Part shown: positions 1-26,357 of the stretch, piece by piece | Layout: every line of letters starts with the position of its first letter | Position numbering within the stretch: position 1 is the first letter of the stretch | IMG/VR virus record: IMGVR_UViG_2645727948_000026 | Location: 1-26,357 of that record | Reading direction: 5' to 3' (one strand) | From: a virus | Taxonomy: Duplodnaviria > Heunggongvirae > Uroviricota > Caudoviricetes | DNA: 26,357 nucleotides | Translations under genes and position numbers: made by a program | The notes under the pieces: generated by a model | Told to the model about the DNA's origin: nothing | Seen by the model: only the letters and a program-made list of their open reading frames with translations | Database searches by the model: none

Positions 1-60
1 GGTATCCGTTCTGCTGAAGTGTCATGGCGTTGATTTTACGGTGACTCTTCGACAGTGAAA

Positions 61-83
61 AGAAAAAAGGCCGCAGAGCGGCC
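61..83 (-). terminator. Rho-independent terminator ending the C-int-cargo operon
   Basis: Hairpin GGCCGC-AGA-GCGGCC at 69-83; on the minus strand it is followed by a U-run (plus A6 at 63-68 then more A). Lies about 125 nt past the stop of the 209..646 CDS. Confidence 0.55.
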
Positions 84-208
84 ATAAACACAAGTAAAAA
101 TCAATAAGTTAGATAATTATCAAAGGCTTACAGACACACAAAAACACAGCCAACCACAACAAATAACAGGGATGTGGTCACTTTGTGGATCATATCGCCG
201 CCATAAAT

Positions 209-646
209 TTACTTAATAACAGTAACCACAGCCACAAGCACAGCCATCGCAGACAGGACAATACCTGTGAGTAACCAAGTCTGATTTGCAAATGATTTCT
301 GAAGTTCAGTACGATGCTCAGCCATCTCAACTTTCAGAGACTGGCGTAAATCAGCCATCTCAGACTTCAGGGATTGGCGCGATTCTGCCATCTCAAGCCT
401 CAACCCTTCGCGAATCTCCAGTACATCAGATTTGGTAGCAAAGGATTCGCTTCTTGTGGTGAGAGTAATCAGGTTGTTTTTGATTTCAGTCACATCACTT
501 TCCAGGCAACTGACCCGCCGTTCAAGGTCGTCATTCATGCCATCACCTCCATCATTACCACTTCCTGTTACTTGGTTGTTGGATACATTATAGGCATTCT
601 CTTTCTTTTTTCTGAACCGCGAAATATGTGCAACATTCTCTGCCAT
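209..646 (-). CDS. Tail-anchored coiled-coil membrane protein (145 aa), function unknown
   Basis: ORF track 209..649 (GTG); ATG at 646 overlaps the upstream stop (TGATG). Three 11-aa repeats (LEMAESRQSLK / SEMADLRQSLK / VEMAEHRTELQ) and one C-terminal hydrophobic helix WLLTGIVLSAMAVLVAVVTVI. Architecture resembles XhlA/DUF1640-type proteins (from memory). Confidence 0.6.
   Translation of the reverse strand: MAENVAHISRFRKKKENAYNVSNNQVTGSGNDGGDGMNDDLERRVSCLESDVTEIKNNLITLTTRSESFATKSDVLEIREGLRLEMAESRQSLKSEMADLRQSLKVEMAEHRTELQKSFANQTWLLTGIVLSAMAVLVAVVTVIK
319..417. repeat. Three tandem 33-bp repeats inside the 209..646 CDS
   Basis: cagccatctcaactttcagagactggcgtaaat / cagccatctcagacttcagggattggcgcgatt / ctgccatctcaagcctcaacccttcgcgaatct; they encode the 11-aa coiled-coil repeats. 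Confidence 0.7.
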
Positions 647-1008
647 CACTTCTCATCACCCTGCTTGCCTACCCAGTTCATAAAGGCCCGGGCCGAGTAA
701 CGATGAACAAACCCACATCTGTTACAGGTAAGTCGGAATTCATAGTTATGGATATTTTCCCGATCATGTCCCTCATATCCCGGATACCCAGTAAATGGAC
801 CGATATAATCAAGCATAACAAGAGTGCCTAAATCACACTCCTCAGCAGTTTTCGGCTCAGACCCCACCTCAACAATATTCGTCAAATACATGTACATATC
901 CGTATCGCCACACGACAAACATTTTTCATTCGTAGACGACTCATTGAGAAAACGCGCAAAATTATCGAGCGTTGCCATTCTTTTAAGTTCATCTATATCA
1001 AACTTCAC
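646..1008 (-). CDS. Cys4 zinc-ribbon protein (120 aa), function unknown
   Basis: ORF track 646..1008. GTG start 3 nt after the int stop, preceded by AGGAGG (plus 1018-1023, inside the int 3' end). CxxC pairs at C30/C33 and C95/C98. Confidence 0.6.
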   Translation of the reverse strand: MKFDIDELKRMATLDNFARFLNESSTNEKCLSCGDTDMYMYLTNIVEVGSEPKTAEECDLGTLVMLDYIGPFTGYPGYEGHDRENIHNYEFRLTCNRCGFVHRYSARAFMNWVGKQGDEK

Positions 1009-1010
1009 TC

Positions 1011-1988
1011 TTAAGCACCTCCTAGTGGATTAAACCTCACCGCATCCTGCAGGTAATCCGGCGCAAGATGGGCATAAATCATCGTTGTCTGAATCTTTGC
1101 GTGCCCCAGAATTTTCTGGAGCGTCAGAATATTGCCGCCGTTCATCATGAAATGACTGGCGAAGGTGTGGCGCAGCGCATGAACAGCCTGGCCGTCAGGA
1201 ACATCAGGTGCGACCGTTTTGATGACATCGCGAACCAATGAATAATCCAGCGTCGGAAACACCAGTTTCCCGCCCCGTTTTTTGATCTTTTCAAACAGGC
1301 TTTCAGAAATAGGAACGGTACGGTTTTTGCTGTTCTTCGTTTTTGAAAAAGTGATTCGACAATGAAGAACACGGCGCTGCTCCAGTGCCGCTACCTCGCC
1401 CCATTGCGCCCCGGTCGACAGAAGGATTTCGACAGCCAGCCGTTCATCGGGATTTTCAGCCAGTGCATCCAGCAACTGAACACATTCAGACTTACTCAGG
1501 TATCCCATTTCGCGCTCGTTAACCTTCATTCCTTTAAGGCCTTGAACGGGGTTATCGTTAAGAAAATGGCCGGATGAGATGAGTGCGGTAAACATCGCGC
1601 TTAACGCCCCAATCTCTCGATTTATGGTGCTGGGCTGTATCCCCTGCTCTATCCTGGACACACGTAGCTCGGTGAGCATCGTTGTATTAAGTTTATGCAC
1701 GCACGGGTCATCCATTGCCTCACTCAAGCGCAGCAATTTAAGGCGCGTGTTATGCCCTGACTTCATTAGCTGGCCGTGGTATTTCCACCACAAGTCAATA
1801 AGCACTGACAGCGGACGGCGATCAATAGAGTTTCCTTTCCACTCATTGTTATGCTGTTGCGCCAGCACCCACCGCTCATATAAAACTGCATCCGATTTCG
1901 TTTTAAATTTTTTACGAATGCGTTTGCCTTTACGCCCCTCCGGGCGTATGTCAAGAAGATACCCTCCCGGAATTGATTTTATGCTCAT
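1011..1988 (-). CDS. int: Tyrosine integrase, P2 Int-like
   Basis: ORF track 1011..2138; start trimmed to ATG at 1988 (MSIKSIPGGYLLDIRPEGRKGKRIRKKF) by recalled similarity to the P2 Int N-terminus. C-terminal HxxR...Y-type catalytic region (HALRHTF ... MIYAHL). Confidence 0.9.
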   Translation of the reverse strand: MSIKSIPGGYLLDIRPEGRKGKRIRKKFKTKSDAVLYERWVLAQQHNNEWKGNSIDRRPLSVLIDLWWKYHGQLMKSGHNTRLKLLRLSEAMDDPCVHKLNTTMLTELRVSRIEQGIQPSTINREIGALSAMFTALISSGHFLNDNPVQGLKGMKVNEREMGYLSKSECVQLLDALAENPDERLAVEILLSTGAQWGEVAALEQRRVLHCRITFSKTKNSKNRTVPISESLFEKIKKRGGKLVFPTLDYSLVRDVIKTVAPDVPDGQAVHALRHTFASHFMMNGGNILTLQKILGHAKIQTTMIYAHLAPDYLQDAVRFNPLGGA

Positions 1989-2037
1989 TCGTGAAACCCC
2001 AGCGTTACAAGACCACCATGCCCCCAGCGCTCCATGA

Positions 2038-2346
2038 TTAGCCGGGCTGTGTGCCAGTCTTGCGGGGTTTTTGAGAAGGCGATGTGCTTTTTGGCCCATC
2101 AGGGGAGAGAGACGGACTGATCTGCCCAGCAGCCTCATTTGTTTTTCCCGTCATAAGCCAATTCATGTACTTAAAAAAGCGAGGGTGATTAACAATCTTG
2201 ATAAGCACTTCGCCCCCTATGTTTTCAATCCGCCCCGTTTCATAACGACGCAAAGTGCCGATAGGCACATCAATCAGGCCGCAAAATTCTTCGCGCGTTA
2301 AATCCTCTGATTCACGAATCACTCTAATTTTTTCACCGATAAGCAT
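2038..2346 (-). CDS. C: Immunity repressor, P2 C-like
   Basis: ORF track 2038..2382; start trimmed to M13 (MLIGEKIRVIRESEDLTREEF...). Helix-turn-helix region, sits directly upstream of int and divergent from the early operon, as in P2. Confidence 0.75.
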   Translation of the reverse strand: MLIGEKIRVIRESEDLTREEFCGLIDVPIGTLRRYETGRIENIGGEVLIKIVNHPRFFKYMNWLMTGKTNEAAGQISPSLSPDGPKSTSPSQKPRKTGTQPG

Positions 2347-2355
2347 TGACAGTGT

Positions 2356-2404
2356 TCCTATAAGTACACTAAGCTTGCGCACAAGGTGTACTTATAAGTA
2401 CACC
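2356..2404. promoter_or_regulatory. Putative repressor operator / early-lysogenic promoter switch
   Basis: Perfect 20-bp palindrome GGTGTACTTATAAGTACACC at 2385-2404, plus a half-site copy TATAAGTACAC at 2359-2369, between the divergent C and cox-like genes. TATAAG within the palindrome is -10-like. Confidence 0.6.
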
Positions 2405-2442
2405 AAGTCACAAACAACCACAGATAGCGCAGGTTATCACAC

Positions 2443-2721
2443 ATGGCAAAAGTCCTGAACACACACGAACAGGCAGACTTTGAGCGTTTAGCAGCGTTCT
2501 ATCCCTACCGCGATGAGCATGGGTTACCAGTACTTGAAGAAAGCCTGAAAGATTACGCAAAGCGTACCAACCAAGCTGTTAACACAGTGAAAAGACAGGC
2601 TGACAGAGGTTCAATTCCCATCAACCAGGATGAAAAGAACTCAAGACGCACAGTAAATCTCTTCGCTCTTTTCCTGAAAACAATCAGGAGCGCAGAAAAA
2701 TACGTGCAGATGACAAAATAA
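2443..2721 (+). CDS. First early-operon gene, putative Cox/Apl-type regulator-excisionase (92 aa)
   Basis: ORF track; called from its position as first gene divergent from C. No sequence motif recognised. Confidence 0.4.
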   Translation: MAKVLNTHEQADFERLAAFYPYRDEHGLPVLEESLKDYAKRTNQAVNTVKRQADRGSIPINQDEKNSRRTVNLFALFLKTIRSAEKYVQMTK

Positions 2722-2735
2722 CGAGGTGTCATTTT

Positions 2736-3074
2736 ATGCTGAAGCAACGCCGTAATTTTCGTACCGGAACAGAACGCCACGCTAACCGTTTCACTACCAG
2801 TGCATCACGCAGCAACTCTCGCTACAGCCTGAGTGATACACACGCAACGCCGGATGGCTACCCAGTAAAACAAATCGGCGAGCACGCCTGGCTGATTGAG
2901 AAAGCTGGAATCGTGATCCACAAATGCCCACGCAATCCGTTTACCGGAAACCGCATTTTTGCATTGAGCTGTGGCGACAATCAGTTCGGGCAGGATTTCA
3001 CATTATACGAAGCACTTCGCACGGTTGATCGTCTGCTTCGCGGGCAAAGTTTTATTAAACAGGCTGATTTATAA
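2736..3074 (+). CDS. Early-operon hypothetical protein (112 aa)
   Basis: ORF track; ATG at 2736 with GAGGTG about 9 nt upstream. Confidence 0.5.
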   Translation: MLKQRRNFRTGTERHANRFTTSASRSNSRYSLSDTHATPDGYPVKQIGEHAWLIEKAGIVIHKCPRNPFTGNRIFALSCGDNQFGQDFTLYEALRTVDRLLRGQSFIKQADL

Positions 3075-3084
3075 CAGGCGCTTT

Positions 3085-3372
3085 ATGACCAAAGACCATG
3101 CACAAGGTGTATTTATCCGTTTTATTGATTTTCGCGGTGAACTGTTATTACGTGCATCCGCTATTGACGGAGTGACTCCGGCGGGTAAAAACGGAACCGA
3201 CGAAGCCACTTACGTTTATCTGAACGGCACGCGACTGCTTGTGGAACTTCCGTACCAGACCGTACGAGAAATCATTAGCGAAGCTGAAAAGGCACGCCAG
3301 GTTAATGCCGATGAACCCTATATCGAAATTATTTGTATGGATTCAGAAGCTGAAATACAGAAAGCAGATTAA
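3085..3372 (+). CDS. Early-operon hypothetical protein (about 95 aa)
   Basis: ORF track 2971..3372 overlaps the previous ORF by about 100 nt; internal ATG at 3085 chosen. Start uncertain. Confidence 0.4.
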   Translation: MTKDHAQGVFIRFIDFRGELLLRASAIDGVTPAGKNGTDEATYVYLNGTRLLVELPYQTVREIISEAEKARQVNADEPYIEIICMDSEAEIQKAD

Positions 3373-3383
3373 AGGGCGTTGTG

Positions 3384-3626
3384 ATGGGCAAAGAATATAA
3401 AACTCTCATTAACAAAGCACTTGAGCGTTTTTATTTTCGCTTAAGTGCATCAGGCGCTCATGCTGAACGTGCGGCCCGTGACTCATTGACCAGAGCAATC
3501 CGAAGTCTGTATGACGTGGCTTTTTACGCTGATGATCTGGATGCACTTAACGAACTTTCCGAGCTGATCTGTGCCGCAGAATGCGGGGAACATATTGAAC
3601 CGTATAAGTTGGGAAATATCGCATGA
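3384..3626 (+). CDS. Early-operon hypothetical protein (80 aa)
   Basis: ORF track 3381..3626 begins with GTG; ATG at 3384 has AAGGG 7 nt upstream. Confidence 0.5.
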   Translation: MGKEYKTLINKALERFYFRLSASGAHAERAARDSLTRAIRSLYDVAFYADDLDALNELSELICAAECGEHIEPYKLGNIA

Positions 3627-3736
3627 GTATATTTATCTCATGGCTTGTTCTGATTATTTCGGTGGTCTGCGCCATTGGGATTATGCGAATTATTAATTCA
3701 GTGAAAAAGATCGAGCGTTTTTTCTCTGATGAATAA
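3623..3736 (+). CDS. Small hydrophobic peptide (37 aa), putative membrane protein
   Basis: Not in the ORF track (under 60 aa). ATG at 3623 overlaps the upstream stop (ATGA). Translation MSIFISWLVLIISVVCAIGIMRIINSVKKIERFFSDE has one predicted TM helix. Confidence 0.4.
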   Translation: MSIFISWLVLIISVVCAIGIMRIINSVKKIERFFSDE

Positions 3737-3828
3737 CGATACAAATAAAACATCAAATTAAATAAGAAAACGTGAAAACCATCCGTATTAATGGAGGTAT
3801 TCGCACGCGTAAATAACGGAGATATAAA

Positions 3829-4245
3829 ATGAAAGCAAAAGAAGAAGGCATTATCGACACATTTAAAAAAATATCAGAAGCGGAAGATGAAATGGCTAAA
3901 GATGCCGTGAAGCGTAGCCAACATATGGCAGCACTTCACGCACTGACCATTGCAAAAATCACCGCTGACGCAGCCAAAATTATTGAGGAACAGGGCAAAG
4001 AAATCGATACTCTTAAAACACAGTCAACAGTTGCAGCCATGAATCCGTCCAGCATTGGACGCCGCATTTACATTCTTGGTTCGGCAATAATGACGCAATA
4101 CACCATTATTGCCGAACTGCACGGCAAATACCTGATAACGCCTTACCACACAAAAGAGTCAGAGCTTCTGACAAATCTCCGCCTGATAGAACGCTCTCAA
4201 GCTGTATTCATTGATGACGCGCAACGTGCCGTATTTAACGCATAG
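3829..4245 (+). CDS. Early-operon hypothetical protein (138 aa)
   Basis: ORF track; GGAG 8 nt upstream of ATG. Confidence 0.55.
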   Translation: MKAKEEGIIDTFKKISEAEDEMAKDAVKRSQHMAALHALTIAKITADAAKIIEEQGKEIDTLKTQSTVAAMNPSSIGRRIYILGSAIMTQYTIIAELHGKYLITPYHTKESELLTNLRLIERSQAVFIDDAQRAVFNA

Positions 4246-4268
4246 GGTTACTGGACAAAGGGGGCGCA

Positions 4269-4472
4269 ATGGCAATTAAGCATTTTCCCGTCGTTCGCTT
4301 TACCTCCAGAGGGCGCGAATACGAGGTCGACGAACGCCTGATTACCACTATCGACAAACATCGTTCGGAAAAGGATGCACACCACATCTACCTCACTGAC
4401 GGCACTTACTTCTGCGCCACCAACGTGGCGCGAGTAAATCTTATCCGACAGGTACAGGAGCCACGCAGATGA
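4269..4472 (+). CDS. Early-operon hypothetical protein (67 aa)
   Basis: ORF track; AAGGGGG RBS upstream. Confidence 0.5.
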   Translation: MAIKHFPVVRFTSRGREYEVDERLITTIDKHRSEKDAHHIYLTDGTYFCATNVARVNLIRQVQEPRR

Positions 4473-4735
4473 CCATTCTGGACTACATCGCTACTCATCC
4501 GGGGTGTAGCGGCGGAGAGATCGCCGCAGCACTGAATACCCCAACCACAGCCATTAATGCTGAGTTACGCCGACTTTGGCGCGGCGGCTTAGTCATCAGA
4601 ACAAACCGCAGCACAGGTGGTCGCGCTCGCAAAACAGGAGGCCAGGCTTCTTACCACGTAAACCCGATGCCGTTCGGGTGTAGCAATCCACTTACTCACA
4701 TGTTTAACCAGCTACTGAAGGAAGCCAGAGCATGA
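4469..4735 (+). CDS. Small putative DNA-binding protein (88 aa)
   Basis: ORF track; ATGA overlap with upstream ORF, CAGGAG RBS. Basic C-terminal region; winged-helix-like by eye only. Confidence 0.5.
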   Translation: MTILDYIATHPGCSGGEIAAALNTPTTAINAELRRLWRGGLVIRTNRSTGGRARKTGGQASYHVNPMPFGCSNPLTHMFNQLLKEARA

Positions 4736-5031
4736 GCACCATCAACCACCAGAAGCTACGCGAACTGGCATTTGCCCTGCAACGAATGGCAACGCCTCAA
4801 AAATTACTGGCATTTCGCGCAATGCTCTCGCCGTCTGCTGTGCTGGCACTGCTGAATGAGCTGGAGCACGCCAGAACCACGGCTCCTGCCATTCGCCTGA
4901 CGCTCCATCATGAAATCGCTGATTTCTGCGCGACGTTGGAGGCGCCGGGCGAACCGGAAACGCCGGAAGCAATACAGCAAGAGCTGCTGCAACGCATTGA
5001 CAAGGTTTTTGATTTTTTTCTGAACCAGTAA
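4732..5031 (+). CDS. Early-operon hypothetical protein (99 aa)
   Basis: ORF track; ATGA overlap with upstream ORF. Confidence 0.5.
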   Translation: MSTINHQKLRELAFALQRMATPQKLLAFRAMLSPSAVLALLNELEHARTTAPAIRLTLHHEIADFCATLEAPGEPETPEAIQQELLQRIDKVFDFFLNQ

Positions 5032-5153
5032 GAAACCAGAACATGCACACACAAAAAAACCGCTTGCCATGCCGCAATCAGTCAGGTTACATTTCCGCTG
5101 CACCTCATAAAACGGGTGCCGGGATTTCCACCCCGCTGACAACCAAAGCGCAC

Positions 5154-5174
5154 AACCGCGCCAGCGGTTTTTTT
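5154..5174 (+). terminator. Intrinsic-terminator-like hairpin inside the early operon
   Basis: AACCGC-GCCA-GCGGTT stem-loop followed by a T7 run (5168-5174). Confidence 0.4.
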
Positions 5175-5214
5175 GTGCGTACCGTATCGCCACGTCTTTT
5201 TCGCACACGAATTA

Positions 5215-5300
5215 TGGTGGGGCGTACAGGGCCGACTTCGGTCGGGCCGGGTTCTTTGGTTGCCGGTTGTGGAAACCCTGTACGTCTCACCACCCCGAGT
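5215..5300 (+). other. Structured untranslated element (possible regulatory RNA)
   Basis: 9-bp long-range stem CGTACAGGG (5223-5231) / CCCTGTACG (5276-5284) enclosing a CCGAC-UUCG-GUCGG tetraloop hairpin (5232-5245) and CCGG/CCGG pairing. The only ORF across it (track 5043..5660) has implausible composition. Confidence 0.35.
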
Positions 5301-5353
5301 TTTCCACCTCTGGATGGTGAGTTTTCAAAACTTACAACCAAAGAGGCCACCCC

Positions 5354-5584
5354 ATGGCAAACCGCAAACAACAGCGCGCATACGCTGCGCGTCGTCACAT
5401 CCAGACTGAAATCAACCGCAGACTTTACCGCGCATCACGCGTCGCTCGTATCATGTTCATCAACATGTCACATGAGCACAGCCACGTGCTGTCAAACGCC
5501 TACTCCGCCGCAGTATTTAGCTATCTGGCGGATGATCTGCGCGAGCTTCAGCAGCTCATCGAGCAGCAAAACAAACCCCATTAA
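5354..5584 (+). CDS. Early-operon hypothetical protein (76 aa)
   Basis: ORF track; AGAGG RBS 8 nt upstream of ATG. Confidence 0.5.
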   Translation: MANRKQQRAYAARRHIQTEINRRLYRASRVARIMFINMSHEHSHVLSNAYSAAVFSYLADDLRELQQLIEQQNKPH

Positions 5585-5656
5585 TTCCTGTTCCGGGCCT
5601 TTCCTGCACCTTGCGGCGGGAGGCCTTCGCACATCTGTAGTAAAGAGAATTGCAGC

Positions 5657-6046
5657 ATGATTGACGCTCATGACTTCACAAGATGGGTGCGCACACAGGA
5701 CACCCGTCTGGCTCCCGTTCTTCAGGGATTATTTGATCTCTACATCCGTGGTCGTGACAACAGAGCACGCACCACAAAACCGGAGAATGCAGACACCCTT
5801 TATTTCACAGTAGACGACTGCTACCGCGTGGACTTCACACCACACGGGCTGGCGTTGCACTGCCTGACACCACACGGAGAATCACTGCTGGCGTATTACG
5901 ACTCCCCGACCTCCGTATTTGCGGCAATGCTGGCGCATCGCACTGCTGGCGGGTGTGCCTCGCTGAGTGAATACACCGCTGAATTTAACCGCCTTTCTGC
6001 CCTCTTCTCGCAGGAGTGGCAGCGCGTGACGGGATACCAGCCATGA
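5657..6046 (+). CDS. Early-operon hypothetical protein (129 aa)
   Basis: ORF track; its stop overlaps the likely gpA start (ATGA). Confidence 0.55.
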   Translation: MIDAHDFTRWVRTQDTRLAPVLQGLFDLYIRGRDNRARTTKPENADTLYFTVDDCYRVDFTPHGLALHCLTPHGESLLAYYDSPTSVFAAMLAHRTAGGCASLSEYTAEFNRLSALFSQEWQRVTGYQP

Positions 6047-8883
6047 ATGAGTTTGCATGGAGCTGGAATGAACCACGGCCAGCCATTGATCCGGCCAGAT
6101 TTACGGAGCACAGGCAGGAAACTGAAACCGACCTGCAACGCGCCATCCGTTACTACCTTGAGGCAGACAAAAAGGCTCTGGAAGAACAGGAAGCGAAGGA
6201 GGAAGCCTTTTTCGCACAATCCACCGTGGGTAAAAAACTCATGGCATCCCTTGAGGAAGCCGGACAGCGTGAAAAGCTGGCACAAAGCATCATCAGCAAG
6301 CGTCAGGCAACAGAACAAGACCCGGTGGCCCGTGCTTTTGCCACACTGAAGGTGCTTCCCGTTTATCTGCGTAAACCTCTGAGCCGCCACCTCTCTTTCC
6401 TGCGCAAAAAACAGGAAGCCGATCGCCAGAAAGGCAAAAAGAGCTGGCAGGCTGAACGCTACGCGCGCGGAACCCTGCGCAAAATATTCGAACGCCTGGA
6501 CCGCACCGACCACCGCTGGCTGACACCGGGTTATCGCTCCCTTGCCGGACGCGAACGCCTGGATGATTTGCTTTACCTGCCGCAGCTCAACAAGCACCAG
6601 ATACAGACGCTGGCCACCATGACGGCGGCGATGTTCAGCAGCACCTTCGAAAAACTCTGCGATGGCTTTGGCGCGACCGATGGTGAGCTGACCATGGATG
6701 TAACGCTGAAGGCGTATCAGATGCTGGCCCGCATGGCGTTACACCTGCACGCCATGCCTCCACATTATGACGCACTGACAACAGACAAAGACCGGAGGAA
6801 CGAACCGGACACGGAGCTGCTGCCGGGCGCAACCCTTCGCCTGACCTGTGCGGAATGGTGGAAACGCAAACTGTGGCTGTTACGTTGCGAGTGGCGGGAA
6901 GAACAACTCCGCGCCGCCTGTCTGGTTTCCAGAAAAACATCACCCTATCTGAGCCAGGACGCGTTAAGCGAGTTTCGCGCACAGCGCGAGAAAACACGCG
7001 ATTTCCTGAAAAGTTTCATGCTGGAAAATGAAGACGGGTTCACGATTGATCTCGAGACGGTGTATTACGCGGGAGTAAGTAACCCGGTTCACCGTAAGGC
7101 AGAAATGATGGCCACCATGAAGGGGCTGGAACTTCTGGCCGAAGCCCGTGGCGACAGAGCGGTGTTTCTGACTGTCACCTGCCCGTCAAAATACCACGCA
7201 ACAACGGAGAACGGTCATCCGAATCCCAAATGGAACGGGGCCACAATGCGCGACTCCAGCGATTACCTGGTTAACACGTTTTTTGCGGCGGTCCGCAAAA
7301 AACTGAACCGCGACGGCCTGCGCTGGTATGGCATCCGCACGGTGGAGCCTCACCATGACGGCACTGTGCACTGGCATATGATGGTCTTTGCACATCCGGA
7401 CGAGATTGAAACCATCGTGTCCCACGTCTGCGATATTGCCATTCAGGAAGACCGCCACGAGCTGGGCGATGACATAACTCCGCGTTTTAAGGCGGAGTAC
7501 GTCGACGGCTCAAAAGGCACGCCAACCAGCTACATCGCCACCTACATCGGAAAGAACCTGGACAGCCGCGCCGTGGATGGCATCGACCCGAAAACGGGCA
7601 AGCCACGCGTTGACCACGAAACAGGTAAATCAATGGCCGAGAGCGTGGAGCGCGCCATCGGCTGGGCGCGCCTTCACCGGGTCCGTCAGTTCCAGTTCTT
7701 TGGCATCCCCTCCCGTCAGGTGTGGCGTGAACTGCGCCGCCTTGCCAGCCAGATGGCACGCAATCCGGAAGGCCCGCAACGGCTGAAGGATGACGCAATG
7801 GACGCGGTACTCGCTGCCGCTGATGCCGGATGTTTTGCCACCTACATTGAGAAACAGGGTGGCGTACTTGTTCCACGCAAAGACTACCTGATTCGCACCG
7901 CCTACGACCTCGCAGATGAGCTGAACGATTACGGTGAACAGAGCGTACAGATTTACGGGATCTGGTCGCCGCTCATTGGGGAGTCTTCCCGCGTATGCAC
8001 GCATCCGGATAACTGGAAGCTGGTAAGACGCAAACCGGAAGCGGAAGACAGCGCCCGCGAAAATGGTTTTGACCTTCAGGGCGGCCCTGCCGCCCCTTGG
8101 ACTCGTGGCAATAACTGTCCCCGTGTACAGGAAACAGGCAACAACGGGACAGAACAGCCGGAAGAACGGCCAGCACCGTGGCCGCAGCTTCCTGACGGCG
8201 TTGAAGTAAATGAATGGATGCGCTCACTGAAACGGCACGAACGCCGGGCGCTGATGCGTTCGCTTCGTGACAAACAGGCAAAAAACAGCAGCGATGAAAT
8301 GCAGAACTGGACACAGAGCCGCAAACAGCAGCGGCCTTTGCCTGATAACCACGAGTTACTCGCTAAAGAATGGCGGGAGTCTGCTGAATCTCTCGGCCTG
8401 CATATCGGTGAACAACAGATGCAGCACCTGTTACGGGGCGGCAGTCTGTACGTTGACGGCAGCATCATTGCACCGCAGGGATTTGAAATTGTACGCAAAC
8501 CGGATACCCGCCCGGACAGCCGAATCACGCAGCTCTGGCAGCGTCTGAGCCGTAATCATGGCGTAAGCAGCACGGAGATCCGCCATAACCCGGTCGCCAG
8601 CTATCTGGCACAGCTGGGGGCATCAGACCCTGAAGCCGCCGCACGCCTGGCATCCACACTTCAGCAGGACCAGAACACCATGAAAACACCCGTTACCGTG
8701 CTTTCTGACATGCTGCGCGCCATCCGCGACGCAGAGCACGCACAGAGAATCAGTGAAACCACTGAACGCGCCAGCCGCAAAGCAGACCTGCTGCGGGGTG
8801 GCCTGACCAGTGGAAACAAAAAACAGACAGAAACGGGACTCACGAATCCCGTAAATGAGCAAAAAACGCGCAGCGATATATGA
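6043..8883 (+). CDS. A: Rolling-circle replication initiator endonuclease, P2 gpA-like (about 946 aa)
   Basis: ORF track 6016..8883. HUH motif (TVHWHMMVF) and paired catalytic tyrosines (SYIATYIGKN). Start at ATG 6043 preferred because it couples to the upstream stop; 6016 is also possible. C-terminus is longer than P2 gpA as I recall it (761 aa). Confidence 0.85.
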   Translation: MNEFAWSWNEPRPAIDPARFTEHRQETETDLQRAIRYYLEADKKALEEQEAKEEAFFAQSTVGKKLMASLEEAGQREKLAQSIISKRQATEQDPVARAFATLKVLPVYLRKPLSRHLSFLRKKQEADRQKGKKSWQAERYARGTLRKIFERLDRTDHRWLTPGYRSLAGRERLDDLLYLPQLNKHQIQTLATMTAAMFSSTFEKLCDGFGATDGELTMDVTLKAYQMLARMALHLHAMPPHYDALTTDKDRRNEPDTELLPGATLRLTCAEWWKRKLWLLRCEWREEQLRAACLVSRKTSPYLSQDALSEFRAQREKTRDFLKSFMLENEDGFTIDLETVYYAGVSNPVHRKAEMMATMKGLELLAEARGDRAVFLTVTCPSKYHATTENGHPNPKWNGATMRDSSDYLVNTFFAAVRKKLNRDGLRWYGIRTVEPHHDGTVHWHMMVFAHPDEIETIVSHVCDIAIQEDRHELGDDITPRFKAEYVDGSKGTPTSYIATYIGKNLDSRAVDGIDPKTGKPRVDHETGKSMAESVERAIGWARLHRVRQFQFFGIPSRQVWRELRRLASQMARNPEGPQRLKDDAMDAVLAAADAGCFATYIEKQGGVLVPRKDYLIRTAYDLADELNDYGEQSVQIYGIWSPLIGESSRVCTHPDNWKLVRRKPEAEDSARENGFDLQGGPAAPWTRGNNCPRVQETGNNGTEQPEERPAPWPQLPDGVEVNEWMRSLKRHERRALMRSLRDKQAKNSSDEMQNWTQSRKQQRPLPDNHELLAKEWRESAESLGLHIGEQQMQHLLRGGSLYVDGSIIAPQGFEIVRKPDTRPDSRITQLWQRLSRNHGVSSTEIRHNPVASYLAQLGASDPEAAARLASTLQQDQNTMKTPVTVLSDMLRAIRDAEHAQRISETTERASRKADLLRGGLTSGNKKQTETGLTNPVNEQKTRSDI

Positions 8884-8931
8884 GGCGCGCACAAAACAGG
8901 CAAAAACGGGATTTCAGAATCCCGTAAACGA
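8824..8931. repeat. Two copies of a palindrome-containing direct repeat
   Basis: AAACGGGACTCACGAATCCCGTAAA (8831-8855) and AAACGGGATTTCAGAATCCCGTAAA (8904-8928), with conserved flanks, 73 bp apart. Copy 1 is inside the last gpA codons, copy 2 is intergenic just upstream of the parM-like gene. Confidence 0.6.
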
Positions 8932-8959
8932 TTAATTAATCAACATAAGGAAAACCGAC

Positions 8960-9919
8960 ATGAAAATTTACATCGACGACGGCTCCACCAACATCAAGCT
9001 GGCATGGACTGAGAACGGCGAACGCCGCAACGCCATCAGCCCGAACAGCTTCAAGTCGGAATGGTCTGCGCCGTTCGGTGGCTCGCAGCCTGCTAACTAC
9101 ATGCTTGATGGCGTGCGCTATGGTTTTGATCCGGTCAGCGATCGCTTTGTCCAGACGACCGACACGCAATACCAGTACAGCGATGTGAATGTCATTGCCA
9201 TTCATCACGCGCTGGTCAAATCAGACATCACGCCACAGGAAGTGGATGTGGTTGTTACCCTGCCACTGAGCGAATATTTCGACACAAACGCACAGCCGGA
9301 CATGGCCAACATCAACCGCAAAAAAGCGAACGTCATGCGCCCGGTGGAGTACCAGAACGGCGAAGCATTCACTATCCGTAACGTACGGGTTATGCCTGAA
9401 TCCATTCCGGCTGGCTTTAAAGCACTGGCTGACATGAGTCCGTTTGAATCCCTGCTGATTGTGGATTTGGGCGGAACCACGCTGGATGTGGCAAAGGTTC
9501 AGGGGCAACTGGCAGGTATCAGCCAGGTGTTTTGCGATCCACACGTAGGCGTTTCTCTTATGGCCGATGCCGTACTGTCGGTGATGGCCACTAACGGTAT
9601 GCGCACCAGTCACCACATCGCCAATACCATTATCGAACATCGCCATAATGAAGCCTGGCTGCGCCAGCACATCCACAATGACGCGCATTACGCCAGCCTG
9701 ATGGCGGTTATTCGTGAAAAGGAAGAAACACTGAAACAACGCGTGATCCGCGCGCTGGCGGTTTTTTCGGGTTACGGGCGGGTGATGGTTGTCGGTGGCG
9801 GGGCGGAGATTGTGGCACCCGCTATCCGCGAAGCCTGCGGAGTTAATGCGACTTTCATCGCGGACGGGGTGCCACAGTTTGCTCTGGTTAATGGGCTGTA
9901 CGCAATGGACAAGGAGTAA
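8960..9919 (+). CDS. parM: Actin-like ATPase, ParM/StbA family
   Basis: ORF track. N-terminus MKIYIDDGSTNIKLAW and blocks VMPESIPAG, LLIVDLGGTTLDV, VMVVGGGAE match my recollection of plasmid R1 ParM and the actin-fold phosphate/adenosine motifs. Confidence 0.7.
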   Translation: MKIYIDDGSTNIKLAWTENGERRNAISPNSFKSEWSAPFGGSQPANYMLDGVRYGFDPVSDRFVQTTDTQYQYSDVNVIAIHHALVKSDITPQEVDVVVTLPLSEYFDTNAQPDMANINRKKANVMRPVEYQNGEAFTIRNVRVMPESIPAGFKALADMSPFESLLIVDLGGTTLDVAKVQGQLAGISQVFCDPHVGVSLMADAVLSVMATNGMRTSHHIANTIIEHRHNEAWLRQHIHNDAHYASLMAVIREKEETLKQRVIRALAVFSGYGRVMVVGGGAEIVAPAIREACGVNATFIADGVPQFALVNGLYAMDKE

Positions 9920-9923
9920 ACCA

Positions 9924-10235
9924 ATGACGACACCAACCAGACGGATAAGTTTCTATCTGAAGCCCGCCGCCGTCAAGAACGAAGGAGAAGCATGCGCCTG
10001 GCTGGACAGCCTTACACCAGAAGCCCGCAAAAGCGGCCAACGCGTGGCTTTTCTGGCCGGGCTGGCACTTCTGAAGACGAATCCGGCAGAGGCTTACCGA
10101 CTGGCCGCATGGGCTGATGATGAGATGTTACCTGTGACACAAATCAGCTCAAAAAAGTTTGAAGCACAGTCTGCACCAGTGGCTAAGATAACCAGCCAGA
10201 TGGCTGGGAATATCCGGGCGTTATTTCCTGAGTAA
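9924..10235 (+). CDS. parR: ParR-like small DNA-binding adaptor (103 aa)
   Basis: ORF track 9789..10235 trimmed to ATG 9924 (GGAG RBS, 4 nt after the parM stop). N-terminus RRISFYLKP...LDSL...AFLAGLAL resembles R1 ParR as recalled. Confidence 0.55.
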   Translation: MTTPTRRISFYLKPAAVKNEGEACAWLDSLTPEARKSGQRVAFLAGLALLKTNPAEAYRLAAWADDEMLPVTQISSKKFEAQSAPVAKITSQMAGNIRALFPE

Positions 10236-10363
10236 AAGCATCTGCGCGAAAAATGCTCACGTTTATAGAGACAGTATCATTCCATTTGGCACACTTACTT
10301 CAATAATCGATCTGTTAAACAAATAGATTGTCTATTATCTATCGATTAAAACGATCAATTATC

Positions 10364-10391
10364 TTGACAGTAATGTGCCTTTTTGTAAGAT
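10364..10391 (+). promoter_or_regulatory. Sigma70-type promoter (rightward)
   Basis: TTGACA (10364-10369), 16-bp spacer, TAAGAT (10386-10391); AT-rich upstream region with CGAT/TATC motifs. Confidence 0.5.
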
Positions 10392-10441
10392 CGTTCGCAT
10401 TGTGAGCGACAAGATAATTGCGCGGCATTGTCCATGCAAAA

Positions 10442-10469
10442 CGCCCCAATAGCAGCAACTATTGGGGCG
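10442..10469 (-). terminator. Hairpin acting as a leftward terminator (candidate antisense RNA 3' end)
   Basis: Perfect 11-bp stem CGCCCCAATAG / CTATTGGGGCG with a 6-nt loop; only the minus-strand reading is followed by a U-run (plus AAAA at 10438-10441). Confidence 0.45.
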
Positions 10470-10497
10470 TAAAACTCGGTCGGGCTCACTTAACCTG

Positions 10498-10582
10498 ATA
10501 TGCGTGCCTTCCGAAGTAAATCAAAATGTGCGTCGTATATTTTATTGCTTACACGCACCTCTGTAAAGGCACGCATATTTTT
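10498..10582 (+). terminator. Long hairpin plus T-run (terminator or attenuator) before the 89-aa ORF
   Basis: 13-bp arms ATATGCGTGCCTT (10498-10510) / AAGGCACGCATAT (10566-10578) followed by TTTT; an inner GTGCGT/ACGCAC stem lies in the loop. Confidence 0.4.
10539..10567 (-). promoter_or_regulatory. Sigma70-type promoter (leftward), convergent with the 10364 promoter
   Basis: On the minus strand: TTTACA (plus 10562-10567), 17-bp spacer, TAAAAT (plus 10539-10544). Predicts a transcript of about 95 nt ending at the 10442-10469 hairpin. Confidence 0.45.
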
Positions 10583-10599
10583 CCTATGAGGTAAATAAA

Positions 10600-10869
10600 G
10601 TGCGGGCTAAAACAGGTATTTGCAAGAACCCTCATCGTTATAATCCAACATTTCTGTCTCTCCCTGAATATCAAGGACAAGAAGGTCGGCACAAATGCGC
10701 TGCCTGTGCTTTTGAGCTAGGCATAAAAGATGCGCTTGAAGGACGCGCTATGGCTCAGAATGATTTAGTTTTAGCTAACATTCCGTTTAGCCAGGCTGGA
10801 ACTGTAAGGCACAGAGATGCCTATGAAGCATATGTTCGTGGTTGGCGATTAATAAACAGCAACAATTGA
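10600..10869 (+). CDS. Small Cys-containing protein (89 aa), function unknown
   Basis: ORF track; GTG start with GAGGT RBS. CAACAF motif with a single CxxC. Followed by a clean intrinsic terminator. Confidence 0.4.
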   Translation: MRAKTGICKNPHRYNPTFLSLPEYQGQEGRHKCAACAFELGIKDALEGRAMAQNDLVLANIPFSQAGTVRHRDAYEAYVRGWRLINSNN

Positions 10870-10877
10870 TACTTTTG

Positions 10878-10903
10878 AAGCGCCGATAAGGCGCTTTTTT
10901 TGT
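10878..10903 (+). terminator. Rho-independent terminator
   Basis: AAGCGCC-GATAA-GGCGCTT stem-loop followed by a T8 run. Confidence 0.7.
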
Positions 10904-10904
10904 T

Positions 10905-11046
10905 TGCACGATAGTGCACAAGTTTGCACAATTTTTTTGAACGACTTTTTGTACTTCCGGCCCGCGTGGTGGCTGGATCCGTCAAGGATCCGTACGTGCA
11001 CAAAAAAACGCGTTTTTTCTGCGCGCAGGTGACGGGGGAACAGCCC
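10905..11046. other. Probable cos / packaging region with phased repeats
   Basis: TGCAC at 10905, 10915, 10925 (10-bp phasing) and 10997; two CGGATCCG palindromes (10975-10992); A6-CGCG-T6 palindrome (11003-11018); G-rich 19-mer GGTGACGGGGGAACAGCCC (11028-11046) resembling the P2/186 cohesive end as I recall it. Placement next to Q fits P2. Confidence 0.3.
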
Positions 11047-11302
11047 GCGTTTCAGGGGGTAAATAGCATTCCCTGAACGATGTCGCAGAGACACAACAGA
11101 ATGGCCATATTTCTCACGCTGAGCATGAAAAAGGCGTGAGGGCTTTTGATTTGATGGGGTGAAAGGTAAGGCCGTCAAAATCGCACTGAGGCAGCGAGAA
11201 CATACAGTCAACGCGGTGGAATTGCGTAAGAGTCTGACCGTCGATGGTGGCGATAAACTGGAAGGCGTCGTGAAATTATCTGATTGATACAGGAGCTGGA
11301 GA

Positions 11303-11331
11303 GCCGGGGCATAAATTTTTTATGCCCCGGC
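11303..11331. repeat. 29-bp perfect palindrome
   Basis: GCCGGGGCATAAA-TTT-TTTATGCCCCGGC, in the non-coding stretch upstream of the 174-aa ORF. Confidence 0.6.
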
Positions 11332-11430
11332 GAAGCAGCAGACAAGCGAAGCGCGTCAGCGATACGGCACCTTGCCGACCATACTTCATAAGTGCAAAAT
11401 ACGAGCAAAGAAATCAATGGAGGCTGTCTT

Positions 11431-11955
11431 ATGGTCATTAATTACAAGCAGTTAAGAGAAAAACGGGAGCAGGTAAAGGAGAGCTTTCGCCGCAATGAAG
11501 ATCTGACCCCGCTTGTACGCCTTGCCCAGGGCATTGTTGATGCTTATGAAATCTCGCTGGAGCTGCCATCACAGACCTGGACAGATAGCGACGGTAATCG
11601 CCAGCATTACGTTTCATGCGGACTGGAAGCAGCCGAAGGATTTCGCAGAATGCCTTTATCCCAGATCCCTGCCGCTACCCCCAAAGCACGGGGCAGCAAT
11701 GATGAGCGAAAACTGACTTTTAGTATTGAAACGGTGGTTGACGACACACCTGGCGAAGTCGCGTTCGTGCACACGCCTGTTTCGATCGCAATGTATAACG
11801 ATGAAATACAGGTTCGCGTTAATAATAATATCGTGCCACTTAAAGAAGGTAATTCACCCTACACCACCGTTTGTGAAGCCATTCAATATTACGTTCTCTC
11901 TGAAATTGATAATCTCAAGCCTGACGGCACCCAGAAAATGGTTCAACTCTGGTAA
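11431..11955 (+). CDS. Hypothetical protein (174 aa) convergent with the portal gene
   Basis: ORF track 11392..11955 trimmed to ATG 11431 (GGAGG 7 nt upstream). No recognisable motif. Confidence 0.55.
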   Translation: MVINYKQLREKREQVKESFRRNEDLTPLVRLAQGIVDAYEISLELPSQTWTDSDGNRQHYVSCGLEAAEGFRRMPLSQIPAATPKARGSNDERKLTFSIETVVDDTPGEVAFVHTPVSIAMYNDEIQVRVNNNIVPLKEGNSPYTTVCEAIQYYVLSEIDNLKPDGTQKMVQLW

Positions 11956-11960
11956 AAAGG

Positions 11961-11986
11961 ACAGCCCCATCACGGGGCTGTTTTTT
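11961..11986. terminator. Bidirectional terminator shared by the 174-aa ORF and Q
   Basis: CAGCCCC-ATCAC-GGGGCTG hairpin with T6 downstream on plus and a T-run on minus (plus AAAAA at 11953-11957). Confidence 0.6.
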
Positions 11987-13016
11987 CATCAAGAAGAGCA
12001 TAAGAGTTAAAACGGATCACCTCTTCGCCAAGCCAGTCATTGATGTGCTTCATAGCCTCCATGACGGGCATCAGCTCGTTAATTGCGTAAACCCGCGCTG
12101 CCTTCTCCACATCGCCAAACGCACTTTTTTCGCCCGGCATCGCCCCCATCAGTTGCGGCGGAACGCGGTGCGCAGCCAGCACATCATCACGGGATGCCGC
12201 CTTAACATTCATGAATTCATCTTTTGCGGTGATCTGCTGGAACGGCAAAATTTGCACCCCCTCTTTGCCCCCGTTGGGCGCATGAATGAGCACGTTTTTA
12301 AACGCACCACCACCACGTGCCCCCTGTAGCGTTTCTTTCAGGGAGTCCATGCTTTCGCGGTTTACCTGCGCTGCACCGATGTAGATGATGCACCCGGCGT
12401 GGGATCCGTTGTCGTAGTACAGTTTTCTGAACATGTCCGCCGAATGAGAAAGGCTGGCCGAGAGTAATGCGCCAAGATATTCCGGCATGCCGTAGATTTC
12501 CTGGTTAATATCCGGATTCATCAGGTGGCACACTTTGCCAGGACGAAACTGAAACGCGTCCTTGCCATCCTGCACATACCACCATGATTCAAGATCGCTT
12601 CCGCGTCGCATGTATTTCGCCAGGGCGTGCCGTAATTTAAGCGGTTCGCCGAGCATATTGCTTCGAAGCTCAAGGAATGCGTTACCGAACACAAACCAGT
12701 CCAGCGCCAGCGCCGAGAAATCCTGCCGGGAAAGCAGCGGGTGCGGGATGTAGCAACCGAGTAATACATTGCGCTTAAAGTAAAGCGCAGACTGATGCCA
12801 GGACGTTTGCCGGGCTGCTCTTGCCAGACCGTACCAGTCCACCGGGGTTTCATACCACCGCCCGTTATCAGCACAGTACATATTGTCCAGCAGGTCATGC
12901 CCGGTCAGGCGATAAGGACCATCAAATGTGAATGCACTGAGCGATGATTCTTTCCTGAGCGCATCAGCGAGATCAATGCGTGAACTCATGCGCACTTTTT
13001 TATTTTTTCTGCTCAT
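11970..13016 (-). CDS. Q: Portal protein, P2 gpQ-like
   Basis: ORF track (348 aa); size and position match P2 Q; start overlaps the P stop. Confidence 0.85.
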   Translation of the reverse strand: MSRKNKKVRMSSRIDLADALRKESSLSAFTFDGPYRLTGHDLLDNMYCADNGRWYETPVDWYGLARAARQTSWHQSALYFKRNVLLGCYIPHPLLSRQDFSALALDWFVFGNAFLELRSNMLGEPLKLRHALAKYMRRGSDLESWWYVQDGKDAFQFRPGKVCHLMNPDINQEIYGMPEYLGALLSASLSHSADMFRKLYYDNGSHAGCIIYIGAAQVNRESMDSLKETLQGARGGGAFKNVLIHAPNGGKEGVQILPFQQITAKDEFMNVKAASRDDVLAAHRVPPQLMGAMPGEKSAFGDVEKAARVYAINELMPVMEAMKHINDWLGEEVIRFNSYALLDEKTAP

Positions 13017-14767
13017 CAGAACTCCATAACCGTGAAACGCTCGTTTTCTCCTTCGCCGCCAATTGGTTCGTTAATGACAGCAAGCATGGTTGCCCACGCA
13101 AGGTCGCCGTGGCTGATCCCCCTCGCGCGGTCCGTTTCGTAAGTGATAAAGCCGCCCGGTGTTTTCACCTTACGCACGGCGTTAAAGGCTGCGACCAGCT
13201 CGCGTTCGGCGCGATCGTATTCCCACCGCCCGGCACGCATTATTTGCAGCATTTTCAGTACCAGCGACCGTTTTGATGACAGCGTGAAGGTGTACGGAAT
13301 AGCAGCAGGGAAAAACCGTTTCACTATCTGATAAACAGCCTCCCCGTTCCCGCCTGTCACATCAATGCCGATGTGTTCCACGTTGTAGCGACACGTGAAC
13401 TCTTCAATGACTCTGGCCTGTTCTTCAAACTCCAGCCCCTGAACGCGTCGCGTCTCCACCGTTCGAAAACGGCCGCCAGGAACAGCCGGAGGAACCACCA
13501 CGGACACAGCGCCGCTGTCGCCGTTTCCACTGCTGCCGTTTGCGTCATACCCAATCCATACCGGACGATTCCCCATCGGGCGGGGAGCAAAAGGTTTCCA
13601 GTCTTTCCAGTCGTCGTATCCGTCAACACCACAGCCAATCAGGATATTCAGGTTAAATGCCGATTCCCCTTCGCGGACAAACTCACACATATAGAGATTG
13701 AGGAACTCGTCTTCGGTGTTTTCATCACGAATTTCATCAATATCGGTGTGTTTCCAGCCGTGATTAACCACATCTTCCAGCGTGACAATTTGCCGCCACG
13801 TCCGGTCAGGGCAGATAAGCCCGTTATGCAGCGTTTTCCAGTCCACAGAAAAACGCTGGCGTTTATGCGAGGCCTTTTTCTCGTTCCAGCGGTCGCCGTT
13901 CCAGTAGGCGTATGCCTCGTGCGTTTCGGTGGATGGCGTGGAGAAGTAGGTGCGCCGCAGTCCGCTGAGGGTTGCCATAGCGCCAGCCACCTTGCGCAGT
14001 TCAGCAAAGCGACTGACCCAGAAAAATTCATCAAAATAAAAATTGCCCGTGTAGGACTGTGCCGTCGCAGCAGAAGTACCAAGAAAATGCAGCTCTGCGC
14101 CGTTGGAGAGGATGATTTTATCGCCCCCTTTCAGCTCCACATCAACTTCAGATGCAGCCTCCTGAATAATGCTTTTAAACTGGAACGCCTGACGACGCGA
14201 CGCAGACAAAAAAATCTGGTTACGCTGGTAAGGTTGCGCCACATCGTCACGCAGCGCCATCAGCAGTGCTTCCTGAGCAAAATACCAGGTCGCCCCAATC
14301 TGTCGGGATTTCAGGACCATCCTGTTACGTATCCCGGCTTCCCTGCAAAGGGTCAGGGAGTCAAACCAGCCCCGCTGATGCCACTCCAGCCTGCTGATGA
14401 TTTTTTCCCGCAGTGCGGCAATCTGTTCCGGCGTGAAATGATTTTTGAGTTTTTTCGCCCGGCCTTTCTTTCCTGCGGCCATCACATCCGGCTGGCCATC
14501 ATGCAGCTTTTTAAGCTGCCGGGTCAGCAGGTCTATTTCCTTGAAGTCACCACCTGTTTTATTCTGTTTTTCAGTAAGCTGGATGAGGCGCGCATCGATG
14601 GACTGCGTGACACGCTGCACGGGTGGCGTTTCATCCCACTGGTCGCGTTTTTTCCACGCATAAATCGTGTTCGGGTTTATTCCCATCAGACGTGATATTT
14701 CTGCGGGCGGATAACCCTGCCAGTAAAGTTGCCGCGCACGCTGGCGCACAAAAGCGTCCTGAATCAT
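13016..14767 (-). CDS. P: Terminase large (ATPase) subunit, P2 gpP-like
   Basis: ORF track (583 aa); N-terminal ARQLYWQGY...IYAWKKRDQWD matches recalled gpP. Confidence 0.9.
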   Translation of the reverse strand: MIQDAFVRQRARQLYWQGYPPAEISRLMGINPNTIYAWKKRDQWDETPPVQRVTQSIDARLIQLTEKQNKTGGDFKEIDLLTRQLKKLHDGQPDVMAAGKKGRAKKLKNHFTPEQIAALREKIISRLEWHQRGWFDSLTLCREAGIRNRMVLKSRQIGATWYFAQEALLMALRDDVAQPYQRNQIFLSASRRQAFQFKSIIQEAASEVDVELKGGDKIILSNGAELHFLGTSAATAQSYTGNFYFDEFFWVSRFAELRKVAGAMATLSGLRRTYFSTPSTETHEAYAYWNGDRWNEKKASHKRQRFSVDWKTLHNGLICPDRTWRQIVTLEDVVNHGWKHTDIDEIRDENTEDEFLNLYMCEFVREGESAFNLNILIGCGVDGYDDWKDWKPFAPRPMGNRPVWIGYDANGSSGNGDSGAVSVVVPPAVPGGRFRTVETRRVQGLEFEEQARVIEEFTCRYNVEHIGIDVTGGNGEAVYQIVKRFFPAAIPYTFTLSSKRSLVLKMLQIMRAGRWEYDRAERELVAAFNAVRKVKTPGGFITYETDRARGISHGDLAWATMLAVINEPIGGEGENERFTVMEF

Positions 14768-14921
14768 TGCTCCCCCTGAGTAATTACAGGAAGATTACCC
14801 GCGCGCGAAACCGTTCTCCTTAACCCCCTGTTCTGACTGTTTTCTTACAACAAAAGCCCTTTGTATCAGCCTGTTACGCTTTGCCATCATGACTGAAGAA
14901 CCAGTCAGAGGGGCAAAAACT
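14768..14921. promoter_or_regulatory. Divergent late-promoter region (P- and O-operon promoters expected)
   Basis: Intergenic region between divergent P and O. No exact TGT-N12-ACA Ogr/Delta site was found by eye, so this is a positional call. Confidence 0.35.
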
Positions 14922-15758
14922 ATGACTAATGAAAAAAAGACATCCCGCAAAAAGTTTCGCGTGGCTGTCTCCGGTGTGACGGCAGACGGGCGCGAAATCA
15001 ACGGCGACATGCTGAAAGCTGCCGCCACCAGTTATAACCCGTCCGTTTATGGTGCACGTGTGAATATTGAGCACATCCTGTCACCACTCCCCGGTAGCGA
15101 GTTTTCCGCTATGGGCGATGTTGTGGGGTTGAGCACCGAAGACATAACCGATGGCCCGCTGGCAGGCCGCACGGCACTGTATGCCGAAATTGAGCCGACC
15201 GCTCGCATGATGTCCCTGCTTAACGATGGTAAAAAAATTTACTCCAGTATTGAGCTGGAACCACAGTCAACCATCACGGGAGGCCCTTACCTGCGCGGGC
15301 TGGCAATGACCGACACCCCCGCCAGCCTGGGCACGGAACGTCTGGCCTTTGCGGCACAACAACGTATGCAACTGATGACATTCAACTGTCAGCAGGGAGA
15401 CGTGGCGATGTTCACCGCCGCTATGGAGTCAGAACTTATCGAACTCACCGAACAACGTCAGGAAGAAGGCACCCAGTGGTTTAACCGCGTTATGGGGATT
15501 ATTGGCCGTGGCCGCAAAGCGGATGACGCCAGTTTCTCCCGTATTCAGGAAGCGGTGGAAGGTGTCGCAACGTCACAGGCCGATATTATCGACCGCTTTA
15601 ATGCACTGGAAACCCGCCATCAGCAGGACAGCCAGAAAATCACTTCGCTGACCACAGAGCTGACAGCACTGAAGGAAAAGCTGCGCACGCAGGACGGCGA
15701 TCCGCAGAACCGGTTCACCGCAACGGGCGCAGCCTCCGACCAGCTGGCTGACTTCTGA
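14922..15758 (+). CDS. O: Capsid scaffolding protein, P2 gpO-like
   Basis: ORF track 14889..15758; ATG 14922 preferred (GAGGGG RBS; N-terminus KKFRVAVSGVTADGR aligns with recalled gpO start). Confidence 0.85.
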   Translation: MTNEKKTSRKKFRVAVSGVTADGREINGDMLKAAATSYNPSVYGARVNIEHILSPLPGSEFSAMGDVVGLSTEDITDGPLAGRTALYAEIEPTARMMSLLNDGKKIYSSIELEPQSTITGGPYLRGLAMTDTPASLGTERLAFAAQQRMQLMTFNCQQGDVAMFTAAMESELIELTEQRQEEGTQWFNRVMGIIGRGRKADDASFSRIQEAVEGVATSQADIIDRFNALETRHQQDSQKITSLTTELTALKEKLRTQDGDPQNRFTATGAASDQLADF

Positions 15759-15781
15759 TAAGACAAAGGAGCAAATTTTTT

Positions 15782-16834
15782 ATGAATCTGGTGATGTCAG
15801 ATAATGCCCGTAACAAGCTGGGCTGCTACATGACGCGACAGGCGTCGATTAACAATATCCCGGTTTCTGGGCTGGTATCGCGATTTACCGTGGAACCCTC
15901 GGTGCAGCAGCGTTTTGAAAACGCCTCAAAGGATAGCACCGAACTTACAAAAAAAATTAACGTGATCGGTGTGACCGACCAGAAAGGCGAAAAAGTCCTC
16001 ATGGACACCACCGGGCCGATTGCGCGCACAAATACCAGTTATGACGGCACAGATCGCCGCAACCCGATTAACGCTGTCGACCTGAAGTCCCGTCAGTACC
16101 AGTGTGAGCAGGTGAACTACGACACGTTTATTTCGTATCCGCAGCTTGATGCCTGGGCGGCGCACAATGACTTCCAGACCCGCATCAGCGCACAGATTGC
16201 CCGACAGGTGGCGCTTGACCGCATCATGATCGGCTTTAACGGCACGTCACACGCGGAAAAATCCAACTTCAGCACCAACAAGCTGCTTCAGGACGTTAAC
16301 GTGGGGTGGCTGGAGCACATCAGAACCAATGCCAGCGCGCGCGTAATGAATGACGTGACGCTGACCTCCCGCAACATGGACAACACCGTGGCGCACGCGG
16401 GTGAGTATGCGAACGCTGATGCACTGGTTCAGGACGCACGCTCATCCCTGCTGGATGAATGGCACAAGGAAGCTGACGACCTCGTGGTGATTATGGGGCG
16501 CAACCTGTTTAACTCGCTGCGTCTGCCCGTGCTGAACAGCATCAGCGGCCAGAATCCCAATGCGGAATTACTCGCCGGACAGCTCATCCTGTCATCGCGC
16601 ACCATTGGCGGGCTGGGTGTGTTCCTTGCGCCGTTCTTCCCGGATGCAACGATGCTGATCACCTCGTTCAACAACCTGTCGATTTACTGGCAGAATGGTT
16701 CAATGCGTCGTCTGATGAAAGACGAACCGGAATACAACCGCATCGCCACCTACCAGTCCATCAATGACGCTTATGTCGTTGAAGACTATGGCAAGTGCGC
16801 GATGGTCACTGGCCTGAAGTTCGCCGACAGCTAA
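15782..16834 (+). CDS. N: Major capsid protein, P2 gpN-like
   Basis: ORF track (350 aa); size and position between O and M. Confidence 0.85.
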   Translation: MNLVMSDNARNKLGCYMTRQASINNIPVSGLVSRFTVEPSVQQRFENASKDSTELTKKINVIGVTDQKGEKVLMDTTGPIARTNTSYDGTDRRNPINAVDLKSRQYQCEQVNYDTFISYPQLDAWAAHNDFQTRISAQIARQVALDRIMIGFNGTSHAEKSNFSTNKLLQDVNVGWLEHIRTNASARVMNDVTLTSRNMDNTVAHAGEYANADALVQDARSSLLDEWHKEADDLVVIMGRNLFNSLRLPVLNSISGQNPNAELLAGQLILSSRTIGGLGVFLAPFFPDATMLITSFNNLSIYWQNGSMRRLMKDEPEYNRIATYQSINDAYVVEDYGKCAMVTGLKFADS

Positions 16835-16844
16835 TCAACTCACA

Positions 16845-16861
16845 GCGGGCATCATGCCCGC
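16845..16861 (+). other. Stem-loop between N and M (no U-run)
   Basis: GCGGGCA-TCA-TGCCCGC; possible processing or stability element. Confidence 0.3.
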
Positions 16862-16879
16862 CTGTAACGGAGAGAAAAA

Positions 16880-17680
16880 ATGATTACTCCTGCACAGCAA
16901 CACTGGCAGAACGTGATGGCACAGCGCGCAGGCCGGGCGAACGAAGGCGTGGACCACGCCGCGCGTACCGCGCATGAAGAGGTGCTGTATCGTCTGCGTC
17001 TGGCACAGGCCCGGCTTAAGGGCGTACAGGCCAGAAGCGCGAAAGCCGCCATCAAAAAAGAGTTGTTGCCGGACTTTTCCGGCTGGATTGAGGGAACGCT
17101 GGAGGCTGACGGCGGGCAGCAGGATGAAGTGATTGCCACGCTGATGGTGTGGGCGATTGACTGCGGCGATCTTCCGCTGGCGTTGCGTATTGGTGCGTAT
17201 GTGGTCCGTCATAACCTCATTATGCCGGATAACTTTGGCCGTACTGCTGCCACAGTGCTGACCGAAGAAATCTGCAACCCGGTACTGACGCAGGCCGGGA
17301 CGGATGCCGACGCGGATTTGTCCGCCTTTATCGAACCACTGGATACCCTCCGGGAGATTGTCACCGACCAGGACATGCCGGACGAAGTGCGCGCCAAATT
17401 ATGCAAGGCGTGCGCCTTTGCCCGTCGTGGCCTGAGTGATGCGGACAGCATGGCCCTGTCACTGAAGCTGCTGCGCGAAGCAATGCACCTGAACCCGAAT
17501 GCAGGTGTGAAACGCGAGATTGCAACCCTTTCCCGCGCCCTGAAAAAAGCCGATTCCGCAGCCGAACCAGAAGACGCCAGCGCACAGCAGGCGCAGGACG
17601 AAAGCAGCAAAAGTAAAAAGACAACGCGGAAGCCTGCAACACGAAAAACCACCGCGACGCAGAAGGCGAAGCGCGGTTAA
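16880..17680 (+). CDS. M: Terminase small (endonuclease) subunit, P2 gpM-like
   Basis: ORF track (266 aa); MPDEVRAKL block and basic C-terminal tail as in gpM. Confidence 0.85.
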   Translation: MITPAQQHWQNVMAQRAGRANEGVDHAARTAHEEVLYRLRLAQARLKGVQARSAKAAIKKELLPDFSGWIEGTLEADGGQQDEVIATLMVWAIDCGDLPLALRIGAYVVRHNLIMPDNFGRTAATVLTEEICNPVLTQAGTDADADLSAFIEPLDTLREIVTDQDMPDEVRAKLCKACAFARRGLSDADSMALSLKLLREAMHLNPNAGVKREIATLSRALKKADSAAEPEDASAQQAQDESSKSKKTTRKPATRKTTATQKAKRG

Positions 17681-17697
17681 CGACTGACCCCGTCAGC

Positions 17698-17768
17698 GGG
17701 CGGCGTGCGCGGTGTTCCGGTTTGACTCCGTGACCGTTTACACCGCGCACCCACCGCCCGATTTTTTT
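17698..17768 (+). terminator. Long imperfect hairpin plus T7 run between M and L (attenuator or terminator)
   Basis: GGGCGGCGTGCGCGGTG (17698-17714) pairs with CACCGCGCAC-CCACCGCCC (17741-17759); followed by TTTTTTT (17762-17768). Confidence 0.5.
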
Positions 17769-17782
17769 CAGGAGTGAACCCC

Positions 17783-18277
17783 ATGAGTATGGTTGCCAGA
17801 ACCAACCCCGGCCCCGCAGAGGACGACATCACCGATACCGATGATGGTGATACCCGTATTTCAGCGGGTGCATTCTGGCCGGATATTGTGCTGCGTGAGC
17901 TGCGTCTGGCGGTACGACTGCCGGGCCGTGTGACCACCTCCCGTCTGCTGCATACCGCCACCGGGGCTGTGGCACATGTTACCCGCGAGCTGGAAGCATG
18001 GCAGCAGGAACAGCAGGCGGCTGGCCATCAGACGCTGGCCGATGTTCCGGCACCCGTAATTAACGGAGAAAGTGTCAATCTCTGGCACTGGCGCAATGCG
18101 GTTTACACCGCCACACGCGCCCTGATTCTGGAGCGTTACCGCGATGCGGACACAACGGACAAGGGCGACCGCCGGGCGGACGCACTGGATATACAGACAT
18201 CGGATTTGTGGCGTGATGTGAGCTGGGCCATCTCTGACATTCTGTGCCGTCCGCGAATCTTTGCGGAGTTGTGCTGA
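17783..18277 (+). CDS. L: Head completion protein, P2 gpL-like
   Basis: ORF track 17774..18277 (GTG); ATG 17783 with GGAG RBS preferred. C-terminal ERYR...DLWRDV...RPR matches gpL. Confidence 0.8.
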   Translation: MSMVARTNPGPAEDDITDTDDGDTRISAGAFWPDIVLRELRLAVRLPGRVTTSRLLHTATGAVAHVTRELEAWQQEQQAAGHQTLADVPAPVINGESVNLWHWRNAVYTATRALILERYRDADTTDKGDRRADALDIQTSDLWRDVSWAISDILCRPRIFAELC

Positions 18278-18477
18278 TGAAAGTAAAGGCACTGGAAGGC
18301 GACACCGTGGATTCGCTCTGTTTCCGGTACTACGGCACTACGCAGGGCGTCACCGAAAAGGTGCTGGATGCCAACCCCGGACTCTGTCAGCAGGTATTTC
18401 TGGACGCCGGGCAGGAAGTGGAGATGCCGGAGCCGGAGAAGAAGAAACGAGAAATGATTCCGTTGTGGGGGGAGTAG
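18277..18477 (+). CDS. X: Tail protein X, P2 gpX-like (66 aa)
   Basis: ORF track 18244..18477 trimmed to MKVKALEGDTVDSLCFRYYG (TGATG overlap with the L stop); resembles recalled gpX. Confidence 0.75.
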   Translation: MKVKALEGDTVDSLCFRYYGTTQGVTEKVLDANPGLCQQVFLDAGQEVEMPEPEKKKREMIPLWGE

Positions 18478-18479
18478 CA

Positions 18480-18803
18480 GTGAGCACCATTCAAACAGGG
18501 ATCACAGAGCAGGTTATTGCATGGCTCTTTGACCACCTGCCAACGGTGTATGCAGTAGGCGCGGCGGTCAGCATTTCCGCGCTGATGAGTCTTTATGACG
18601 GACGAACACTGGTTCAGACCGTAACGGGATCGCTGGCGTGCGGCGTTCTTGCCATGGCCGTGGCCGGGTCGTTGCGCTTCTTCGGTTTTCCTGAAGATGC
18701 CGTGACGTTTATCGGCGCATCAATCGGTTTTATGGGGGCAGAGAAAGCACGCGACAAGGTTATTGCGGCCTTTAATCGCAGGGTGAAGGAGAAGGACGAA
18801 TGA
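18480..18803 (+). CDS. Holin (about 107 aa, three predicted TM segments)
   Basis: Part of ORF track 18261..18803; GTG start after GGGGGGAG. Hydrophobic segments and position upstream of the endolysin. Confidence 0.6.
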   Translation: MSTIQTGITEQVIAWLFDHLPTVYAVGAAVSISALMSLYDGRTLVQTVTGSLACGVLAMAVAGSLRFFGFPEDAVTFIGASIGFMGAEKARDKVIAAFNRRVKEKDE

Positions 18804-19192
18804 GCAACACATTTAAATTCAGCAGCCGGAGCGAAAAGAATTTGCAGGGCGTAAATCCTGATCTGGTGAAAGTGACCCGACGGGCACTGGAAATCTCGGA
18901 AGTGGATTTTGGTATCACCGAAGGGTTGCGCAGCCGTTACCGCCAGAAGCAACTGGTGGCCACGGGTAAGAGCCAGACCATGAACAGCCGCCACCTTACG
19001 GGGCATGCCGTGGATGTTGTGGCTTATATCGGCAGCCAGGTGTCATGGGAATGGTCGCTGTACGAAAAAATCGCAGCAGCATTCAGACAGGCCAGCCGGG
19101 AACTGAATATTCCGGTGGAATGGGGCGGCGACTGGAAGACCCTGAAAGACGGACCGCATTTTCAGTTACCACACGGAGCCTATCCGGCATGA
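18800..19192 (+). CDS. Endolysin, peptidase M15-type (L-alanyl-D-glutamate peptidase-like)
   Basis: ORF track (130 aa); SRHLTGHAVD and C-terminal PHFQLPHG zinc-ligand motifs. Confidence 0.7.
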   Translation: MSNTFKFSSRSEKNLQGVNPDLVKVTRRALEISEVDFGITEGLRSRYRQKQLVATGKSQTMNSRHLTGHAVDVVAYIGSQVSWEWSLYEKIAAAFRQASRELNIPVEWGGDWKTLKDGPHFQLPHGAYPA

Positions 19193-19596
19193 AGCTCTGG
19201 CCCACGCTGGGTGTCGCTTTCCTTCTGATTGCCGCATGGGGAACATCCATACGTCTGTCGTGGTCGCTGGGCCGGGAGAACGCCAGAAACGAAGCGCAGG
19301 CCAGCACCCTGAAAAGTACCGTCGACACCCTGAATATCATCAGCACCGGGGTACAGGATATGCAGCAGGTGCTGGCGCAACTCCGCGTGGAAAATCAGCA
19401 ACGCAATCAGGACGGAGAAGCCAGACGTGAACAGCTACGCAACGATATTGCAAAAGATGAATGCGCCCACGCTTTGTCTGATGCTCGTTTTACTGACAGG
19501 TTGCGCAGGCACGCAGAACGCGCCACGGCCAGCGCCGTCAGTCCGGCTTATACCGCAGACGCTGACCATACCGGTAACGCCTCCCCCCTTCCCTGA
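19189..19596 (+). CDS. i-spanin (Rz/LysB-like)
   Basis: ORF track 19045..19596 trimmed to MKLWPTLGVAFLLIAAWG (N-terminal TM, then coiled-coil region); ATGA overlap with the endolysin stop. Confidence 0.65.
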   Translation: MKLWPTLGVAFLLIAAWGTSIRLSWSLGRENARNEAQASTLKSTVDTLNIISTGVQDMQQVLAQLRVENQQRNQDGEARREQLRNDIAKDECAHALSDARFTDRLRRHAERATASAVSPAYTADADHTGNASPLP

Positions 19597-19747
19597 CACT
19601 CCCACATGGGGAAATCTCGGTATATGGGGCGACCGCCTTCTGGATGCACTGGAAACCTGTAACGCGGATAAACGGGCCATTGAATTACTGGAACAGCGCA
19701 GACTGCAACGACTGAACAACGAGGACAACAACCATGCTGAAAACTGA
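19457..19747 (+). CDS. o-spanin lipoprotein (Rz1/LysC-like), overlapping the i-spanin in another frame
   Basis: ORF track 19427..19747; ATG 19457 gives MNAPTLCLMLVLLTGC lipobox and a proline-rich mature region. Confidence 0.6.
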   Translation: MNAPTLCLMLVLLTGCAGTQNAPRPAPSVRLIPQTLTIPVTPPPFPDTPTWGNLGIWGDRLLDALETCNADKRAIELLEQRRLQRLNNEDNNHAEN

Positions 19748-20201
19748 TTCCCTGCGTGAAGCCATGACCCGTTCATGCCGATGGTGTCAGGCCAACCCGG
19801 AAAAATTCACCATTTTCGTGGAGAGCGGCAACATTGAAACGACCGGAGAAACGCCCTCGTTTGTTTACCGCTATCAGATGGTGATGTTTGTCATGGATTA
19901 CGCCGGGGAGCTGGACGACCTCACGCTGCCGCTACTGGCGTGGTTATCCGAAAATCAGCCACAGTTGTTGCTCAATCCGGAGCGTAATCAGGACATCAAA
20001 TTCTCCGCCGTTATCAATGACGATGACAGCGCCGATCTCCTGTTTACGCTCCCCCTGCGGGAACGCGTTCGCATTACGCGCAGCAGTCAGGGGACACCGC
20101 AGGCAGAGCACCTGCCGGAGCCAAAACCCCGTCTGCCATCTTCCGAAGGCGACTGGTCGCATATATTCCAGGATGTGACGTGGGGTGAAAGCGATGGATA
20201 A
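19734..20201 (+). CDS. R: Tail completion protein, P2 gpR-like
   Basis: ORF track (155 aa, same length as P2 R); position after the lysis genes. Confidence 0.75.
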   Translation: MLKTDSLREAMTRSCRWCQANPEKFTIFVESGNIETTGETPSFVYRYQMVMFVMDYAGELDDLTLPLLAWLSENQPQLLLNPERNQDIKFSAVINDDDSADLLFTLPLRERVRITRSSQGTPQAEHLPEPKPRLPSSEGDWSHIFQDVTWGESDG

Positions 20202-20829
20202 GGCATTCACCCGTGTGGATGAAACCTTTGAGGCCATCCGCGACAGCCTGAATCAGCAGGCCATCAATAACATCGCCAGAAAGCTGGCACAGGATTTACG
20301 CCGCGCCCAGCAGGCGCGCATCCGGTCACAGAAAGCGCCGGACGGGACCGCATGGACACCACGCAGACGCCGCGTAACCCGGATACAGGAGCGCATTCGC
20401 TTTATCTGGAATAACGAAGCACGCACGCTGAAAAACTGGCATCACGACACGGGGAAATACGGGCGAACCATTACCGGGTGGGATGAGGATAAAAACAATA
20501 TCCGCACGTTTTACCGGGATGACATCGACCGTTTTCTGGAAATACGCACCCGGCGCATCAACCAGGACAGCACAAAGCGCGTCCCCATGTTCGTAAAACT
20601 GCGCACCGCCCGCTACCTGAAAGCCCGTGCAGATGCTTCCGGTGTGACGGTGGGTTACAGCGGCGTGGCCGCACGTATTGCACGCGTTCATCAGTTCGGT
20701 GAGCGCGATCAGGTTGCGCCGGGCATTTTCACCGATTACCCGGTACGTGAGCTGCTGGGTATCAGCCAGGCAGATGAGCGCCTGATTTATAACACGGTGC
20801 TGGGCCGGATTGCGGAGGCTGTACGGTGA
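20194..20829 (+). CDS. S: Tail completion / virion morphogenesis protein, P2 gpS-like (longer than P2 S)
   Basis: ORF track 20185..20829 (GTG); ATG at 20194. Called by position between R and V. Confidence 0.6.
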   Translation: MDKAFTRVDETFEAIRDSLNQQAINNIARKLAQDLRRAQQARIRSQKAPDGTAWTPRRRRVTRIQERIRFIWNNEARTLKNWHHDTGKYGRTITGWDEDKNNIRTFYRDDIDRFLEIRTRRINQDSTKRVPMFVKLRTARYLKARADASGVTVGYSGVAARIARVHQFGERDQVAPGIFTDYPVRELLGISQADERLIYNTVLGRIAEAVR

Positions 20830-21407
20830 GCGCAGAACTCATGCGACTGCTGAGCAACATCATCCGTACCGGGATCATCTCTGAAGTTGATGAGGAATCC
20901 TGGTGCGTGCGCGTTCGCAGCGGCGAACTGGAAACAGGCTGGCTGCGCTGGAACACCACGCGCGCGGGAGCCTTCAATGTGTGGCTGCCGCCATCACCAG
21001 GCGAACAGGTGGTAATTGCCTGCATTGGCGGCAACCCGGAAACCGCCATGATAATTGGCAGCCTGTGGAGTGATGCCAGTCCGGCCCCCGGCAAAAGCCT
21101 GAAAGAAATCGTGATCAGCGCGCCGGATGGCGCGGTGTTCCGCTACGACACGGACGCAGGCGCACTGAGCGCCAGCGGCATGAAAACAGCCACCCTGCAG
21201 GCATCCGTCAGCGTGACACTGGATACGCCCGTCGTGGAATGCACAGACCTTCTGAGAACAGCGACGCTTGACGTCACAAAAGGGGGAAAGATGAGCGGCA
21301 ATATCACGCACAGCGGCGGCGATTTCACCTCAAACGGCATCACAGTGCATACGCATAAGCACGGTGGCGTTAAAGGTGGCAGCGATTCGACAGGAGGCCC
21401 GCAGTGA
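20826..21407 (+). CDS. V: Baseplate spike, P2 gpV-like
   Basis: ORF track (193 aa), GTG start overlapping the S stop. NIIRTGII and C-terminal HTHKH..GG blocks match recalled gpV. Confidence 0.85.
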   Translation: MSAELMRLLSNIIRTGIISEVDEESWCVRVRSGELETGWLRWNTTRAGAFNVWLPPSPGEQVVIACIGGNPETAMIIGSLWSDASPAPGKSLKEIVISAPDGAVFRYDTDAGALSASGMKTATLQASVSVTLDTPVVECTDLLRTATLDVTKGGKMSGNITHSGGDFTSNGITVHTHKHGGVKGGSDSTGGPQ

Positions 21408-21754
21408 CAACCCGCTACACAGGAATGAATCCGGACGGGACGGGAAACCTGAACGATATGGAGCACCTGAAACAGTCAGTCAGGGACATCCTGATCACCC
21501 CGCTGGCAAGCCGGGTTATGCGACGGGAATATGGCAGCCTTGTGCCTGATTTGATTGACGAACCCATGAATAACACAACTCGTCTGCAATGCATGAGTGC
21601 TGCCGTGATTGCGCTGACACGATGGGAACCCCGCATTGCCCTGGACGCCATCGACGTTGTCTGGAAAGCGGGAGGCCGCGCCGGGGTGACGCTGTCGGGC
21701 ACTGTCATGCAGACCATGCAGAATGTTGAGTTAACCATCACGCTGAAGGAGTAA
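21404..21754 (+). CDS. W: Baseplate wedge protein, P2 gpW / gp25-like
   Basis: ORF track (116 aa); MTTRYTGMN...SRVMRREYGS closely matches recalled gpW; GGAGG RBS. Confidence 0.9.
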   Translation: MTTRYTGMNPDGTGNLNDMEHLKQSVRDILITPLASRVMRREYGSLVPDLIDEPMNNTTRLQCMSAAVIALTRWEPRIALDAIDVVWKAGGRAGVTLSGTVMQTMQNVELTITLKE

Positions 21755-21757
21755 ATC

Positions 21758-22654
21758 ATGCCCGCCGTTGACCTTTCCCAGTTACCGGAACCCGCCATCA
21801 TCGCGGAGCCTGACTTTGAGGCAATTCTGGCTGACACAAAGGCCATGATGATTGCGGCTTATCCCGCCGAACAGCGTGAAGCCGTCTCCGCCGCGCTGGA
21901 GCTGGAATCGGAACCCCTGAACGTTATCGCCCAGACAACAGCGTTTCGTGAAATGCTGTTACGCCAGCGGGTCAATGAGGGGGCACACGCCTGCATGTTA
22001 AGCCACAGCGCCGGGACAGACCTGGACAACCTCGCGGGCAATATGAACACAAAGCGCCTGACCATCACTCCGGCAACGGATACCACCGACGCAGTGATGG
22101 AAAGTGACACCTCGCTGAGACTGCGGGCACAGCGGGCGTACGATGGCCTGAGTGTTGCTGGCCCGTCAGGTGCATACGAGTATTTTGCCCGCAGCGCCAG
22201 CGGTCTGGTGCGTGATGCGCGGGCTATCAGTCCGTCTCCGGCAAATGTGACGGTTTCCATCCTGTCCACTGAAGGCGACGGCACAGCAACGGAGGCGTTG
22301 CTTAATACCGTTCGCGCCGTTCTGAATGCAGAGGATACCCGCCCGGTGGCCGACCGCCTGACCGTACAGAGCGCCAGAATCGTGACATGGCGGCTGAATG
22401 CAAAACTGTACTTTTACCCCGGCCCGGAATCCGAACCTATTCTGGCCGCGGCTGAATCGTCGTTCAGGAAGTGGCTGGCTGAGCAGGGGCTTATCGGTCA
22501 GGACGTGGCGTTGTCCGCCATTGCTGCCGCACTGCATGTGCACGGTGTGCAACGCGTGGAGATAATCGAACCCACACAGAATATGACCATCAGCGACATA
22601 CAGGCGGCGCGCTGTGAGTCATTCACCATCAGCGAAGGTGGACGCAATGAGTAA
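21758..22654 (+). CDS. J: Baseplate protein, P2 gpJ-like
   Basis: ORF track (298 aa); size and position. Confidence 0.8.
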   Translation: MPAVDLSQLPEPAIIAEPDFEAILADTKAMMIAAYPAEQREAVSAALELESEPLNVIAQTTAFREMLLRQRVNEGAHACMLSHSAGTDLDNLAGNMNTKRLTITPATDTTDAVMESDTSLRLRAQRAYDGLSVAGPSGAYEYFARSASGLVRDARAISPSPANVTVSILSTEGDGTATEALLNTVRAVLNAEDTRPVADRLTVQSARIVTWRLNAKLYFYPGPESEPILAAAESSFRKWLAEQGLIGQDVALSAIAAALHVHGVQRVEIIEPTQNMTISDIQAARCESFTISEGGRNE

Positions 22655-23255
22655 TTCACTGTTACCACCATCAGCCAGCAATTTCATGCGTTGTGCCGAA
22701 GCCGTCGGAACACGCATTACAGACATTCCGGTAGACCTCAACACGCTGTGGTCGCCGGACACCTGCCCGGTGCATCTGCTGCCTTATCTCGCCTGGGCGT
22801 TTTCCGTTGACCGCTGGGATCGCAACTGGCCGGAAGAGACAAAGCGACAGGTAATTCGTGATGCATGGCTGATACACCGACACAAAGGGACCATCAGCGC
22901 ACTGCGAAGAGCCGTGGAGCCTCTCGGCTACCTGATTGAAGTAAAGGAGTGGTGGCAACTCAACGAGGAGCCAGGAACATTTCGCATTGTTGTCGGAGTA
23001 CTTGATCAGGGCATCACCGATGAAATGTATCAGGAACTTGAGCGCCTTATTGCGGATGCAAAACCAGTAAGTCGCCATCTGACGGGGCTGGCGATCAGCC
23101 TGAGTGTGAACGGAAAGATTTTCGTTGGTACGGGATGCTATCACGGCGATGCCCTGACGGTTTATCCCTACACCCCGGAGTCCATTATTGTCGAAGGGGA
23201 TTATTTCCCTGCCCCGGCCATTCATTTAATTGATAATCTGAGAGTAAACGCATGA
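22647..23255 (+). CDS. I: Baseplate protein, P2 gpI-like
   Basis: ORF track 22614..23255 trimmed to ATG 22647, which overlaps the J stop. Confidence 0.75.
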   Translation: MSNSLLPPSASNFMRCAEAVGTRITDIPVDLNTLWSPDTCPVHLLPYLAWAFSVDRWDRNWPEETKRQVIRDAWLIHRHKGTISALRRAVEPLGYLIEVKEWWQLNEEPGTFRIVVGVLDQGITDEMYQELERLIADAKPVSRHLTGLAISLSVNGKIFVGTGCYHGDALTVYPYTPESIIVEGDYFPAPAIHLIDNLRVNA

Positions 23256-24850
23256 CAGTGAAATACTACGCCATTCTGACTAATCAGGGCGCAGCACGAC
23301 TGGCTAACGCGACGATGCTCGGCAGTAAGCTGAATCTGACGCAAATGGCCGTTGGTGATGCAAATGGTGTGTTACCAACACCAGACCCTGCACAAACAAA
23401 ACTGATTAACCAGAAACGCATTGCACCGCTGAATCTTCTGAGTGTTGACCCTAACAATCAGAGCCAGATTATTGCGGAGCAAATCATCCCTGAAAACGAG
23501 GGAGGATTCTGGATCCGTGAGATTGGTCTTTATGATGATGAAGGTGCACTCATTGCGGTGGCAAACTGCCCGGAAACGTACAAACCGCAGTTGCAGGAAG
23601 GCAGTGGACGCACCCAGACTATCCGCATGATTCTGGTTGTCACGAACACCGAAGCCATCACGCTGAAAATCGACCCGTCTGTGGTTCTGGCAACCCGCAA
23701 ATATGTGGATGATAAAATATCAGAGCACGAACAGTCACGACGTCACCCGGACGCCTCGCTGACCGTAAAAGGTTTTACTCAGTTAAGCAGTGCAATTAAC
23801 AGTGAATCAGAAACACTGGCCGCAACACCGAAAGCGGTTAAGGCTGCATATGACCTGGCTAACGGGAAATATACCGCCCAGAACGCCACCACTACACAAA
23901 AAGGGATTGTTCAGCTCAGTAGCGCCACGAACAGCACGTCTGAAACGCTGGCAGCGACACCAAAAGCTGTTAAGGCGGTAATGGATGAAACGAACAAGAA
24001 AGCACCATTAAACAGCCCGGCACTGACCGGAACGCCAACAACACCAACAGCGCCACAGGGGACTAATAGTACCCAGATCGCAAGCACGGCTTTCGTTATG
24101 GCTGCGATTGCCGCACTTGTAGATTCGTCACCTGATGCACTGAACACGCTGAACGAACTGGCTGCAGCGCTGGGCAATGACCCGAATTTTGCGACCACCA
24201 TGACTAACGCGCTTGCGGGTAAGCAACCGAAGGATGCCACCCTGACGGCGCTGGCGGAGCTTGCTACATCAGCAGATAAACTCCCATATTTTACAGGGGC
24301 AGATCGTGCCGCGTTAACCGCGTTGACAAGTGTTGGACGTGCCATTCTTGGTAAAACCAGCACTCAGGGAGTTCTTGATTACCTTGGTTTGGGAGAAGGT
24401 TCGGCATTACCCGTTGGTGTGCCTGTTCCGTGGCCTTCAGCCACACCGCCTACTGGCTGGCTGAAATGCAACGGTGCGGCTTTTTCTGCTGAAGAATACC
24501 CGGAACTGGCAAAGGTTTATCCGACAAATAAATTGCCGGATTTACGCGGTGAATTTATTCGTGGCTGGGATGACGGACGTGGTGTGGATGCCGGGCGACA
24601 ATTATTATCTTCACAGGGGGATGCAATAAGAAATATTGAGGGATTCGCAGATGGCGGGATCGGTATGTCTTTTGATGCAATCAGAGGGGCTTTTTATGAT
24701 GCAGGAACACGATCTGCGAGAATGCCGAATAACACAACTGATATAGGCAAAACCGATGACCTTGGATTCGACGCCTCTCGTGTCGTGCCAACAGCTAATG
24801 AAAACCGTCCACGTAACATCGCCTTTAATTATATTGTGAGGGCTGCATAA
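23252..24850 (+). CDS. H: Tail fibre protein, P2 gpH-like (conserved N-terminus, variable C-terminus)
   Basis: ORF track (532 aa); N-terminal MTVKYYAILTNQGAARLANA; duplicated SETLAATPKAVKA motif typical of tail fibres. Confidence 0.85.
   Translation: MTVKYYAILTNQGAARLANATMLGSKLNLTQMAVGDANGVLPTPDPAQTKLINQKRIAPLNLLSVDPNNQSQIIAEQIIPENEGGFWIREIGLYDDEGALIAVANCPETYKPQLQEGSGRTQTIRMILVVTNTEAITLKIDPSVVLATRKYVDDKISEHEQSRRHPDASLTVKGFTQLSSAINSESETLAATPKAVKAAYDLANGKYTAQNATTTQKGIVQLSSATNSTSETLAATPKAVKAVMDETNKKAPLNSPALTGTPTTPTAPQGTNSTQIASTAFVMAAIAALVDSSPDALNTLNELAAALGNDPNFATTMTNALAGKQPKDATLTALAELATSADKLPYFTGADRAALTALTSVGRAILGKTSTQGVLDYLGLGEGSALPVGVPVPWPSATPPTGWLKCNGAAFSAEEYPELAKVYPTNKLPDLRGEFIRGWDDGRGVDAGRQLLSSQGDAIRNIEGFADGGIGMSFDAIRGAFYDAGTRSARMPNNTTDIGKTDDLGFDASRVVPTANENRPRNIAFNYIVRAA
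24372..24397. promoter_or_regulatory. Candidate 26-bp DNA-invertase crossover site (hix/gix/cix-like) inside H
   Basis: TTCTTGATTACC-TT-GGTTTGGGAGAA compared with recalled hixL TTCTTGAAAACC-AA-GGTTTTTGATAA; lies at the conserved-to-variable junction of H. Confidence 0.5.
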
Positions 24851-25443
24851 TGAAACCTGTTTTTGATGAAAATGGGCTGGCTACAGTGCCGGGTGATATG
24901 CGTTGTTATTATTATGATGCAGTAACGTCTGAATATACGGGCTGGTCTGATGAATATATTAATACTGGCGTAAGTATGCCCGTTTGTTCCACTGGTATTG
25001 ACCCGGGCGAATACATTCCGGGAAGAGTGGCAGTATTTACGGGTAAGGGATGGAGCCATGAAGAAGACCATCGCAATGAGACCGTTTACTCAACTGAAAA
25101 TGGCGCAGCTGTTACAGTGGATTATATCGGTGCCATCAAAGACGGTTATGTCACGCTTTCACCGTTAACGCCATACGATAAATGGGATGGTGAGAAATGG
25201 GTGACGGATACCGAGGCACAGCATAGCGCCGCAGTAGAAGCTGCAGAAGCACAGCGCCAGTCGCTGATTGATGCTGCAATGGCTTCCATCAGTCTGATTC
25301 AACTGAAATTACAGGCCGGGCGGAAGCTGACGCAGCCAGAAAACACCCGACTTAACGCTGTGCTGGATTATATTGACGCGGTGACGGCAACAGATACCAG
25401 CACAGCGCCGGACGTCATCTGGCCTGAACTGCCGGAGGCGTAG
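24850..25443 (+). CDS. G: Tail fibre assembly chaperone (gpG/Tfa-like)
   Basis: ORF track (197 aa); starts at the H stop; C-terminal TSTAPDVIWPELPEA motif. Confidence 0.8.
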   Translation: MKPVFDENGLATVPGDMRCYYYDAVTSEYTGWSDEYINTGVSMPVCSTGIDPGEYIPGRVAVFTGKGWSHEEDHRNETVYSTENGAAVTVDYIGAIKDGYVTLSPLTPYDKWDGEKWVTDTEAQHSAAVEAAEAQRQSLIDAAMASISLIQLKLQAGRKLTQPENTRLNAVLDYIDAVTATDTSTAPDVIWPELPEA

Positions 25444-25858
25444 GCCATTCAATATCTGGCGCACCGGAAGTATCGACCAGTTCCAGTGCGTCCAGATAAT
25501 CCAGCCACAAATTATATTGCGCCAGTTCCTCACCTTTCAGGCGACCAATCGCCGCTTTACCAGGCCATTGCTTACTGTATATGTATTCGTTGACCTGATT
25601 AATCAATTGCTGCTTTTCCAGTTCGGCTGCAGCAATTTGTTCCTCATGAGTTGGCGGTGGAATTTCCCCCCAGGTGGGAAGGCCATCATCACCCGCGATG
25701 CGTACTTTCCCTTGCAACGTTCTGTCTTCAATAAATTCCAGGTAAGTGTCATATGTCACTTCGACAACATCAGCAAGTTCCCATCCGGCCTGTTCATATT
25801 TCGCCACATCATTTTTAGCGAAAAAACTATTTTTTGAGGCGCTATAAACCATTTCCAT
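25415..25858 (-). CDS. Second tail fibre assembly chaperone, inverted orientation
   Basis: ORF track (147 aa); C-terminal TSGAPDIEWPTPP parallels the plus-strand Tfa; convergent with it. Confidence 0.75.
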   Translation of the reverse strand: MEMVYSASKNSFFAKNDVAKYEQAGWELADVVEVTYDTYLEFIEDRTLQGKVRIAGDDGLPTWGEIPPPTHEEQIAAAELEKQQLINQVNEYIYSKQWPGKAAIGRLKGEELAQYNLWLDYLDALELVDTSGAPDIEWPTPPAVQAR

Positions 25859-25859
25859 A

Positions 25860-26357
25860 TTAATACCCTACTGCAATATAAAAAACTGATTCACCAGCGT
25901 CCTGAGAACCTACCCCCGGAACGCCAGACCAGGTTTTGTTAATGAATGCAAAACTGGTATTACTCAGATCAGATGCTCTGTACATCGGGCTGAACATCCA
26001 GTAGTTGGCTCCATATGTTTGTCCGAAAACAATGCCATAGCACTGATTTGTAAATGGCGTAGAAAATAATTTTCCACCAGTACCAGCGATAGTCCCGAAT
26101 CGCATCTGGAACCCATTCGGGAAATTAATTCCGCCTGCCGGTGAAGACCAGTAAGACATATCAGGTATTTGCCCAGCACTATTTCCCACGTTTTTTGTTG
26201 CAACGGTTCCTAACCCAAGATTAGCTCTTGCGTCAGATTTATTTGTTAACTCATAAAGATTATTTGCCTTTTGAAGTGCTCCTATTATGCGTAAATCATC
26301 ACCAGCGGCAACGGTTCCGACTATCGTGCCCACATCCCTTTTCGCCGCTTCTCCTAA
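25860..26357 (-). CDS. Alternative tail fibre C-terminal segment (5' end lies beyond the window)
   Basis: ORF track 25860..26333 (GTG); the frame stays open to the window edge. Gly/Ser-rich tail-fibre tip composition, immediately upstream of the inverted Tfa. Confidence 0.65.
   Translation of the reverse strand, partial: LGEAAKRDVGTIVGTVAAGDDLRIIGALQKANNLYELTNKSDARANLGLGTVATKNVGNSAGQIPDMSYWSSPAGGINFPNGFQMRFGTIAGTGGKLFSTPFTNQCYGIVFGQTYGANYWMFSPMYRASDLSNTSFAFINKTWSGVPGVGSQDAGESVFYIAVGY

What the first reader, a model, noticed from the sequence alone, without database searches (positions are those of the whole stretch)
209..1008. Two-gene cargo module translationally welded onto the 3' end of int: Cys4 zinc-ribbon protein plus tail-anchored coiled-coil membrane protein
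In P2 the attachment site follows int directly. Here two extra genes sit between int and the operon terminator (61-83). The first starts at a GTG 3 nt past the int stop with an AGGAGG inside int; the second overlaps it by TGATG. Both should therefore be made from the C/int transcript in the lysogen, which is the expression pattern of prophage superinfection-exclusion or abortive-infection genes. The pair (CxxC...CxxC protein of 120 aa; 145-aa coiled coil with one C-terminal TM helix) matches no defence system I recognise. The region also looks more AT-rich than the phage core by eye.
Basis: partly seen in the sequence, partly recalled or inferred. Interest (0 to 1): 0.75.

Follow-up and report, generated by a model that had tools for sequence, protein, structure and literature searches.

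The report
Uncharacterised two-gene prophage cargo module
Between the integrase gene and the attachment site of a P2-like E. coli prophage sits a real, conserved but uncharacterised gene pair (a small zinc-binding protein plus a membrane-anchored coiled-coil protein) that moves as a unit between variable slots of temperate phages where anti-phage genes are often found; it is a reasonable but untested candidate for a phage-exclusion system.

Summary
Two minus-strand genes, orfA (646-1008, Cys4, 120 aa) and orfB (209-646/649, coiled coil plus C-terminal TM helix), lie directly after int with the described start contexts. They are AT-richer than the phage (43.9% vs 52.8% GC).

One correction: the "operon terminator" at 61-83 is the host ihfA terminator. 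It is also the 25-bp att core (59-83), repeated at the other prophage end.

The pair is an autonomous mobile module. A is followed by an overlapping B-type gene in 13 of 14 additional loci and in every context examined earlier. These contexts are after int, between repressor and int, in the P2 S/V tail-gene slot, and between tail chaperone and tape measure in a siphovirus-like prophage. The int-att slot is polymorphic: 306 E. coli genomes carry this attL, 86 with the pair and 158 with an unrelated gene.

No homologue with a known function turned up by sequence or fold, and nothing matched PADLOC.

New here: all 23 orfB genes examined keep an in-frame ATG or GTG with an upstream GGAGG/GGGGG. 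This suggests a short isoform.

Best reading (about 45%): a lysogen-expressed exclusion or abortive-infection pair organised like RexAB. The function is untested.

The parts
59..83 (.). 25-bp att core AAAGAAAAAAGGCCGCAGAGCGGCC. It is the host ihfA intrinsic terminator: hairpin at 69-83 and, read on the minus strand, a T-run at 59-68.
   Evidence: An identical 25-mer sits at the other prophage end next to ihfA, and in the empty K-12 site 17 nt after the ihfA stop (loci). Window 1-83 is present in 5426/5426 E. coli genomes. The terminator scan finds it.
173..192 (.). Putative P' arm Int-binding direct repeats, TGTGGTCA ctt TGTGGATCA. They lie at the inner edge of the conserved attP arm (84 to about 193).
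   Evidence: They resemble the annotated P2 arm sites (TGTGGACA repeats). The arm is conserved up to about 193 in prophages that carry different cargo.
209..649 (-). orfB: a tail-anchored coiled-coil membrane protein, 145 aa from the ATG at 646 or 146 aa from the GTG at 649. In order it has an N-terminal motif, a Gly/Asp linker, a helical rod with 11-aa repeats, and a C-terminal TM helix.
   Evidence: ORF list, RefSeq WP_000829983.1, phrog_9415, homologues, architecture in diverse partners, AF2 model.
215..271 (-). The single C-terminal transmembrane helix of orfB (residues 127-145, LTGIVLSAMAVLVAVVTVI), followed only by Lys.
   Evidence: Kyte-Doolittle 19-residue mean of 2.65. It is helical in the AF2 model. 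Every B partner has such a terminal helix.
318..396 (-). 33-nt tandem repeat (2.4 copies) encoding the 11-residue repeats EMAESRQSLKS / EMADLRQSLKV / EMAEHRTELQK. Repeat number varies between homologues.
   Evidence: Tandem Repeats Finder. Alignment gaps of one or two repeats.
536..550 (-). Probable internal translation start of orfB: GGAGGT (550-545), then 6 nt, then ATG (538-536). It would give a 109-aa short isoform lacking the N-terminal motif and linker.
   Evidence: All 23 B genes examined have ATG (21) or GTG (2) here, with GGAGG or GGGGG upstream. Predicted anti-SD duplex energy is -9.3 to -12.1 kcal/mol. Many gene callers annotate the 109-aa form.
587..616 (-). Sigma-70 promoter-like site TTCAGA-18-TATAAT inside the orfB 5' coding region, 48 nt upstream of the internal ATG.
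   Evidence: Consensus scan, 10/12. The number of sites in the region is not above chance. The site is conserved in the E. coli/Salmonella clade, and the TATAAT persists in L045 where the encoded peptide is scrambled.
646..1008 (-). orfA: a soluble 120-aa Cys4 zinc-ribbon protein. It has an N-terminal helical motif (consensus VTPELFAEFL). Cys codons lie at 921-919, 912-910, 726-724 and 717-715.
   Evidence: ORF list, RefSeq WP_021543496.1, phrog_4293, family alignment, AF2 model with pLDDT 75 and pTM 0.68.
1017..1023 (-). Shine-Dalgarno sequence AGGAGGT for orfA, embedded in the last codons of int.
   Evidence: Read directly from the sequence.
1011..1988 (-). P2-type tyrosine integrase.
   Evidence: Pfam Int_N 1.5e-28 and Phage_integrase 8.2e-18. 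RefSeq annotation.
2038..2346 (-). C-type HTH immunity repressor, first gene of the leftward lysogeny operon.
   Evidence: Pfam HTH_3 and phrog_147. RefSeq annotation.

Best explanation
orfA-orfB is a self-contained accessory (moron) module of temperate Enterobacterales phages that moves horizontally. Here it sits in the polymorphic slot between int and the P' arm of attP, in a P2-like prophage integrated in the ihfA terminator.

Shown:
- The two genes always travel together in the order A then B, with overlapping or abutting stop and start codons.
- They occupy at least four different variable slots in different phage backbones.
- orfA is a cytoplasmic Cys4 zinc-ribbon protein.
- orfB is a tail-anchored inner-membrane protein. 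Nearly all of its mass is cytoplasmic: a short conserved N-terminal motif, a Gly-rich linker, and a rod of variable length.
- Every orfB examined keeps an in-frame internal start signal.

Inferred:
- In the lysogen the pair is transcribed from Pc with C and int. Translation is coupled from int to A to B-long, and the transcript ends at the att-core/ihfA terminator.
- A shorter B isoform is made from the internal SD and ATG. In this clade a promoter-like site inside orfB may drive it.
- A docks on the N-terminal motif of B-long at the inner face of the membrane.
- The complex acts as a phage-exclusion or abortive-infection device. A would be the sensor or regulator, and oligomerising B the membrane effector. 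The long:short isoform ratio would set the threshold, as RexA:RexB or SieB:Esc do.
For: Anatomy and coupling.

Obligate pairing:
- All 86 E. coli genomes that carry the region carry both genes, in single copy.
- The same IMG/VR contigs hold both genes.
- A homologues at only 20-33% identity are still followed by a B-type gene.
- 13 of 14 further IMG/VR loci show the same arrangement.

Mobility between slots:
- After int, at two different att sites.
- Between repressor and int.
- In the P2 S/V tail slot.
- Between tail chaperone and tape measure.
- Inside a circular 32-kb Klebsiella episome.

Polymorphic slot: 306 genomes have this attL. 86 carry the pair, 158 carry an unrelated 131-aa gene, and another pair also occurs.

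Link to defence by location:
- The int-att, int-primase and tail-gene regions of P2-like phages, and the cI-int region of K139-like phages, are described as defence hotspots (PMC13586616; PMC9122126).
- An AbiJ-like gene shares the slot in Yersinia.
- In the same study, 6 of 8 randomly chosen unknown P4 hotspot loci gave protection.

Foreign composition.

Internal start: ATG or GTG with GGAGG/GGGGG upstream in all 23 B genes examined. A promoter-like site is conserved in this clade.

The N-terminal part of B is under purifying selection, so the long form is made too (pN/pS 0.34-0.47).
Against: - There is no functional evidence of any kind.
- Hotspot location is circumstantial. The other occupants of this slot are also unknown, and such slots also hold non-defence morons. 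In this window, ParM/StbB partition genes sit in the gpA-portal slot.
- A protein with only about one periplasmic residue is poorly placed to block DNA entry from outside.
- The promoter-like site is one of three hits in a region where shuffles give 4.2, and it is absent from distant homologues.
- Gly codons alone can create GGNGG, so part of the SD signal may follow from the linker sequence.
- The proposed A-B contact was not tested.
Confidence: 0.45

Rival explanations
1. Lysogenic-conversion module that changes host physiology rather than excluding phages. The tail-anchored rod would recruit the zinc-ribbon protein, or a host partner such as ribosomes, flagellar export or the divisome, to the inner membrane. 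This would resemble the host tail-anchored proteins ElaB/YqjD/YgaM or Flk.
For: orfB has the architecture of a tail-anchored cytoplasmic rod. It shows sub-threshold similarity to coiled-coil-plus-anchor families: CCDC90-like/DUF1640 in 4 of 12 members, with a best E of 0.0017, and TIGR04211 SH3_and_anchor at 9.4e-5. In Citrobacter prophages a protein related to the tail-anchored Flk regulator sits immediately upstream of the pair. The same hot slots also hold non-defence cargo.
Against: No above-threshold homology to any of these families. The module is confined to prophage variable slots and is not found in host cores. Its patchy presence, 86 of 306 otherwise similar prophages, fits arms-race cargo better than a general fitness factor, although it does not exclude one.
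Confidence: 0.2
2. Addiction or toxin-antitoxin-like module that stabilises the prophage. orfB, particularly its short isoform, would be a membrane-damaging toxin, and orfA or B-long would neutralise it.
For: It is a small two-gene operon with translational coupling and a single-TM product. The conserved internal start could give toxin and antidote forms from one gene. Prophage ends often carry such modules: the related MS8345 prophage has a Hok/Gef gene at its other end.
Against: At 94-189 aa with a long soluble rod, orfB is unlike known small membrane toxins. Neither protein matches a TA family. The order here is soluble partner first and membrane partner second, coupled 1:1. That order is also what sensor-effector defence pairs show, so the two readings overlap.
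Confidence: 0.15
3. The pair serves the phage's own life cycle, for example by modulating integration or excision, the lysis-lysogeny decision, or lysis timing. This would explain why it is welded to int.
For: It is tightly coupled to int in most P2-like contexts. It sits inside the C-int operon in others. Dual-start membrane proteins are classic lysis-timing devices (holin/antiholin; established knowledge).
Against: The pair also occurs far from any int, in tail-gene slots of two different phage types. 220 of the 306 E. coli prophages with the same attL lack it, and int is near-identical in the one pair-less prophage compared (phmmer 2.3e-219). It is therefore dispensable for integration and for the phage cycle. 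P2 itself has nothing at this position.
Confidence: 0.1
4. The ORFs are not functional genes: chance ORFs or decaying remnants.
For: There are no annotated functions and no domain hits.
Against: Both are under purifying selection. The four Cys are invariant, and the architecture is conserved down to about 20% identity across several genera of Enterobacterales. Both have PHROG families.
Confidence: 0.02

Closest known systems
Lambda RexA-RexB exclusion system
   Same: It is a two-gene unit carried by a temperate phage and placed in the lysogeny operon, so it is made in the lysogen. One partner is soluble and one is in the inner membrane. Here the membrane partner may have an extra promoter of its own. 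In lambda, rexB likewise has its own promoter and the RexA:RexB ratio matters (established knowledge, not tested here).
   Different: There is no sequence similarity: no Pfam RexA or RexB hit. RexB is a polytopic channel-like protein, whereas orfB has one C-terminal TM helix and a long cytoplasmic rod. orfA is a 120-aa zinc ribbon, much smaller than RexA.
P22/lambda SieB with its in-frame truncated product Esc
   Same: It is a prophage gene for a membrane-associated abortive-exclusion protein. An in-frame internal start gives a shorter polypeptide that modulates the full-length one (established knowledge). Every orfB gene examined keeps an in-frame ATG or GTG with a strong upstream SD.
   Different: There is no homology. 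SieB is a single gene, not a pair. The internal start of orfB is inferred from sequence only.
Cargo of the described P2-like defence hotspots (tin/old locus, Z/fun and tail-gene locus, int-att, cI-int)
   Same: It shares the same kinds of positions, the AT-rich foreign composition, the presence/absence polymorphism between otherwise similar prophages, and the exchange between slots.
   Different: The proteins match none of the systems catalogued in PADLOC-DB 2.0.0. No paper in the held library mentions their accessions or PHROG families.
Host tail-anchored inner-membrane proteins (ElaB/YqjD/YgaM DUF883, DUF1640/CCDC90-like, YgiM-type SH3_and_anchor)
   Same: It shares the overall topology: a cytoplasmic helical rod ending in a single C-terminal TM helix. 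Profile hits are weak and below threshold.
   Different: All hits fall below the family cut-offs. orfB has its own N-terminal motif and Gly linker, an obligatory zinc-ribbon partner, and a phage-only distribution.
HK97 gp15-type morons between the tail chaperone and tape-measure genes
   Same: In Pseudocitrobacter prophages the pair sits at that position, among lipoprotein and KilA-N morons. That HK97 gp15 lies at this position and excludes superinfecting phage is recalled knowledge, not checked here.
   Different: There is no sequence relationship, and the topology and gene number differ.

Membership tests
Cargo of the P2-like int-att variable or defence slot | Lies inside the phage genome, between the int stop codon and the attP arm and core | tested here: met
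   The core at 59-83 is duplicated at the other prophage end. The arm repeats at 173-192 resemble P2 Int arm sites. The pair lies at 209-1008. The same arrangement is seen in a circular 32-kb Klebsiella episome.
Cargo of the P2-like int-att variable or defence slot | Presence/absence and replacement polymorphism among prophages with the same int and att | tested here: met
   306 genomes have this attL. 86 carry the pair, 158 carry an unrelated 131-aa gene, and another pair of 257 and 125 aa also occurs.
Known anti-phage defence systems (PADLOC-DB 2.0.0) | Significant match of either protein to a defence-protein model | tested here: not met
   The best E-values are 0.032 and 0.0074, and both look spurious. 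Systems described after 2023 could not be screened by sequence.
Anti-phage defence system (functional definition) | Reduces phage plating or aborts infection when present | not testable with these tools
   This needs experiments. Only location and architecture support it.
Lambda RexAB | Homology to RexA or RexB, with a polytopic RexB | tested here: not met
   No Pfam hit. orfB has a single C-terminal TM helix.
Lambda RexAB | Co-transcription with the repressor in the lysogen, plus a separate promoter for the membrane partner | tested here: inconclusive
   The pair is on the same strand as C and int with no convincing intervening terminator. A promoter-like site at 616-587 is conserved in the clade. 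There are no transcript data.
SieB/Esc-type dual-product exclusion gene | In-frame internal initiation site giving a truncated product | tested here: inconclusive
   The sequence signal is conserved in all 23 genes, including two ATG-to-GTG changes. Translation from this site was not observed.
SieB/Esc-type dual-product exclusion gene | Sequence homology to SieB | tested here: not met
   No Pfam hit at E up to 1.
DUF1640/CCDC90-like and DUF883 tail-anchored proteins | Profile match above the family gathering threshold | tested here: not met
   CCDC90-like scores 10.9 bits against a cut-off of 33.5. 4 of 12 members hit it, with a best E of 0.0017. There is no DUF883 hit.
Zinc-ribbon proteins (generic fold class) | Two CxxC knuckles on beta-hairpins, conserved across the family | tested here: met
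   The four Cys are invariant. The second CxxC lies between strands 89-95 and 101-105 of the AF2 model. Weak TFIIS/Rpb9-type matches are the only recurring named fold hits. Metal binding itself was not tested.

The most novel reading that the evidence does not exclude
The pair is a new two-component, membrane-acting abortive-infection or exclusion system with no relatives among known defence proteins. One gene (orfB) would encode both the effector and its modulator as long and short isoforms from a conserved internal start. The zinc-ribbon protein would dock on the N-terminal peptide of the long isoform as the phage sensor. This would be a compact prophage device combining RexAB-like and SieB/Esc-like logic, spread across several hot slots of temperate Enterobacterales phages.
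Probability: 0.3. Interest if true: 0.65.

Novelty: new variant of a known kind. Interest (0 to 1): 0.48.

Why it matters
If the pair protects lysogens, it would add a defence system built from two very small proteins with no known domains. It carries an unusual built-in regulatory feature, two isoforms of a tail-anchored effector, which can be tested directly with a few point mutants.

It would also give experimental backing to the int-att slot of P2-like phages as a genuine defence locus. That slot is so far supported only by annotation statistics (PMC13586616).

Whatever the function, the work fixes the anatomy of this prophage end. The att core is the ihfA terminator, and the cargo is inserted precisely between int and the P' arm. 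This explains how cargo can be co-expressed with int without read-through into btuC.

The caveat is that unknown gene pairs in prophage hot slots are common. Finding another candidate is not in itself surprising.

Tried and rejected
- Domain searches (Pfam, NCBIfam, PADLOC) on both proteins and on family members gave nothing above threshold.
- A PDB sequence-profile search with the orfA family found nothing.
- The orfB model is a disordered N-terminus plus long helices, as expected, so no fold search was run on it.
- Phage-genome searches: orfB has no tblastn hit in 50,697 records. orfA has one distant hit.
- The first genome-contig scan, with the broad alignment, failed for lack of a conserved stretch. 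A narrower alignment gave only 5 loci.
- Literature searches for the RefSeq accessions, the PHROG ids and architecture keywords found nothing on this pair, including the DefensePredictor supplements. The supplements of PMC13586616 are not held.
- Considered and rejected: that the pair is an integrase accessory, because it occurs without int and is absent from 220 of 306 E. coli prophages with the same attL.
- Considered and rejected: that the 109-aa annotation means the N-terminal 37 codons are non-coding. The frame is always open from the orfA stop, and pN/pS is 0.34-0.47 except in one clade.
- Considered and rejected: that the hairpin at 61-83 is phage-private.
- A call using coordinates from a related genome failed because the window is a different mosaic beyond about 1.1 kb.
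Full report
**1. What is at 209-1008**

The window begins 1 nt upstream of the host btuC start codon. Its left end carries, on the minus strand:

| Feature | Coordinates |
|---|---|
| C-type HTH repressor | 2038-2346 |
| P2-type tyrosine integrase | 1011-1988 |
| orfA, 120 codons | 646-1008 |
| orfB, 145/146 codons | 209-646/649 |

- int ends CCA CTA GGA GGT GCT TAA. AGGAGGT is therefore part of int.
- The orfA GTG follows the stop after two bases.
- orfA ends ...GAG AAG TGA, and this overlaps the orfB ATG as TGATG. An alternative GTG start overlaps by 4 nt.
- orfA has C30xxC33 and C95xxC98.
- orfB has one hydrophobic helix at its extreme C-terminus, followed by a single Lys.
- The pair has 43.9% GC, against 49.4% for int and 52.8% for the window. 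It falls in the lowest 5% of 800-nt windows.

Both ORFs are real genes. RefSeq annotates them (WP_021543496.1 and WP_000829983.1). They match PHROG families of unknown function (phrog_4293 at 2.7e-29 and phrog_9415 at 1.3e-42). They evolve under purifying selection.

**2. The terminator and the attachment site**

- Window 1-83 is found in all 5426 complete E. coli genomes, whereas only 86 hold 1-1100.
- In K-12 the hairpin GGCCGCAGAGCGGCC lies 17 nt after the ihfA stop, between ihfA and btuC.
- In a lysogen with an identical left end (MS8345), the 25-mer AAAGAAAAAAGGCCGCAGAGCGGCC (window 59-83) recurs at the other prophage end, next to ihfA.

So 59-83 is the att core, and it is also the ihfA intrinsic terminator. 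Read on the minus strand, the hairpin and its T-run lie entirely within the core. The int-orfA-orfB transcript therefore meets a terminator in attL and in attP alike. The reconstituted attR still terminates ihfA.

The stretch from 84 to about 193 is conserved in prophages with different cargo. It ends with TGTGGTCA-ctt-TGTGGATCA (173-192). This resembles the annotated P2 Int arm sites.

In P2 itself the core lies 80 nt past the int stop and the P' arm is inside int. Here the cargo is inserted exactly between the int stop and the P' arm.

**3. The slot is polymorphic**

Of 5426 complete E. coli genomes, 306 carry this attL. Of those:

- 86 have the A-B pair, always both genes and in single copy.
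- 158 have an unrelated 131-aa gene.
- Others have different cargo, for example an overlapping pair of 257 and 125 aa.

None of these alternatives has a Pfam or PADLOC match.

A 2026 survey of thousands of P2-like prophages reports the int-att interval as a minor defence hotspot holding 3% of P2 systems. The int-primase interval holds 8% and the tail-gene region after gpL holds 16% (PMC13586616). Rousset et al. 2022 describe a cI-int hotspot in K139-like P2 relatives (PMC9122126).

**4. The pair is an autonomous, mobile unit**

Close relatives always carry both genes on the same contigs. The orfA family is small and confined to Enterobacterales:

- 34 clusters in the 5.8-billion-protein search.
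- 35 representatives among 1.84 billion proteins.
- Genera include Citrobacter, Lelliottia, Raoultella, Yersinia, Pectobacterium, Hafnia and Sodalis.

The four Cys and W112 are invariant, and the family shares an N-terminal helix motif, VTPELFAEFL.

Wherever a homologue was placed in its genomic context, a B-type gene follows and overlaps it:

| Context |
|---|
| After int, at the ihfA/btuC site and at a yhbY/rlmE site |
| After int in Yersinia, followed by a 288-aa gene and an AbiJ-like gene |
| Inside a circular 32-kb Klebsiella P2-like episome |
| Between repressor and int, in Citrobacter and E. coli |
| Between gpV and gpS of a Pectobacterium P2-like phage, beside an ORF6N gene |
| Between tail chaperone and tape measure of a siphovirus-like Pseudocitrobacter prophage, among KilA-N and lipoprotein morons |

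In 14 further IMG/VR loci found with a distant orfA profile, 13 have the overlapping B-type partner. The exception is a truncated orfA. The association with int is therefore frequent but not defining.

**5. The proteins**

The AlphaFold2 model of orfA has pLDDT 75 and pTM 0.68. It shows two N-terminal helices, a small sheet carrying the two CxxC knuckles, and a C-terminal helix. It has no meaningful structural neighbour:

- Foldseek against PDB gives a best E of 0.23.
- BFVD gives one unnamed 87-aa protein at E 6e-3, then generic TFIIS-type ribbons.

The PDB sequence profile and NCBIfam give nothing.

Partners of orfB range from 94 to 189 aa and share one plan:

- A short N-terminal motif, consensus (D/E)N(V/I)xx(V/I)xxFP(Q/R). 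In the window this reads ENVAHISRFR.
- A Gly/Asp-rich linker.
- A helical rod beginning M-x-x-LE(R/K)RV-x-x-LE-x-DV. It carries a variable number of 11-residue repeats, encoded here by a 33-nt tandem repeat at 318-396.
- A terminal TM helix.

The model shows residues 1-35 disordered, then helices 36-69 and 72-144. Only sub-threshold hits to coiled-coil-plus-anchor families appear. No PADLOC model matches either protein.

**6. A conserved internal start in orfB (new observation)**

- The residue that opens the rod (M38 from the GTG start; window 538-536) is ATG in 21 of the 23 B genes examined and GTG in the other two. All are start-capable codons.
- It is always preceded, a few nucleotides upstream (6 nt in the window), by GGAGG or GGGGG formed by the Gly codons. 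Predicted anti-SD duplex energy is -9.3 to -12.1 kcal/mol.
- Many gene callers already annotate the 109-aa form.
- The upstream 37 codons are nevertheless always open from the orfA stop. They are under purifying selection, with pN/pS 0.34-0.47. The exception is one E. coli clade (L045), where the peptide is scrambled and pN/pS is 0.80.
- In the E. coli/Salmonella clade, a promoter-like TTCAGA-18-TATAAT (616-587) lies 48 nt upstream of the internal ATG. Its TATAAT persists even in the scrambled clade. It is absent from distant homologues, and the number of such sites in the region is not above chance.

My reading is that both a long and a short isoform are made. This rests on sequence only.

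**7. How it most likely works**

Shown:
- Gene order and coupling.
- Pairing.
- Mobility between hot slots.
- Topology class.
- The conserved start signal.

Inferred:
- Transcription from Pc through C and int in the lysogen.
- Coupled translation from int to A to B-long.
- An A:B-long complex on the cytoplasmic face of the inner membrane.
- A phage-triggered action of oligomerised B on the membrane, tuned by the long:short ratio.

The organisational analogues are lambda RexAB and SieB/Esc. RexAB pairs a soluble with a membrane partner in the lysogeny operon, and the membrane partner has its own promoter. SieB/Esc is an in-frame truncated modulator. That comparison rests on established knowledge of those systems. 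Membership of either family is excluded by the lack of homology and by the different topology.

I put about 45% on an exclusion or abortive-infection role. The other readings are about 20% for non-defence lysogenic conversion, about 15% for an addiction or TA-like role, about 10% for a phage life-cycle role, and about 2% for non-genes.

Against the defence reading:
- There are no functional data.
- The other occupants of the slot are also unknown.
- Hot slots also carry non-defence cargo. In this window, ParM/StbB sits in the gpA-portal slot.

**8. Novelty and verdict**

No paper in the held library mentions these proteins or their PHROG families. Neither gene appears in 50,697 deposited phage genomes, apart from one distant orfA homologue.

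The kind of thing is known: lysogen-expressed accessory cargo in a P2 hot slot, possibly a sensor plus a membrane effector. The proteins and the dual-start design are not. Unknown gene pairs in such slots are common. [quoted passage not shown]

This is therefore a solid, well-delimited candidate rather than a surprise. Interest is 0.48, and the novelty class is "new variant of a known kind".

Noticed in passing
window 59-83; L005 888-912; L003 1559-1583: The prophage att core (25 bp) is the intrinsic terminator of the host ihfA gene. Both attL and attR keep a complete hairpin plus T-run. ihfA therefore stays terminated, and the int operon is insulated from btuC. 306 of 5426 complete E. coli genomes have a prophage at this site.
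   Followed up: yes
L002 3190-3585; L064 2620-3760: Two other cargos occupy the same int-att slot. One is a 131-aa gene (WP_000416304.1), found in 158 genomes including O26/O111 strains. The other is an overlapping pair of 257 and 125 aa that also overlaps int. None has a Pfam or PADLOC match.
   Followed up: partly
window 587-616 (minus strand): A promoter-like TTCAGA-18-TATAAT lies inside the orfB coding region, 48 nt upstream of the internal ATG. It is conserved in the E. coli/Salmonella clade. The TATAAT persists (as TGTTATAAT) in L045, where the encoded N-terminal peptide is scrambled.
   Followed up: partly
L045-L047, 3893-4297: In one common E. coli clade the N-terminal 36 codons of orfB are unrelated in sequence (pN/pS 0.80). 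The Gly linker, SD and internal ATG are kept. This clade may make only the short isoform.
   Followed up: partly
window 8960-10235: ParM (StbA_N plus ParM C-terminal domain, E 1e-80) and a StbB-type plasmid-stability protein sit in the gpA-portal hot slot of this P2-like prophage. A related Klebsiella element is deposited as a 32-kb 'plasmid' (CP052639). This raises the possibility of an episomal, phage-plasmid-like state.
   Followed up: no
window 1-124 (minus strand): There is a sub-threshold Rfam match to the enterobacterial sRNA STnc540 (23.3 bits against a gathering score of 38; E 0.033). It spans the btuC-upstream/ihfA-terminator DNA and runs into the prophage arm. If a host sRNA lies here, integration would interrupt it.
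   Followed up: no
L059 5356-7221: In Yersinia the slot after int-A-B also holds a 288-aa unknown gene and an AbiJ-like protein (AbiJ_NTD4, DUF7014, Abi_C). Together they form a small defence-island-like cluster at the prophage end.
   Followed up: partly
L049 3002-3631: In Citrobacter prophages the pair is preceded, within the repressor-int operon, by a 209-aa protein related to the N-terminal part of the flagellar regulator Flk (NCBIfam PRK10715, 1.8e-14, below cut-off). Flk is itself a tail-anchored membrane protein.
   Followed up: no
L051 3896-4426; L061 3003-3635: In both tail-gene contexts the pair lies next to a KilA-N or ORF6N (antirepressor-type DNA-binding) gene. This may be coincidence or may indicate a larger moron cluster.
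   Followed up: no
L005 481-621 (outside the window, other prophage end in strain MS8345): A Hok/Gef-family toxin gene lies between ogr and attR of the related prophage. Both ends of this element therefore carry small membrane-protein cargo.
   Followed up: no

Follow-up and report, generated by a model that had tools for sequence, protein, structure and literature searches.

The window analysed here, a stretch of 26,357 nucleotides from a virus of the class Caudoviricetes, is a P2-like prophage that carries an integrase, an HTH repressor, early genes, a gpA-type replication gene, ParM and then portal, terminase and capsid genes. Its early genes are interrupted by a gap bounded by a 99-aa ORF (4732-5031) and a 76-aa ORF (5354-5584). 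A first reading, made from the sequence alone, had proposed a single structured, untranslated segment acting as a regulatory or small RNA, or as a terminator/antiterminator switch, for the downstream replication genes. Our results indicate that it is very likely a P4-type RNA immunity (anti-derepression) cassette lying in the early operon of a P88-like (Xuanwuvirus, P2-like) prophage, a module already known from P4, P1/P7, N15 and Gifsy-1.

The locus is widespread. A prophage of Escherichia coli O157:H7 FRIK944 is 99.9% identical to the 1.7-kb region 4400-6100, and phage P88 (Xuanwuvirus, Peduoviridae) is ~95-97% identical over the gap segment. Among 5426 complete genomes, 1463 matched the 1.7-kb region, and in 254 of them at least 80% of it was covered.

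Two RNA families in the gap

An Rfam scan of the whole 26-kb window at curated thresholds gave two matches in total, isrK and C4, both in this gap and on the + strand and both above their gathering scores (Table 1), so that the Rfam/Infernal check suggested by the sequence-only reading came out in its favour. The isrK match covers model positions 1-77 of 77 and the C4 match positions 1-87 of 87, with 35 nt between the IsrK 3' end and the C4 start. We take + to be the transcribed strand because both matches lie on it and because the conserved G-U pairs fit this strand and could not pair on the opposite one; on the minus strand Rfam gave sub-threshold matches only (IMPDH, 17.7 bits vs 95.4). Three further ORFs were considered and rejected: a 97-aa minus-strand ORF (5105-5398) and a 62-aa minus-strand CDS annotated in P88, both without family support, and a 78-aa TTG ORF on the + strand (5173-5409) whose frame has stops in relatives.

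Table 1. Features of the cassette and of the genes that follow it (window coordinates).
Feature	Position	Strand	Remarks
Through-ORF, 205 codons, Pfam Phage_ASH (PF10554)	5043-5660	+	P4 eta counterpart by position and frame
Promoter-like TTGCCA-N18-TACATT	5064-5093	+	predicted by consensus scan; start placed near 5100; P4 PLE counterpart
IsrK / P4 seqA-like small RNA	5100-5174	+	Rfam RF01394, 64.3 bits vs gathering score 50
IsrK hairpin 1	5100-5119	+	all 6 pairs with compensatory changes
IsrK hairpin 2	5120-5135	+	followed by linker
Box b1, UUUCCAC	5125-5131	+	loop of IsrK hairpin 2; complement of b'
Box a1, CAACCAAAG	5140-5148	+	IsrK linker; complement of a' loop
IsrK intrinsic terminator	5154-5174	+	hairpin and T7 run
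C4 / P4 CI-like antisense RNA	5210-5297	+	Rfam RF01695, 82 bits vs gathering score 45
C4 closing stem, 17 bp	5215-5231 with 5276-5292	+	
C4 UUCG hairpin	5232-5245	+	
C4 hairpin 2, GCCGG/CCGGU	5246-5267	+	carries a'
a', CUUUGGUUG	5254-5262	+	loop of C4 hairpin 2
b', GUGGAAA	5269-5275	+	C4 junction
Alternative hairpin	5286-5321	+	MFE fold of read-through transcript
Box b2, UUUCCAC	5301-5307	+	leader; complement of b'
Box a2, CAACCAAAGA	5335-5344	+	leader; overlaps Shine-Dalgarno AAGAGG 5341-5346
76-aa P4 epsilon (helper derepression protein) homolog	5354-5584	+	first gene with its own Shine-Dalgarno after the cassette
129-aa ORF, phrog_3237	5657-6046	+	function not assigned; start overlaps through-ORF stop, stop overlaps annotated gene A start
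P2 gpA-type replication endonuclease	6016-8883	+	Pfam Phage_GPA 430 bits; RefSeq 'replication endonuclease'

The upstream RNA is a member of the isrK family by its score and by its layout of two 5' hairpins, a linker and an intrinsic terminator, and its fold is more stable than expected (z = -2.43). The terminator-like hairpin with a run of seven T that had been noticed earlier is therefore real and forms the 3' end of IsrK; the unit had been placed from 5150 onwards, and its first RNA instead begins at 5100, behind the promoter-like site. That site agrees with the consensus at 9/12 positions and ends 6 nt before 5100. The consensus scan returned 4 sites against 4.0 in shuffled sequences, that is, no excess. 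The 15 phage loci that we fetched include N15, ST64B, cdtI, two P2-like phages, several Stx phages, and phages of Yersinia and Klebsiella; all 15 have a -35/-10 pair at an equal distance upstream of isrK, and P4 has TTGCCT-N17-TATAGT at the equivalent position. By analogy with other members of the isrK family, Hfq binding and a discrete species of ~75 nt would be expected.

The nested fold of the first reading is also present and corresponds to C4, with its UUCG hairpin and its GCCGG/CCGGU hairpin; the enclosing long-range stem, given there as 9 bp, is 17 bp long. Structure prediction for 5210-5297 gave an MFE of -46.4 kcal/mol (z = -3.93), with 0/200 shuffles folding as well, and the stretch 5100-5360 folded as a whole has z = -4.12. 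The model score, a stem enclosing two hairpins and the complementarity of a' and b' to neighbouring boxes identify this RNA as a C4. Its release from a longer transcript by RNase P and its action in trans as an immunity factor are family traits that we assume for it by analogy.

Covariation agreed with these structures. In an alignment of 64 sequences, 94.6% of the cells of the intramolecular helices were paired, compared with 82.6% in shuffles and 36-45% when partners were slid, and 22 pairs had changed on both sides. The C4 closing stem was 97.8% paired, with 9 pairs changed on both sides, and C4 hairpin 1 was 98.4% paired, with such changes in 5/5 pairs. What had been seen as a single structure is two RNAs; the duplicated antisense logic described below, the correspondence to a known module and the ORF that runs through the region had been missed as well.

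Box complementarity and its coordinated change

Each of the two unpaired elements of C4, a' and b', has two complements in the window, one inside IsrK and one in the leader of the 76-aa ORF, with exact matches of 9-10 nt (a) and 7 nt (b). The 9-mer CAACCAAAG occurs 3 times in the window (5140 and 5335 on the + strand, 5254 on the minus strand), against 0.41 expected. The ribosome binding site that the sequence-only reading had recognised for the next gene is present, AAGAGG lying 10 nt before ATG 5354, and in relatives a2 always stands directly against GAGG.

In all 15 phage loci isrK is followed by C4 in tandem, 22-35 nt apart. A pattern scan of viral contigs enlarged the set to 109 unique loci, which contain 48 distinct a' loops and 24 distinct b' junctions, combined into 63 a'/b' types. 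An alignment-free comparison over these 63 types gave a mean exact complement to the locus's own boxes of 7.3 nt for a1, 8.1 for a2, 6.9 for b1 and 6.9 for b2, and of ~4.5 nt to those of other loci. Complements of at least 7 nt were found in 68% (a1), 76% (a2), 89% (b1) and 94% (b2) of own pairings but in only 2-5% of cross pairings. Predicted duplex energies followed the same trend, with -34.8 and -32.1 kcal/mol for own targets vs -20.4 and -22.1 for others (sd 4.4).

The alignment of 64 sequences allowed the intermolecular pairing of IsrK with C4 to be assessed directly: 89.5% of the cells were paired, compared with 58.6% in shuffles and 31-50% in slid controls, and the covariation score of 0.736 (vs 0.195) was matched by 0/500 shuffles. 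The corresponding MAFFT-based count for C4 with the leader was weak (59.6% paired, one slid control having a higher covariation score) because the leader spacing is variable; the C4-leader interaction therefore rests on the alignment-free complement test.

Close relatives illustrate how these changes occur. P88 differs from the window at 10 of 307 nt, and 6 of these differences make up two triple changes coordinated between a1, a' and a2; the window-type cassette has CAACCAAAG where the P88-type has CAACTACAG, with two differing a' positions. In phage 569R5, 18 of the 38 differences from the window fall within the 48 box nucleotides, all as coordinated triples, and a U-A to C-G swap is found in the C4 closing stem as well. 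The boxes b1, b' and b2 change in step, and so do a1, a' and a2, as would be expected if base pairing is what is maintained while the specificity of the system diversifies.

Relatives of the cassette and how it may act

The order of parts in the window is promoter-like site, IsrK, C4, a2/b2, epsilon-like gene, 129-aa ORF and gpA. The 76-aa product matches the Pfam family Derepression (PF25738) with 33.1 bits vs a cut-off of 27, where P4 epsilon itself scores 170 bits, and BLASTP aligns the two with 35% identity over 51 aa (E = 5e-8); the depositors of P88 had already named its counterpart 'derepression protein'. The longest ORF of the gpA gene starts at GTG 6016, the RefSeq-annotated start being window position 6043, and this gene is likely the last one under control of the cassette. 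A conserved hairpin without a U tract lies at 5595-5626; by eye it is not conserved in P88-type sequences, and we make no claim that it sequesters the start codon of the 129-aa ORF.

P4 has the corresponding parts in matching order and strand (promoter, seqA/IsrK, CI/C4, seqC, epsilon, replication), its full order being PLE, seqA, CI, seqC, kil/eta, epsilon, orf151 and then alpha. The isrK family matches its seqA region and the C4 family its CI, also as a tandem; a/b boxes lie upstream and at the downstream RBS, an alternative hairpin is present, and matches to Phage_ASH and PF25738 follow in equal order. The window shares with P4 an epsilon-family gene placed after the RNA cassette and before the replication gene. 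The two elements differ in that the window is a complete P2-like phage with gpA whereas P4 is a satellite with an alpha primase, in the spacer between IsrK and C4 (35 nt vs 107 nt), and in the first gene after a2, which is the epsilon homolog in the window and kil in P4.

Other relatives share part of this design. In the immI operon of P1/P7 (c4-icd-ant), C4 pairs through a' and b' with upstream a1/b1 and with a2/b2 at the next RBS, and C4 reportedly represses translation there with polarity on the antirepressor. P1 differs in being a stand-alone operon that controls Ant, and the upstream element of the window scores as isrK, with its own terminator, and not as c4-a1b1; Rfam clan CL00128 joins C4 (RF01695) with its a1b1 target c4-a1b1 (RF03163). 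The anti-immunity locus of N15 (CB RNA, antA/B/C) shares the isrK-C4 tandem (L010) and matching a/b boxes, but it belongs to a lambdoid/linear-plasmid prophage and its C4-AUG frame is closed upstream of C4. The system is treated by Barquist et al., both RNAs are already annotated in one GenBank phage record (F039), and our literature search found no paper on the cassette in P2-like phages.

The genetics of P4 and P1 make the C4-type RNA the immunity factor, and in P4 seqA is counted as part of immunity, unlike the activating IsrK of Gifsy-1. RNase P, the Rho/timm site (a Rho-dependent terminator used when translation is blocked) and kil/eta belong to the known biology of P4, and we compared them here at the level of the P4 sequence. 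On the pattern of this family, an internal promoter would make IsrK in the lysogen, read-through past the IsrK terminator would yield a precursor, and RNase P would free C4 from it. C4 would then pair with a2/b2 and stop translation of the epsilon-like gene at 5354. Because the untranslated RNA would be open to Rho-dependent termination, the epsilon-like protein, the 129-aa protein and gpA would not be made from stray or superinfecting transcripts of matching a/b type. IsrK carries identical boxes and would therefore compete for C4, in cis or in trans, or it may open the long transcript as in Gifsy-1. In the lytic cycle the through-ORF would be translated by ribosomes that arrive along the early operon or initiate at AUG 5214; this would melt the IsrK terminator and the C4 fold and couple translation to the 129-aa gene and gene A, like P4 eta. 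The epsilon-like protein would in turn act against a C repressor of the P2 type, which may be that of this prophage (2038-2382, minus strand) or one encoded by a related prophage, and inactivate it. The suggestion that a regulatory or small RNA controls the replication genes was right in kind, in that isrK and C4 were found with target boxes at the RBS.

Gifsy-1 (isrK-orf45-anrP-isrJ), whose version of the system was dissected by Hershko-Shalev et al. 2016, offers a different emphasis. It resembles the window in an IsrK sRNA that ends at a leaky terminator and is made from a separate promoter (in the window, a predicted one), in a downstream processed RNA, STnc1160, complementary to IsrK, and in an ORF that starts at the C4 5'-arm AUG and whose translation is coupled to the next gene; it differs in its downstream gene, a Rha/Ant-type antirepressor, and in a leader ORF of 45 codons vs 205 in the window (PMC4825925). 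There IsrK is called a structural homolog of seqA, and short IsrK acts in trans to switch on the read-through mRNA, raising anrP translation >100-fold; this requires the AUG at +107, while a stop codon in orf45 lowers anrP translation (PMC4825925). In two of our loci (L006 and L009), counted from the start of isrK, in-frame ATGs stand at +106 and +118, in agreement with the positions +107 and +119 given for Gifsy-1 (PMC4825925), which places the Gifsy-1 +107 AUG in the C4 5' arm. IsrK could thus be mainly an activator that opens the read-through mRNA so that the ORF from AUG 5214 couples to the downstream genes, with C4 serving a largely structural role, and the fact that the AUG 5214 frame is kept open and ends on the next start codon fits such a view. 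It leaves unexplained, however, why a2 lies on the Shine-Dalgarno sequence of the epsilon-like gene, which is distinct, out of frame and served by an RBS of its own, and it runs against the P4 and P1 genetics described above, so that we regard it as unlikely, if still a serious contender, as an account of the whole. It is compatible with the immunity cassette, which includes this role for IsrK.

A purely cis-acting attenuator, in which the T7 terminator and mutually exclusive folds gate read-through with no antisense RNA acting in trans, would fit the intrinsic terminator of IsrK and the folding of the read-through transcript. In the MFE fold of that transcript, the C4 stem 3' arm CUCACCA (5286-5292) pairs with the downstream UGGUGAG (5315-5321) to form an alternative hairpin with b2 in its loop, and b1/a1 of IsrK also pairs in cis with a'/b' of C4. 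The hairpin is conserved: among the 7 pairs of its outer helix, 5 (columns 269-273) are paired in ~94-98% of the 64 sequences, the figures for the remaining two being 97% and 75%, with compensatory changes such as UA to CG in 14 sequences, and P4 has a covarying equivalent, GCUAUCGCC with GGCGAUAGC, at the corresponding position. Against this account, a second copy of the a/b boxes stands at the RBS and co-varies too, which a cis fold of IsrK with C4 alone would not need, and the characterised members of the family (P1 C4, P4 CI and N15 CB) act in trans. Short IsrK likewise acts in trans in Gifsy-1, where the long transcript adopts two alternative conformers, 'structure A/B', that match the alternative fold of the window (PMC4825925). 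We consider attenuation alone improbable; folding in cis probably contributes one layer of the control and is compatible with trans action. Of the proposed terminator/antiterminator switch, this much stands, that the T7 hairpin must be read through for C4 to be made and that the C4 3' arm can re-pair downstream.

The open frame through the RNAs

The sequence-only reading had seen no credible coding frame in the gap. The ORF 5043-5660 nevertheless crosses it and scores 32.7 bits against Phage_ASH (cut-off 26), over aa 16-110, which correspond exactly to isrK, C4 and the leader; it also matches PHROG 'transcriptional regulator' families, and RefSeq/PGAP labels it an 'ash family protein' pseudogene, and therefore the two regulatory RNAs and their targets go unannotated. 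Its in-frame AUG 5214 sits in the 5' arm of the C4 stem, 148 codons from the end, and neither this AUG nor ATG 5043 has a good Shine-Dalgarno sequence. The ORF overlaps the epsilon-like gene out of frame, and its stop lies in an ATGA overlap with ATG 5657.

Of 95 loci examined from the C4 AUG to the downstream ATG, 73 have no stop in the through-frame, while the other two frames are stop-free in 28 and 15. In the remaining 22 loci there are 1-4 stops in the through-frame, and in 30 of the 95 the downstream ATG is out of frame; these loci still have the C4 pattern, and the a/b complementarity holds across the data set. What is conserved is therefore not the protein. Within the epsilon frame the variable sites show a third-position excess (22/20/36), and its amino-acid identity is higher than that of the overlapping through-frame. 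Taken together, the stops, the variation that follows RNA pairing and the lower identity suggest that Phage_ASH is not conserved as a protein.

Members of the P2-like subgroup have their downstream gene in the +2 frame relative to the through-frame. Across the epsilon-like gene of 75-77 codons, the through-frame has no stop in 9/9 P2-like loci and the third frame has 1-5, where synonymous recoding expects 2.1-3.8 stops in the through-frame (P of zero, 0.003-0.064 per locus). The ATGA overlap with the next gene ends the through-frame in 8/9 of these loci and is kept even though spacers vary (61, 70, 76 and 82 nt) and though the next gene may be an ORF of 121, 129 or 137 aa or gene A itself (L034, L046). 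L058 is the relative without the ATGA ending; in L124, also P2-like, a stop stands immediately ahead of the C4 AUG.

In P4 the frame that holds the CI 5'-arm AUG is open from 8821 to 8168 and, as in the window, runs through the promoter, both RNAs and the leader. P4 has nested eta (197-199 aa) and kil (65 aa) genes. This frame contains two starts that fit them: ATGATGATG for eta, overlapping the upstream gene at its stop (8764-8766), and for kil an in-frame ATG at 8365, immediately behind a2. The window has its own counterpart of eta, an ORF that begins upstream of the promoter-like site and crosses both RNAs in the frame of the CI-arm AUG. The nesting differs, the epsilon-like gene lying out of frame within the through-ORF and kil lying in frame within eta, and on these sequences the out-of-frame overlap coupled to gene A appears to be a variation on the P4 arrangement.

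That the region is merely a protein-coding 'Ash' gene or its decayed remnant, with incidental matches to RNA families, is highly improbable: the Phage_ASH, PHROG and PGAP assignments and the prevalence of the open frame speak for a gene, but the Pfam match sits exactly on the RNA features, the old 'cI' ORF of P4 matches the same family and its product is an RNA, the RNA pattern is kept in loci with stops or an out-of-frame ATG, the compensatory and three-box coordinated substitutions are not predicted by protein constraint, and the amino acids of this frame are less conserved than those of the epsilon frame. We also dropped the opposite view, that Ash is wholly spurious, because a frame that stays open and stops at the following start codon is seen far more often than expected by chance and because the P4 frame is likewise open. 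By analogy with P4 eta and Gifsy-1 orf45, we take the through-ORF to be a conduit for ribosomes, translated but with no selection on what it encodes; its translation probably matters and its product probably does not.

For the P88-like phages we advance, as a possibility that falls short of probable, that a P4-style cassette has been remodelled to fit two reading frames onto a single stretch of RNA, a C4-masked epsilon RBS being combined with a non-conserved conduit of ~150-200 codons that begins within or ahead of the C4 gene, overlaps epsilon out of frame and brings ribosomes to gene A. If this is true, each transcript would be either processed to immunity RNA or translated into replication functions, and a P2-like phage would gain a second, RNA-based and type-specific layer of immunity. 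The module could then be an evolutionary source of the immunity/derepression region of P4 satellites, or a counter-measure to it.

The prophage is common in E. coli, and the cassette has been hidden under a pseudogene label. Once recognised, it predicts a type-specific RNA immunity that would gate an anti-repressor homolog and a P2-like replication gene, with a bearing on prophage induction, heteroimmunity and the conflict between helper and satellite. On the evidence of this data set, Phage_ASH and several PHROG 'transcriptional regulator' families are largely conceptual translations of RNA genes. The region may be among the clearer natural cases in which one sequence serves as RNA gene, RNA target and translated conduit, which would give it value both for annotation and for the biology of helpers and their satellites.

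A conserved hairpin downstream of the epsilon-like gene

Folding of the spacer between the epsilon-like gene (76 aa, PF25738) and the 129-aa gene of the E. coli prophage revealed an imperfect, G+C-rich hairpin of 14 pairs (−20 kcal/mol, z = −2.2). This element is almost unchanged between P2-like loci that differ by 17–35% in their epsilon-like ORFs. The hairpin lacks a U tract; it may serve in processing, in pausing or as a Rho-related site, in the manner of the P4 Rho-dependent terminator timm.

Coordinates of the hairpin, tandem cassettes and through-ORFs
Feature	Locus	Position (nt)	Basis
Imperfect 14-pair G+C-rich hairpin, in spacer 5585-5660	window	5595-5626	folding
Tandem IsrK-C4 cassettes	L096	7740-8581
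Tandem IsrK-C4 cassettes	L052	9709-11209
Tandem IsrK-C4 cassettes	L036		
Tandem IsrK-C4 cassettes	L037		
Tandem IsrK-C4 cassettes	L115		
Through-ORF continuing into antirepressor	L008	1141-2292	
Through-ORF continuing into antirepressor	L011	1147-2304	
Through-ORF continuing into antirepressor	L013	1141-2289	

Family labels and the through-ORF

The Pfam family Phage_ASH (PF10554) matches the P4 'cI'/eta ORF (L017 8168-8584), that is, the translated RNA cassette, while P4 epsilon (L017 7888-8175) gave no match to Phage_ASH and matched PF25738 instead. A survey of P4-like satellites took PF10554 as the epsilon profile and equated Ash with epsilon (PMC8628076). The Ash-type N-terminal extension is also taken in by PHROG families 995, 821 and 6928, which are labelled as transcriptional regulators.

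In several lambdoid phages the through-ORF, which crosses both RNA genes, begins where the early ORF ahead of it ends, or shortly past that point; the stop and start overlap by 4 nt in L008, where the preceding ORF is cII, and in L013, and in L011 the start lies within sb40. In these phages the through-ORF covers ~360 nt ahead of the internal promoter and later reads on, still in frame, into a Rha-type antirepressor, giving the annotated 383–385-aa 'antirepressor' proteins with the Ash domain in mid-protein.

Additional cassettes and neighbouring genes

Some viral contigs carry two or three complete IsrK-C4 cassettes in tandem, spaced ~653–656 nt apart, and the a'/b' boxes, the target-pairing segments of C4, differ between cassettes of one array. 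Such arrays may hold several immunity specificities. In L096 each cassette is crossed by a separate through-ORF (7665-8345 and 8327-9190); the two overlap each other by 19 nt, and at their outer ends each shares 4 nt with the adjacent ORF in an end-to-start overlap (7665-7668 and 9187-9190). The P2-like contig L046 has a second C4-family match (221-308, 75.4 bits) ~7.6 kb upstream of its main cassette, with no above-threshold isrK match adjoining. In Shigella phage Ss-VASD (L006) a second RNA (2524-2607) scores as sRNA-Xcc1 (RF02221, 79.6 bits); it lies ~840 nt downstream of the cassette and immediately 5' of an annotated anti-repressor gene.

Directly downstream of the replication gene A, the window encodes a ParM/StbA actin-like segregation protein (8960-9919; 270 and 229 bits); in the near-identical FRIK944 prophage, RefSeq annotates the next gene as a partition/stability protein. 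These genes hint that this P2-like prophage has a plasmid-like maintenance stage.

Follow-up and report, generated by a model that had tools for sequence, protein, structure and literature searches.

What does a plasmid-type, actin-based segregation module do in a phage that integrates into the bacterial chromosome? The module considered here lies in a stretch of viral DNA of 26,357 nucleotides (26.4 kb; IMGVR_UViG_2645727948_000026:1-26357), hereafter the window, which is a P88-like (Xuanwuvirus) prophage of the integrating, P2-like kind. In agreement with the first-pass annotation of this DNA as an integrating P2-like prophage, the host element has genes for an integrase, a repressor of the HTH type, gpA, portal and terminase; the parMR stretch is 100% identical to chromosomal E. 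coli prophages, and in strain FRIK944 the prophage is found on the chromosome, adjoining btuC. The module is present in approximately 24% of complete E. coli genomes, nearly always on the chromosome. The first-pass annotation had regarded a segregation module in an int-bearing phage as unexpected. However, this surprise was overstated, as PGAP annotates the module routinely and Rousset et al. (2022; PMC9122126) had already described this putative partition system in about one quarter of the P2-like phages of E. coli. The presence of parMR in P2-like phages is thus already known, and the question becomes one of role. The features discussed below are collected in Table 1.

Table 1. Features of the parMR cassette and its flanks, with positions counted from the first nucleotide of the window.
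Feature	Position	Strand	Basis or remarks
gpA, replication endonuclease (rolling-circle initiator)	6016-8883	+	Pfam Phage_GPA 5e-129; RefSeq 'replication endonuclease'; stop codon 8881-8883
Repeat unit 1, candidate parC	8817-8858		Dyad ACGGGACT-CACG-AATCCCGT at 8833-8852; overlaps gpA coding end
Repeat unit 2, candidate parC	8890-8931		Perfect 8-4-8 dyad ACGGGATT-TCAG-AATCCCGT at 8906-8925
Conserved motif ATTAATCAA	8935-8943	+	Between dyad 2 and ribosome-binding site
Ribosome-binding site AAGGAA	8947-8952		Downstream of ATTAATCAA
parM, R1-type actin-like segregation ATPase, 319 aa	8960-9919	+	Pfam and phmmer
parR, StbB-family adaptor, 103 aa	9924-10235	+	ATG at 9924; Pfam Plasmid_stab_B 1e-23
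Variable cargo between parR and portal gene Q, outside the module	10236-11969		Low GC; ORFs 10600-10869 and 11392-11955

Family membership of ParM and ParR

Both proteins belong to the families to which they had first been assigned. The 319-aa product is an R1-type ParM, as it matches both ParM domains of Pfam (StbA_N, 1e-80; ParM C-terminal domain, 3e-68) and aligns over its full length with the solved R1 ParM (1mwk; phmmer E=8e-92, residues 1-316), while its identity to R100 ParM is 46%. The invariant nucleotide-binding motifs of ParM (D6-D7-G8-S9-T10, E147, D169-x-G-G-T-T-x-D176 and G279-G-G-A282) are found in 10 phage ParMs. The following reading frame encodes a member of the StbB/ParR family: PF10784 (Plasmid_stab_B) is matched by all 10 aligned ParRs, that of R100 included, and a ParR family profile recovers the solved pB171 ParR (2jd3) with E=1e-14. 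An AF2 model of the ParR monomer was of low confidence (pLDDT 56) and was left unused, and family membership therefore rests on sequence. By this family assignment ParR is an adaptor that binds DNA through a ribbon-helix-helix domain at its N-terminus (residues 1-65), followed by a linker that is hypervariable (residues 66-93) and a C-terminal tail. Despite the variability of the linker, all 18 phage ParRs compared have an invariant tail, xNI(R/Q)ALFPE, which lines up with the last residues of R100 ParR (KKNAMKLIN) and is presumably the part that contacts ParM, as in the structure of R1 ParM with a ParR peptide.

Position of the cassette and its candidate parC

The cassette stands in a fixed relationship to the replication gene. 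In a set of 102 distinct E. coli-type loci, 77 of 78 have 76 nt between the gpA stop codon and the parM ATG; of 1372 genomes with this gpA 3' end, 1287 (94%) keep parM joined to it; and parR begins 4 nt past the parM stop, a gap kept in 100 of 101 loci. ParM identity is 97-100% in 101 of the 102 distinct loci, and that of gpA is 80-100%. The order gpA-parM-parR-cargo-portal is also kept in prophages of Hafnia, Plesiomonas, Serratia (two) and Enterobacter, at ParM identities of 53-62%. Two ParM clades, A and B, are each recovered with 100% bootstrap; all seven tested members adjoin gpA, whereas the four ParMs tested outside these clades all lie in plasmid or ICE contexts. Beyond parR the picture is different: the distance to the portal gene ranges from 1.0 to 2.8 kb across the 102 loci, and each relative has a different cargo (HicAB, DUF3800, KAP NTPase). 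GC content follows the same boundary, being approximately 0.54 and phage-like over parMR, 0.39-0.45 across ~10150-10900 and approximately 0.50 in the rest of the cargo region. The earlier placement of parMR within the variable cargo of the old/tin type is contradicted by the fixed 76-nt gap, the intact junction and the phage-like GC.

Scanning of the gpA-parM interval revealed neither a plus-strand terminator-like site nor a sigma-70 consensus, so that co-expression of the cassette with gpA is most likely. The 9-mer ATTAATCAA, identically placed in the Plesiomonas (L016) and Hafnia (L014) prophages, could be part of a weak promoter; a sigma-70 consensus was not found around it.

The two palindromes that the first-pass annotation had described upstream of the operon, AAACGGGA-N8-TCCCGTAAA, are both present (8831-8855 and 8904-8928), but two details had to be revised. 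Copy 1 is not intergenic, as it lies inside the last gpA codons, leaving copy 2 alone in the 76-nt spacer with its dyad 35-54 nt upstream of the parM start; and population variants, with conserved arms around 4 nt that vary, show that the dyad is better described as 8-4-8, ACGGGA(T/C)T-N4-AATCCCGT. The window has exactly two copies of the core ACGGGA-N8-TCCCGT, those of the two dyads, and the only other match there with at most two mismatches is unrelated. Each dyad is embedded in a 42-nt direct repeat, the two copies being 81% identical and set 73 bp apart from start to start. Related sites accompany parM in other genera. The string GGCAAAAACGGGA is also found upstream of a Serratia phage parM, and paired GGG-N10-CCC sites, 72-73 bp apart, are placed at -125/-52 relative to the parM ATG in the window, at -131/-59 in Plesiomonas and at -128/-55 in Hafnia, although the flanking DNA of the three phages is unalignable. 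The chance of such a pair is between 0 and 5e-5, as estimated from 20,000 dinucleotide shuffles per sequence. An additional ORF intervenes between gpA and parM in Hafnia, yet the sites hold their distance to parM; in clade B phages the repeat layout differs. The dyads are plausibly a parC-like centromere or operator, as had been suggested, since their position is kept across genera and tracks parM rather than gpA, and since their CCC core is common to the parC iterons of R100. With no more than two dyads, the candidate centromere may be mainly an operator.

Proposed role and alternative readings

The data allow the construction of a model, which on balance we favour by a modest degree, in which the locus is a functional type II (ParMRC-type) segregation cassette and a fixed core component of the P88-like Xuanwuvirus lineage and its relatives in other Enterobacterales. 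In its support stand the family membership of both proteins, the intact ATPase motifs, the gene order kept across genera, the conserved cis sites and purifying selection, which is stronger on parM (dN/dS 0.076) than on the essential gpA (0.19). This model proposes that dimers of ParR attach through their N-terminal ribbon-helix-helix region to the two dyads preceding parM, the 73-bp spacing corresponding to about seven helical turns, and that the invariant C-terminal tail captures the ends of ParM filaments. ATP-driven polymerisation of ParM would then separate circular phage genomes bearing the dyads. From the missing consensus signals we infer that the cassette would be expressed with gpA, after infection or induction, and its target would be extrachromosomal circular phage DNA, not the integrated prophage. 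It is possible that the filaments spread or position replicating circles, as AlpAC of CGP3 does, or that they provide a copy for both daughter cells before integration or after excision, as SrpMRC does for SXT/R391 elements. P2-type lytic replication gives many copies, and with so many the gain from partitioning them actively is not evident. A broader claim, advanced only tentatively, is that ParMRC is a core life-cycle component of one entire lineage of integrating, rolling-circle P2-like phages, in which a phage-encoded actin cytoskeleton would position or partition circles during lytic replication or between infection or excision and integration. If true, a dual integrative and plasmid lifestyle would be possible in about one quarter of E. 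coli P2-like prophages, and parC would have a new architecture here, a minimal centromere of two dyads that lies partly inside a replication gene.

An alternate scenario is a facultative plasmid prophage, in which the cassette allows long persistence as a low-copy plasmid instead of integration. Such a lifestyle has been suggested in passing (Rousset et al., 2022; PMC9122126), and it is consistent with the resemblance of gpA, parC and parMR to a replication-partition module, with the 47% identity between the prophage ParM and that of the P1-like phage-plasmid D6, and with PLSDB entry NZ_CP148288.1, a circle of 34,461 bp filed as a 'plasmid' that comprises an entire P88-like phage genome, integrase included. 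However, this circle is a single phage-sized exception that could be just excised or induced phage DNA, the other plasmid matches are incidental (a phage fragment captured by IS26 in an IncC plasmid, and a linear 26.7-kb contig), and 1532 of the 1534 placements in complete E. coli genomes are chromosomal, the carrier not being an autonomous low-copy replicon. Further, integrase and repressor are kept by the phage, whereas a phage-plasmid is extrachromosomal and usually integrase-less, and gpA of P2 is a rolling-circle initiator that forms part of the lytic programme. We consider a plasmid lifestyle unlikely.

ParR could also be mainly a transcription factor acting at the gpA end and parM start, with ParM kept solely as its autoregulated partner. 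R1 ParR is an autorepressor, and both the presence of just two dyads, a layout typical of ribbon-helix-helix operators, and the placement of dyad 2 so close to the parM start would suit such a function. However, parM is the most constrained of the three genes (dN/dS 0.076, vs 0.19 for gpA), and the invariance of the ParR tail indicates that selection acts on the interaction of ParM with ParR and not just on regulation. In a variant of this scenario the cassette acts on the integrated locus and influences chromosome segregation, but we know of no benefit of actively pushing a chromosomal locus. Regulation or action on the integrated locus thus appears improbable as the main function.

The first-pass annotation had further raised a defence or exclusion system. 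In such a reading incoming phages, or plasmids with a related parC, would be excluded or rendered incompatible, in the manner of hotspot cargo such as old and tin. The cassette does lie within the gpA-Q interval, which has been treated as a defence hotspot (Rousset et al., 2022; PMC9122126), and prophage-expressed ParR together with parC could in principle give partition incompatibility. However, PADLOC defence models found no match for ParM, ParR or the cargo region, the presence and position of the cassette are constant within the lineage, it is conserved across genera together with gpA, and its GC matches the phage while that of the neighbouring cargo does not. In addition, the nearest plasmid ParMs are only ~50% identical, with unrelated upstream repeats. 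This reading is unsupported and very improbable. Equally slight is the chance that the cassette is a functionless remnant of some former recombination between plasmid and phage, hitch-hiking beside gpA: truncated ParM entries are common in databases (a 229-aa frameshift form with 649 member sequences and a 188-aa form with 555, beside full-length clusters of 4287 and 1308 members), a sizeable minority from which it follows that many lysogens tolerate loss, and no phenotype of the cassette is reported in the literature searched, but purifying selection is strong, the catalytic motifs are intact, and the genes, together with their cis sites, persist across at least five genera down to the lowest ParM identities given above.

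Comparison with known partition systems

For the favoured reading, a functional segregation cassette, the closest paradigm is the type II ParMRC system of plasmids R1 and R100 (StbA/StbB/parC). The prophage module shares with it a full-length ParM with both Pfam domains and the nucleotide-binding motifs, a ParR that likewise belongs to PF10784 and agrees with the plasmid protein both in its N-terminal region and in its C-terminal N-x-x-x-L-(F/I) tail, and the order sites-parM-parR (the sites spanning 8817-8931). The site cores, AACCC in R100 and AATCCC in the prophage, are both C-rich and A/T-flanked. However, R1 and R100 carry the system on a plasmid and the prophage module is integrated, and prophage ParR is shorter than R100 ParR (103 vs 116 aa) because its linker is shorter. 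The parC of R1/R100 consists of ten direct 11-bp iterons, in two blocks of five around the promoter, whereas the candidate centromere of the prophage consists of two inverted 20-bp dyads (four half-sites) 73 bp apart, the first inside the gpA coding end, and a promoter consensus was not detected there. Among 50,697 phage records, the only other group with a ParM detectable by tblastn is that of the P1-like D6 (StbA), which is maintained as a plasmid, unlike the integrating P88-like phages.

Two further systems come from integrated elements. AlpA/AlpC of the Corynebacterium glutamicum prophage CGP3 resembles the present module by gene content, as an integrated prophage there has genes for an actin-like protein that forms filaments and for an adaptor transcribed with it; the adaptor recognises DNA sites ahead of the operon that encodes it, the filaments are linked to circular phage DNA, and the system is induced early and required for phage DNA to replicate efficiently (Donovan et al., 2015; PMC4446434). 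However, AlpC belongs to a different actin-like family, the host is actinobacterial and the phage type unrelated, and the function of AlpAC was shown experimentally, whereas prophage parMR is known here from its sequence. SrpMRC of the SXT/R391 elements is also a type II partition locus in a normally integrated element, and its centromere is likewise built from a small number of repeats, direct and inverted, that precede the ParM-like gene (Carraro et al., 2015; PMC4489591). Its host is an ICE, not a phage, and SrpM and SrpR are distant from R1 ParMR, SrpR having no recognisable ParR domain, whereas the phage proteins are close members of the R1 family. In R391, the ICE in its excised form, which replicates by the rolling-circle mode, is stabilised by srpMRC (Carraro et al., 2015; PMC4489591).

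The partition gene pair and its host element

The window is a P88-like prophage (genus Xuanwuvirus, family Peduoviridae), whose further genes include those for an integrase, an HTH repressor, a portal protein and a terminase. Chromosomal prophages of E. coli O157:H7 FRIK944 and other strains match the 1.5-kb stretch bearing the module at 100% identity; that of FRIK944 adjoins btuC. The first-pass annotation, which had placed the module inside an integrating P2-like prophage, was therefore correct in this respect, and the two co-oriented ORFs and two repeat copies that it claimed for 8824-10235 are present. Its assignment of the first ORF to the R1-type ParM family is borne out by matches to both Pfam ParM domains (StbA_N, 1e-80; ParM C-terminal domain, 3e-68) and by the alignment of residues 1-316 with the solved R1 ParM (1mwk, E=8e-92). 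The protein is 46% identical to R100 ParM, and its phosphate-binding and adenosine motifs show no change among ten phage-borne homologues. The second ORF, proposed as a ParR-like adaptor, matches Pfam Plasmid_stab_B (1e-23), as do all ten aligned ParRs, R100 StbB/ParR among them, and a profile built from the aligned ParRs finds the solved pB171 ParR (2jd3) at E=1e-14. In the alignments, ParR consists of a conserved N-terminal part (residues 1-65), a hypervariable Pro/Gln/Ala-rich linker (66-93) and an invariant C-terminal tail, xNI(R/Q)ALFPE, which aligns with KKNAMKLIN at the C-terminal end of R100 ParR and which we take to be the ParM-binding tail, as in the co-crystal of R1 ParM with a ParR peptide. 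The shorter linker is the sole reason that the protein is shorter than plasmid ParRs; its AF2 model is of low confidence (pLDDT 56). Both proteins have PHROGs families labelled 'partition protein', and PGAP names them 'plasmid segregation protein ParM' and 'plasmid partitioning/stability family protein' in FRIK944.

Features of the window, with coordinates
Feature	Position	Strand	Size	Remark
gpA	6016-8883		955 aa	Pfam GPA domain at residues 194-518 only
Direct repeat, copy 1	8817-8858		42 nt	holds one dyad copy
Dyad element, copy 1	8831-8855			AAACGGGA-N8-TCCCGTAAA
Direct repeat, copy 2	8890-8931		42 nt	holds one dyad copy
Dyad element, copy 2	8904-8928			AAACGGGA-N8-TCCCGTAAA; perfect dyad
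parM	8960-9919	+	319 aa	
parR	9924 (ATG)-10235	+	103 aa	begins four bases past the parM stop
Variable cargo region	10236-11969			parR to portal gene Q; GC about 0.39-0.45 in first ~700 nt
Promoter-like element	10364-10391			TTGACA-16-TAAGAT
Hairpin	10441-10470			perfect 12-bp stem, ACGCCCCAATAG / CTATTGGGGCGT; outside module
Inverted repeat	10498-10578			perfect, 13 bp, arms 55 nt apart
ORF of unknown function	10600-10869		89 aa	phrog_3941
ORF of unknown function	11392-11955		187 aa	phrog_5091
Portal gene (Q)	11970-13016			
Tail-fibre assembly gene	24850-25443	+		convergent with the next
Tail-fibre assembly gene	25415-25858	-		Caudo_TAP

The module is present in 1304 of 5426 complete E. coli genomes, about a quarter, and matches to the gpA/parM junction in such genomes are chromosomal at 1532 of 1534 places. 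By tblastn with ParM, 50,697 phage records yielded 14 P88-like records and the phage-plasmid D6 (47% identity) only. Scans of IMG/VR for diverged relatives gave almost solely the E. coli type, and the diverged ones came from contig look-ups. One enterobacterial module, with a ParM 97% identical, stands on a 226-kb contig carrying a Gram-positive label ('Vagococcus sp. WN89Y', NZ_JBQPOM010000071.1, locus L006), likely through contamination or mislabelling of the assembly. Elsewhere in the window, the convergent tail-fibre assembly genes, followed in FRIK944 by a 'recombinase family protein', resemble an invertible host-range segment of the Mu Gin or P1 Cin kind (24850-25858).

Paired dyads as a candidate centromere

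The two direct repeats before parM are 81% identical and start 73 bp apart, and the dyad core, ACGGGA-N8-TCCCGT, occurs exactly twice in the 26.4-kb window. Because gpA ends at 8883, the first repeat copy falls within its last codons, and the 76-nt gpA-parM spacer holds the second copy only. No domain is assigned to the ~440 C-terminal residues of gpA, whose last codons are at the same time the site of dyad 1 in the candidate centromere. Across population variants the dyad has an 8-4-8 form, ACGGGA(T/C)T-N4-AATCCCGT, in which the arms are conserved and the centre is variable. No compensatory changes were found within the arms of these variants; the arm changes are single-sided, so that protein-site and hairpin readings are not separable, and the strong RNA fold of the repeats (z = -4.3) follows trivially from the presence of two identical palindromes.

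The most telling comparison is that between genera. Paired GGG-N10-CCC sites recur in diverged phages of the same ParM clade (clade A), at -125 and -52 from the parM ATG in the window, -131 and -59 in the Plesiomonas phage and -128 and -55 in the Hafnia phage, and the DNA around them is not alignable among the three. Dinucleotide shuffling of each upstream region (20,000 shuffles) produced two sites at a 70-75 bp spacing with a frequency of 0 to 5e-5. In the Hafnia phage a 167-aa extra ORF lies between gpA and parM and the sites nevertheless hold their distance to parM, so that they go with parMR rather than with gpA. Clade A also shares a conserved 9-mer, ATTAATCAA, located between dyad 2 and the ribosome-binding site. 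The second clade (clade B, Serratia and Enterobacter phages) has instead one long inverted repeat with arms of ~20 nt beginning GGGAAC, and shares the string GGCAAAAACGGGA with the window. The AACCC iteron core of R100 parC resembles the half-site core of the window dyads, although R100 parC is built of ten direct 11-bp iterons and not of two inverted dyads. The conserved dyad pair, with one copy within gpA, is a probable centromere.

A proposed segrosome and its constraint

The best-supported reading of this arrangement is that parMR and the upstream dyads would constitute a working ParMRC segrosome. This model proposes that ParR binds the dyads, that its invariant tail may capture the ends of ParM filaments, and that the growing filaments would move circular phage genomes bearing these sites. 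Neither a sigma-70 consensus in 8800-8960, where manual inspection gave weak candidates only, nor a plus-strand terminator between gpA and parM was found, which suggests read-through from the early gpA operon. The cassette is thus probably expressed with gpA and, being tied to it, would likely have as its substrate the extrachromosomal phage DNA present after infection or induction, possibly for the positioning of replicating circles or for partition before integration or after excision.

Rousset et al. suggested that such phages are carried as plasmids over the long term. A single record favours this rival reading, a circular 34,461-bp sequence of E. coli Z1323PEC0009 (NZ_CP148288.1, locus L004), deposited as a plasmid, that comprises a complete P88-like genome with integrase and could be either an episomal prophage or excised or induced DNA; the remaining plasmid matches are a linear contig and an IncC plasmid with an IS26-captured piece of a phage. 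The latter (pC-Ec2-KPC, NZ_MK439959.1, locus L173) is a conjugative KPC plasmid in which a left-truncated P88-like segment abuts IS26 and runs from the early genes through gpA and parMR into structural genes, and phage DNA including parMR has here been moved by a resistance plasmid.

By pairwise Nei-Gojobori estimates, dN/dS is 0.076 for parM, 0.19 for gpA and 0.24 for parR, and 101 of 102 loci have a ParM of 97-100% identity (gpA, 80-100%); constraint on parM is stronger than that on gpA. A regulator-only role of ParR is difficult to reconcile with this ranking, in which parM is the most constrained, and the same strong constraint argues against the cassette being a non-functional relic. Truncated ParM forms are common in databases (P0009, P0017 and P0006; a 229-aa frameshift form with 649 member sequences, a 188-aa form with 555 and a 261-aa form with 414, against 4287 and 1308 in the full-length clusters), and, although these may include contig-end artefacts, loss thus appears to be tolerated in established lysogens. 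ParR falls into allele groups of about 100, 83-88, 75, 62-65 and 55% identity (window 9924-10235; loci L003, L005 and L165) that differ mainly in the linker, while the adjoining ParM stays 97-100% identical. Nucleotide similarity between alleles breaks directly past codon 18; residues 6-14 are invariant in 18 phage ParRs, and the first 18 are identical in the two alleles compared. Dyad variants are spread independently of ParR allele, and given this shared N-terminus covariation between the two is uninformative.

A core gene pair beside the gpA-Q hotspot

The survey of P2-like prophages at this locus that the first-pass annotation had proposed covered 102 distinct E. coli-type loci (drawn from IMG/VR and elsewhere) and diverged syntenic prophages. 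In 77 of 78 loci 76 nt separate the gpA stop from the parM ATG, and in 100 of 101 parM and parR are 4 nt apart; between parR and the portal gene lie 1.0 to 2.8 kb, depending on the locus. GC is ~0.54 across gpA and parMR and drops to ~0.40 directly after parR. When the junction was probed with 600 nt each of gpA and parM, 1287 of the 1372 genomes with any match covered the probe at 80% or more. The order gpA-parM-parR-variable cargo-portal is kept in prophages with far more diverged ParMs (E. coli, 92% identity; Hafnia and Plesiomonas, 62% each; two Serratia, 57-58%; Enterobacter, 53%), each with unlike cargo after parR (HicAB, DUF3800, a KAP NTPase or small unknown ORFs). The examined ParM homologues at or below 52% identity lie in an ICE, an integrated Rep3 plasmid, a plasmid-like contig and R100. 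Neighbour-joining analysis of 107 ParMs places the phage sequences in two clades, both at 100% bootstrap; the two group together in just 54 of 100 replicates, so one capture from plasmids is indistinguishable from two.

parMR is thus a core gene pair of the lineage beside the hotspot, kept with gpA across at least five genera (E. coli, Hafnia, Plesiomonas, Serratia and Enterobacter), and is to be handled as such, marking the left border of the gpA-Q defence hotspot proper. The earlier view of the pair as possible cargo of the old/tin type is not supported, and a defence or incompatibility function finds no support, given the fixed link to gpA, the phage-like GC, the intact junction, the cross-genus synteny and the lack of a match of either ParM or ParR to any PADLOC defence model.

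Two very different portals adjoin the same gpA-parMR, one with ~99% identity to that of the window in most loci and the other with ~30% in eight (L005, L158 and six others), so the structural module and the replication module form a mosaic. In the cargo region proper, neither ORF has an above-threshold Pfam domain or a PADLOC match. FRIK944, otherwise identical through parMR, has a cargo gap about 610 nt shorter and no annotated gene where the 187-aa ORF would be. The hairpin in this region coincides with just a sub-threshold Rfam match to sar RNA (E=0.4).

Comparison with known systems

Rousset et al. (2022) surveyed the gpA-Q interval in 18,150 E. coli P2-like loci, and their tables contain StbA + Plasmid_stab_B arrangements (PMC9122126); a ParR homologue is entered as a 'fitness' gene of the ΦSM prophage (PMC6456863). 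The module, routinely annotated as well, is therefore already known, although no functional study of it was found in the literature, where it receives one sentence in Rousset et al. (2022) only. The present analysis adds its core status beside the hotspot, its cross-genus retention with gpA, a constraint on parM above that on gpA, and a probable centromere in the dyad pair. A plasmid segregation machine is found within an integrating phage that resides in about a quarter of complete E. coli genomes, and if it does partition or position extrachromosomal phage circles, this would be the first description, in a temperate phage of enterobacteria, of an actin-like system for handling phage DNA. Integrated elements offer two experimentally studied precedents for the module: srpMRC confers stability on ICE R391 in its excised form, which replicates by rolling circle (PMC4489591), and AlpAC of prophage CGP3, which is induced early, ties phage circles to actin-like filaments and is required for efficient replication (PMC4446434). 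If the segrosome reading is true, it would widen the pattern seen in SXT/R391 ICEs and CGP3, in which plasmid-type maintenance is retained by integrated elements for a transient free state.

What the first reader, a model, noticed from the sequence alone, without database searches (positions are those of the whole stretch)
10236..10600. Convergent promoter/terminator module predicting an overlapping sense-antisense RNA pair
A rightward promoter (TTGACA-16-TAAGAT) and a leftward promoter (TTTACA-17-TAAAAT) face each other across about 150 bp. The leftward transcript would end at a perfect 11-bp hairpin plus U-run (about 95 nt); the rightward one passes a 13-bp-stem hairpin plus T-run just before the RBS of the 89-aa ORF. 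This is the layout of antisense-controlled loci such as type I toxin-antitoxin systems, though the tiny leader ORFs (11, 22 and 29 codons) are not strongly hydrophobic.
Basis: seen in the sequence. Interest (0 to 1): 0.55.

Follow-up and report, generated by a model that had tools for sequence, protein, structure and literature searches.

The report
Antisense-controlled phage moron cassette
The facing promoters and hairpins are real, conserved parts of a small self-contained gene cassette carried by several kinds of temperate phage, in which a short antisense RNA most likely controls a conserved zinc-binding protein of unknown function; it is not a demonstrated toxin-antitoxin system.

Summary
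In this window alone they are no more than chance would give: 3 promoter-like sites against 3.2 expected, and neither hairpin passes the terminator scan.

Comparison with related loci changes that. The 89-aa ORF is a real gene (phrog_3941; 173 cluster representatives). In 45 distinct upstream regions from at least six lineages (E. coli, Salmonella/Pantoea-type, Providencia/Proteus, Arsenophonus, Gilliamella), a sigma-70-like rightward promoter lies 200-236 nt before the start codon in all 17 representatives examined. A leftward TTTAC[A/T]-17-TAnnnT promoter lies 26-46 nt before it in all 45, although the sequence between them has diverged beyond BLAST detection.

The first hairpin shows compensatory changes in 9 of 12 pairs. 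The large stem recurs with different sequences. The predicted 68-98 nt antisense RNAs all fold into two stem-loops.

The unit (promoter, structured leader, antisense RNA, ORF, terminator) sits in classic cargo slots of P2-like, lambdoid and P22-like phages. The leader ORFs are not conserved, the protein is not hydrophobic, and distant homologues lack the antisense module, so type I toxin-antitoxin membership is unsupported. No Rfam family matches. The direction of regulation and the protein's function remain inferred.

The parts
10303..10362 (.). Imperfect 26-nt-arm palindrome just upstream of the rightward promoter. It contains ATCGAT at 10306-10311 and 10341-10346, and GATC at 10309 and 10353. 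Its right end carries the TAA..GATC box (10346-10356) that is invariant in every lineage. Probable regulator or Dam/SeqA site.
   Evidence: I1. Conserved between E. coli lineages A and B, which are about 75% identical. Absent from phage P88, which has ParM/ParR but not the cassette. TAA..GATC is invariant in alignment A4.
10364..10391 (+). Rightward sigma-70-type promoter TTGACA-16-TAAGAT. GATC overlaps the -10 hexamer (10389-10392). Inferred transcription start at about 10397-10399.
   Evidence: TTGAnn-16..18-TAnnnT lies at the same distance from the start codon in all 17 representatives. The tool finds it independently in L006, L145 and L138.
10398..10599 (+). Structured 5' leader of the ORF's mRNA, about 202 nt. 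It contains the complement of the antisense RNA, the large stem and the Shine-Dalgarno sequence.
   Evidence: Fold z = -4.3. Leaders of 165-202 nt with the same order of elements occur in all lineages.
10441..10470 (.). Hairpin 1: a 12-bp perfect stem with a 6-nt loop. On the minus strand it forms stem-loop II of the antisense RNA, followed by UUUUG, and is the probable terminator. On the plus strand it is the target stem-loop.
   Evidence: (I6). Covariation: 9 of 12 pairs compensatory, score 0.567 against 0.18 for shuffles (0 of 500), and no more than 0.14 when slid. Not listed by the terminator scan.
10436..10533 (-). Predicted cis-antisense small RNA of about 95-98 nt. Start inferred at 10531-10534; end inferred after the U-run at about 10436.
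   Evidence: Promoter and hairpin positions. The two-stem-loop architecture is conserved in all 17 representatives, with a GUUUU before stem-loop II that is invariant across the 14 aligned non-window representatives and also present in the window's RNA. No transcript data are available.
10498..10578 (+). Large stem, 13 bp: ATATGCGTGCCTT paired with AAGGCACGCATAT, enclosing an inner hairpin and the leftward promoter. The 5' arm lies inside the antisense target. The 3' arm overlaps GTAAAG, the complement of the antisense -35, and is followed by a T-run at 10578-10582.
   Evidence: (I4). An equivalent 5'/3' pairing with different sequences occurs in every lineage (z from -1.0 to -6.9). Not listed by the terminator scan because of the 55-nt loop.
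10539..10567 (-). Leftward sigma-70-type promoter TTTACA-17-TAAAAT, with -35 at 10567-10562 and -10 at 10544-10539.
   Evidence: TTTAC[A/T]-17-TAnnnT is found in all 45 distinct leaders, with 8 different -10 hexamers and unrelated spacers. GTAAAG and the A...TA of the -10 are the only invariant columns in the 3' half of alignment A4. The positional cluster covers 17 of 17 representatives.
10588..10591 (+). Shine-Dalgarno GAGG, 8 nt before the GTG start codon.
   Evidence: In other lineages the Shine-Dalgarno sequence sits in a local hairpin that shares bases with the 3' arm of the large stem.
10600..10869 (+). 89-aa ORF: a conserved, probably zinc-binding small protein (C8, H12, C33, C36; SQAG..RH motif), family phrog_3941, function unknown.
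   Evidence: 173 representatives; pLDDT 90.9. No Pfam, NCBIfam, PADLOC or PDB match. The same domain is fused to HNH, HNH_2, NOV_C, DndB/DpdB and WYL in larger proteins.
10877..10905 (+). Intrinsic terminator closing the cassette: GAAGCGCC-GATAA-GGCGCTTT followed by a T-run.
   Evidence: Equivalent terminators follow the ORF in L006 and L145 and in L085-L087. Homology to other Xuanwuvirus phages resumes at about 10905.

Best explanation
Positions 10290-10905 form an autonomous cargo cassette, a 'moron', lying in the gpA-gpQ hotspot of a P2-like (Xuanwuvirus, P88-type) prophage, downstream of ParM/ParR.

How it is built:
- A near-consensus sigma-70 promoter, preceded by an invariant TAA..GATC box, transcribes an mRNA with a structured leader of about 200 nt, the 89-aa zinc-binding protein gene and its own terminator.
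- A second, convergent sigma-70 promoter lies 26-46 nt upstream of the start codon, inside the loop of the leader's large stem.
- That promoter transcribes a cis-antisense RNA of about 70-100 nt with two stem-loops. It is fully complementary to the middle of the leader (hairpin 1 plus the 5' arm of the large stem) but does not cover the ribosome-binding site.

Proposed mechanism (inferred):
- The antisense RNA contacts the leader through the complementary stem-loops and forms a duplex.
- The duplex removes the 5' arm of the large stem.
- The leader then refolds so that the ribosome-binding site and start codon become less accessible, and the duplex may also be cleaved. Protein output is held low.
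- Convergent transcription across about 135 bp may add transcriptional interference.
- Conserved GATC sites at both promoters suggest that Dam methylation state adjusts the balance between the two transcripts.

Shown here: the sequence features, and their conservation and covariation across lineages. Inferred: that the transcripts exist, their ends, the direction of regulation, any role for Dam, and what the protein does.
For: 1. Promoters.
- Both hexamer pairs are in the window.
- The plus promoter lies at -200 to -236 from the start codon in all 17 representatives.
- The minus promoter TTTAC[A/T]-17-TAnnnT occurs in all 45 distinct leaders, with 8 different -10 hexamers.
- The invariant alignment columns fall on the GATC box, the -35 TTGA, GTAAAG and the A...TA of the -10.
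- Promoter-like sites cluster only at these two positions: 17 of 17 representatives each, against 3 or fewer elsewhere.
- The scanning tool finds the same convergent pair in Providencia and Gilliamella loci.
- The leaders are too diverged for blastn or nhmmer between genera, so this conservation is selective.

2. RNA structure.
- Hairpin 1 covaries: 9 of 12 pairs compensatory, with 0 of 500 shuffles reaching the observed score.
- Three C.A mismatches on the plus strand would be G.U pairs on the minus strand.
- The large stem is kept with different sequences.
- All predicted antisense RNAs have two stem-loops, and GUUUU precedes stem-loop II (invariant across the 14 aligned non-window representatives and present in the window's RNA).

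3. The gene is real: 173 cluster representatives with invariant C/H/R residues and a confident structural model.

4. The unit is self-contained.
- It has its own terminator.
- It is found in the P2-like gpA-gpQ hotspot (10.1101/2021.01.21.427644).
- It also sits between Q and the lysis genes in lambdoid phages and downstream of cI in a P22-like phage.
- P88 carries other cargo in the same slot.

5. The module travels with one protein subfamily only.

6. Direction of regulation: with the antisense target blocked, predicted start-codon accessibility falls by at least 0.15 in 9 of 17 leaders and rises by that much in 1.

7. GATC occurs 61 times against 13.3 expected, at conserved positions.
Against: - No transcript data were available, so both RNAs are predictions.
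- In the window alone the promoter count is at chance level.
- Hairpin 1 fails the tool's terminator criteria in the window and in three other lineages.
- The minus-strand U-tract weakens to UUCCC and is absent in L137, so the antisense 3' end is uncertain outside E. coli.
- In the Salmonella/Pantoea-type lineage the minus -10 (TAATCT or TAGTCT) matches only 3 of 6 positions, below the tool's cut-off.
- The accessibility calculation gives no change for this window (0.32 to 0.28) or for 6 other leaders.
- In this window the large stem plus T-run could act as an attenuator that the antisense RNA would relieve. That would make the regulation positive rather than negative.
- Inverted repeats fold on both strands, so covariation alone does not identify the functional strand.
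Confidence: 0.62

Rival explanations
1. Only the plus-strand leader is functional, acting as an attenuator, thermosensor or protein-binding RNA. On this view the large stem plus T-run and the ribosome-binding-site hairpins regulate the ORF in cis. The conserved GTAAAG and A...TA would be RNA or operator motifs, and the minus 'promoter' would be silent.
For: - The leader is strongly structured (z = -4.3).
- The large stem is followed by a T-rich tract in most lineages.
- Ribosome-binding-site hairpins share bases with the 3' arm of the large stem.
- The minus -10 is weak in one large lineage.
- No good minus-strand terminator exists outside E. coli.
Against: - The invariant positions are exactly T1, A2 and T6 of a -10 hexamer and TTTAC of a -35, at a fixed 17-nt spacing, while the spacer changes completely.
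- An RNA motif would not be expected to copy sigma-70 geometry in 45 of 45 leaders.
- The large stem has a 20-55 nt internal region, which is unlike a typical intrinsic terminator and is why the scan did not list it.
Confidence: 0.15
2. A type I toxin-antitoxin system: the 89-aa protein is toxic and the antisense RNA is its labile antitoxin, stabilising the prophage or aborting infection.
For: - The layout resembles hok/sok-type and symE/symR-type loci: a cis-antisense RNA against the 5' UTR and a highly structured leader.
- The location is a defence and exclusion hotspot.
- Non-hydrophobic type I toxins are known (SymE and RalR, from my own knowledge).
Against: - The protein is hydrophilic and probably zinc-binding, with a compact helical model and no nuclease or membrane features.
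- More than 60 distant homologues in many phyla have no antisense module.
- The same domain occurs as a sensor-like module fused to nucleases, not as the effector.
- The leader ORFs are not conserved.
- No toxicity data exist.
Confidence: 0.1
3. The leftward promoter is real, but its main role is not base-pairing with the leader. It could act by transcriptional interference or occlusion of the rightward promoter when transcription reads through hairpin 1. Alternatively, the small RNA could act in trans on host or competing-phage targets.
For: - Weak or absent U-tracts after hairpin 1 in several lineages would allow read-through into the plus promoter, about 100 nt further on.
- The antisense RNA does not cover the ribosome-binding site.
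- A U-rich stretch before a terminal hairpin resembles Hfq-dependent small RNAs (from my own knowledge).
Against: - The conserved two-stem-loop design, complementary to target stem-loops, is typical of pairing antisense RNAs.
- In the E. coli lineages hairpin 1 plus UUUU is a plausible terminator.
Confidence: 0.1
4. A chance arrangement of AT-rich promoter-like hexamers and inverted repeats, with no regulatory role.
For: Promoter-like sites in the window occur at the rate expected by chance (3 against 3.2). Neither hairpin passes the terminator scan.
Against: Both promoters keep their positions in 17 of 17 representatives, hairpin 1 covaries, and the large stem recurs in lineages too diverged for BLAST detection.
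Confidence: 0.03

Closest known systems
FinP / traJ of F-like plasmids
   Same: - A cis-antisense RNA of about 70-80 nt with two stem-loops, the second doubling as the terminator.
- It is transcribed from a promoter inside the 5' UTR of the regulated gene and is complementary to target stem-loops in the mRNA leader.
- GATC/Dam methylation influences the promoters in pSLT.
These properties of FinP/traJ are from my own knowledge.
   Different: - FinP covers the traJ ribosome-binding site, whereas here the antisense RNA ends 45-60 nt upstream of it.
- No FinO-like partner was identified.
- There is no sequence or Rfam similarity.
- The regulated protein is unrelated.
IS10 RNA-IN / RNA-OUT
   Same: Convergent sense and antisense promoters separated by a short overlap, with a Dam GATC site in the -10 of the sense promoter. 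The window has TAAGATC at 10386-10392. The IS10 facts are from my own knowledge.
   Different: - The IS10 overlap is only about 36 bp and includes the start codon.
- RNA-OUT is a single stem-loop.
- Here the overlap is about 135 bp and lies entirely in the leader.
CopA/CopT (plasmid R1), and tisB/IstR-1 standby-site control
   Same: The antisense RNA binds well upstream of the regulated start codon and acts indirectly, through leader structure or ribosome loading (from my own knowledge). Here the target is likewise upstream of the ribosome-binding site.
   Different: - CopA works through a conserved leader peptide (tap) that is translationally coupled to repA. No conserved leader ORF exists here.
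- IstR-1 is encoded divergently, not in cis.
Type I toxin-antitoxin systems (hok/sok, symE/symR, ralR/ralA)
   Same: A cis-antisense RNA against a structured 5' UTR of a small ORF on a mobile element.
   Different: - The product is an 89-aa hydrophilic zinc-binding protein with no evidence of toxicity.
- Distant family members lack any antisense partner.
Phage morons and the P2-like gpA-gpQ defence hotspot (old, tin and others)
   Same: A promoter-gene-terminator unit inserted between conserved phage genes. It occupies the same slot as old/tin in P2 and is replaced by other cargo in P88.
   Different: - Described morons are not known to share a portable antisense-RNA control module.
- No defence function has been shown for this protein, and PADLOC has no match.
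Rfam sar RNA (RF00262) and ctRNA_pGA1 (RF00236)
   Same: Weak matches, limited to the hairpin, on the minus strand at 10441-10470 (22 bits; E = 0.11-0.15).
   Different: The scores are far below the gathering thresholds (43-45 bits), and the matches cover only a generic GC-rich hairpin. This is not a member of either family.

Membership tests
Cis-encoded antisense RNA control module (general kind) | A promoter on the opposite strand inside the regulated transcript, conserved in homologous loci | tested here: met
   TTTAC[A/T]-17-TAnnnT in 45 of 45 distinct leaders. Invariant columns. Positional clustering. The tool finds it in the window, L006 and L138.
Cis-encoded antisense RNA control module (general kind) | A defined 3' end (intrinsic terminator) giving a short discrete RNA | tested here: inconclusive
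   Hairpin 1 covaries and is followed by UUUUG or UUUUCC in the E. coli lineages. Elsewhere the tail is UUUCCC or UUCCC, and in L137 it is CCCC. The terminator scan never lists it.
Cis-encoded antisense RNA control module (general kind) | Both transcripts actually exist and the antisense RNA changes expression of the sense gene | not testable with these tools
   No transcriptome or reporter data are accessible. Needs dRNA-seq, Northern blots and reporter fusions.
Type I toxin-antitoxin system | A small toxic protein, typically under 60 aa and hydrophobic or membrane-active, or a demonstrated nuclease | tested here: not met
   The protein is 89 aa and hydrophilic, with conserved C/H zinc ligands and a compact helical model. 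It has no nuclease or membrane domain. Toxicity itself was not tested.
Type I toxin-antitoxin system | The toxin gene is always accompanied by its RNA antitoxin | tested here: not met
   Only the Enterobacterales/Orbales phage subfamily carries the module. None of about 69 more distant homologues does.
Leader-peptide-coupled antisense control (CopA/tap/repA type) | A conserved short leader ORF overlapped by the antisense RNA and ending next to the main start codon | tested here: not met
   Leader ORFs differ in position, length and start codon between lineages and lack Shine-Dalgarno sequences.
Moron (autonomous phage cargo unit) | Own promoter and own terminator flanking a gene that is not part of the conserved phage backbone, with variable presence among related phages | tested here: met
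   Promoter and terminator. Present in 166 of 5426 E. coli genomes. P88 carries other genes in the same slot. The same unit occurs in lambdoid and P22-like phages.
Rho-independent terminator or attenuator (large stem on the plus strand) | A GC-rich stem with a short loop, immediately followed by a U-tract | tested here: inconclusive
   A 13-bp perfect stem plus TTTTT, but with a 55-nt internal region. Not listed by the scan. A T-rich tract follows the 3' arm in most lineages.
Any Rfam 15 family | Score at or above the family's gathering threshold | tested here: not met
   No hit in 10100-11400 above threshold; the best is 22 bits against 43-45. None in seven other lineage loci.
Known anti-phage defence protein families (PADLOC) and Pfam/NCBIfam families | A significant profile match for the 89-aa protein | tested here: not met
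   No matches. The only hit is phrog_3941, 'unknown function'. No PDB match by sequence or fold.

The most novel reading that the evidence does not exclude
The cassette is a portable, methylation-gated switch. Dam methylation state at the conserved GATC sites of the two convergent promoters (for example hemimethylated DNA just after replication or DNA entry) would set the ratio of mRNA to antisense RNA.

On this reading the 89-aa protein is a free-standing version of the DNA-sensing domain that type IV-like restriction nucleases carry fused to HNH or NOV_C domains. It would be produced in a pulse and would either exclude superinfecting phages or protect the phage's own DNA, acting as a sensor-domain decoy or blocker.

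That would make it a new kind of single-protein defence or anti-defence module with its own RNA-based safety catch.
Probability: 0.15. Interest if true: 0.75.

Novelty: new member of a known kind. Interest (0 to 1): 0.5.

Why it matters
- It defines a previously undescribed antisense RNA and leader family, with no Rfam match, that moves as a unit with an uncharacterised but widespread phage protein family (phrog_3941).
- The unit is found in P2-like, lambdoid and P22-like prophages of E. coli (about 3% of complete genomes, including ETEC H10407 and O111 strains), Salmonella, Providencia/Proteus, Arsenophonus and Gilliamella.
- It shows that cargo genes in phage hotspots can carry their own portable post-transcriptional control.
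- It flags a gene that NCBI's annotation pipeline often leaves uncalled.
- It gives a concrete, easily tested candidate for tight control of a protein whose domain is otherwise found in restriction-like nucleases.

Tried and rejected
- **Rfam.** No family matched at gathering or E-value thresholds, in the window or in seven other lineage loci. The only hits were sub-threshold hairpin matches to sar, ctRNA_pGA1 and Spot 42.
- **Word-indexed protein search.** It found only copies at least 98% identical, which at first suggested an orphan or spurious ORF. The exhaustive HMMER search overturned this with 173 representatives.
- **blastn and nhmmer of the leader against all fetched loci.** These found only E. 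coli lineages A and B. The cross-genus conservation became visible only by anchoring on the ORF start.
- **Leader-peptide and translational-coupling model.** Rejected, because the leader ORFs are not conserved.
- **A minus-strand small protein encoded by the antisense transcript.** Rejected. The 39/44-aa (window) and 48-aa (L003) minus-strand ORFs share only the C-terminal IDRFNR, which is the translated promoter-upstream box, and they read hairpin 1 in different frames.
- **The palindrome 10303-10362 as the ParM/ParR centromere.** Rejected. It is absent from P88, which has ParM/ParR but no cassette. A better centromere candidate lies upstream of parM.
- **Thermodynamic test of ribosome-binding-site accessibility with and without the antisense RNA.** It gave only a trend: 9 of 17 down, 1 up, 7 unchanged, with the window unchanged. 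The direction of regulation is therefore not settled.
- **MAFFT plus RNAalifold on the predicted antisense RNAs.** The alignment was out of register between lineages, and only the base of stem-loop II was recovered.
Full report
**Context.** The window is a P2-like prophage of the Xuanwuvirus (P88) type. It encodes:
- a GpA replication endonuclease (6016-8883);
- ParM (8960-9919);
- a StbB/ParR-type partition protein (9945-10235);
- a portal protein on the minus strand (11970-13016).

The finding lies just after parR, in the gpA-gpQ interval. This interval is the known cargo and defence hotspot of P2-like phages, next to cos, and in P2 itself it holds old and tin (10.1101/2021.01.21.427644, read).

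**Checking the observation.** Every feature is present.
- The two hexamer pairs are TTGACA-16-TAAGAT (10364-10391, plus strand) and TTTACA-17-TAAAAT (10567-10539, minus strand), each matching 10 of 12 positions.
- Hairpin 1 has perfect 12-nt arms at 10441-10452 and 10459-10470.
- The large stem has perfect 13-nt arms at 10498-10510 and 10566-10578. A T-run, GAGG and the GTG at 10600 follow.
- Both strands fold better than shuffled sequence (z = -4.3 and -4.0).

Taken alone, however, the window proves little. The scan finds 3 promoter-like sites in 3 kb where 3.2 are expected, and neither hairpin passes the terminator criteria.

**The ORF is a real gene.**
- A word-indexed search found only near-identical copies.
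- The exhaustive HMMER search found 173 cluster representatives, mostly 80-95 aa.
- Invariant residues are C8, H12, R30, G41, Q65, R70 and H71. H31, C33 and C36 are nearly invariant.
- This pattern and a confident compact helical model (pLDDT 90.9) suggest a zinc-binding protein.
- The family is phrog_3941, 'unknown function'. It has no Pfam, NCBIfam, PADLOC or PDB match.
- In larger proteins the same domain is fused to HNH, HNH_2, NOV_C (PD-T4-1/PDC-S36-like), DndB/DpdB and WYL domains.
- One distant homologue sits beside two DNA methyltransferases.
- By inference, this points to a DNA-binding or DNA-sensing role.
- RefSeq annotation often omits the gene.

**Comparative test of the regulatory region.**
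- The exact locus is in 166 of 5426 complete E. coli genomes.
- A second E. coli lineage, about 75% identical (L003, L004, L121-L125), keeps the promoter and hairpin 1. It replaces the arms of the large stem with GAGGTGTCATCT and AGATGAACACCTC, and it has an unannotated homologous ORF.
- Scans of genome and viral collections with the protein gave 160 more loci.
- The leaders of other genera have no detectable nucleotide similarity to the window.
- When anchored on the ORF start, all 45 distinct leaders of the Enterobacterales/Orbales phage subfamily carry GTAAAG 26-46 nt upstream of the start codon.
- GTAAAG is the complement of a minus-strand TTTAC[A/T]. Exactly 17 nt further along the minus strand lies TAnnnT, in eight versions: TAAAAT, TACGAT, TAGAAT, TACAAT, TAGACT, TAAACT, TAATCT and TAGTCT. 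The spacers are unrelated.
- None of about 69 more distant homologues has this arrangement.
- A plus-strand TTGAnn-16..18-TAnnnT lies 200-236 nt upstream in all 17 representatives, preceded by an invariant TAA..GATC box.
- In the alignment the invariant columns are the GATC box, the -35 TTGA, GTAAAG and the A...TA of the -10.
- Promoter-like sites cluster only at these two positions.
- The scanning tool independently reports the same convergent pair in Providencia and Gilliamella loci.
- In one Salmonella/Pantoea-type locus the minus -10 is below the tool's cut-off.

**RNA structure.**
- Hairpin 1 keeps a GCCCC/GGGGC base, while its upper half changes with compensation.
  - On an 11-sequence alignment, 9 of 12 pairs show double changes.
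  - The covariation score is 0.567, against 0.18 for shuffles (0 of 500 reach it) and no more than 0.14 for slid controls.
- In three sequences a C.A mismatch on the plus strand would be a G.U pair on the minus strand, a weak hint about which strand is functional.
- In every lineage the segment containing GTAAAG pairs with a segment between hairpin 1 and the antisense start. The sequences differ between lineages.
- The predicted antisense RNAs (68-98 nt) always consist of:
  - a short 5' tail;
  - stem-loop I, with a different sequence in each lineage;
  - GUUUU, invariant across the 14 aligned non-window representatives and also present in the window's RNA;
  - the GC-rich stem-loop II, which is hairpin 1;
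  - a pyrimidine-rich tail.
- The U-tract is UUUUG or UUUUCC in E. coli but weaker elsewhere, and it is absent in one Gilliamella lineage. The 3' end is therefore uncertain outside E. coli.

**What it is.**
- The unit runs from about 10290 to about 10905 and ends with its own terminator at 10877-10897.
- Homology to other Xuanwuvirus phages resumes at about 10905.
- P88 carries two unrelated genes in the same slot.
- The same unit lies between the Q antiterminator and the lysis genes in a Providencia phage and an Arsenophonus phage-plasmid.
- It also lies downstream of cI in a P22-like Salmonella phage, where an annotated 'hypothetical protein' overlaps the leader.
- It is therefore a portable moron with a built-in sense/antisense control module.

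**Mechanism (inferred).**
- The antisense RNA is complementary to hairpin 1 and to the 5' arm of the large stem, but it stops 45-60 nt before the ribosome-binding site.
- In several lineages the 3' arm of the large stem can pair either with the 5' arm or with the Shine-Dalgarno region. Examples are GGCACCTT/AAGGTGC in the Salmonella/Pantoea type and CCCTG/CAGGAG in Providencia. Sequestering the 5' arm should then close the ribosome-binding site.
- Forcing the target region open lowers predicted start-codon accessibility in 9 of 17 leaders and raises it in 1. It does not change it for this window.
- In the window, the large stem plus T-run could instead be an attenuator that the antisense RNA relieves.
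- I favour repression, which is the usual outcome for antisense RNAs directed at a 5' UTR, but the direction is not established.
- GATC is enriched 4.6-fold (61 observed against 13.3 expected). It sits at conserved positions: upstream of the plus -35 in all 17 representatives, and also:
  - over or after the plus -10, at TAAGATC in this window;
  - in the non-E. coli lineages, at the antisense start and next to its -35.
- This recalls Dam control at IS10 and at finP/traJ (my own knowledge). It is a lead, not a result.

**Comparison with known systems.**
- The closest working analogues are FinP/traJ, IS10 RNA-IN/RNA-OUT and CopA/CopT.
- It matches no Rfam family.
- Type I toxin-antitoxin membership is not supported. 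The protein is not a small hydrophobic peptide or a recognisable nuclease, distant homologues lack the RNA partner, and the leader ORFs are not conserved.

**Verdict.**
- The antisense-pair interpretation is well supported by conservation, though not yet by any transcript data.
- The toxin-antitoxin reading is unsupported.
- It is a new member of a known kind of control, attached to an uncharacterised phage protein family.
- Interest is moderate.

Noticed in passing
window 5100-5297 (+): Rfam hits above gathering score to isrK (5100-5174, 64 bits) and C4 antisense RNA (5210-5297, 82 bits). This is a P1/P7-type antisense immunity module in a P2-like prophage. The same pair also occurs in the Arsenophonus phage-plasmid locus L087 (4645-4828).
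   Followed up: no
window 8831-8855 and 8904-8928: Two direct copies of AAACGGGA-N9-ATCCCGTAAA, each an inverted repeat, lie just upstream of parM. The first copy is inside the 3' end of the gpA gene. They are a candidate parC centromere or ParR operator.
   Followed up: partly
window 10303-10362: An imperfect palindrome of about 60 bp (26-nt arms, 73% complementary) with ATCGAT/GATC motifs lies immediately upstream of the cassette's rightward promoter. It is highly conserved between two E. coli lineages that are about 75% identical, and it is absent from phage P88, which has ParM/ParR but no cassette. Probably an operator for an unidentified regulator.
   Followed up: partly
window 10309, 10353, 10389; regulatory regions of L003-L159: GATC is enriched 4.6-fold in the cassette's regulatory regions (61 observed against 13.3 expected over 17 representatives). 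One site about 10 bp upstream of the plus -35 is invariant. In the non-E. coli lineages there are palindromic GATC motifs (GTGATCAC, GAGATCTC) at the predicted antisense start.
   Followed up: partly
window 10600-10869; RefSeq loci such as L002 (ETEC H10407): The 89-aa ORF is left unannotated in many RefSeq E. coli genomes, and its homologue is unannotated in L003 and L004. In Salmonella phage BIS08P22 an annotated 'hypothetical protein' (L085 2165-2401) overlaps the non-coding leader and is probably spurious.
   Followed up: partly
L003 4626-4913, L004 4614-4901: In the second E. coli lineage the cassette is followed by an extra 95-aa gene (phrog_33929, unknown function) with a weak PADLOC hit to PDC-S02 (E = 0.0046). 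This gene is absent from the window.
   Followed up: no
proteins P0021, P0047, P0053, P0075, P0084 and others; locus L170: The domain of the 89-aa protein recurs at the N-terminus of HNH, HNH_2 and NOV_C (PD-T4-1-like) nucleases and at the C-terminus of DndB/DpdB and WYL proteins. One stand-alone homologue lies beside two DNA methyltransferases. This suggests a DNA-sensing or modification-sensing domain.
   Followed up: partly
window 11303-11331: A perfect 13-nt inverted repeat, GCCGGGGCATAAA-ttt-TTTATGCCCCGGC, lies in the region conserved among Xuanwuvirus phages between the cassette and the portal gene. It may be a bidirectional terminator or a cos-related element.
   Followed up: no
window 11392-11955 (+): A 187-aa ORF (phrog_5091, unknown function, no Pfam hit) lies in the same hotspot, ending just before the portal gene.
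   Followed up: no
window 10356-10366 and 10410-10420: A perfect 11-nt inverted repeat, CAATTATCTTG / CAAGATAATTG, brackets the rightward promoter and the predicted transcription start. I did not see it in the second E. coli lineage (L003).
   Followed up: no

Follow-up and report, generated by a model that had tools for sequence, protein, structure and literature searches.

The window, by which we mean the whole stretch of 26,357 nucleotides analysed here (IMG/VR record IMGVR_UViG_2645727948_000026), is a P2/186-like E. coli prophage (Xuanwuvirus, P88-like), and its closest records are the Escherichia phages 520873 and 503458. The gene under study, which we call T, is an open reading frame of 89 codons placed between the replication gene A (gpA) and the portal gene Q (gpQ). 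In P2, the old and tin genes are located in this gpA-gpQ interval, a hotspot near cos, and about a quarter of the P2-like phages have a partition system there (Rousset et al. 2022, PMC9122126). The genes and signals in this part of the prophage are the following:

6016-8883: replication gene A (gpA), assigned by Pfam search
8960-9919 and 9924-10235: ParM/ParR partition pair
10236-10877: cargo cassette of 642 bp (promoter/operator block, leader, antisense promoter, 89-aa gene), delimited by alignment with P88 and PhiR44_2
10588-10592, plus strand: ribosome-binding site GAGGT, 7 nt 5' of the GTG, read from the sequence
10600-10869, plus strand: T gene, 89 aa, with two repeats of about 40 aa, the residues C8/H12/C33/C36 and the motifs Q25-R30-H31 and Q65-R70-H71
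10877-10897, plus strand: intrinsic terminator, common with the phage backbone
11392-11955: backbone ORF of unassigned function
11970-13016, minus strand: portal gene Q (gpQ)

The phages P88 and PhiR44_2 do not contain the T gene and thereby define the limits of the cassette. On the left side, their homology to the window ends at 10235, which is the stop codon of parR, and on the right side it is back at 10878 (PhiR44_2) or 10890 (P88). The T gene is an exactly bounded swap-in cassette at the gpA-gpQ hotspot, and more than half of the 642 bp are non-coding. Like hotspot cargo in general, the variable cassette is flanked by the gene A region and the portal gene Q near cos. The position equivalent to that of old and tin, which the original prediction had assigned to the gene, is thus confirmed by the exact cassette limits together with the published hotspot definition (PMC9122126). 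T shares with old and tin of P2 the slot near cos, the swapping as a cassette, and the nature of prophage cargo with its own promoter. However, there is no homology between them, Old being a large ATPase-nuclease and Tin targeting gp32 of the T-even phages. The terminator consists of a hairpin with eight pairs (five of them G-C) and a loop of five, followed by TTTTTGTTTG, which is the build of a rho-independent terminator. The clean intrinsic terminator that had been ascribed to the gene does therefore exist as hairpin and T-run, but because homology to the gene-less phages restarts at 10878 it belongs to the phage backbone and not to the cargo. It serves whichever cargo gets inserted. An identical stretch of 661 bases is present in 166 of the 5,426 complete E. 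coli genomes, and it is chromosomal every time. The copy in phage 503458 is broken, which we discounted as a sign of decay because there are frameshifts throughout that record.

The GTG at 10600 is the first start codon past an in-frame TAA (10597-10599), and both this start and its GAGGT ribosome-binding site are present as predicted. The coding status, which had been left open, is now settled. The protein matches phrog_3941 over its full length (E 9.1e-49; residues 4-89 correspond to positions 1-86 of the 86 profile positions), an exhaustive HMMER scan revealed 173 representatives, and a profile built from 46 members retrieved 1,597 clusters of relatives. The reading frame is conserved in the relatives, and the synonymous-substitution pattern that had been suggested as a check gives a dN/dS of 0.04-0.17 in the family. 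Across the E. coli copies there are three synonymous changes and a single non-synonymous change, the latter in the non-conserved tail, and the structural model is confident. The 89-codon frame is a real, strongly conserved protein-coding gene; a spurious ORF is ruled out by the PHROG match, the homologues and the substitution pattern. Among the curated families, there is no Pfam-A, NCBIfam or PADLOC match (PADLOC has no model for T), and the best Pfam score is below threshold with 13.6 bits versus a cut-off of 25.6. No description of the family turned up in literature searches under its motif, its PHROG and RefSeq identifiers, and the DUFs of its partners. Small accessory proteins of restriction-modification (R-M) and defence operons that travel as prophage cargo are a familiar kind of thing. 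The T family itself is undescribed, and what is new are its fold, its strong tie to GATC methylases and its regulatory architecture. The annotation of the gene by PGAP is inconsistent: it is annotated in some genomes, while the identical intact ORF is left unannotated in others.

Promoters, GATC sites and predicted antisense RNA

The following elements were found upstream of the start codon:

10300-10393, plus strand: conserved promoter/operator block with GATC at 10309, 10353 and 10389 and two ATCGAT motifs
10356-10420: 11-nt perfect inverted repeat (CAATTATCTTG / CAAGATAATTG) around the plus-strand promoter, putatively operator-like
10364-10391, plus strand: predicted sigma-70-like promoter TTGACA-16-TAAGAT (score 10/12), whose -10 overlaps the GATC at 10389-10392
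10436-10532, minus strand: predicted antisense RNA of about 95 nt, fully complementary to the mRNA leader, with ends deduced from promoter and hairpin
10441-10470, minus strand: 12-bp perfect hairpin followed by UUUUG, the likely terminator of the antisense RNA
10498-10583, plus strand: 13-bp inverted repeat with a 55-nt loop followed by T5, a possible attenuator and the weakest part of this assignment
10539-10567, minus strand: predicted convergent sigma-70-like promoter TTTACA-17-TAAAAT in the leader (score 10/12)

In a survey of the control region in viral contigs, the 63 loci obtained could be grouped into 16 distinct upstream groups. The window shares its architecture, termed type B, with the loci L153 and L156. 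The proteins of these three are 56-63% identical, and the block at 10300-10393 is better conserved than the protein. Its three GATC sites hold their 44/36-nt spacing in all three loci, and TA(A/G)GATC at the -10 is conserved in L153 and L156. The other twelve groups, type A, have an invariant TAAG..GATC 10 nt upstream of the plus-strand -35. Within type A, a GATC is located in the spacer of the minus-strand promoter in ten of the twelve groups, GAGATCTC is found at the start of the minus-strand RNA in nine, and TGTAAAG in the minus-strand promoter region is invariant in all twelve. Equivalents of the plus-strand promoter are predicted in 12 of the 16 diverged cassette groups. GATC is depleted over the 26-kb window (60 observed versus 101 expected), and the block at 10300-10393 is the only stretch of the window with at least three GATC per 100 nt. 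Family-wide there is no GATC enrichment upstream of T (ratio 0.76); only the enterobacterial phage clade shows the signal. A phage-encoded Dam methylase was not found among the window ORFs upstream of gpA.

In the window and in the loci L002 and L031, a minus-strand promoter-like site has its -35 (TTTACA) upstream of the start codon, at a distance of 30-33 nt. In L023 such a site is present as well, with an unchanged offset relative to the conserved Cys codon. Based on shuffle rates, the chance of finding such a site in a 17-nt position window is estimated to be about 0.01-0.05 per locus. At the place of the 12-bp hairpin every cassette group has a hairpin of 9-12 bp, with differing stem sequences, which is followed by UUUCC or UUUUG. 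The predicted antisense RNA folds with -37.9 kcal/mol (z = -3.74), and its overlap with the T mRNA hinges on the predicted plus-strand promoter. An analogous predicted minus-strand RNA of about 105 nt, with compensatory changes in 10 of its 30 pairs, is located upstream of chromosomal relatives in Citrobacter, Klebsiella, Serratia and others. Rfam searches returned only the sar RNA for the window leader, matched at the hairpin only and with 22 bits versus a gathering score of 43 (E 0.31), and nothing for a chromosomal relative. Tandem repeats as in type III toxin-antitoxin systems (ToxI) were not seen in the leader.

The gene had been described as tightly regulated and its leader as heavily structured. 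The leader RNA (10398-10620) folds with -72.4 kcal/mol (z = -3.95), which none of 200 shuffles equalled, and it contains perfect inverted repeats at 10441-10452/10459-10470 and 10498-10510/10566-10578. In this respect the description holds. However, the largest hairpin (10498-10578) is not conserved, L153 and L156 having a 27-nt gap there, and as a feature specific to the window cassette it was down-weighted as a key regulator. The conserved parts of the leader are the promoter block, the hairpin at 10441-10470 and the minus-strand promoter. Most of the structured leader is predicted to consist of a gene for a convergent antisense RNA and a promoter laden with GATC. Tight regulation is supported and can be sharpened to a promoter overlapped by GATC and a conserved convergent antisense promoter, both of which are predictions.

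The protein, its genomic neighbours and its fusions

T contains the motif HKCAACAFELG with C33-x2-C36. This is the CAACAF motif with a single CxxC noted before, and the conservation in the family refines it to four candidate ligands with the spacing C8-x3-H12 and C33-x2-C36. The two family alignments, of 46 and 60 sequences, show no variation at the residues C8, H12, R30, Q65, R70 and H71, while C33, C36, Q25, H31 and S64 are invariant in one of them and conserved to at least 90% in the other. In the AlphaFold model (pLDDT 88.9, pTM 0.82), helices are found at residues 16-20, 34-46, 54-59 and 74-86, which corresponds to a period of 40 residues, and the profiles of the two halves match each other with an hhalign probability of 96.8% (E 2e-10). 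It follows from this helix periodicity and the half-to-half match that T is a tandem duplication of a unit of about 40 residues, which consists of a short helix, a loop with Q-x4-R-H, and a long helix. The first unit retains the CxxC, and the second is without cysteines. The CxxC of the first unit together with C8 and H12 is likely to form a zinc site, and T is probably a small zinc-binding protein. Its sequence is basic and looks soluble, the model has four amphipathic helices, and T is not a small hydrophobic or membrane peptide. Foldseek searches with the model against the PDB and BFVD found nothing (all E > 0.3), and sequence and profile searches of the PDB only resulted in a chance CRIPT-like CxxC match (E 0.42). 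A helix-turn-helix (HTH) was not detected, neither as an HTH family at E <= 0.1 in Pfam nor as an HTH protein in the PDB profile search. A kinship with ribosome modulation factor, for which a helix with A-Y-x-x-G-Y-x-x-G had been considered, was rejected with an hhalign probability of 3%. Since no PDB or viral structure resembles the fold, it does not provide a functional hint.

The genome scan located T in Proteobacteria, Bacteroidota, Spirochaetota, Campylobacterota, Chloroflexota, Actinobacteria and Firmicutes. T is also present on phages and on conjugative plasmids, and plasmids of Lactobacillaceae are among its carriers. For 80 genome loci, the ORFs around T were called and the neighbours clustered. 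The commonest partner is an adenine methylase of the D12 class, which is part of the same gene string in 37 of the 80 loci and is followed by one of three unrelated nucleases. These are a DpnII-family enzyme, which is often accompanied by a DpnA-like second methylase, a REase_II enzyme of 425 aa (PADLOC call, PDLC03513; Pfam DUF6996/6997/7226), and a PDDEXK_11 nuclease of about 160 aa. DpnM (PDB 2DPM; E 2e-92 and 2e-51) is the nearest match of the T-linked methylases and E. coli Dam the next, and the linked R-M systems are therefore GATC systems. T stands at one end of the gene string, as its first or its last member. The family is thus found within R-M operons, but the window copy is solo. 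In Dam-containing gammaproteobacteria, T is located directly upstream of Septu PtuA/B, PDC-M18A/B, PDC-S31 and Hp1/Hp2, and in other loci directly upstream of HEPN (DUF3644) and DUF4062 genes. The gap between T and the defence gene comprises a few bases, and both are on the same strand. In the Salmonella phage BIS08P22, T is found in the slot equivalent to rexAB, directly downstream of cI and on the same strand. The slots of T in phages, which are downstream of cI, between Q and the lysis genes, and beside GtrAB and ParMR, are typical of cargo genes that are expressed in lysogens ('morons').

Dam is a housekeeping enzyme in Enterobacterales, Vibrionales, Pasteurellales, Alteromonadales and allies. 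Taking this Dam status of the orders as given, we compared the hosts for the presence of a D12 methylase within 4.5 kb of T. Such a methylase is absent from all 22 loci of the Dam-containing gamma orders versus being present in 35 of the 49 loci elsewhere (Fisher p = 4e-9, uncorrected for phylogeny). Phylogeny, and the spread of operon types within phyla, confound this dependence on the Dam status of the host. In the Dam-containing gamma orders, T is solo or heads other defence operons. The pattern would fit a T that needs GATC methylation in the cell, which is supplied in cis where the host is without Dam.

Fusions of T are found at both ends of other proteins. DndB-like proteins encoded in DpnII operons, and one WYL protein, have T as their C-terminus, which would be compatible with a DNA-binding role and does not prove it. 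The N-termini of NOV_C/DUF3883 and HNH_2 nucleases consist of two tandem T zinc modules, in which the CxxC is kept in each module and the upstream Cys/His in most. Elsewhere, DUF3883 nucleases have EVE or McrB-N domains in the same N-terminal slot. EVE and McrB-N are known DNA readers, and T therefore occupies the slot of a DNA-recognition domain. In four of the five fusion contexts examined a D12 methylase adjoins the fusion gene, often together with a PDDEXK_11 or DpnII gene, and the fifth context ends at a contig end. The adjacent cognate D12 methylase rules out that the T-nuclease fusions are methyl-dependent (type IV) enzymes, and for the same reason T cannot be a reader of methylated GATC in the sense of DpnI.

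Possible functions of T

The original prediction of a candidate small effector or regulator is supported, and the strong link of the family to GATC R-M systems goes beyond it. With a probability of roughly 40%, we propose that T is a DNA-recognition module coupled to GATC methylation, which acts as regulator or sensor. According to this proposal T would read GATC-containing DNA in a methylation-sensitive way, with a preference for unmethylated sites, and would be a subunit for specificity, sensing or regulation that can be detached. In hosts without Dam, it would act together with the DpnM-like methylase and the GATC-type nuclease encoded next to it, or as the N-terminal module of such a nuclease. 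In the window prophage, the expression of T would be held low by the -10 overlapped by GATC and by the cis-antisense RNA from the convergent leader promoter. The synthesis of T would be restrained both by the antisense RNA and by methylation of the -10 by Dam, as is the case for the IS10 transposase, so that T might accumulate mainly while the cassette DNA is un- or hemi-methylated. The accumulated T could then act on under-methylated DNA, either as an exclusion or defence factor or as a regulator. We infer DNA binding only from the domain position, the net positive charge, and the conserved Arg, His and Gln residues. A single regulatory role is difficult to assign, since T begins some operons and ends others.

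It is unlikely, though to be considered, that T docks on the Dam/DpnM-type methylase without reading DNA itself and works as nuclease adaptor or modulator of activity. The methylase would then supply the specificity, in the way that Mod provides it to Res in type III systems, or would be modulated as EcoKI is by lambda Ral, and the prophage T in E. coli would act on the host Dam. Such docking would agree with the methylase being the constant partner while the nuclease type varies, would explain why there is no adjacent methylase in Dam-containing hosts, and would fit the invariant surface residues, which could face one conserved protein partner across phyla. However, T also heads methylase-free operons, in loci where host Dam is assumed. 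T is a basic protein, and R/H/Q motifs such as its own are more characteristic of contacts with nucleic acids. In addition, the N-terminal slot of the DUF3883 nucleases otherwise holds DNA readers, and the conserved GATC sites in the control region of T itself would be unexplained. Slightly less likely still is a general regulator, meaning a non-HTH counterpart of the C proteins or of BrxR/CapW with system-specific operators unrelated to GATC, of which the prophage T would be an orphan that is autoregulated via the inverted repeat around its promoter. The small size, the operon-terminal position, the attachment to many unrelated defence systems and the fusion to a WYL-domain protein speak for such a regulator, as does the operator-like inverted repeat bracketing the plus-strand promoter. 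It is hard to reconcile with the putative contact residues, which are invariant across phyla although the operators should differ by system, with the tandem N-terminal T modules fused to nucleases, and with an association that is skewed to one methylase family instead of being even over the defence systems.

The architecture of the leader brings to mind a type I toxin-antitoxin-like stability module beside ParMR, in which overproduction of T would do harm and the antisense RNA would serve as antitoxin. The long structured 5' leader and the convergent antisense promoter resemble tisB/istR-1 or zorO/orzO, this leader/antisense architecture is conserved in the 16 cassette groups and in the chromosomal relatives, and a partition module adjoins the cassette. 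We nevertheless consider it improbable, because T is not a small hydrophobic peptide, is encoded in hundreds of R-M operons that have no antisense gene, and in BIS08P22 has the slot equivalent to rexAB, which suggests expression in lysogens. Least probable of all would be an anti-restriction function, by which T shields unmethylated phage GATC or inhibits DpnII-type nucleases and so eases the entry of phages and plasmids. The presence of T on conjugative plasmids and phages, its link to GATC systems, and a promoter that would be expected to fire on unmethylated incoming DNA point in this direction. But T is encoded within R-M operons and even fused to their nucleases, the phage copies are at lysogen-expressed and not at early lytic positions, and the DNA of E. 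coli phages is already Dam-methylated.

The proposal of a methylation-coupled DNA-recognition module can be extended, which is more doubtful, to an unrecognised class of readers of the GATC methylation state. T would then be a pseudo-dimeric, zinc-stabilised module that binds unmethylated GATC and provides target recognition to DpnM-type R-M nucleases, either fused or as a separate protein, and that was repurposed by the prophages and defence islands of Dam-containing bacteria as a stand-alone sensor of under-methylated DNA, be it foreign or rapidly replicating, controlling its own Dam-sensitive promoter. If this were true, an accessory component with a new fold would have gone unrecognised in the GATC R-M systems, which are among the longest-studied (DpnII, MboI). 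Besides SeqA and MutH, there would be a dedicated route by which Dam-containing bacteria and their prophages read DNA that is not yet methylated, and this would be a candidate route of infection sensing both for solo cargo of the P2 hotspot and for the small lead genes of Septu, PDC-M18 and other systems. The module would also be a compact methylation-sensitive DNA-binding unit for tool building. Independent of the mechanism, what was an inconsistently annotated 'hypothetical protein' can now be placed in a large, well-defined family whose genomic signature is clear.

Several known systems resemble T in part. The C proteins of R-M systems such as C.PvuII and C.AhdI have similar sizes of about 80-100 aa, are encoded in R-M operons and also exist as orphans on mobile elements, and it is plausible that T has in common with them a role in timing or tuning the expression of the nuclease. 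However, the C proteins are HTH dimers of the Xre type, whereas T does not have an HTH signal and differs from them by its Cys/His ligands, its tandem-repeat fold without PDB match and its nuclease fusions. With the EVE/PUA-like and McrB-N readers T shares the N-terminal slot on DUF3883 nucleases, and T is in addition found on HNH nucleases. The winged helix of DpnI demonstrates that a small accessory domain can read the methylation state of GATC. EVE/PUA-like, McrB-N and DpnI readers target modified DNA and are not accompanied by a cognate methylase, in contrast to the T fusions, which adjoin a DpnM-like methylase, and T does not have sequence or fold similarity to any of these reader domains.

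A close parallel to the predicted control region is the pIN/RNA-OUT system of IS10, which keeps its product very low save on hemi- or unmethylated DNA. As predicted for the T cassette, it combines a GATC in the -10 region with a short antisense RNA from a convergent promoter. Type I loci such as tisB/istR-1 can be grouped with IS10 in this respect, as they also have an antisense RNA and a convergent promoter in the 5' end or leader. T itself is neither a transposase nor a membrane peptide, and the regulatory elements of its cassette are predictions with support from conservation. Finally, lambda Ral and Lar (RalR) of the Rac prophage have no sequence similarity to T and act on type I systems, whereas T is native to type II GATC operons. 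Like T, they are small prophage proteins; they are encoded near the immunity region and act on the balance of methylation and restriction, and ralR is paired with an antisense RNA.

Annotation of the 89-residue protein

The putative zinc-binding protein T (89 aa, window 10600-10869, plus strand) is annotated inconsistently by RefSeq/PGAP. In some genomes its ORF is recorded as WP_001390707.1 while in others an intact ORF for the identical protein has been left unannotated, as seen for the E. coli chromosomes at loci L019 and L020. The copy in Escherichia phage 503458 (L018) has an apparent frameshift. Because the portal, terminase, and ParM genes are each broken into several CDS in the same record, this frameshift most likely represents an assembly error and not decay of the gene.

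The cargo interval and its surroundings

The following features of the window belong to the interval between gpA and gpQ or border on it:
6016-8883, gpA ORF (955 aa)
8960-10235, ParM/ParR-like partition module, within the gpA-gpQ hotspot
10399-10408, ATTGTGAGCG, just 3' of the predicted plus-strand promoter
10975 and 10986, pair of GGATCC sites 11 nt apart, in the cos-proximal stretch 10970-11335
11303-11315/11319-11331, perfect 13-nt inverted repeat, in the same stretch
11392-11955, backbone ORF (187 aa, phrog_5091)

The gap between the gpA stop codon and parM is just 76 nt, and no obvious centromere iterons (parC) were seen at the partition module. Within gpA, the Pfam GPA domain is confined to residues 194-518, and the Pfam search did not assign any domain to the C-terminal ~435 residues. 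The 187-aa ORF, which did not match any entry in Pfam, NCBIfam, or PADLOC, belongs to the phage backbone and is also found in relatives that do not carry the cassette, the 642-bp cargo encoding T.

The decamer ATTGTGAGCG is identical to the left half of lacO1. However, there is no matching right half-site to pair with it, and the likeness is therefore probably due to chance. In the window as a whole GATC is rarer than would be expected from the base composition (60 sites compared to about 101).

Homologues of T at other loci

Upstream of a chromosomal T homologue a conserved RNA candidate was found:
L031 5826-5934, minus strand, RNA candidate of about 105 nt

Equivalents are present at seven further loci (L033, L035, L043, L046, L048, L072, and L082), and the hosts comprise Citrobacter, Klebsiella, Buttiauxella, and Serratia. 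The candidate is predicted to consist of an extended -10 promoter, two hairpins, and a U-run terminator, with compensatory pairs accounting for 10/30 in the two hairpins, and did not match any family in Rfam.

Five other loci (L037, L045, L026, L058, and L109) contain DpnII-type operons in which a DpnII nuclease is encoded together with a D12 methylase and a DpnA-like methylase. Each of these operons includes T or a fusion of T to DndB or DUF3883, and most also encode a PD-(D/E)XK-like protein of about 178 aa. In gene number they exceed the classical three-gene DpnII cassette.

Follow-up and report, generated by a model that had tools for sequence, protein, structure and literature searches.

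The window, that is, the whole stretch of 26,357 nucleotides that was analysed, is a P88-like prophage of E. coli (Xuanwuvirus, Peduoviridae, P2-like). The region under study lies in its gpA–gpQ interval, between the replication gene A (Phage_GPA, 6016–8883) and the portal gene Q, which is adjoined in turn by the gene of a P2-type large terminase at 13016–14767. Sequence comparison indicated that this region is 100% identical to that of E. coli M1/5, 99.9% identical to O25b:H4 chromosomes, and 98–99% identical to the Escherichia phages PhiR44_2, vB_EcoM-569R5 and vB_EcoM-705R2 and to an O25b:H4-ST131 P88-type prophage, and that it aligns in two pieces, at 92–96% identity, with P88, 520873, 500465-2, 503458 and other Xuanwuvirus genomes. 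The features of the locus are as follows.

11159–11287, plus strand: ORF of 42 codons, labelled 'hypothetical protein' in the records of relatives and probably non-coding (dN/dS 1.0–2.8 in four comparisons).
11303–11331, no strand assigned: perfect 29-bp palindrome (13+3+13), a conserved element of the P88-type backbone.
11360–11987, plus strand: moron cassette, an indel relative to phages P88 and 520873, defined by alignment and by presence or absence in E. coli genomes and phage records.
11372–11400, plus strand: predicted sigma-70 promoter, with the −35 hexamer TTGCCG at 11372–11377, a 17-nt spacer and the −10 hexamer CAAAAT at 11395–11400.
11419–11423, plus strand: Shine-Dalgarno sequence GGAGG, 7 nt before the ATG.
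11431–11955, plus strand: coding sequence of 174 aa (WP_000236495, PHROG 5091), predicted to encode a soluble acidic protein of alpha+beta fold.
11961–11981, both strands: two-way intrinsic terminator hairpin, with an A-run at 11955–11959 and a T-run at 11982–11986.
11970–13016, minus strand: portal gene Q (Phage_portal), whose last five codons come from the cassette.

An earlier note on this DNA, made from its letters alone, had described the 174-aa ORF and its GGAGG ribosome-binding site, and both are present. The ORF starts with the ATG at 11431 and ends with a TAA at 11955; a mechanical ORF call begins at a GTG at 11392, and the relatives all begin with MVINY, which corresponds to the ATG start. 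Comparison with three alleles of the E. coli type gave a dN/dS of 0.06–0.12, a pair of Salmonella-type alleles gave 0.20, and on the evidence of these comparisons the ORF is a real gene under purifying selection. One copy in a related locus (L054, 6001–6521) is 1 nt short, with a 521-nt tblastn span over which 148 of the 174 residues align, which implies a frameshift, and several database proteins of the family (P0011–P0017) are truncated to about 96–124 aa; the gene thus decays in some lysogens.

The product, identical to WP_000236495, is hydrophilic with a pI of 5.0. That it carries no recognisable motif, as had been stated, holds for the Pfam, NCBIfam, PADLOC and PDB sequence searches, which returned no real match (0 families in PADLOC-DB v2). 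Positions conserved in its family include Y39, S42, L43, L45, W50, Y60, V61, F97 and T101, among which no catalytic motif could be recognised, and neither a signal peptide nor a membrane segment nor an enzyme or toxin signature was found in the protein. The product would be small and cytoplasmic, and its structure model has a helical hairpin at the N-terminus and a helix at the C-terminus, together with an antiparallel sheet; this fold is confidently predicted, and nothing solved appears to match it. Matches of residues 125–168 to designed helical-repeat proteins, obtained by phmmer with E down to 2.7e-7, were rejected as compositional, since the targets are designed helical repeats and the model has strands and one helix there. 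Because no catalytic signature was found, the protein most likely acts by binding another protein.

Alignment with P88 and 520873 delimited the unit in which the gene resides. Homology to these phages is unbroken from the left, through the palindrome, up to window position 11359, and resumes within Q at ~11988. The roughly 628 bp in between are absent from both phages, which have the Q stop codon at the indel junction (TCA within ...GCGCGTCAG) and, instead of the cassette, about 14 nt encoding TQPTS*. The Q proteins of P88 and 520873 are 99% identical and their P proteins 98–99% identical to those of the window, and the GC content of the cassette and of its ORF is 47.3–47.6%, as against 53.0% in Q and 53.8% in P. 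Across 5426 complete E. coli genomes, 397 (about 7%) carry the gene, a carrier being a genome in which at least 80% of the query 11290–12020 was matched, and about 740 further genomes match only the first 74 nt, namely the palindrome and its flank, under an annotated portal gene; the palindrome flank is found in 1140 of the 5426. The phage collection holds four records with the gene and 12 without it. The proposal of the earlier note that the gene is inserted cargo is therefore confirmed, both by the lack of 11360–11987 in P88 and 520873 and by these genome counts, and across related prophages the gene is present-or-absent cargo. In P2 itself, in line with the note, the cos-to-Q gap holds no gene, and from cosL to Q there is nothing but the terminator tQ. 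Among the 1284 E. coli matches to the palindrome and cassette query, one is a plasmid.

The cassette appears to bring its own expression signals. The TTGCCG–17–CAAAAT pair agrees with the consensus at 8 of 12 positions, which lies under the threshold of the promoter scan, so that the scan missed it. In two Salmonella-type loci (L009 and L055), with proteins of ~60% identity, the pair is retained as CTTGnC and GCAAAAT with unchanged spacing, and the spacer sequence has diverged. Such conserved hexamers around a diverged spacer have the look of the phylogenetic footprint of a promoter, from which we infer promoter activity. At the other end, the hairpin at 11961–11981 is followed by T-runs on both strands and is common to the gene and the convergent Q, in agreement with the bidirectional terminator that had been noticed there; terminator-like hairpins also lie 3′ of the homologues in loci L009, L012 and L071. 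The Q stop codon (11970–11972) sits in the hairpin loop, and the right arm together with the T-run encodes the last residues of Q (EKTAP).

The C-terminus of Q accordingly reads EKTAP* in phages with the cassette and TQPTS* in phages without it (window 11970–11990), because the terminator arm and T-run of the cassette supply the last five codons. The adjoining Q codons (YALLD; RFNS versus RFNP) show extra differences, mostly synonymous, between phages with and without the cassette, which suggests that the cassette was brought in when Q recombined with a copy whose 3′ end had diverged. In the HK97 and lambda literature, a phage moron is a promoter–gene–terminator unit located between genes that are adjacent in relatives. 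By its alignment boundaries and signals, the promoter among them being predicted, the segment 11360–11987 is a self-contained moron cassette in a P88-like prophage, at the known gpA–gpQ hotspot.

Published work has established this interval of P2-like prophages as a hotspot of defence genes (Rousset et al. 2022, PMC9122126; PMC13586616). WP_000236495 is listed 167 times as 'hypothetical' in Table S5, on gpA–gpQ arrangements; among the supplementary files compared it occurs in that table only, and Table S2 of tested systems does not contain it (PMC9122126). No literature match was obtained for WP_000236495, its UniProt id or its PHROG number. P2 hotspots also carry non-defence cargo, namely partition systems and toxins (PMC9122126). 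The cassette is thus an uncharacterised occupant of a well-known category, the moron cargo of the P2 gpA–gpQ hotspot.

On the side of gene A, the cargo varies among loci in which the order palindrome–gene–Q is fixed: ParM is present or absent, and the distances differ. In the window, a pair encoding ParM (StbA_N plus ParM C-terminal domain) and a ParR-like protein (Plasmid_stab_B) directly follows gene A at 8960–10235; partition modules occur in about a quarter of P2-like phages (Rousset et al., PMC9122126). The about 365 bp after parR (10236–10600) are AT-rich, have no plus-strand ORF of at least 40 codons, and contain dyads at 10303–10362, 10441–10470 (perfect, 12+6+12) and 10498–10578 as well as, by eye, a near-consensus promoter (TTGACA at 10365–10370, 16 nt, TAAGAT); this stretch could be centromere-like, a regulatory region or a small RNA. 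It is followed at 10600–10869 by an 89-codon ORF with a GTG start, a CAAC motif and no Pfam match, and then by a strong intrinsic terminator at 10877–10897. The 89-codon ORF is common to phage 520873 (gp17), and P88, PhiR44_2 and O25b:H4 have other genes in its place; through such replacement the A-side cargo is variable.

Between this cargo and the palindrome, cos would be located in the conserved non-coding stretch 10900–11300, where it is placed only by synteny with P2. The earlier note had set the gene between a probable cos and the portal gene; the portal gene is confirmed by its Phage_portal match, but a cos site is not, as the stretch 11028–11046 shares 13 of its 19 positions with the P2 cos 19-mer, no more than chance would give in the window. 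The same stretch has an indel in P88_4B11, a record that is linearised at the equivalent of window 10948/10949, and on both grounds it was rejected as cos. Rfam returned nothing on 10800–12100. The 42-codon ORF at 11159–11287 is open in all relatives and annotated in P88, PhiR44_2 and P88_4B11; as a gene terminated by the palindrome it was rejected for its dN/dS of about 1–2.8, and it probably belongs to the conserved non-coding stretch in which cos is expected.

The palindrome, GCCGGGGCATAAA-TTT-TTTATGCCCCGGC, is present and perfect as described in the earlier note, with arms that are 100% complementary. We calculate that a pair of perfect 13-nt arms should turn up about 4e-4 times per 26 kb. 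As RNA the palindrome forms a stable, GC-rich hairpin, with −31.6 kcal/mol on the plus strand and −29.3 kcal/mol on the minus strand (z about −7 versus shuffles). Its start lies 128 nt before the ATG, with Q as the next gene, and this arrangement is constant in ~40 IMG/VR loci and in one Salmonella genome, all with the E. coli-type cassette. The note had suggested that the palindrome could be an operator or a recombination scar. An operator might look like this, as the dyad is perfect, stands 41 nt before the predicted −35 hexamer and has half-sites long enough to suit a dimeric DNA-binding protein; but P88 and 520873, which lack the gene, keep the palindrome together with the 28 nt on its right that lead up to the indel junction, ~30 nt beyond the Q stop, and the about 740 flank-only genomes keep it likewise. 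Conversely, the dyad is absent upstream of the Salmonella-type, Morganella and Trabulsiella copies of the gene, and no second copy of it or of its half-site beyond chance was found within the window. The natural variants point the same way: GTC... in 19 loci and ...GGT in two are transitions in two basal stem pairs, and both keep G–U pairing in the plus-strand RNA only, which is too little to decide the strand. The operator or scar reading is therefore very improbable, and since relatives without the gene keep the palindrome, it is an element of the phage backbone, neither an operator for the gene nor an insertion scar.

A terminator role of the palindrome is uncertain, because it has no U-tract on either strand, being followed by GAAGCAGC on the plus strand and by TCTCCAGC on the minus strand; the terminator scan did not report it. 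It may perhaps be a 3′-end stabiliser or a barrier rather than a canonical terminator. By analogy with P2, it is most plausibly the ancestral 3′-end hairpin of the late P–Q transcript, as in P88-type phages without cargo it is the only strong hairpin beyond Q and hence the positional analogue of tQ.

The gene itself extends well beyond this backbone. Relatives from E. coli, Salmonella and Trabulsiella came up in a word-indexed search, and in an exhaustive profile search the family grew to 89 clusters at 50% identity, mostly full-length (155–185 aa), with named members in Providencia, Morganella and Xenorhabdus. The earlier description of the gene as an orphan thus has to be abandoned: its product gives a full-length match to the PHROG 5091 HMM (E 1.4e-67, residues 1–168 against profile positions 1–164 of 164), and all 50 aligned members match PHROG 5091 and no other PHROG. 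No Pfam or NCBIfam match was found for the family, and among these 50 relatives PADLOC gave two marginal single-member matches (E ~0.005–0.009). In Salmonella and Morganella P2-like prophages the gene occupies the same Q-adjacent site, convergent with the portal gene, and in Trabulsiella it directly follows gpA and is followed in turn by HicB and Phd-Fic modules; one metagenomic copy adjoins an EcoRII-type restriction-modification pair. In the lambdoid-type phage CharmingMan, a member that scores 98 bits with the family HMM occupies the slot from the Q antiterminator to the lysis genes, with a terminator after it. This copy also adjoins genes that bear tellurite-resistance and TciB-like annotations.

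In E217-like myophages (Providencia, Xenorhabdus and metagenomes) the gene lies in the tail module, and in loci L004, L011–13, L061 and L068 it stands between the tail chaperone and the tape-measure gene. Seven viral contigs have a chaperone that is 91–100% identical; one of them has the gene, and in the six others the chaperone ORF and the tape-measure gene are 25 nt apart. At the filled sites, a TTGAGC–17–TAATAT pair, the gene and a terminator are set into the T-run of a pre-existing hairpin, and as the cassette brings a second hairpin, it is flanked by GGCCTTTTT on both sides (L012 5950–6600, L061 5590–6260, L059 5590–5670). The annotated starts of these E217-like members (MYIPN...) probably lie 12 codons too far upstream, given that M-[ST]-I-T-Y is how most of the family begins. 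Judging from this range of genomic positions, the family hops between accessory slots of unrelated temperate phages.

Further cargo is found 3′ of the tape-measure gene of E217-like phages, where DUF4431, a DUF4431–tRNA_anti-like fusion and an Mrr-type restriction endonuclease were recognised (L004 8990–10222; L011 9083–10549); such variable cargo occupies accessory slots within their tail module. BstA and YafO occur elsewhere in the locus in one case.

The explanation that best accounts for the locus, to which we give as a whole slightly less than an even chance, would be that of a lysogen-expressed conflict factor, carried on a moron at the 3′ end of Q, downstream of a palindrome that belongs to the backbone. 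The moron would have inserted at the very 3′ end of Q of a P88-like prophage, in the gpA–gpQ hotspot, and would thereby have displaced the backbone palindrome from the 3′ end of the transcript to a position upstream of the cassette. From the weak predicted sigma-70 promoter and the strong ribosome-binding site, the 174-aa protein would be expressed in the lysogen, and the terminator of the cassette would now also end the late P–Q transcript, besides encoding the last five residues of Q. The protein would act by binding another protein, in a conflict role such as the exclusion or abortion of competing phages. As the family is cargo in unrelated temperate phages and is found beside toxin-antitoxin and restriction-modification genes, phage–phage or phage–host conflict is its most likely role. 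More narrowly, defence or exclusion is a tentative assignment that we hold at somewhat below even probability: no homology to a known defence protein was found with PADLOC, and the location in the hotspot would count as guilt by association. It is possible, if on the doubtful side, that PHROG 5091 is a new single-protein anti-phage or anti-defence system, protein-binding and spreading as a complete cassette across Enterobacterales temperate phages.

Two other roles for the protein were weighed against this one, and both are considered unlikely. One is counter-defence or host take-over, in which a small acidic binder neutralises an immune or housekeeping protein of the host or of a rival element at entry or induction. 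The structural scores of the protein, however, all fell short of any confident threshold, P2-like phages seldom carry recognisable anti-defence genes (28 of 1511 elements; PMC13586616), and a promoter–gene–terminator unit convergent with the late genes is typical of lysogen-expressed morons. The other, to which we likewise assign a low probability, is that the gene is lysogenic-conversion cargo outside phage conflict, acting in host physiology, stress or colonisation, or else a near-neutral hitch-hiker. The frequency of the gene in human ExPEC lineages such as O25b:H4, the partition systems and toxins that P2 hotspots also hold, and the tellurite-resistance and TciB-like annotations beside the CharmingMan copy are consistent with conversion cargo; a neutral passenger is contradicted by the dN/dS of 0.06–0.2 and by conservation from E. 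coli to Morganella and Providencia, and conversion cargo is not favoured by a protein in which no signal peptide, membrane segment, or enzyme or toxin signature was detected. That the phage itself uses the product as an accessory factor in morphogenesis or packaging is highly improbable at best, for, although the gene adjoins structural genes in two lineages (the portal and cos region of P2-like phages and the tape-measure gene of E217-like phages), it is missing from ~2/3 of the P88-type prophages with Q and P 98–100% identical, from six of the seven near-identical E217-like contigs and from functional isolated phages such as P88, its orientation and insertion site vary between lineages, and frameshifted or truncated copies exist (L054 and the truncated proteins).

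The cassette merits attention because the gpA–gpQ interval of P2-like prophages has repeatedly given new anti-phage systems. It is common in this hotspot, including in O25b:H4 clinical strains, and is a cheap and well-defined candidate for defence or counter-defence screening. Two annotations can also be corrected: the palindrome belongs to the phage backbone, and the upstream 42-codon 'hypothetical protein' is probably no gene.

In P88-type phages without cargo, the palindrome resembles P2 tQ, which is annotated as a putative rho-independent terminator for the P operon (NC_001895), in lying just past the Q stop, but tQ is a GC hairpin with a T-run after it and stands 5 nt from that codon, whereas the palindrome lies ~30 nt away and lacks a U-tract, and the two share no sequence similarity. 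With the cargo of the P2 gpA–gpQ (old/tin) hotspot, the cassette has in common the interval and the presence or absence among close relatives; unlike the A-side cargo, it abuts Q, across the conserved non-coding region, and varies independently, and its protein resembles neither old nor tin nor any PADLOC model. A classical moron is matched in the exact insertion boundaries, the terminator of its own, the promoter-like pair and a GC content lower than that of the flanks, and the same cassette logic is repeated in a second, E217-like phage lineage; the differences are that the terminator is common to the essential neighbour Q and partly encodes it, and that the promoter is predicted only. At the level of the protein, small alpha+beta protein-binding modules, such as the FP domain of PI31/Fbxo7, actin capping protein and the C-terminal domain of Med17, are among the closest known systems. 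Finally, the Tai proteins (phi80 orf63; PMC11364771) are, like the product of the cassette, single small proteins in moron slots of temperate phages and satellites; these slots include hotspots close to cos, and the Tai proteins work through binding to a structural protein of a phage (PMC11364771). Membership of the family among them was rejected, as hhalign of the family profile against TaiEcA (phi80 orf63) covered seven aligned columns with a probability of 0.14%. As an analogy of action and of genomic setting, however, Tai is a plausible functional model for the 174-aa protein.

Follow-up and report, generated by a model that had tools for sequence, protein, structure and literature searches.

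Invertible segments of the Din family (Hin, Gin, Cin and Pin) are bounded by two inverted 26-bp crossover sites, each made of two imperfect 12-bp half-sites around a 2-bp core that the two sites have in common. The corresponding invertase is a serine recombinase of about 190 residues, with an N-terminal Resolvase domain that carries the catalytic serine and a C-terminal HTH_7 domain, and its gene adjoins the segment. A recombinational enhancer with two Fis sites is contained, in cis, in the 5' part of that gene, and systems of this family depend on Fis and negative supercoiling. Tail-fibre switches of this kind are already known from the Mu G segment, the P1 C segment, the e14 P segment and the P2-like prophages of EPEC, and the locus described here adds no new mechanism to them. 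In the P2-like prophages of EPEC E2348/69, coexisting orientations of the fibre locus were found by sequencing and PCR, and inversion of the e14 P segment was demonstrated in the same way (Goldberg et al. 2014, PMC4272514). The published inverted repeat of the e14 P segment is TTGGTTTGGGAGAAGG, and Fin of the P2-like Salmonella prophage Fels-2 is a Din-family invertase that can act in trans on a related segment (PMC12529663).

The stretch of DNA analysed here, referred to as the window, is 26,357 nt long. All P2 structural genes are present across the window and its sister loci, and the fibre gene H lies in a full late morphogenesis operon, V-W-J-I-H, upstream of the segment; the element is a P2-like E. 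coli prophage encoding a complete-looking myovirus. The right end of the window very probably belongs to a Pin-type invertible tail-fibre cassette, and its description as an ordinary example of a well-known switch is well supported. The features are as follows.

23252–24850, plus strand: fibre gene H, 532 aa, with Pfam domains Phage_tail_fib, Phage_fiber_2 and Collar
23252–24383, plus strand: constant part of H up to the crossover core, outside the invertible segment, with Phage_tail_fib and Phage_fiber_2
24372–24397, plus strand: left crossover site, pix-type, with outer half TTCTTGATTACC, core TT (24384–24385) and inner half GGTTTGGGAGAA
24386–24850, plus strand: tip A, the variable C-terminus of H in the window orientation, Pfam Collar, StfE-like
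24850–25443, plus strand: Tfa-A, chaperone for tip A, Pfam Caudo_TAP
25415–25858, minus strand: Tfa-B, chaperone for tip B, Pfam Caudo_TAP
25860–26348, minus strand: tip B, the alternative fibre C-terminus, with an ORF that runs to the window edge, PHROG 1396
26349–26357, plus strand: first 9 nt of the right crossover site, TTCTCCTAA, cut by the window end

The fibre gene and its two tips

The first-pass annotation had described a plus-strand Tfa followed by a minus-strand Tfa and a different fibre C-terminus reaching the window edge, and had placed a 26-bp site of the crossover family inside H, at the point where the fibre becomes variable. Both descriptions agree with the present results. 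The ORFs, the Caudo_TAP domains and PHROG 1396 bear out the gene arrangement. The site at 24372–24397 is of the Pin/Gin/Cin type by comparison with those of e14, P1 and Mu, and it separates two very different levels of conservation: residues 1–382 of H share 99.7% identity with H of an O111:H2 prophage, whereas the tip after the site shares only 41%.

Tip A is 60% identical to e14 StfE, matches PHROG 523 at an E value of 1e-73 and is related to the T4 gp37 tip structure 2XGF. The start codon of Tfa-A overlaps the stop codon of H (TAATG), and its product shows 63.5% identity to e14 TfaE. Tfa-B is 55% identical to e14 TfaP and 32% identical, over 73 aa, to the chaperone U'. The two chaperone genes converge, with their 3' ends overlapping by 29 nt. 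Tip B matches PHROG 1396, "tail fiber protein", at an E value of 1e-26 and has a repeat motif in common with the short tail fibre in 9ZD7, while a Pfam search of tip B returned no domain. By their Pfam, PHROG and structure matches, the two tips fall in different fibre-tip families. Each Tfa lies directly downstream of its own tip once the respective orientation is expressed. In the window orientation, tip B and Tfa-B are expected to be silent. No start codon of tip B is in frame with the site. Inside the segment, a promoter scan gave five matches against 4.0 expected, which is chance level.

Crossover sites and relation to known segments

For comparison, the sites were taken from the actual records of e14, Mu gix, and P1 cixL and cixR as annotated in NC_005856. 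The e14 site reads CTCTCGAAAACC TT GGTTTGGGAGAA, and its core and inner half equal those of the left site in the window at all 14 positions; furthermore, window positions 24384–24399 equal the e14 inverted repeat at 16 of 16. An e14-derived pattern, AAACCWWGGTTTGGGAGAA, allowed up to three mismatches, is matched once in the window, against 0.01 matches expected from shuffled sequences. In megablast, the matching regions of unrelated elements (E. coli PT62, Klebsiella phages, and phages SKA5 and pro483) start at window positions 24380–24384, no more than 4 nt from the core.

The right site and the invertase had both been expected beyond the window. This holds for the invertase gene, whereas the first 9 nt of the site lie inside. 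The source contig (L007), JHQV01000098.1 of assembly GCA_001265165.1, shows no differences from the window over 13,106 nt and stops 2 nt past the window end, thus terminating inside the right crossover site. The remaining 17 nt of the site, the invertase and the enhancer region were read from prophages of the type represented by contigs L003 and L005, both in the window orientation, with four to five mismatches to the window over the same 13,106 nt. The first-pass annotation had pointed to the right of the window for an inverted partner site and a serine-invertase gene, and both are located there, at L005 13098–13123 and 13179–13778, respectively. The full site reads TTCTCCTAAACC AA CGTTTTCGTTTT in these near-identical loci; it is inverted relative to the left site, and the two cores match as AA and TT. 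Like the left site, it is pix-type and agrees with the e14 inverted repeat. The sequence common to both sites, in inverted form, amounts to 14 nt with one mismatch, and the right outer half, CGTTTTCGTTTT, resembles the family half-site poorly. A half-site-like match at 26019–26044 was considered as a third site of a shufflon and rejected, as it agrees at 9 of 12 positions, is accompanied by no second half and lies at chance level (about 0.4 expected). Only two crossover sites are found in the segment, whereas multiple-inversion systems such as p15B Min and the shufflons have three or more and thereby more than two variants.

The layout of the Mu G and P1 C segments, to which the first-pass annotation had likened the locus, is indeed common to them and the present cassette, but sequence comparison indicates the e14 P segment with Pin as the closest relative, over either of these. 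Besides the sites, the likeness to e14 extends to the invertase, 83% identical to PinE, which is encoded just outside the segment and reads away from it, and to the gene content, with a StfE-like tip and a TfaE-like chaperone placed opposite a TfaP-like chaperone and a second tip. The differences are also clear. The element e14 is a defective lambdoid remnant with a Stf constant part, whereas here a complete-looking P2-like myovirus carries a P2-type H; the segment measures 1797 bp in e14 and about 1.98 kb here; tip B is unrelated to StfP, and the outer half-sites differ.

In the Mu G/Gin and P1 C/Cin systems, as in the present locus, the segment holds two tip-plus-chaperone pairs that face each other, the constant N-terminal part of the fibre is encoded outside it, the inverted sites measure 26 bp, and a serine invertase gene lies next to it. 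The 5' coding region of that gene contains the enhancer in Mu and P1 and, by homology, a putative one here. The present invertase is 76% identical to Gin. In contrast, the Mu and P1 segments measure 3–4.2 kb, the phage families differ, the tips and chaperones (S/U and S'/U') are only weakly related to the present ones, and the core of Mu gix is TC/GA rather than TT/AA. Among P2-like elements, the EPEC E2348/69 loci correspond, by their published description, to the present one in type of element and type of phage, although one of them is a three-site, four-variant locus, whereas two sites are found here. Fin of Fels-2 likewise corresponds by description, as a Din-family invertase on a P2-like prophage. 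Escherichia phage 500465-2 (Gemsvirus, Peduoviridae) has an annotated DNA invertase and the same order of H, Tfa, Tfa', tip' and invertase, followed by U to sheath on the other strand; it differs in its tip B, which is gp53-like, and its matches cover 44% of the query region.

Orientation of the segment in prophage copies

Inversion of the segment in silico at the two cores fuses residues 1–382 of H in frame to tip B, giving a 544-aa protein, H', and places the start of Tfa-B 2 nt past the H' stop codon. Exactly this predicted H' exists in NCBI (P0001). Three contigs contain the flipped DNA itself, with 2 mismatches in 5227 nt (L012), 3 in 13,635 (L014) and 0 in 9166 (L015) to the inverted sequence, as opposed to about 1400–1500 mismatches to the un-inverted one. 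Since flipped DNA and the exact H' are both present in public E. coli assemblies, this prophage exists in both orientations, in nearly identical copies from separate assemblies. The first-pass annotation had proposed inversion, with a single orientation as the outcome that would speak against it; the three flipped contigs and P0001 answer this in favor of inversion. In look-ups, nine contigs carried the exact H, and about 12 carried H' or one of its four cluster members of at least 90% identity.

The position of the exchange is also visible at the level of single bases. The two inner half-sites differ by a G/A substitution, which travels with the segment in the flipped contigs; the junction there lies past the outer half and ahead of the inner half's variable base. 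Two types of left junction result, TTCTTGATTACC-TT-GGTTTGGGAGAA in the native and TTCTTGATTACC-TT-GGTTTAGGAGAA in the flipped form, and both are found in IMG/VR. A second P2-like lineage contains the same cassette in both orientations. Among complete RefSeq E. coli genomes, the native junction is found in 211 of 5426 and the flipped junction with the present tip B in 0; the flipped-junction matches in RefSeq stop 36 nt past the core, after which other, gp53-like tips follow.

Two arrangements could also arise without site-specific inversion, if prophages exchanged modules or underwent homologous recombination with one another, or through assembly error. E. coli genomes carry the Tfa and tip modules repeatedly, at a median of 2 and a maximum of 12 matching places; a number of contigs are interrupted in the segment or close to it, and transfer of the cassette between unrelated elements is evident. 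However, flanks and segment are identical bar 0–3 mismatches and orientation alone differs; every breakpoint falls at the core, also that on a contig of 5.05 Mb; and the inverted identity of 14 nt, interrupted by one mismatch, is not long enough for RecA recombination or to mislead an assembler. This explanation is therefore considered extremely unlikely. Contig ends were set aside as a sign of a mixed population, being ambiguous because E. coli genomes contain several copies of the Tfa and invertase modules.

A second alternative is a former invertible segment that no longer switches in the present prophage and has left the minus-strand Tfa and tip as a frozen relic. The window itself shows a single orientation and lacks an invertase, the outer half of the right site matches weakly, and decayed versions exist elsewhere, as in E. 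coli PT62, where the same cassette lies beside a recombinase pseudogene. Against this, both orientations are represented among prophages with 0–5 mismatches to the window, and their junctions coincide with the cores; the invertase of the sister loci is full length and retains its catalytic serine, and tip B and Tfa-B are intact ORFs. Furthermore, contig L021 carries a natural quasi-site inversion between H and the invertase gene, crossing at the left core, which indicates recent enzyme activity at that site. A fixed relic is thus very improbable, and an invertible cassette remains the preferred reading of the locus.

A switch of this type accounts for the contig breaks and for the seemingly different fibre proteins of otherwise identical prophages. 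It also bears on annotation: pipelines enter the presumably silent tip as a separate gene for a "hypothetical protein" or "phage tail protein", and call H or H' depending on the orientation that was sequenced.

Invertase, proposed switch and possible wider role

The serine invertase gene is intact in both L005 and L003 and begins 68 nt after the right core. As encoded in L005, the product is 199 aa long and combines a Resolvase with an HTH_7 domain. Its matches to the Gin structures 4M6F and 3UJ3 have E values of about 1e-91 (3e-91 for 4M6F), and the catalytic serine is conserved in a VSTNDQ motif. Basic residues K46, K47 and R50 are present, which we take to correspond to the basic positions 47, 48 and 51 of Hin; these positions, like the Fis-contact residues, are characteristic of enhancer-dependent invertases. 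The Fis-contact residues of Hin, Q151, R154 and L155 (PMC3798978), are kept as Q-I-A-R-L in an alignment to the Hin DNA-binding domain (1HCR).

Nucleotides 19–90 of the invertase gene are 79% identical to the enhancer annotated in P1 cin, against 69% for nucleotides 91–420. Third-position identity in the enhancer-like stretch is raised modestly, and two blocks within the region are nearly invariant across cin, gin, pinE and the present gene. The region starts about 90 nt from the right core, a distance similar to the roughly 100 bp reported for hin. Because of the homology to the P1 cin enhancer and the conserved Fis-contact residues, the mechanism is presumed, as in the rest of the family, to be dependent on Fis and an enhancer. 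A scan upstream of the invertase revealed no sigma-70-like promoter at the threshold used.

In the proposed switch, the invertase encoded just right of the window would bind as dimers to the two inverted 26-bp sites, cut both at the central TT/AA dinucleotide, turn half of the synapse through 180 degrees and rejoin the ends. This exchange would flip the 1.98-kb segment between the site at 24372–24397 and the site that begins at 26349. In the window orientation, the V-W-J-I-H operon would yield H(1–382) joined to tip A, of the StfE-like Collar type, together with Tfa-A; in the flipped orientation, the same promoter would drive the same 382 residues joined in frame to tip B, with Tfa-B next. Through this alternate fusion, virions would bear one of two receptor-binding tips per lysogen lineage, and the swap is predicted to change which bacteria the phage can attach to. 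A single prophage encoding two predicted receptor specificities matters for the prediction of host range and for delivery vectors based on P2.

The switch might instead, or in addition, serve the lysogen, if a chimeric tip protein blocked the adsorption of other phages as StfE2 does, the chimeric fibre protein that arises from e14 P-segment inversion by PinQ/PinR/PinE (PMC12529663). The sites and the cassette are of the e14 type, and inversion of e14 P is reported to block T2 adsorption, with several Pin enzymes acting in trans (PMC12529663); resident Pin enzymes could therefore plausibly flip the present segment as well. On the other hand, the fibre gene belongs to a full late morphogenesis operon, H is expected to be silent in the lysogen, and the promoter signal inside the segment does not exceed chance, so that a benefit of this kind is judged quite unlikely, and a switch of virion tips is favored.

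A role of the cassette and its invertase beyond host range, comprising adsorption blocking through H' or the tips and, separately, prophage inactivation or inter-prophage rearrangement driven by quasi-sites, is likewise held to be unlikely. For the rearrangement reading, two contigs serve as examples, L021 with its inversion between H and the invertase gene, and L030, a chimera of two invertases.

Downstream of the invertase, the sheath-tube-E-T-U block lies on the opposite strand relative to P2. It was considered as a second, larger invertible block and rejected, as neither a flanking inverted repeat nor a pix-like site accompanies it; the same order is present in phage 500465-2, and the strand reversal is treated as a fixed feature of the lineage.

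Gene layout and crossover sites

The window is a P2-like prophage, encoding an integrase, replication gene A, homologues of Q, P, O, N, M and L, lysis genes, and homologues of R, S, V, W, J and I. The gene layout described in the first-pass annotation is real, as H, both Tfa genes and the minus-strand tip ORF were all found:

23252-24850, plus strand: H, 532 aa, with Phage_tail_fib, Phage_fiber_2 and Collar domains
24850-25443, plus strand: Tfa chaperone (Tfa-A)
25415-25858, minus strand: second Tfa (Tfa-B)
25860 to the window edge, minus strand: further fibre-tip ORF (tip B)

The convergent Tfa genes share 29 nt at their 3' ends (25415-25443), where each strand encodes the C-terminal residues of one of the two proteins.

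The 26-bp site of the Hin/Gin/Cin family claimed within H is confirmed by comparison with reference sites taken from public records (see the table). Its core and inner half are identical to those of the e14 site at 14/14 positions, an e14-derived pattern matches once in the window against 0.01 expected, and the 16-nt e14 inverted repeat (PMC12529663) corresponds to window 24384-24399. The P1 record places the annotated crossover at the centre of both cix sites. Judged from sequence comparison, H passes from constant to variable at the left site: the H of an O111:H2 prophage shares 99.7% identity with it over residues 1-382 and 41% over the tip beyond the site. Homology to unrelated elements (E. 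coli PT62, Klebsiella phages, phages SKA5 and pro483) starts at 24380-24384.

Crossover sites (half-site, core dinucleotide, half-site)
Left site, window 24372-24397: TTCTTGATTACC TT GGTTTGGGAGAA
Right (partner) site, L005 13098-13123: TTCTCCTAAACC AA CGTTTTCGTTTT
e14 (K-12), inside stfP: CTCTCGAAAACC TT GGTTTGGGAGAA
e14 (K-12), upstream of pinE: TTCTCCCAAACC AA CGTTTATGAAAA
Mu gix: TTATCCAAAACC TC GGTTTACAGGAA
P1 cixL: CAATCCTAAACC TT GGTTTAAGAGAA
P1 cixR: TTCTCTTAAACC AA GGTATTGGATAA

The exact H protein is encoded by nine public contigs, among which L003 and L005 differ from the window at 4-5 positions over 13,106 nt and extend further right. Following these near-identical contigs rightward locates the predicted inverted partner at L005 13098-13123, opposite in orientation to the left site and with a matching core. 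It had been expected beyond the window; most of it is, and its first 9 nt occupy window 26349-26357, so the window and its source contig are cut within the right site. Window 13252-26357 is matched without a mismatch by the source contig, L007 (GCA_001265165.1), which stops 2 nt beyond the window end, 11 nt into the site. Sister contigs L008, L012, L015, L016 and L017 likewise end in or near the segment. The sequenced cultures may have contained both orientations, or the breaks may just come from Tfa and invertase modules being multi-copy.

Inversion in silico and in natural contigs

When L005 was inverted in silico between its two cores, the reading frame of H ran on from residue 382 into the minus-strand tip (...GVLDYLGLGE|AAKRDVG...), giving a 544-aa product, H', with the Tfa-B start 2 nt past its stop codon. 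A protein search returned an NCBI E. coli protein, P0001 (four cluster relatives), that is full-length and 100% identical to predicted H'. Its contig, L012, shows 2 mismatches over 5227 nt to the in-silico inverted window, versus 1377 to the un-inverted one; inverted L005 shows 3 mismatches over 13,635 nt to L014 and none over 9,166 nt to L015. Neither the invertase nor any flanking gene changes place in these flipped contigs. Both orientations, which were looked for, are thus found in separate assemblies, and IMG/VR holds both left-junction types.

The inner half-sites, GGTTTGGGAGAA and GGTTTAGGAGAA, are one base apart, and that base travels with the segment; exchange must therefore take place after the outer half-site but before inner position 6, which fits core cleavage. 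Taken together, the exact flipped protein, the flipped contigs, this moving base and the finds of both orientations in IMG/VR and in a second P2-like lineage (below) rule out a frozen remnant, homologous recombination and assembly error. Switching would be expected to occur inside a single culture, and the two tips would presumably confer differing host ranges.

Invertase and putative enhancer

The serine-invertase gene predicted to the right of the window is present in L005, where a 199-aa gene begins 68 nt beyond the right core. Its product carries Resolvase and HTH_7 domains and aligns to the crystal structures of Gin, 4M6F and 3UJ3, at E about 1e-91; it keeps the catalytic-serine motif and shares 83% identity with PinE and 76% with Gin. 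The source genome itself presumably carries this invertase. Residues Q151, R154 and L155, through which Hin contacts Fis (PMC3798978), are all kept, and the inversion reaction probably depends on Fis. Nucleotides 19-90 of the gene are 79% identical to the annotated P1 cin enhancer, versus 69% further downstream, and contain two blocks nearly invariant among cin, gin, pinE and the 199-aa invertase gene. This stretch, starting about 90 nt from the right core (about 100 bp reported for its hin equivalent), is likely, though unproven, to be a recombinational enhancer.

Relatives and rearranged loci

By its sequence the cassette is classed as e14-type: StfE is 60% identical to tip A, TfaE 63.5% to Tfa-A and TfaP 55% to Tfa-B. 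Tip B is a different fibre tip, with a PHROG 1396 match, a repeat common to the short tail fibre in 9ZD7, and no Pfam domain. It is rare among complete E. coli genomes; the native H/tip-A junction occurs in 211 of 5426. The classified phage 500465-2 (Gemsvirus) has an equal gene order and an annotated DNA invertase, and coexisting orientations were demonstrated by sequencing and PCR in e14 and in two P2-like prophages of EPEC E2348/69 (PMC4272514). With these on record, the kind of element is already known, and the present one is a new, well-supported example of known invertible tail-fibre cassettes. Since adsorption blocking is reported for e14 StfE2 (PMC12529663), the cassette might also act as an adsorption blocker in the lysogen, an improbable, non-exclusive role for which the analysis turned up no support.

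A second P2-like lineage (L022, L024, L026, L028; sites at 2985 and 4962 in each locus) has an identical cassette, again in either orientation. This lineage differs in baseplate J; its invertase is 190 aa long and its outer half-sites are GGTAATTGAGGA / CGTTTATCTCTC. E. coli PT62 (L001) likewise has the cassette, within an e14-like element where homology begins and ends at the site cores; the crossover sites are therefore also module boundaries for horizontal exchange.

Contig L021 (GCA_032036435.1, DAPSYP010000011.1), 99.9-100% identical to L005 per aligned piece, carries a natural 2.39-kb inversion between the left site (window 24372-24397) and a quasi-site in the invertase gene, with endpoints 2573-2598 and 4962-4987. 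The breakpoints are the left-site core in H and an AA dinucleotide in the invertase (TAGCCGAAATGG AA CGTGAATTAATT). As H is cut to 385 aa and the invertase split, this is a self-inflicted dead end. L030 1-7444 (GCA_001267345.1, JHRJ01000008.1) places the same tip-B/Tfa-B/Tfa-A/tip-A cassette between two invertase genes (199 and 190 aa). The locus also contains three pix-like sites and an additional Collar tip, and its tape-measure gene is split. Either two P2-like prophages have rearranged with each other here, or the contig is misassembled.

Beyond the window, at L005 13805-19386 (also L002 and L018), U, T, E, tube and sheath are read in the direction opposite that of H and D, inverted relative to P2, where FI, FII, E, T, U and D share one strand. 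This looks like a fixed lineage trait, as no inverted repeat was found flanking the block and the order in phage 500465-2 is equal. L009 has the P2-like order, with invertase then sheath on the plus strand.

Elsewhere in the window, the interval from replication gene A to the portal gene contains, at 8960-10235 (+), genes for a ParM actin-like segregation protein (StbA_N and ParM domains, E 1e-80) and an StbB-like plasmid stability protein, in a prophage that also bears an integrase. In the early region, isrK (64 bits, 5100-5174, +) and C4 antisense RNA (82 bits, 5210-5297, +) both match in Rfam above the gathering score. They lie within or overlap an ORF (5043-5660) that bears an Ash-family domain.
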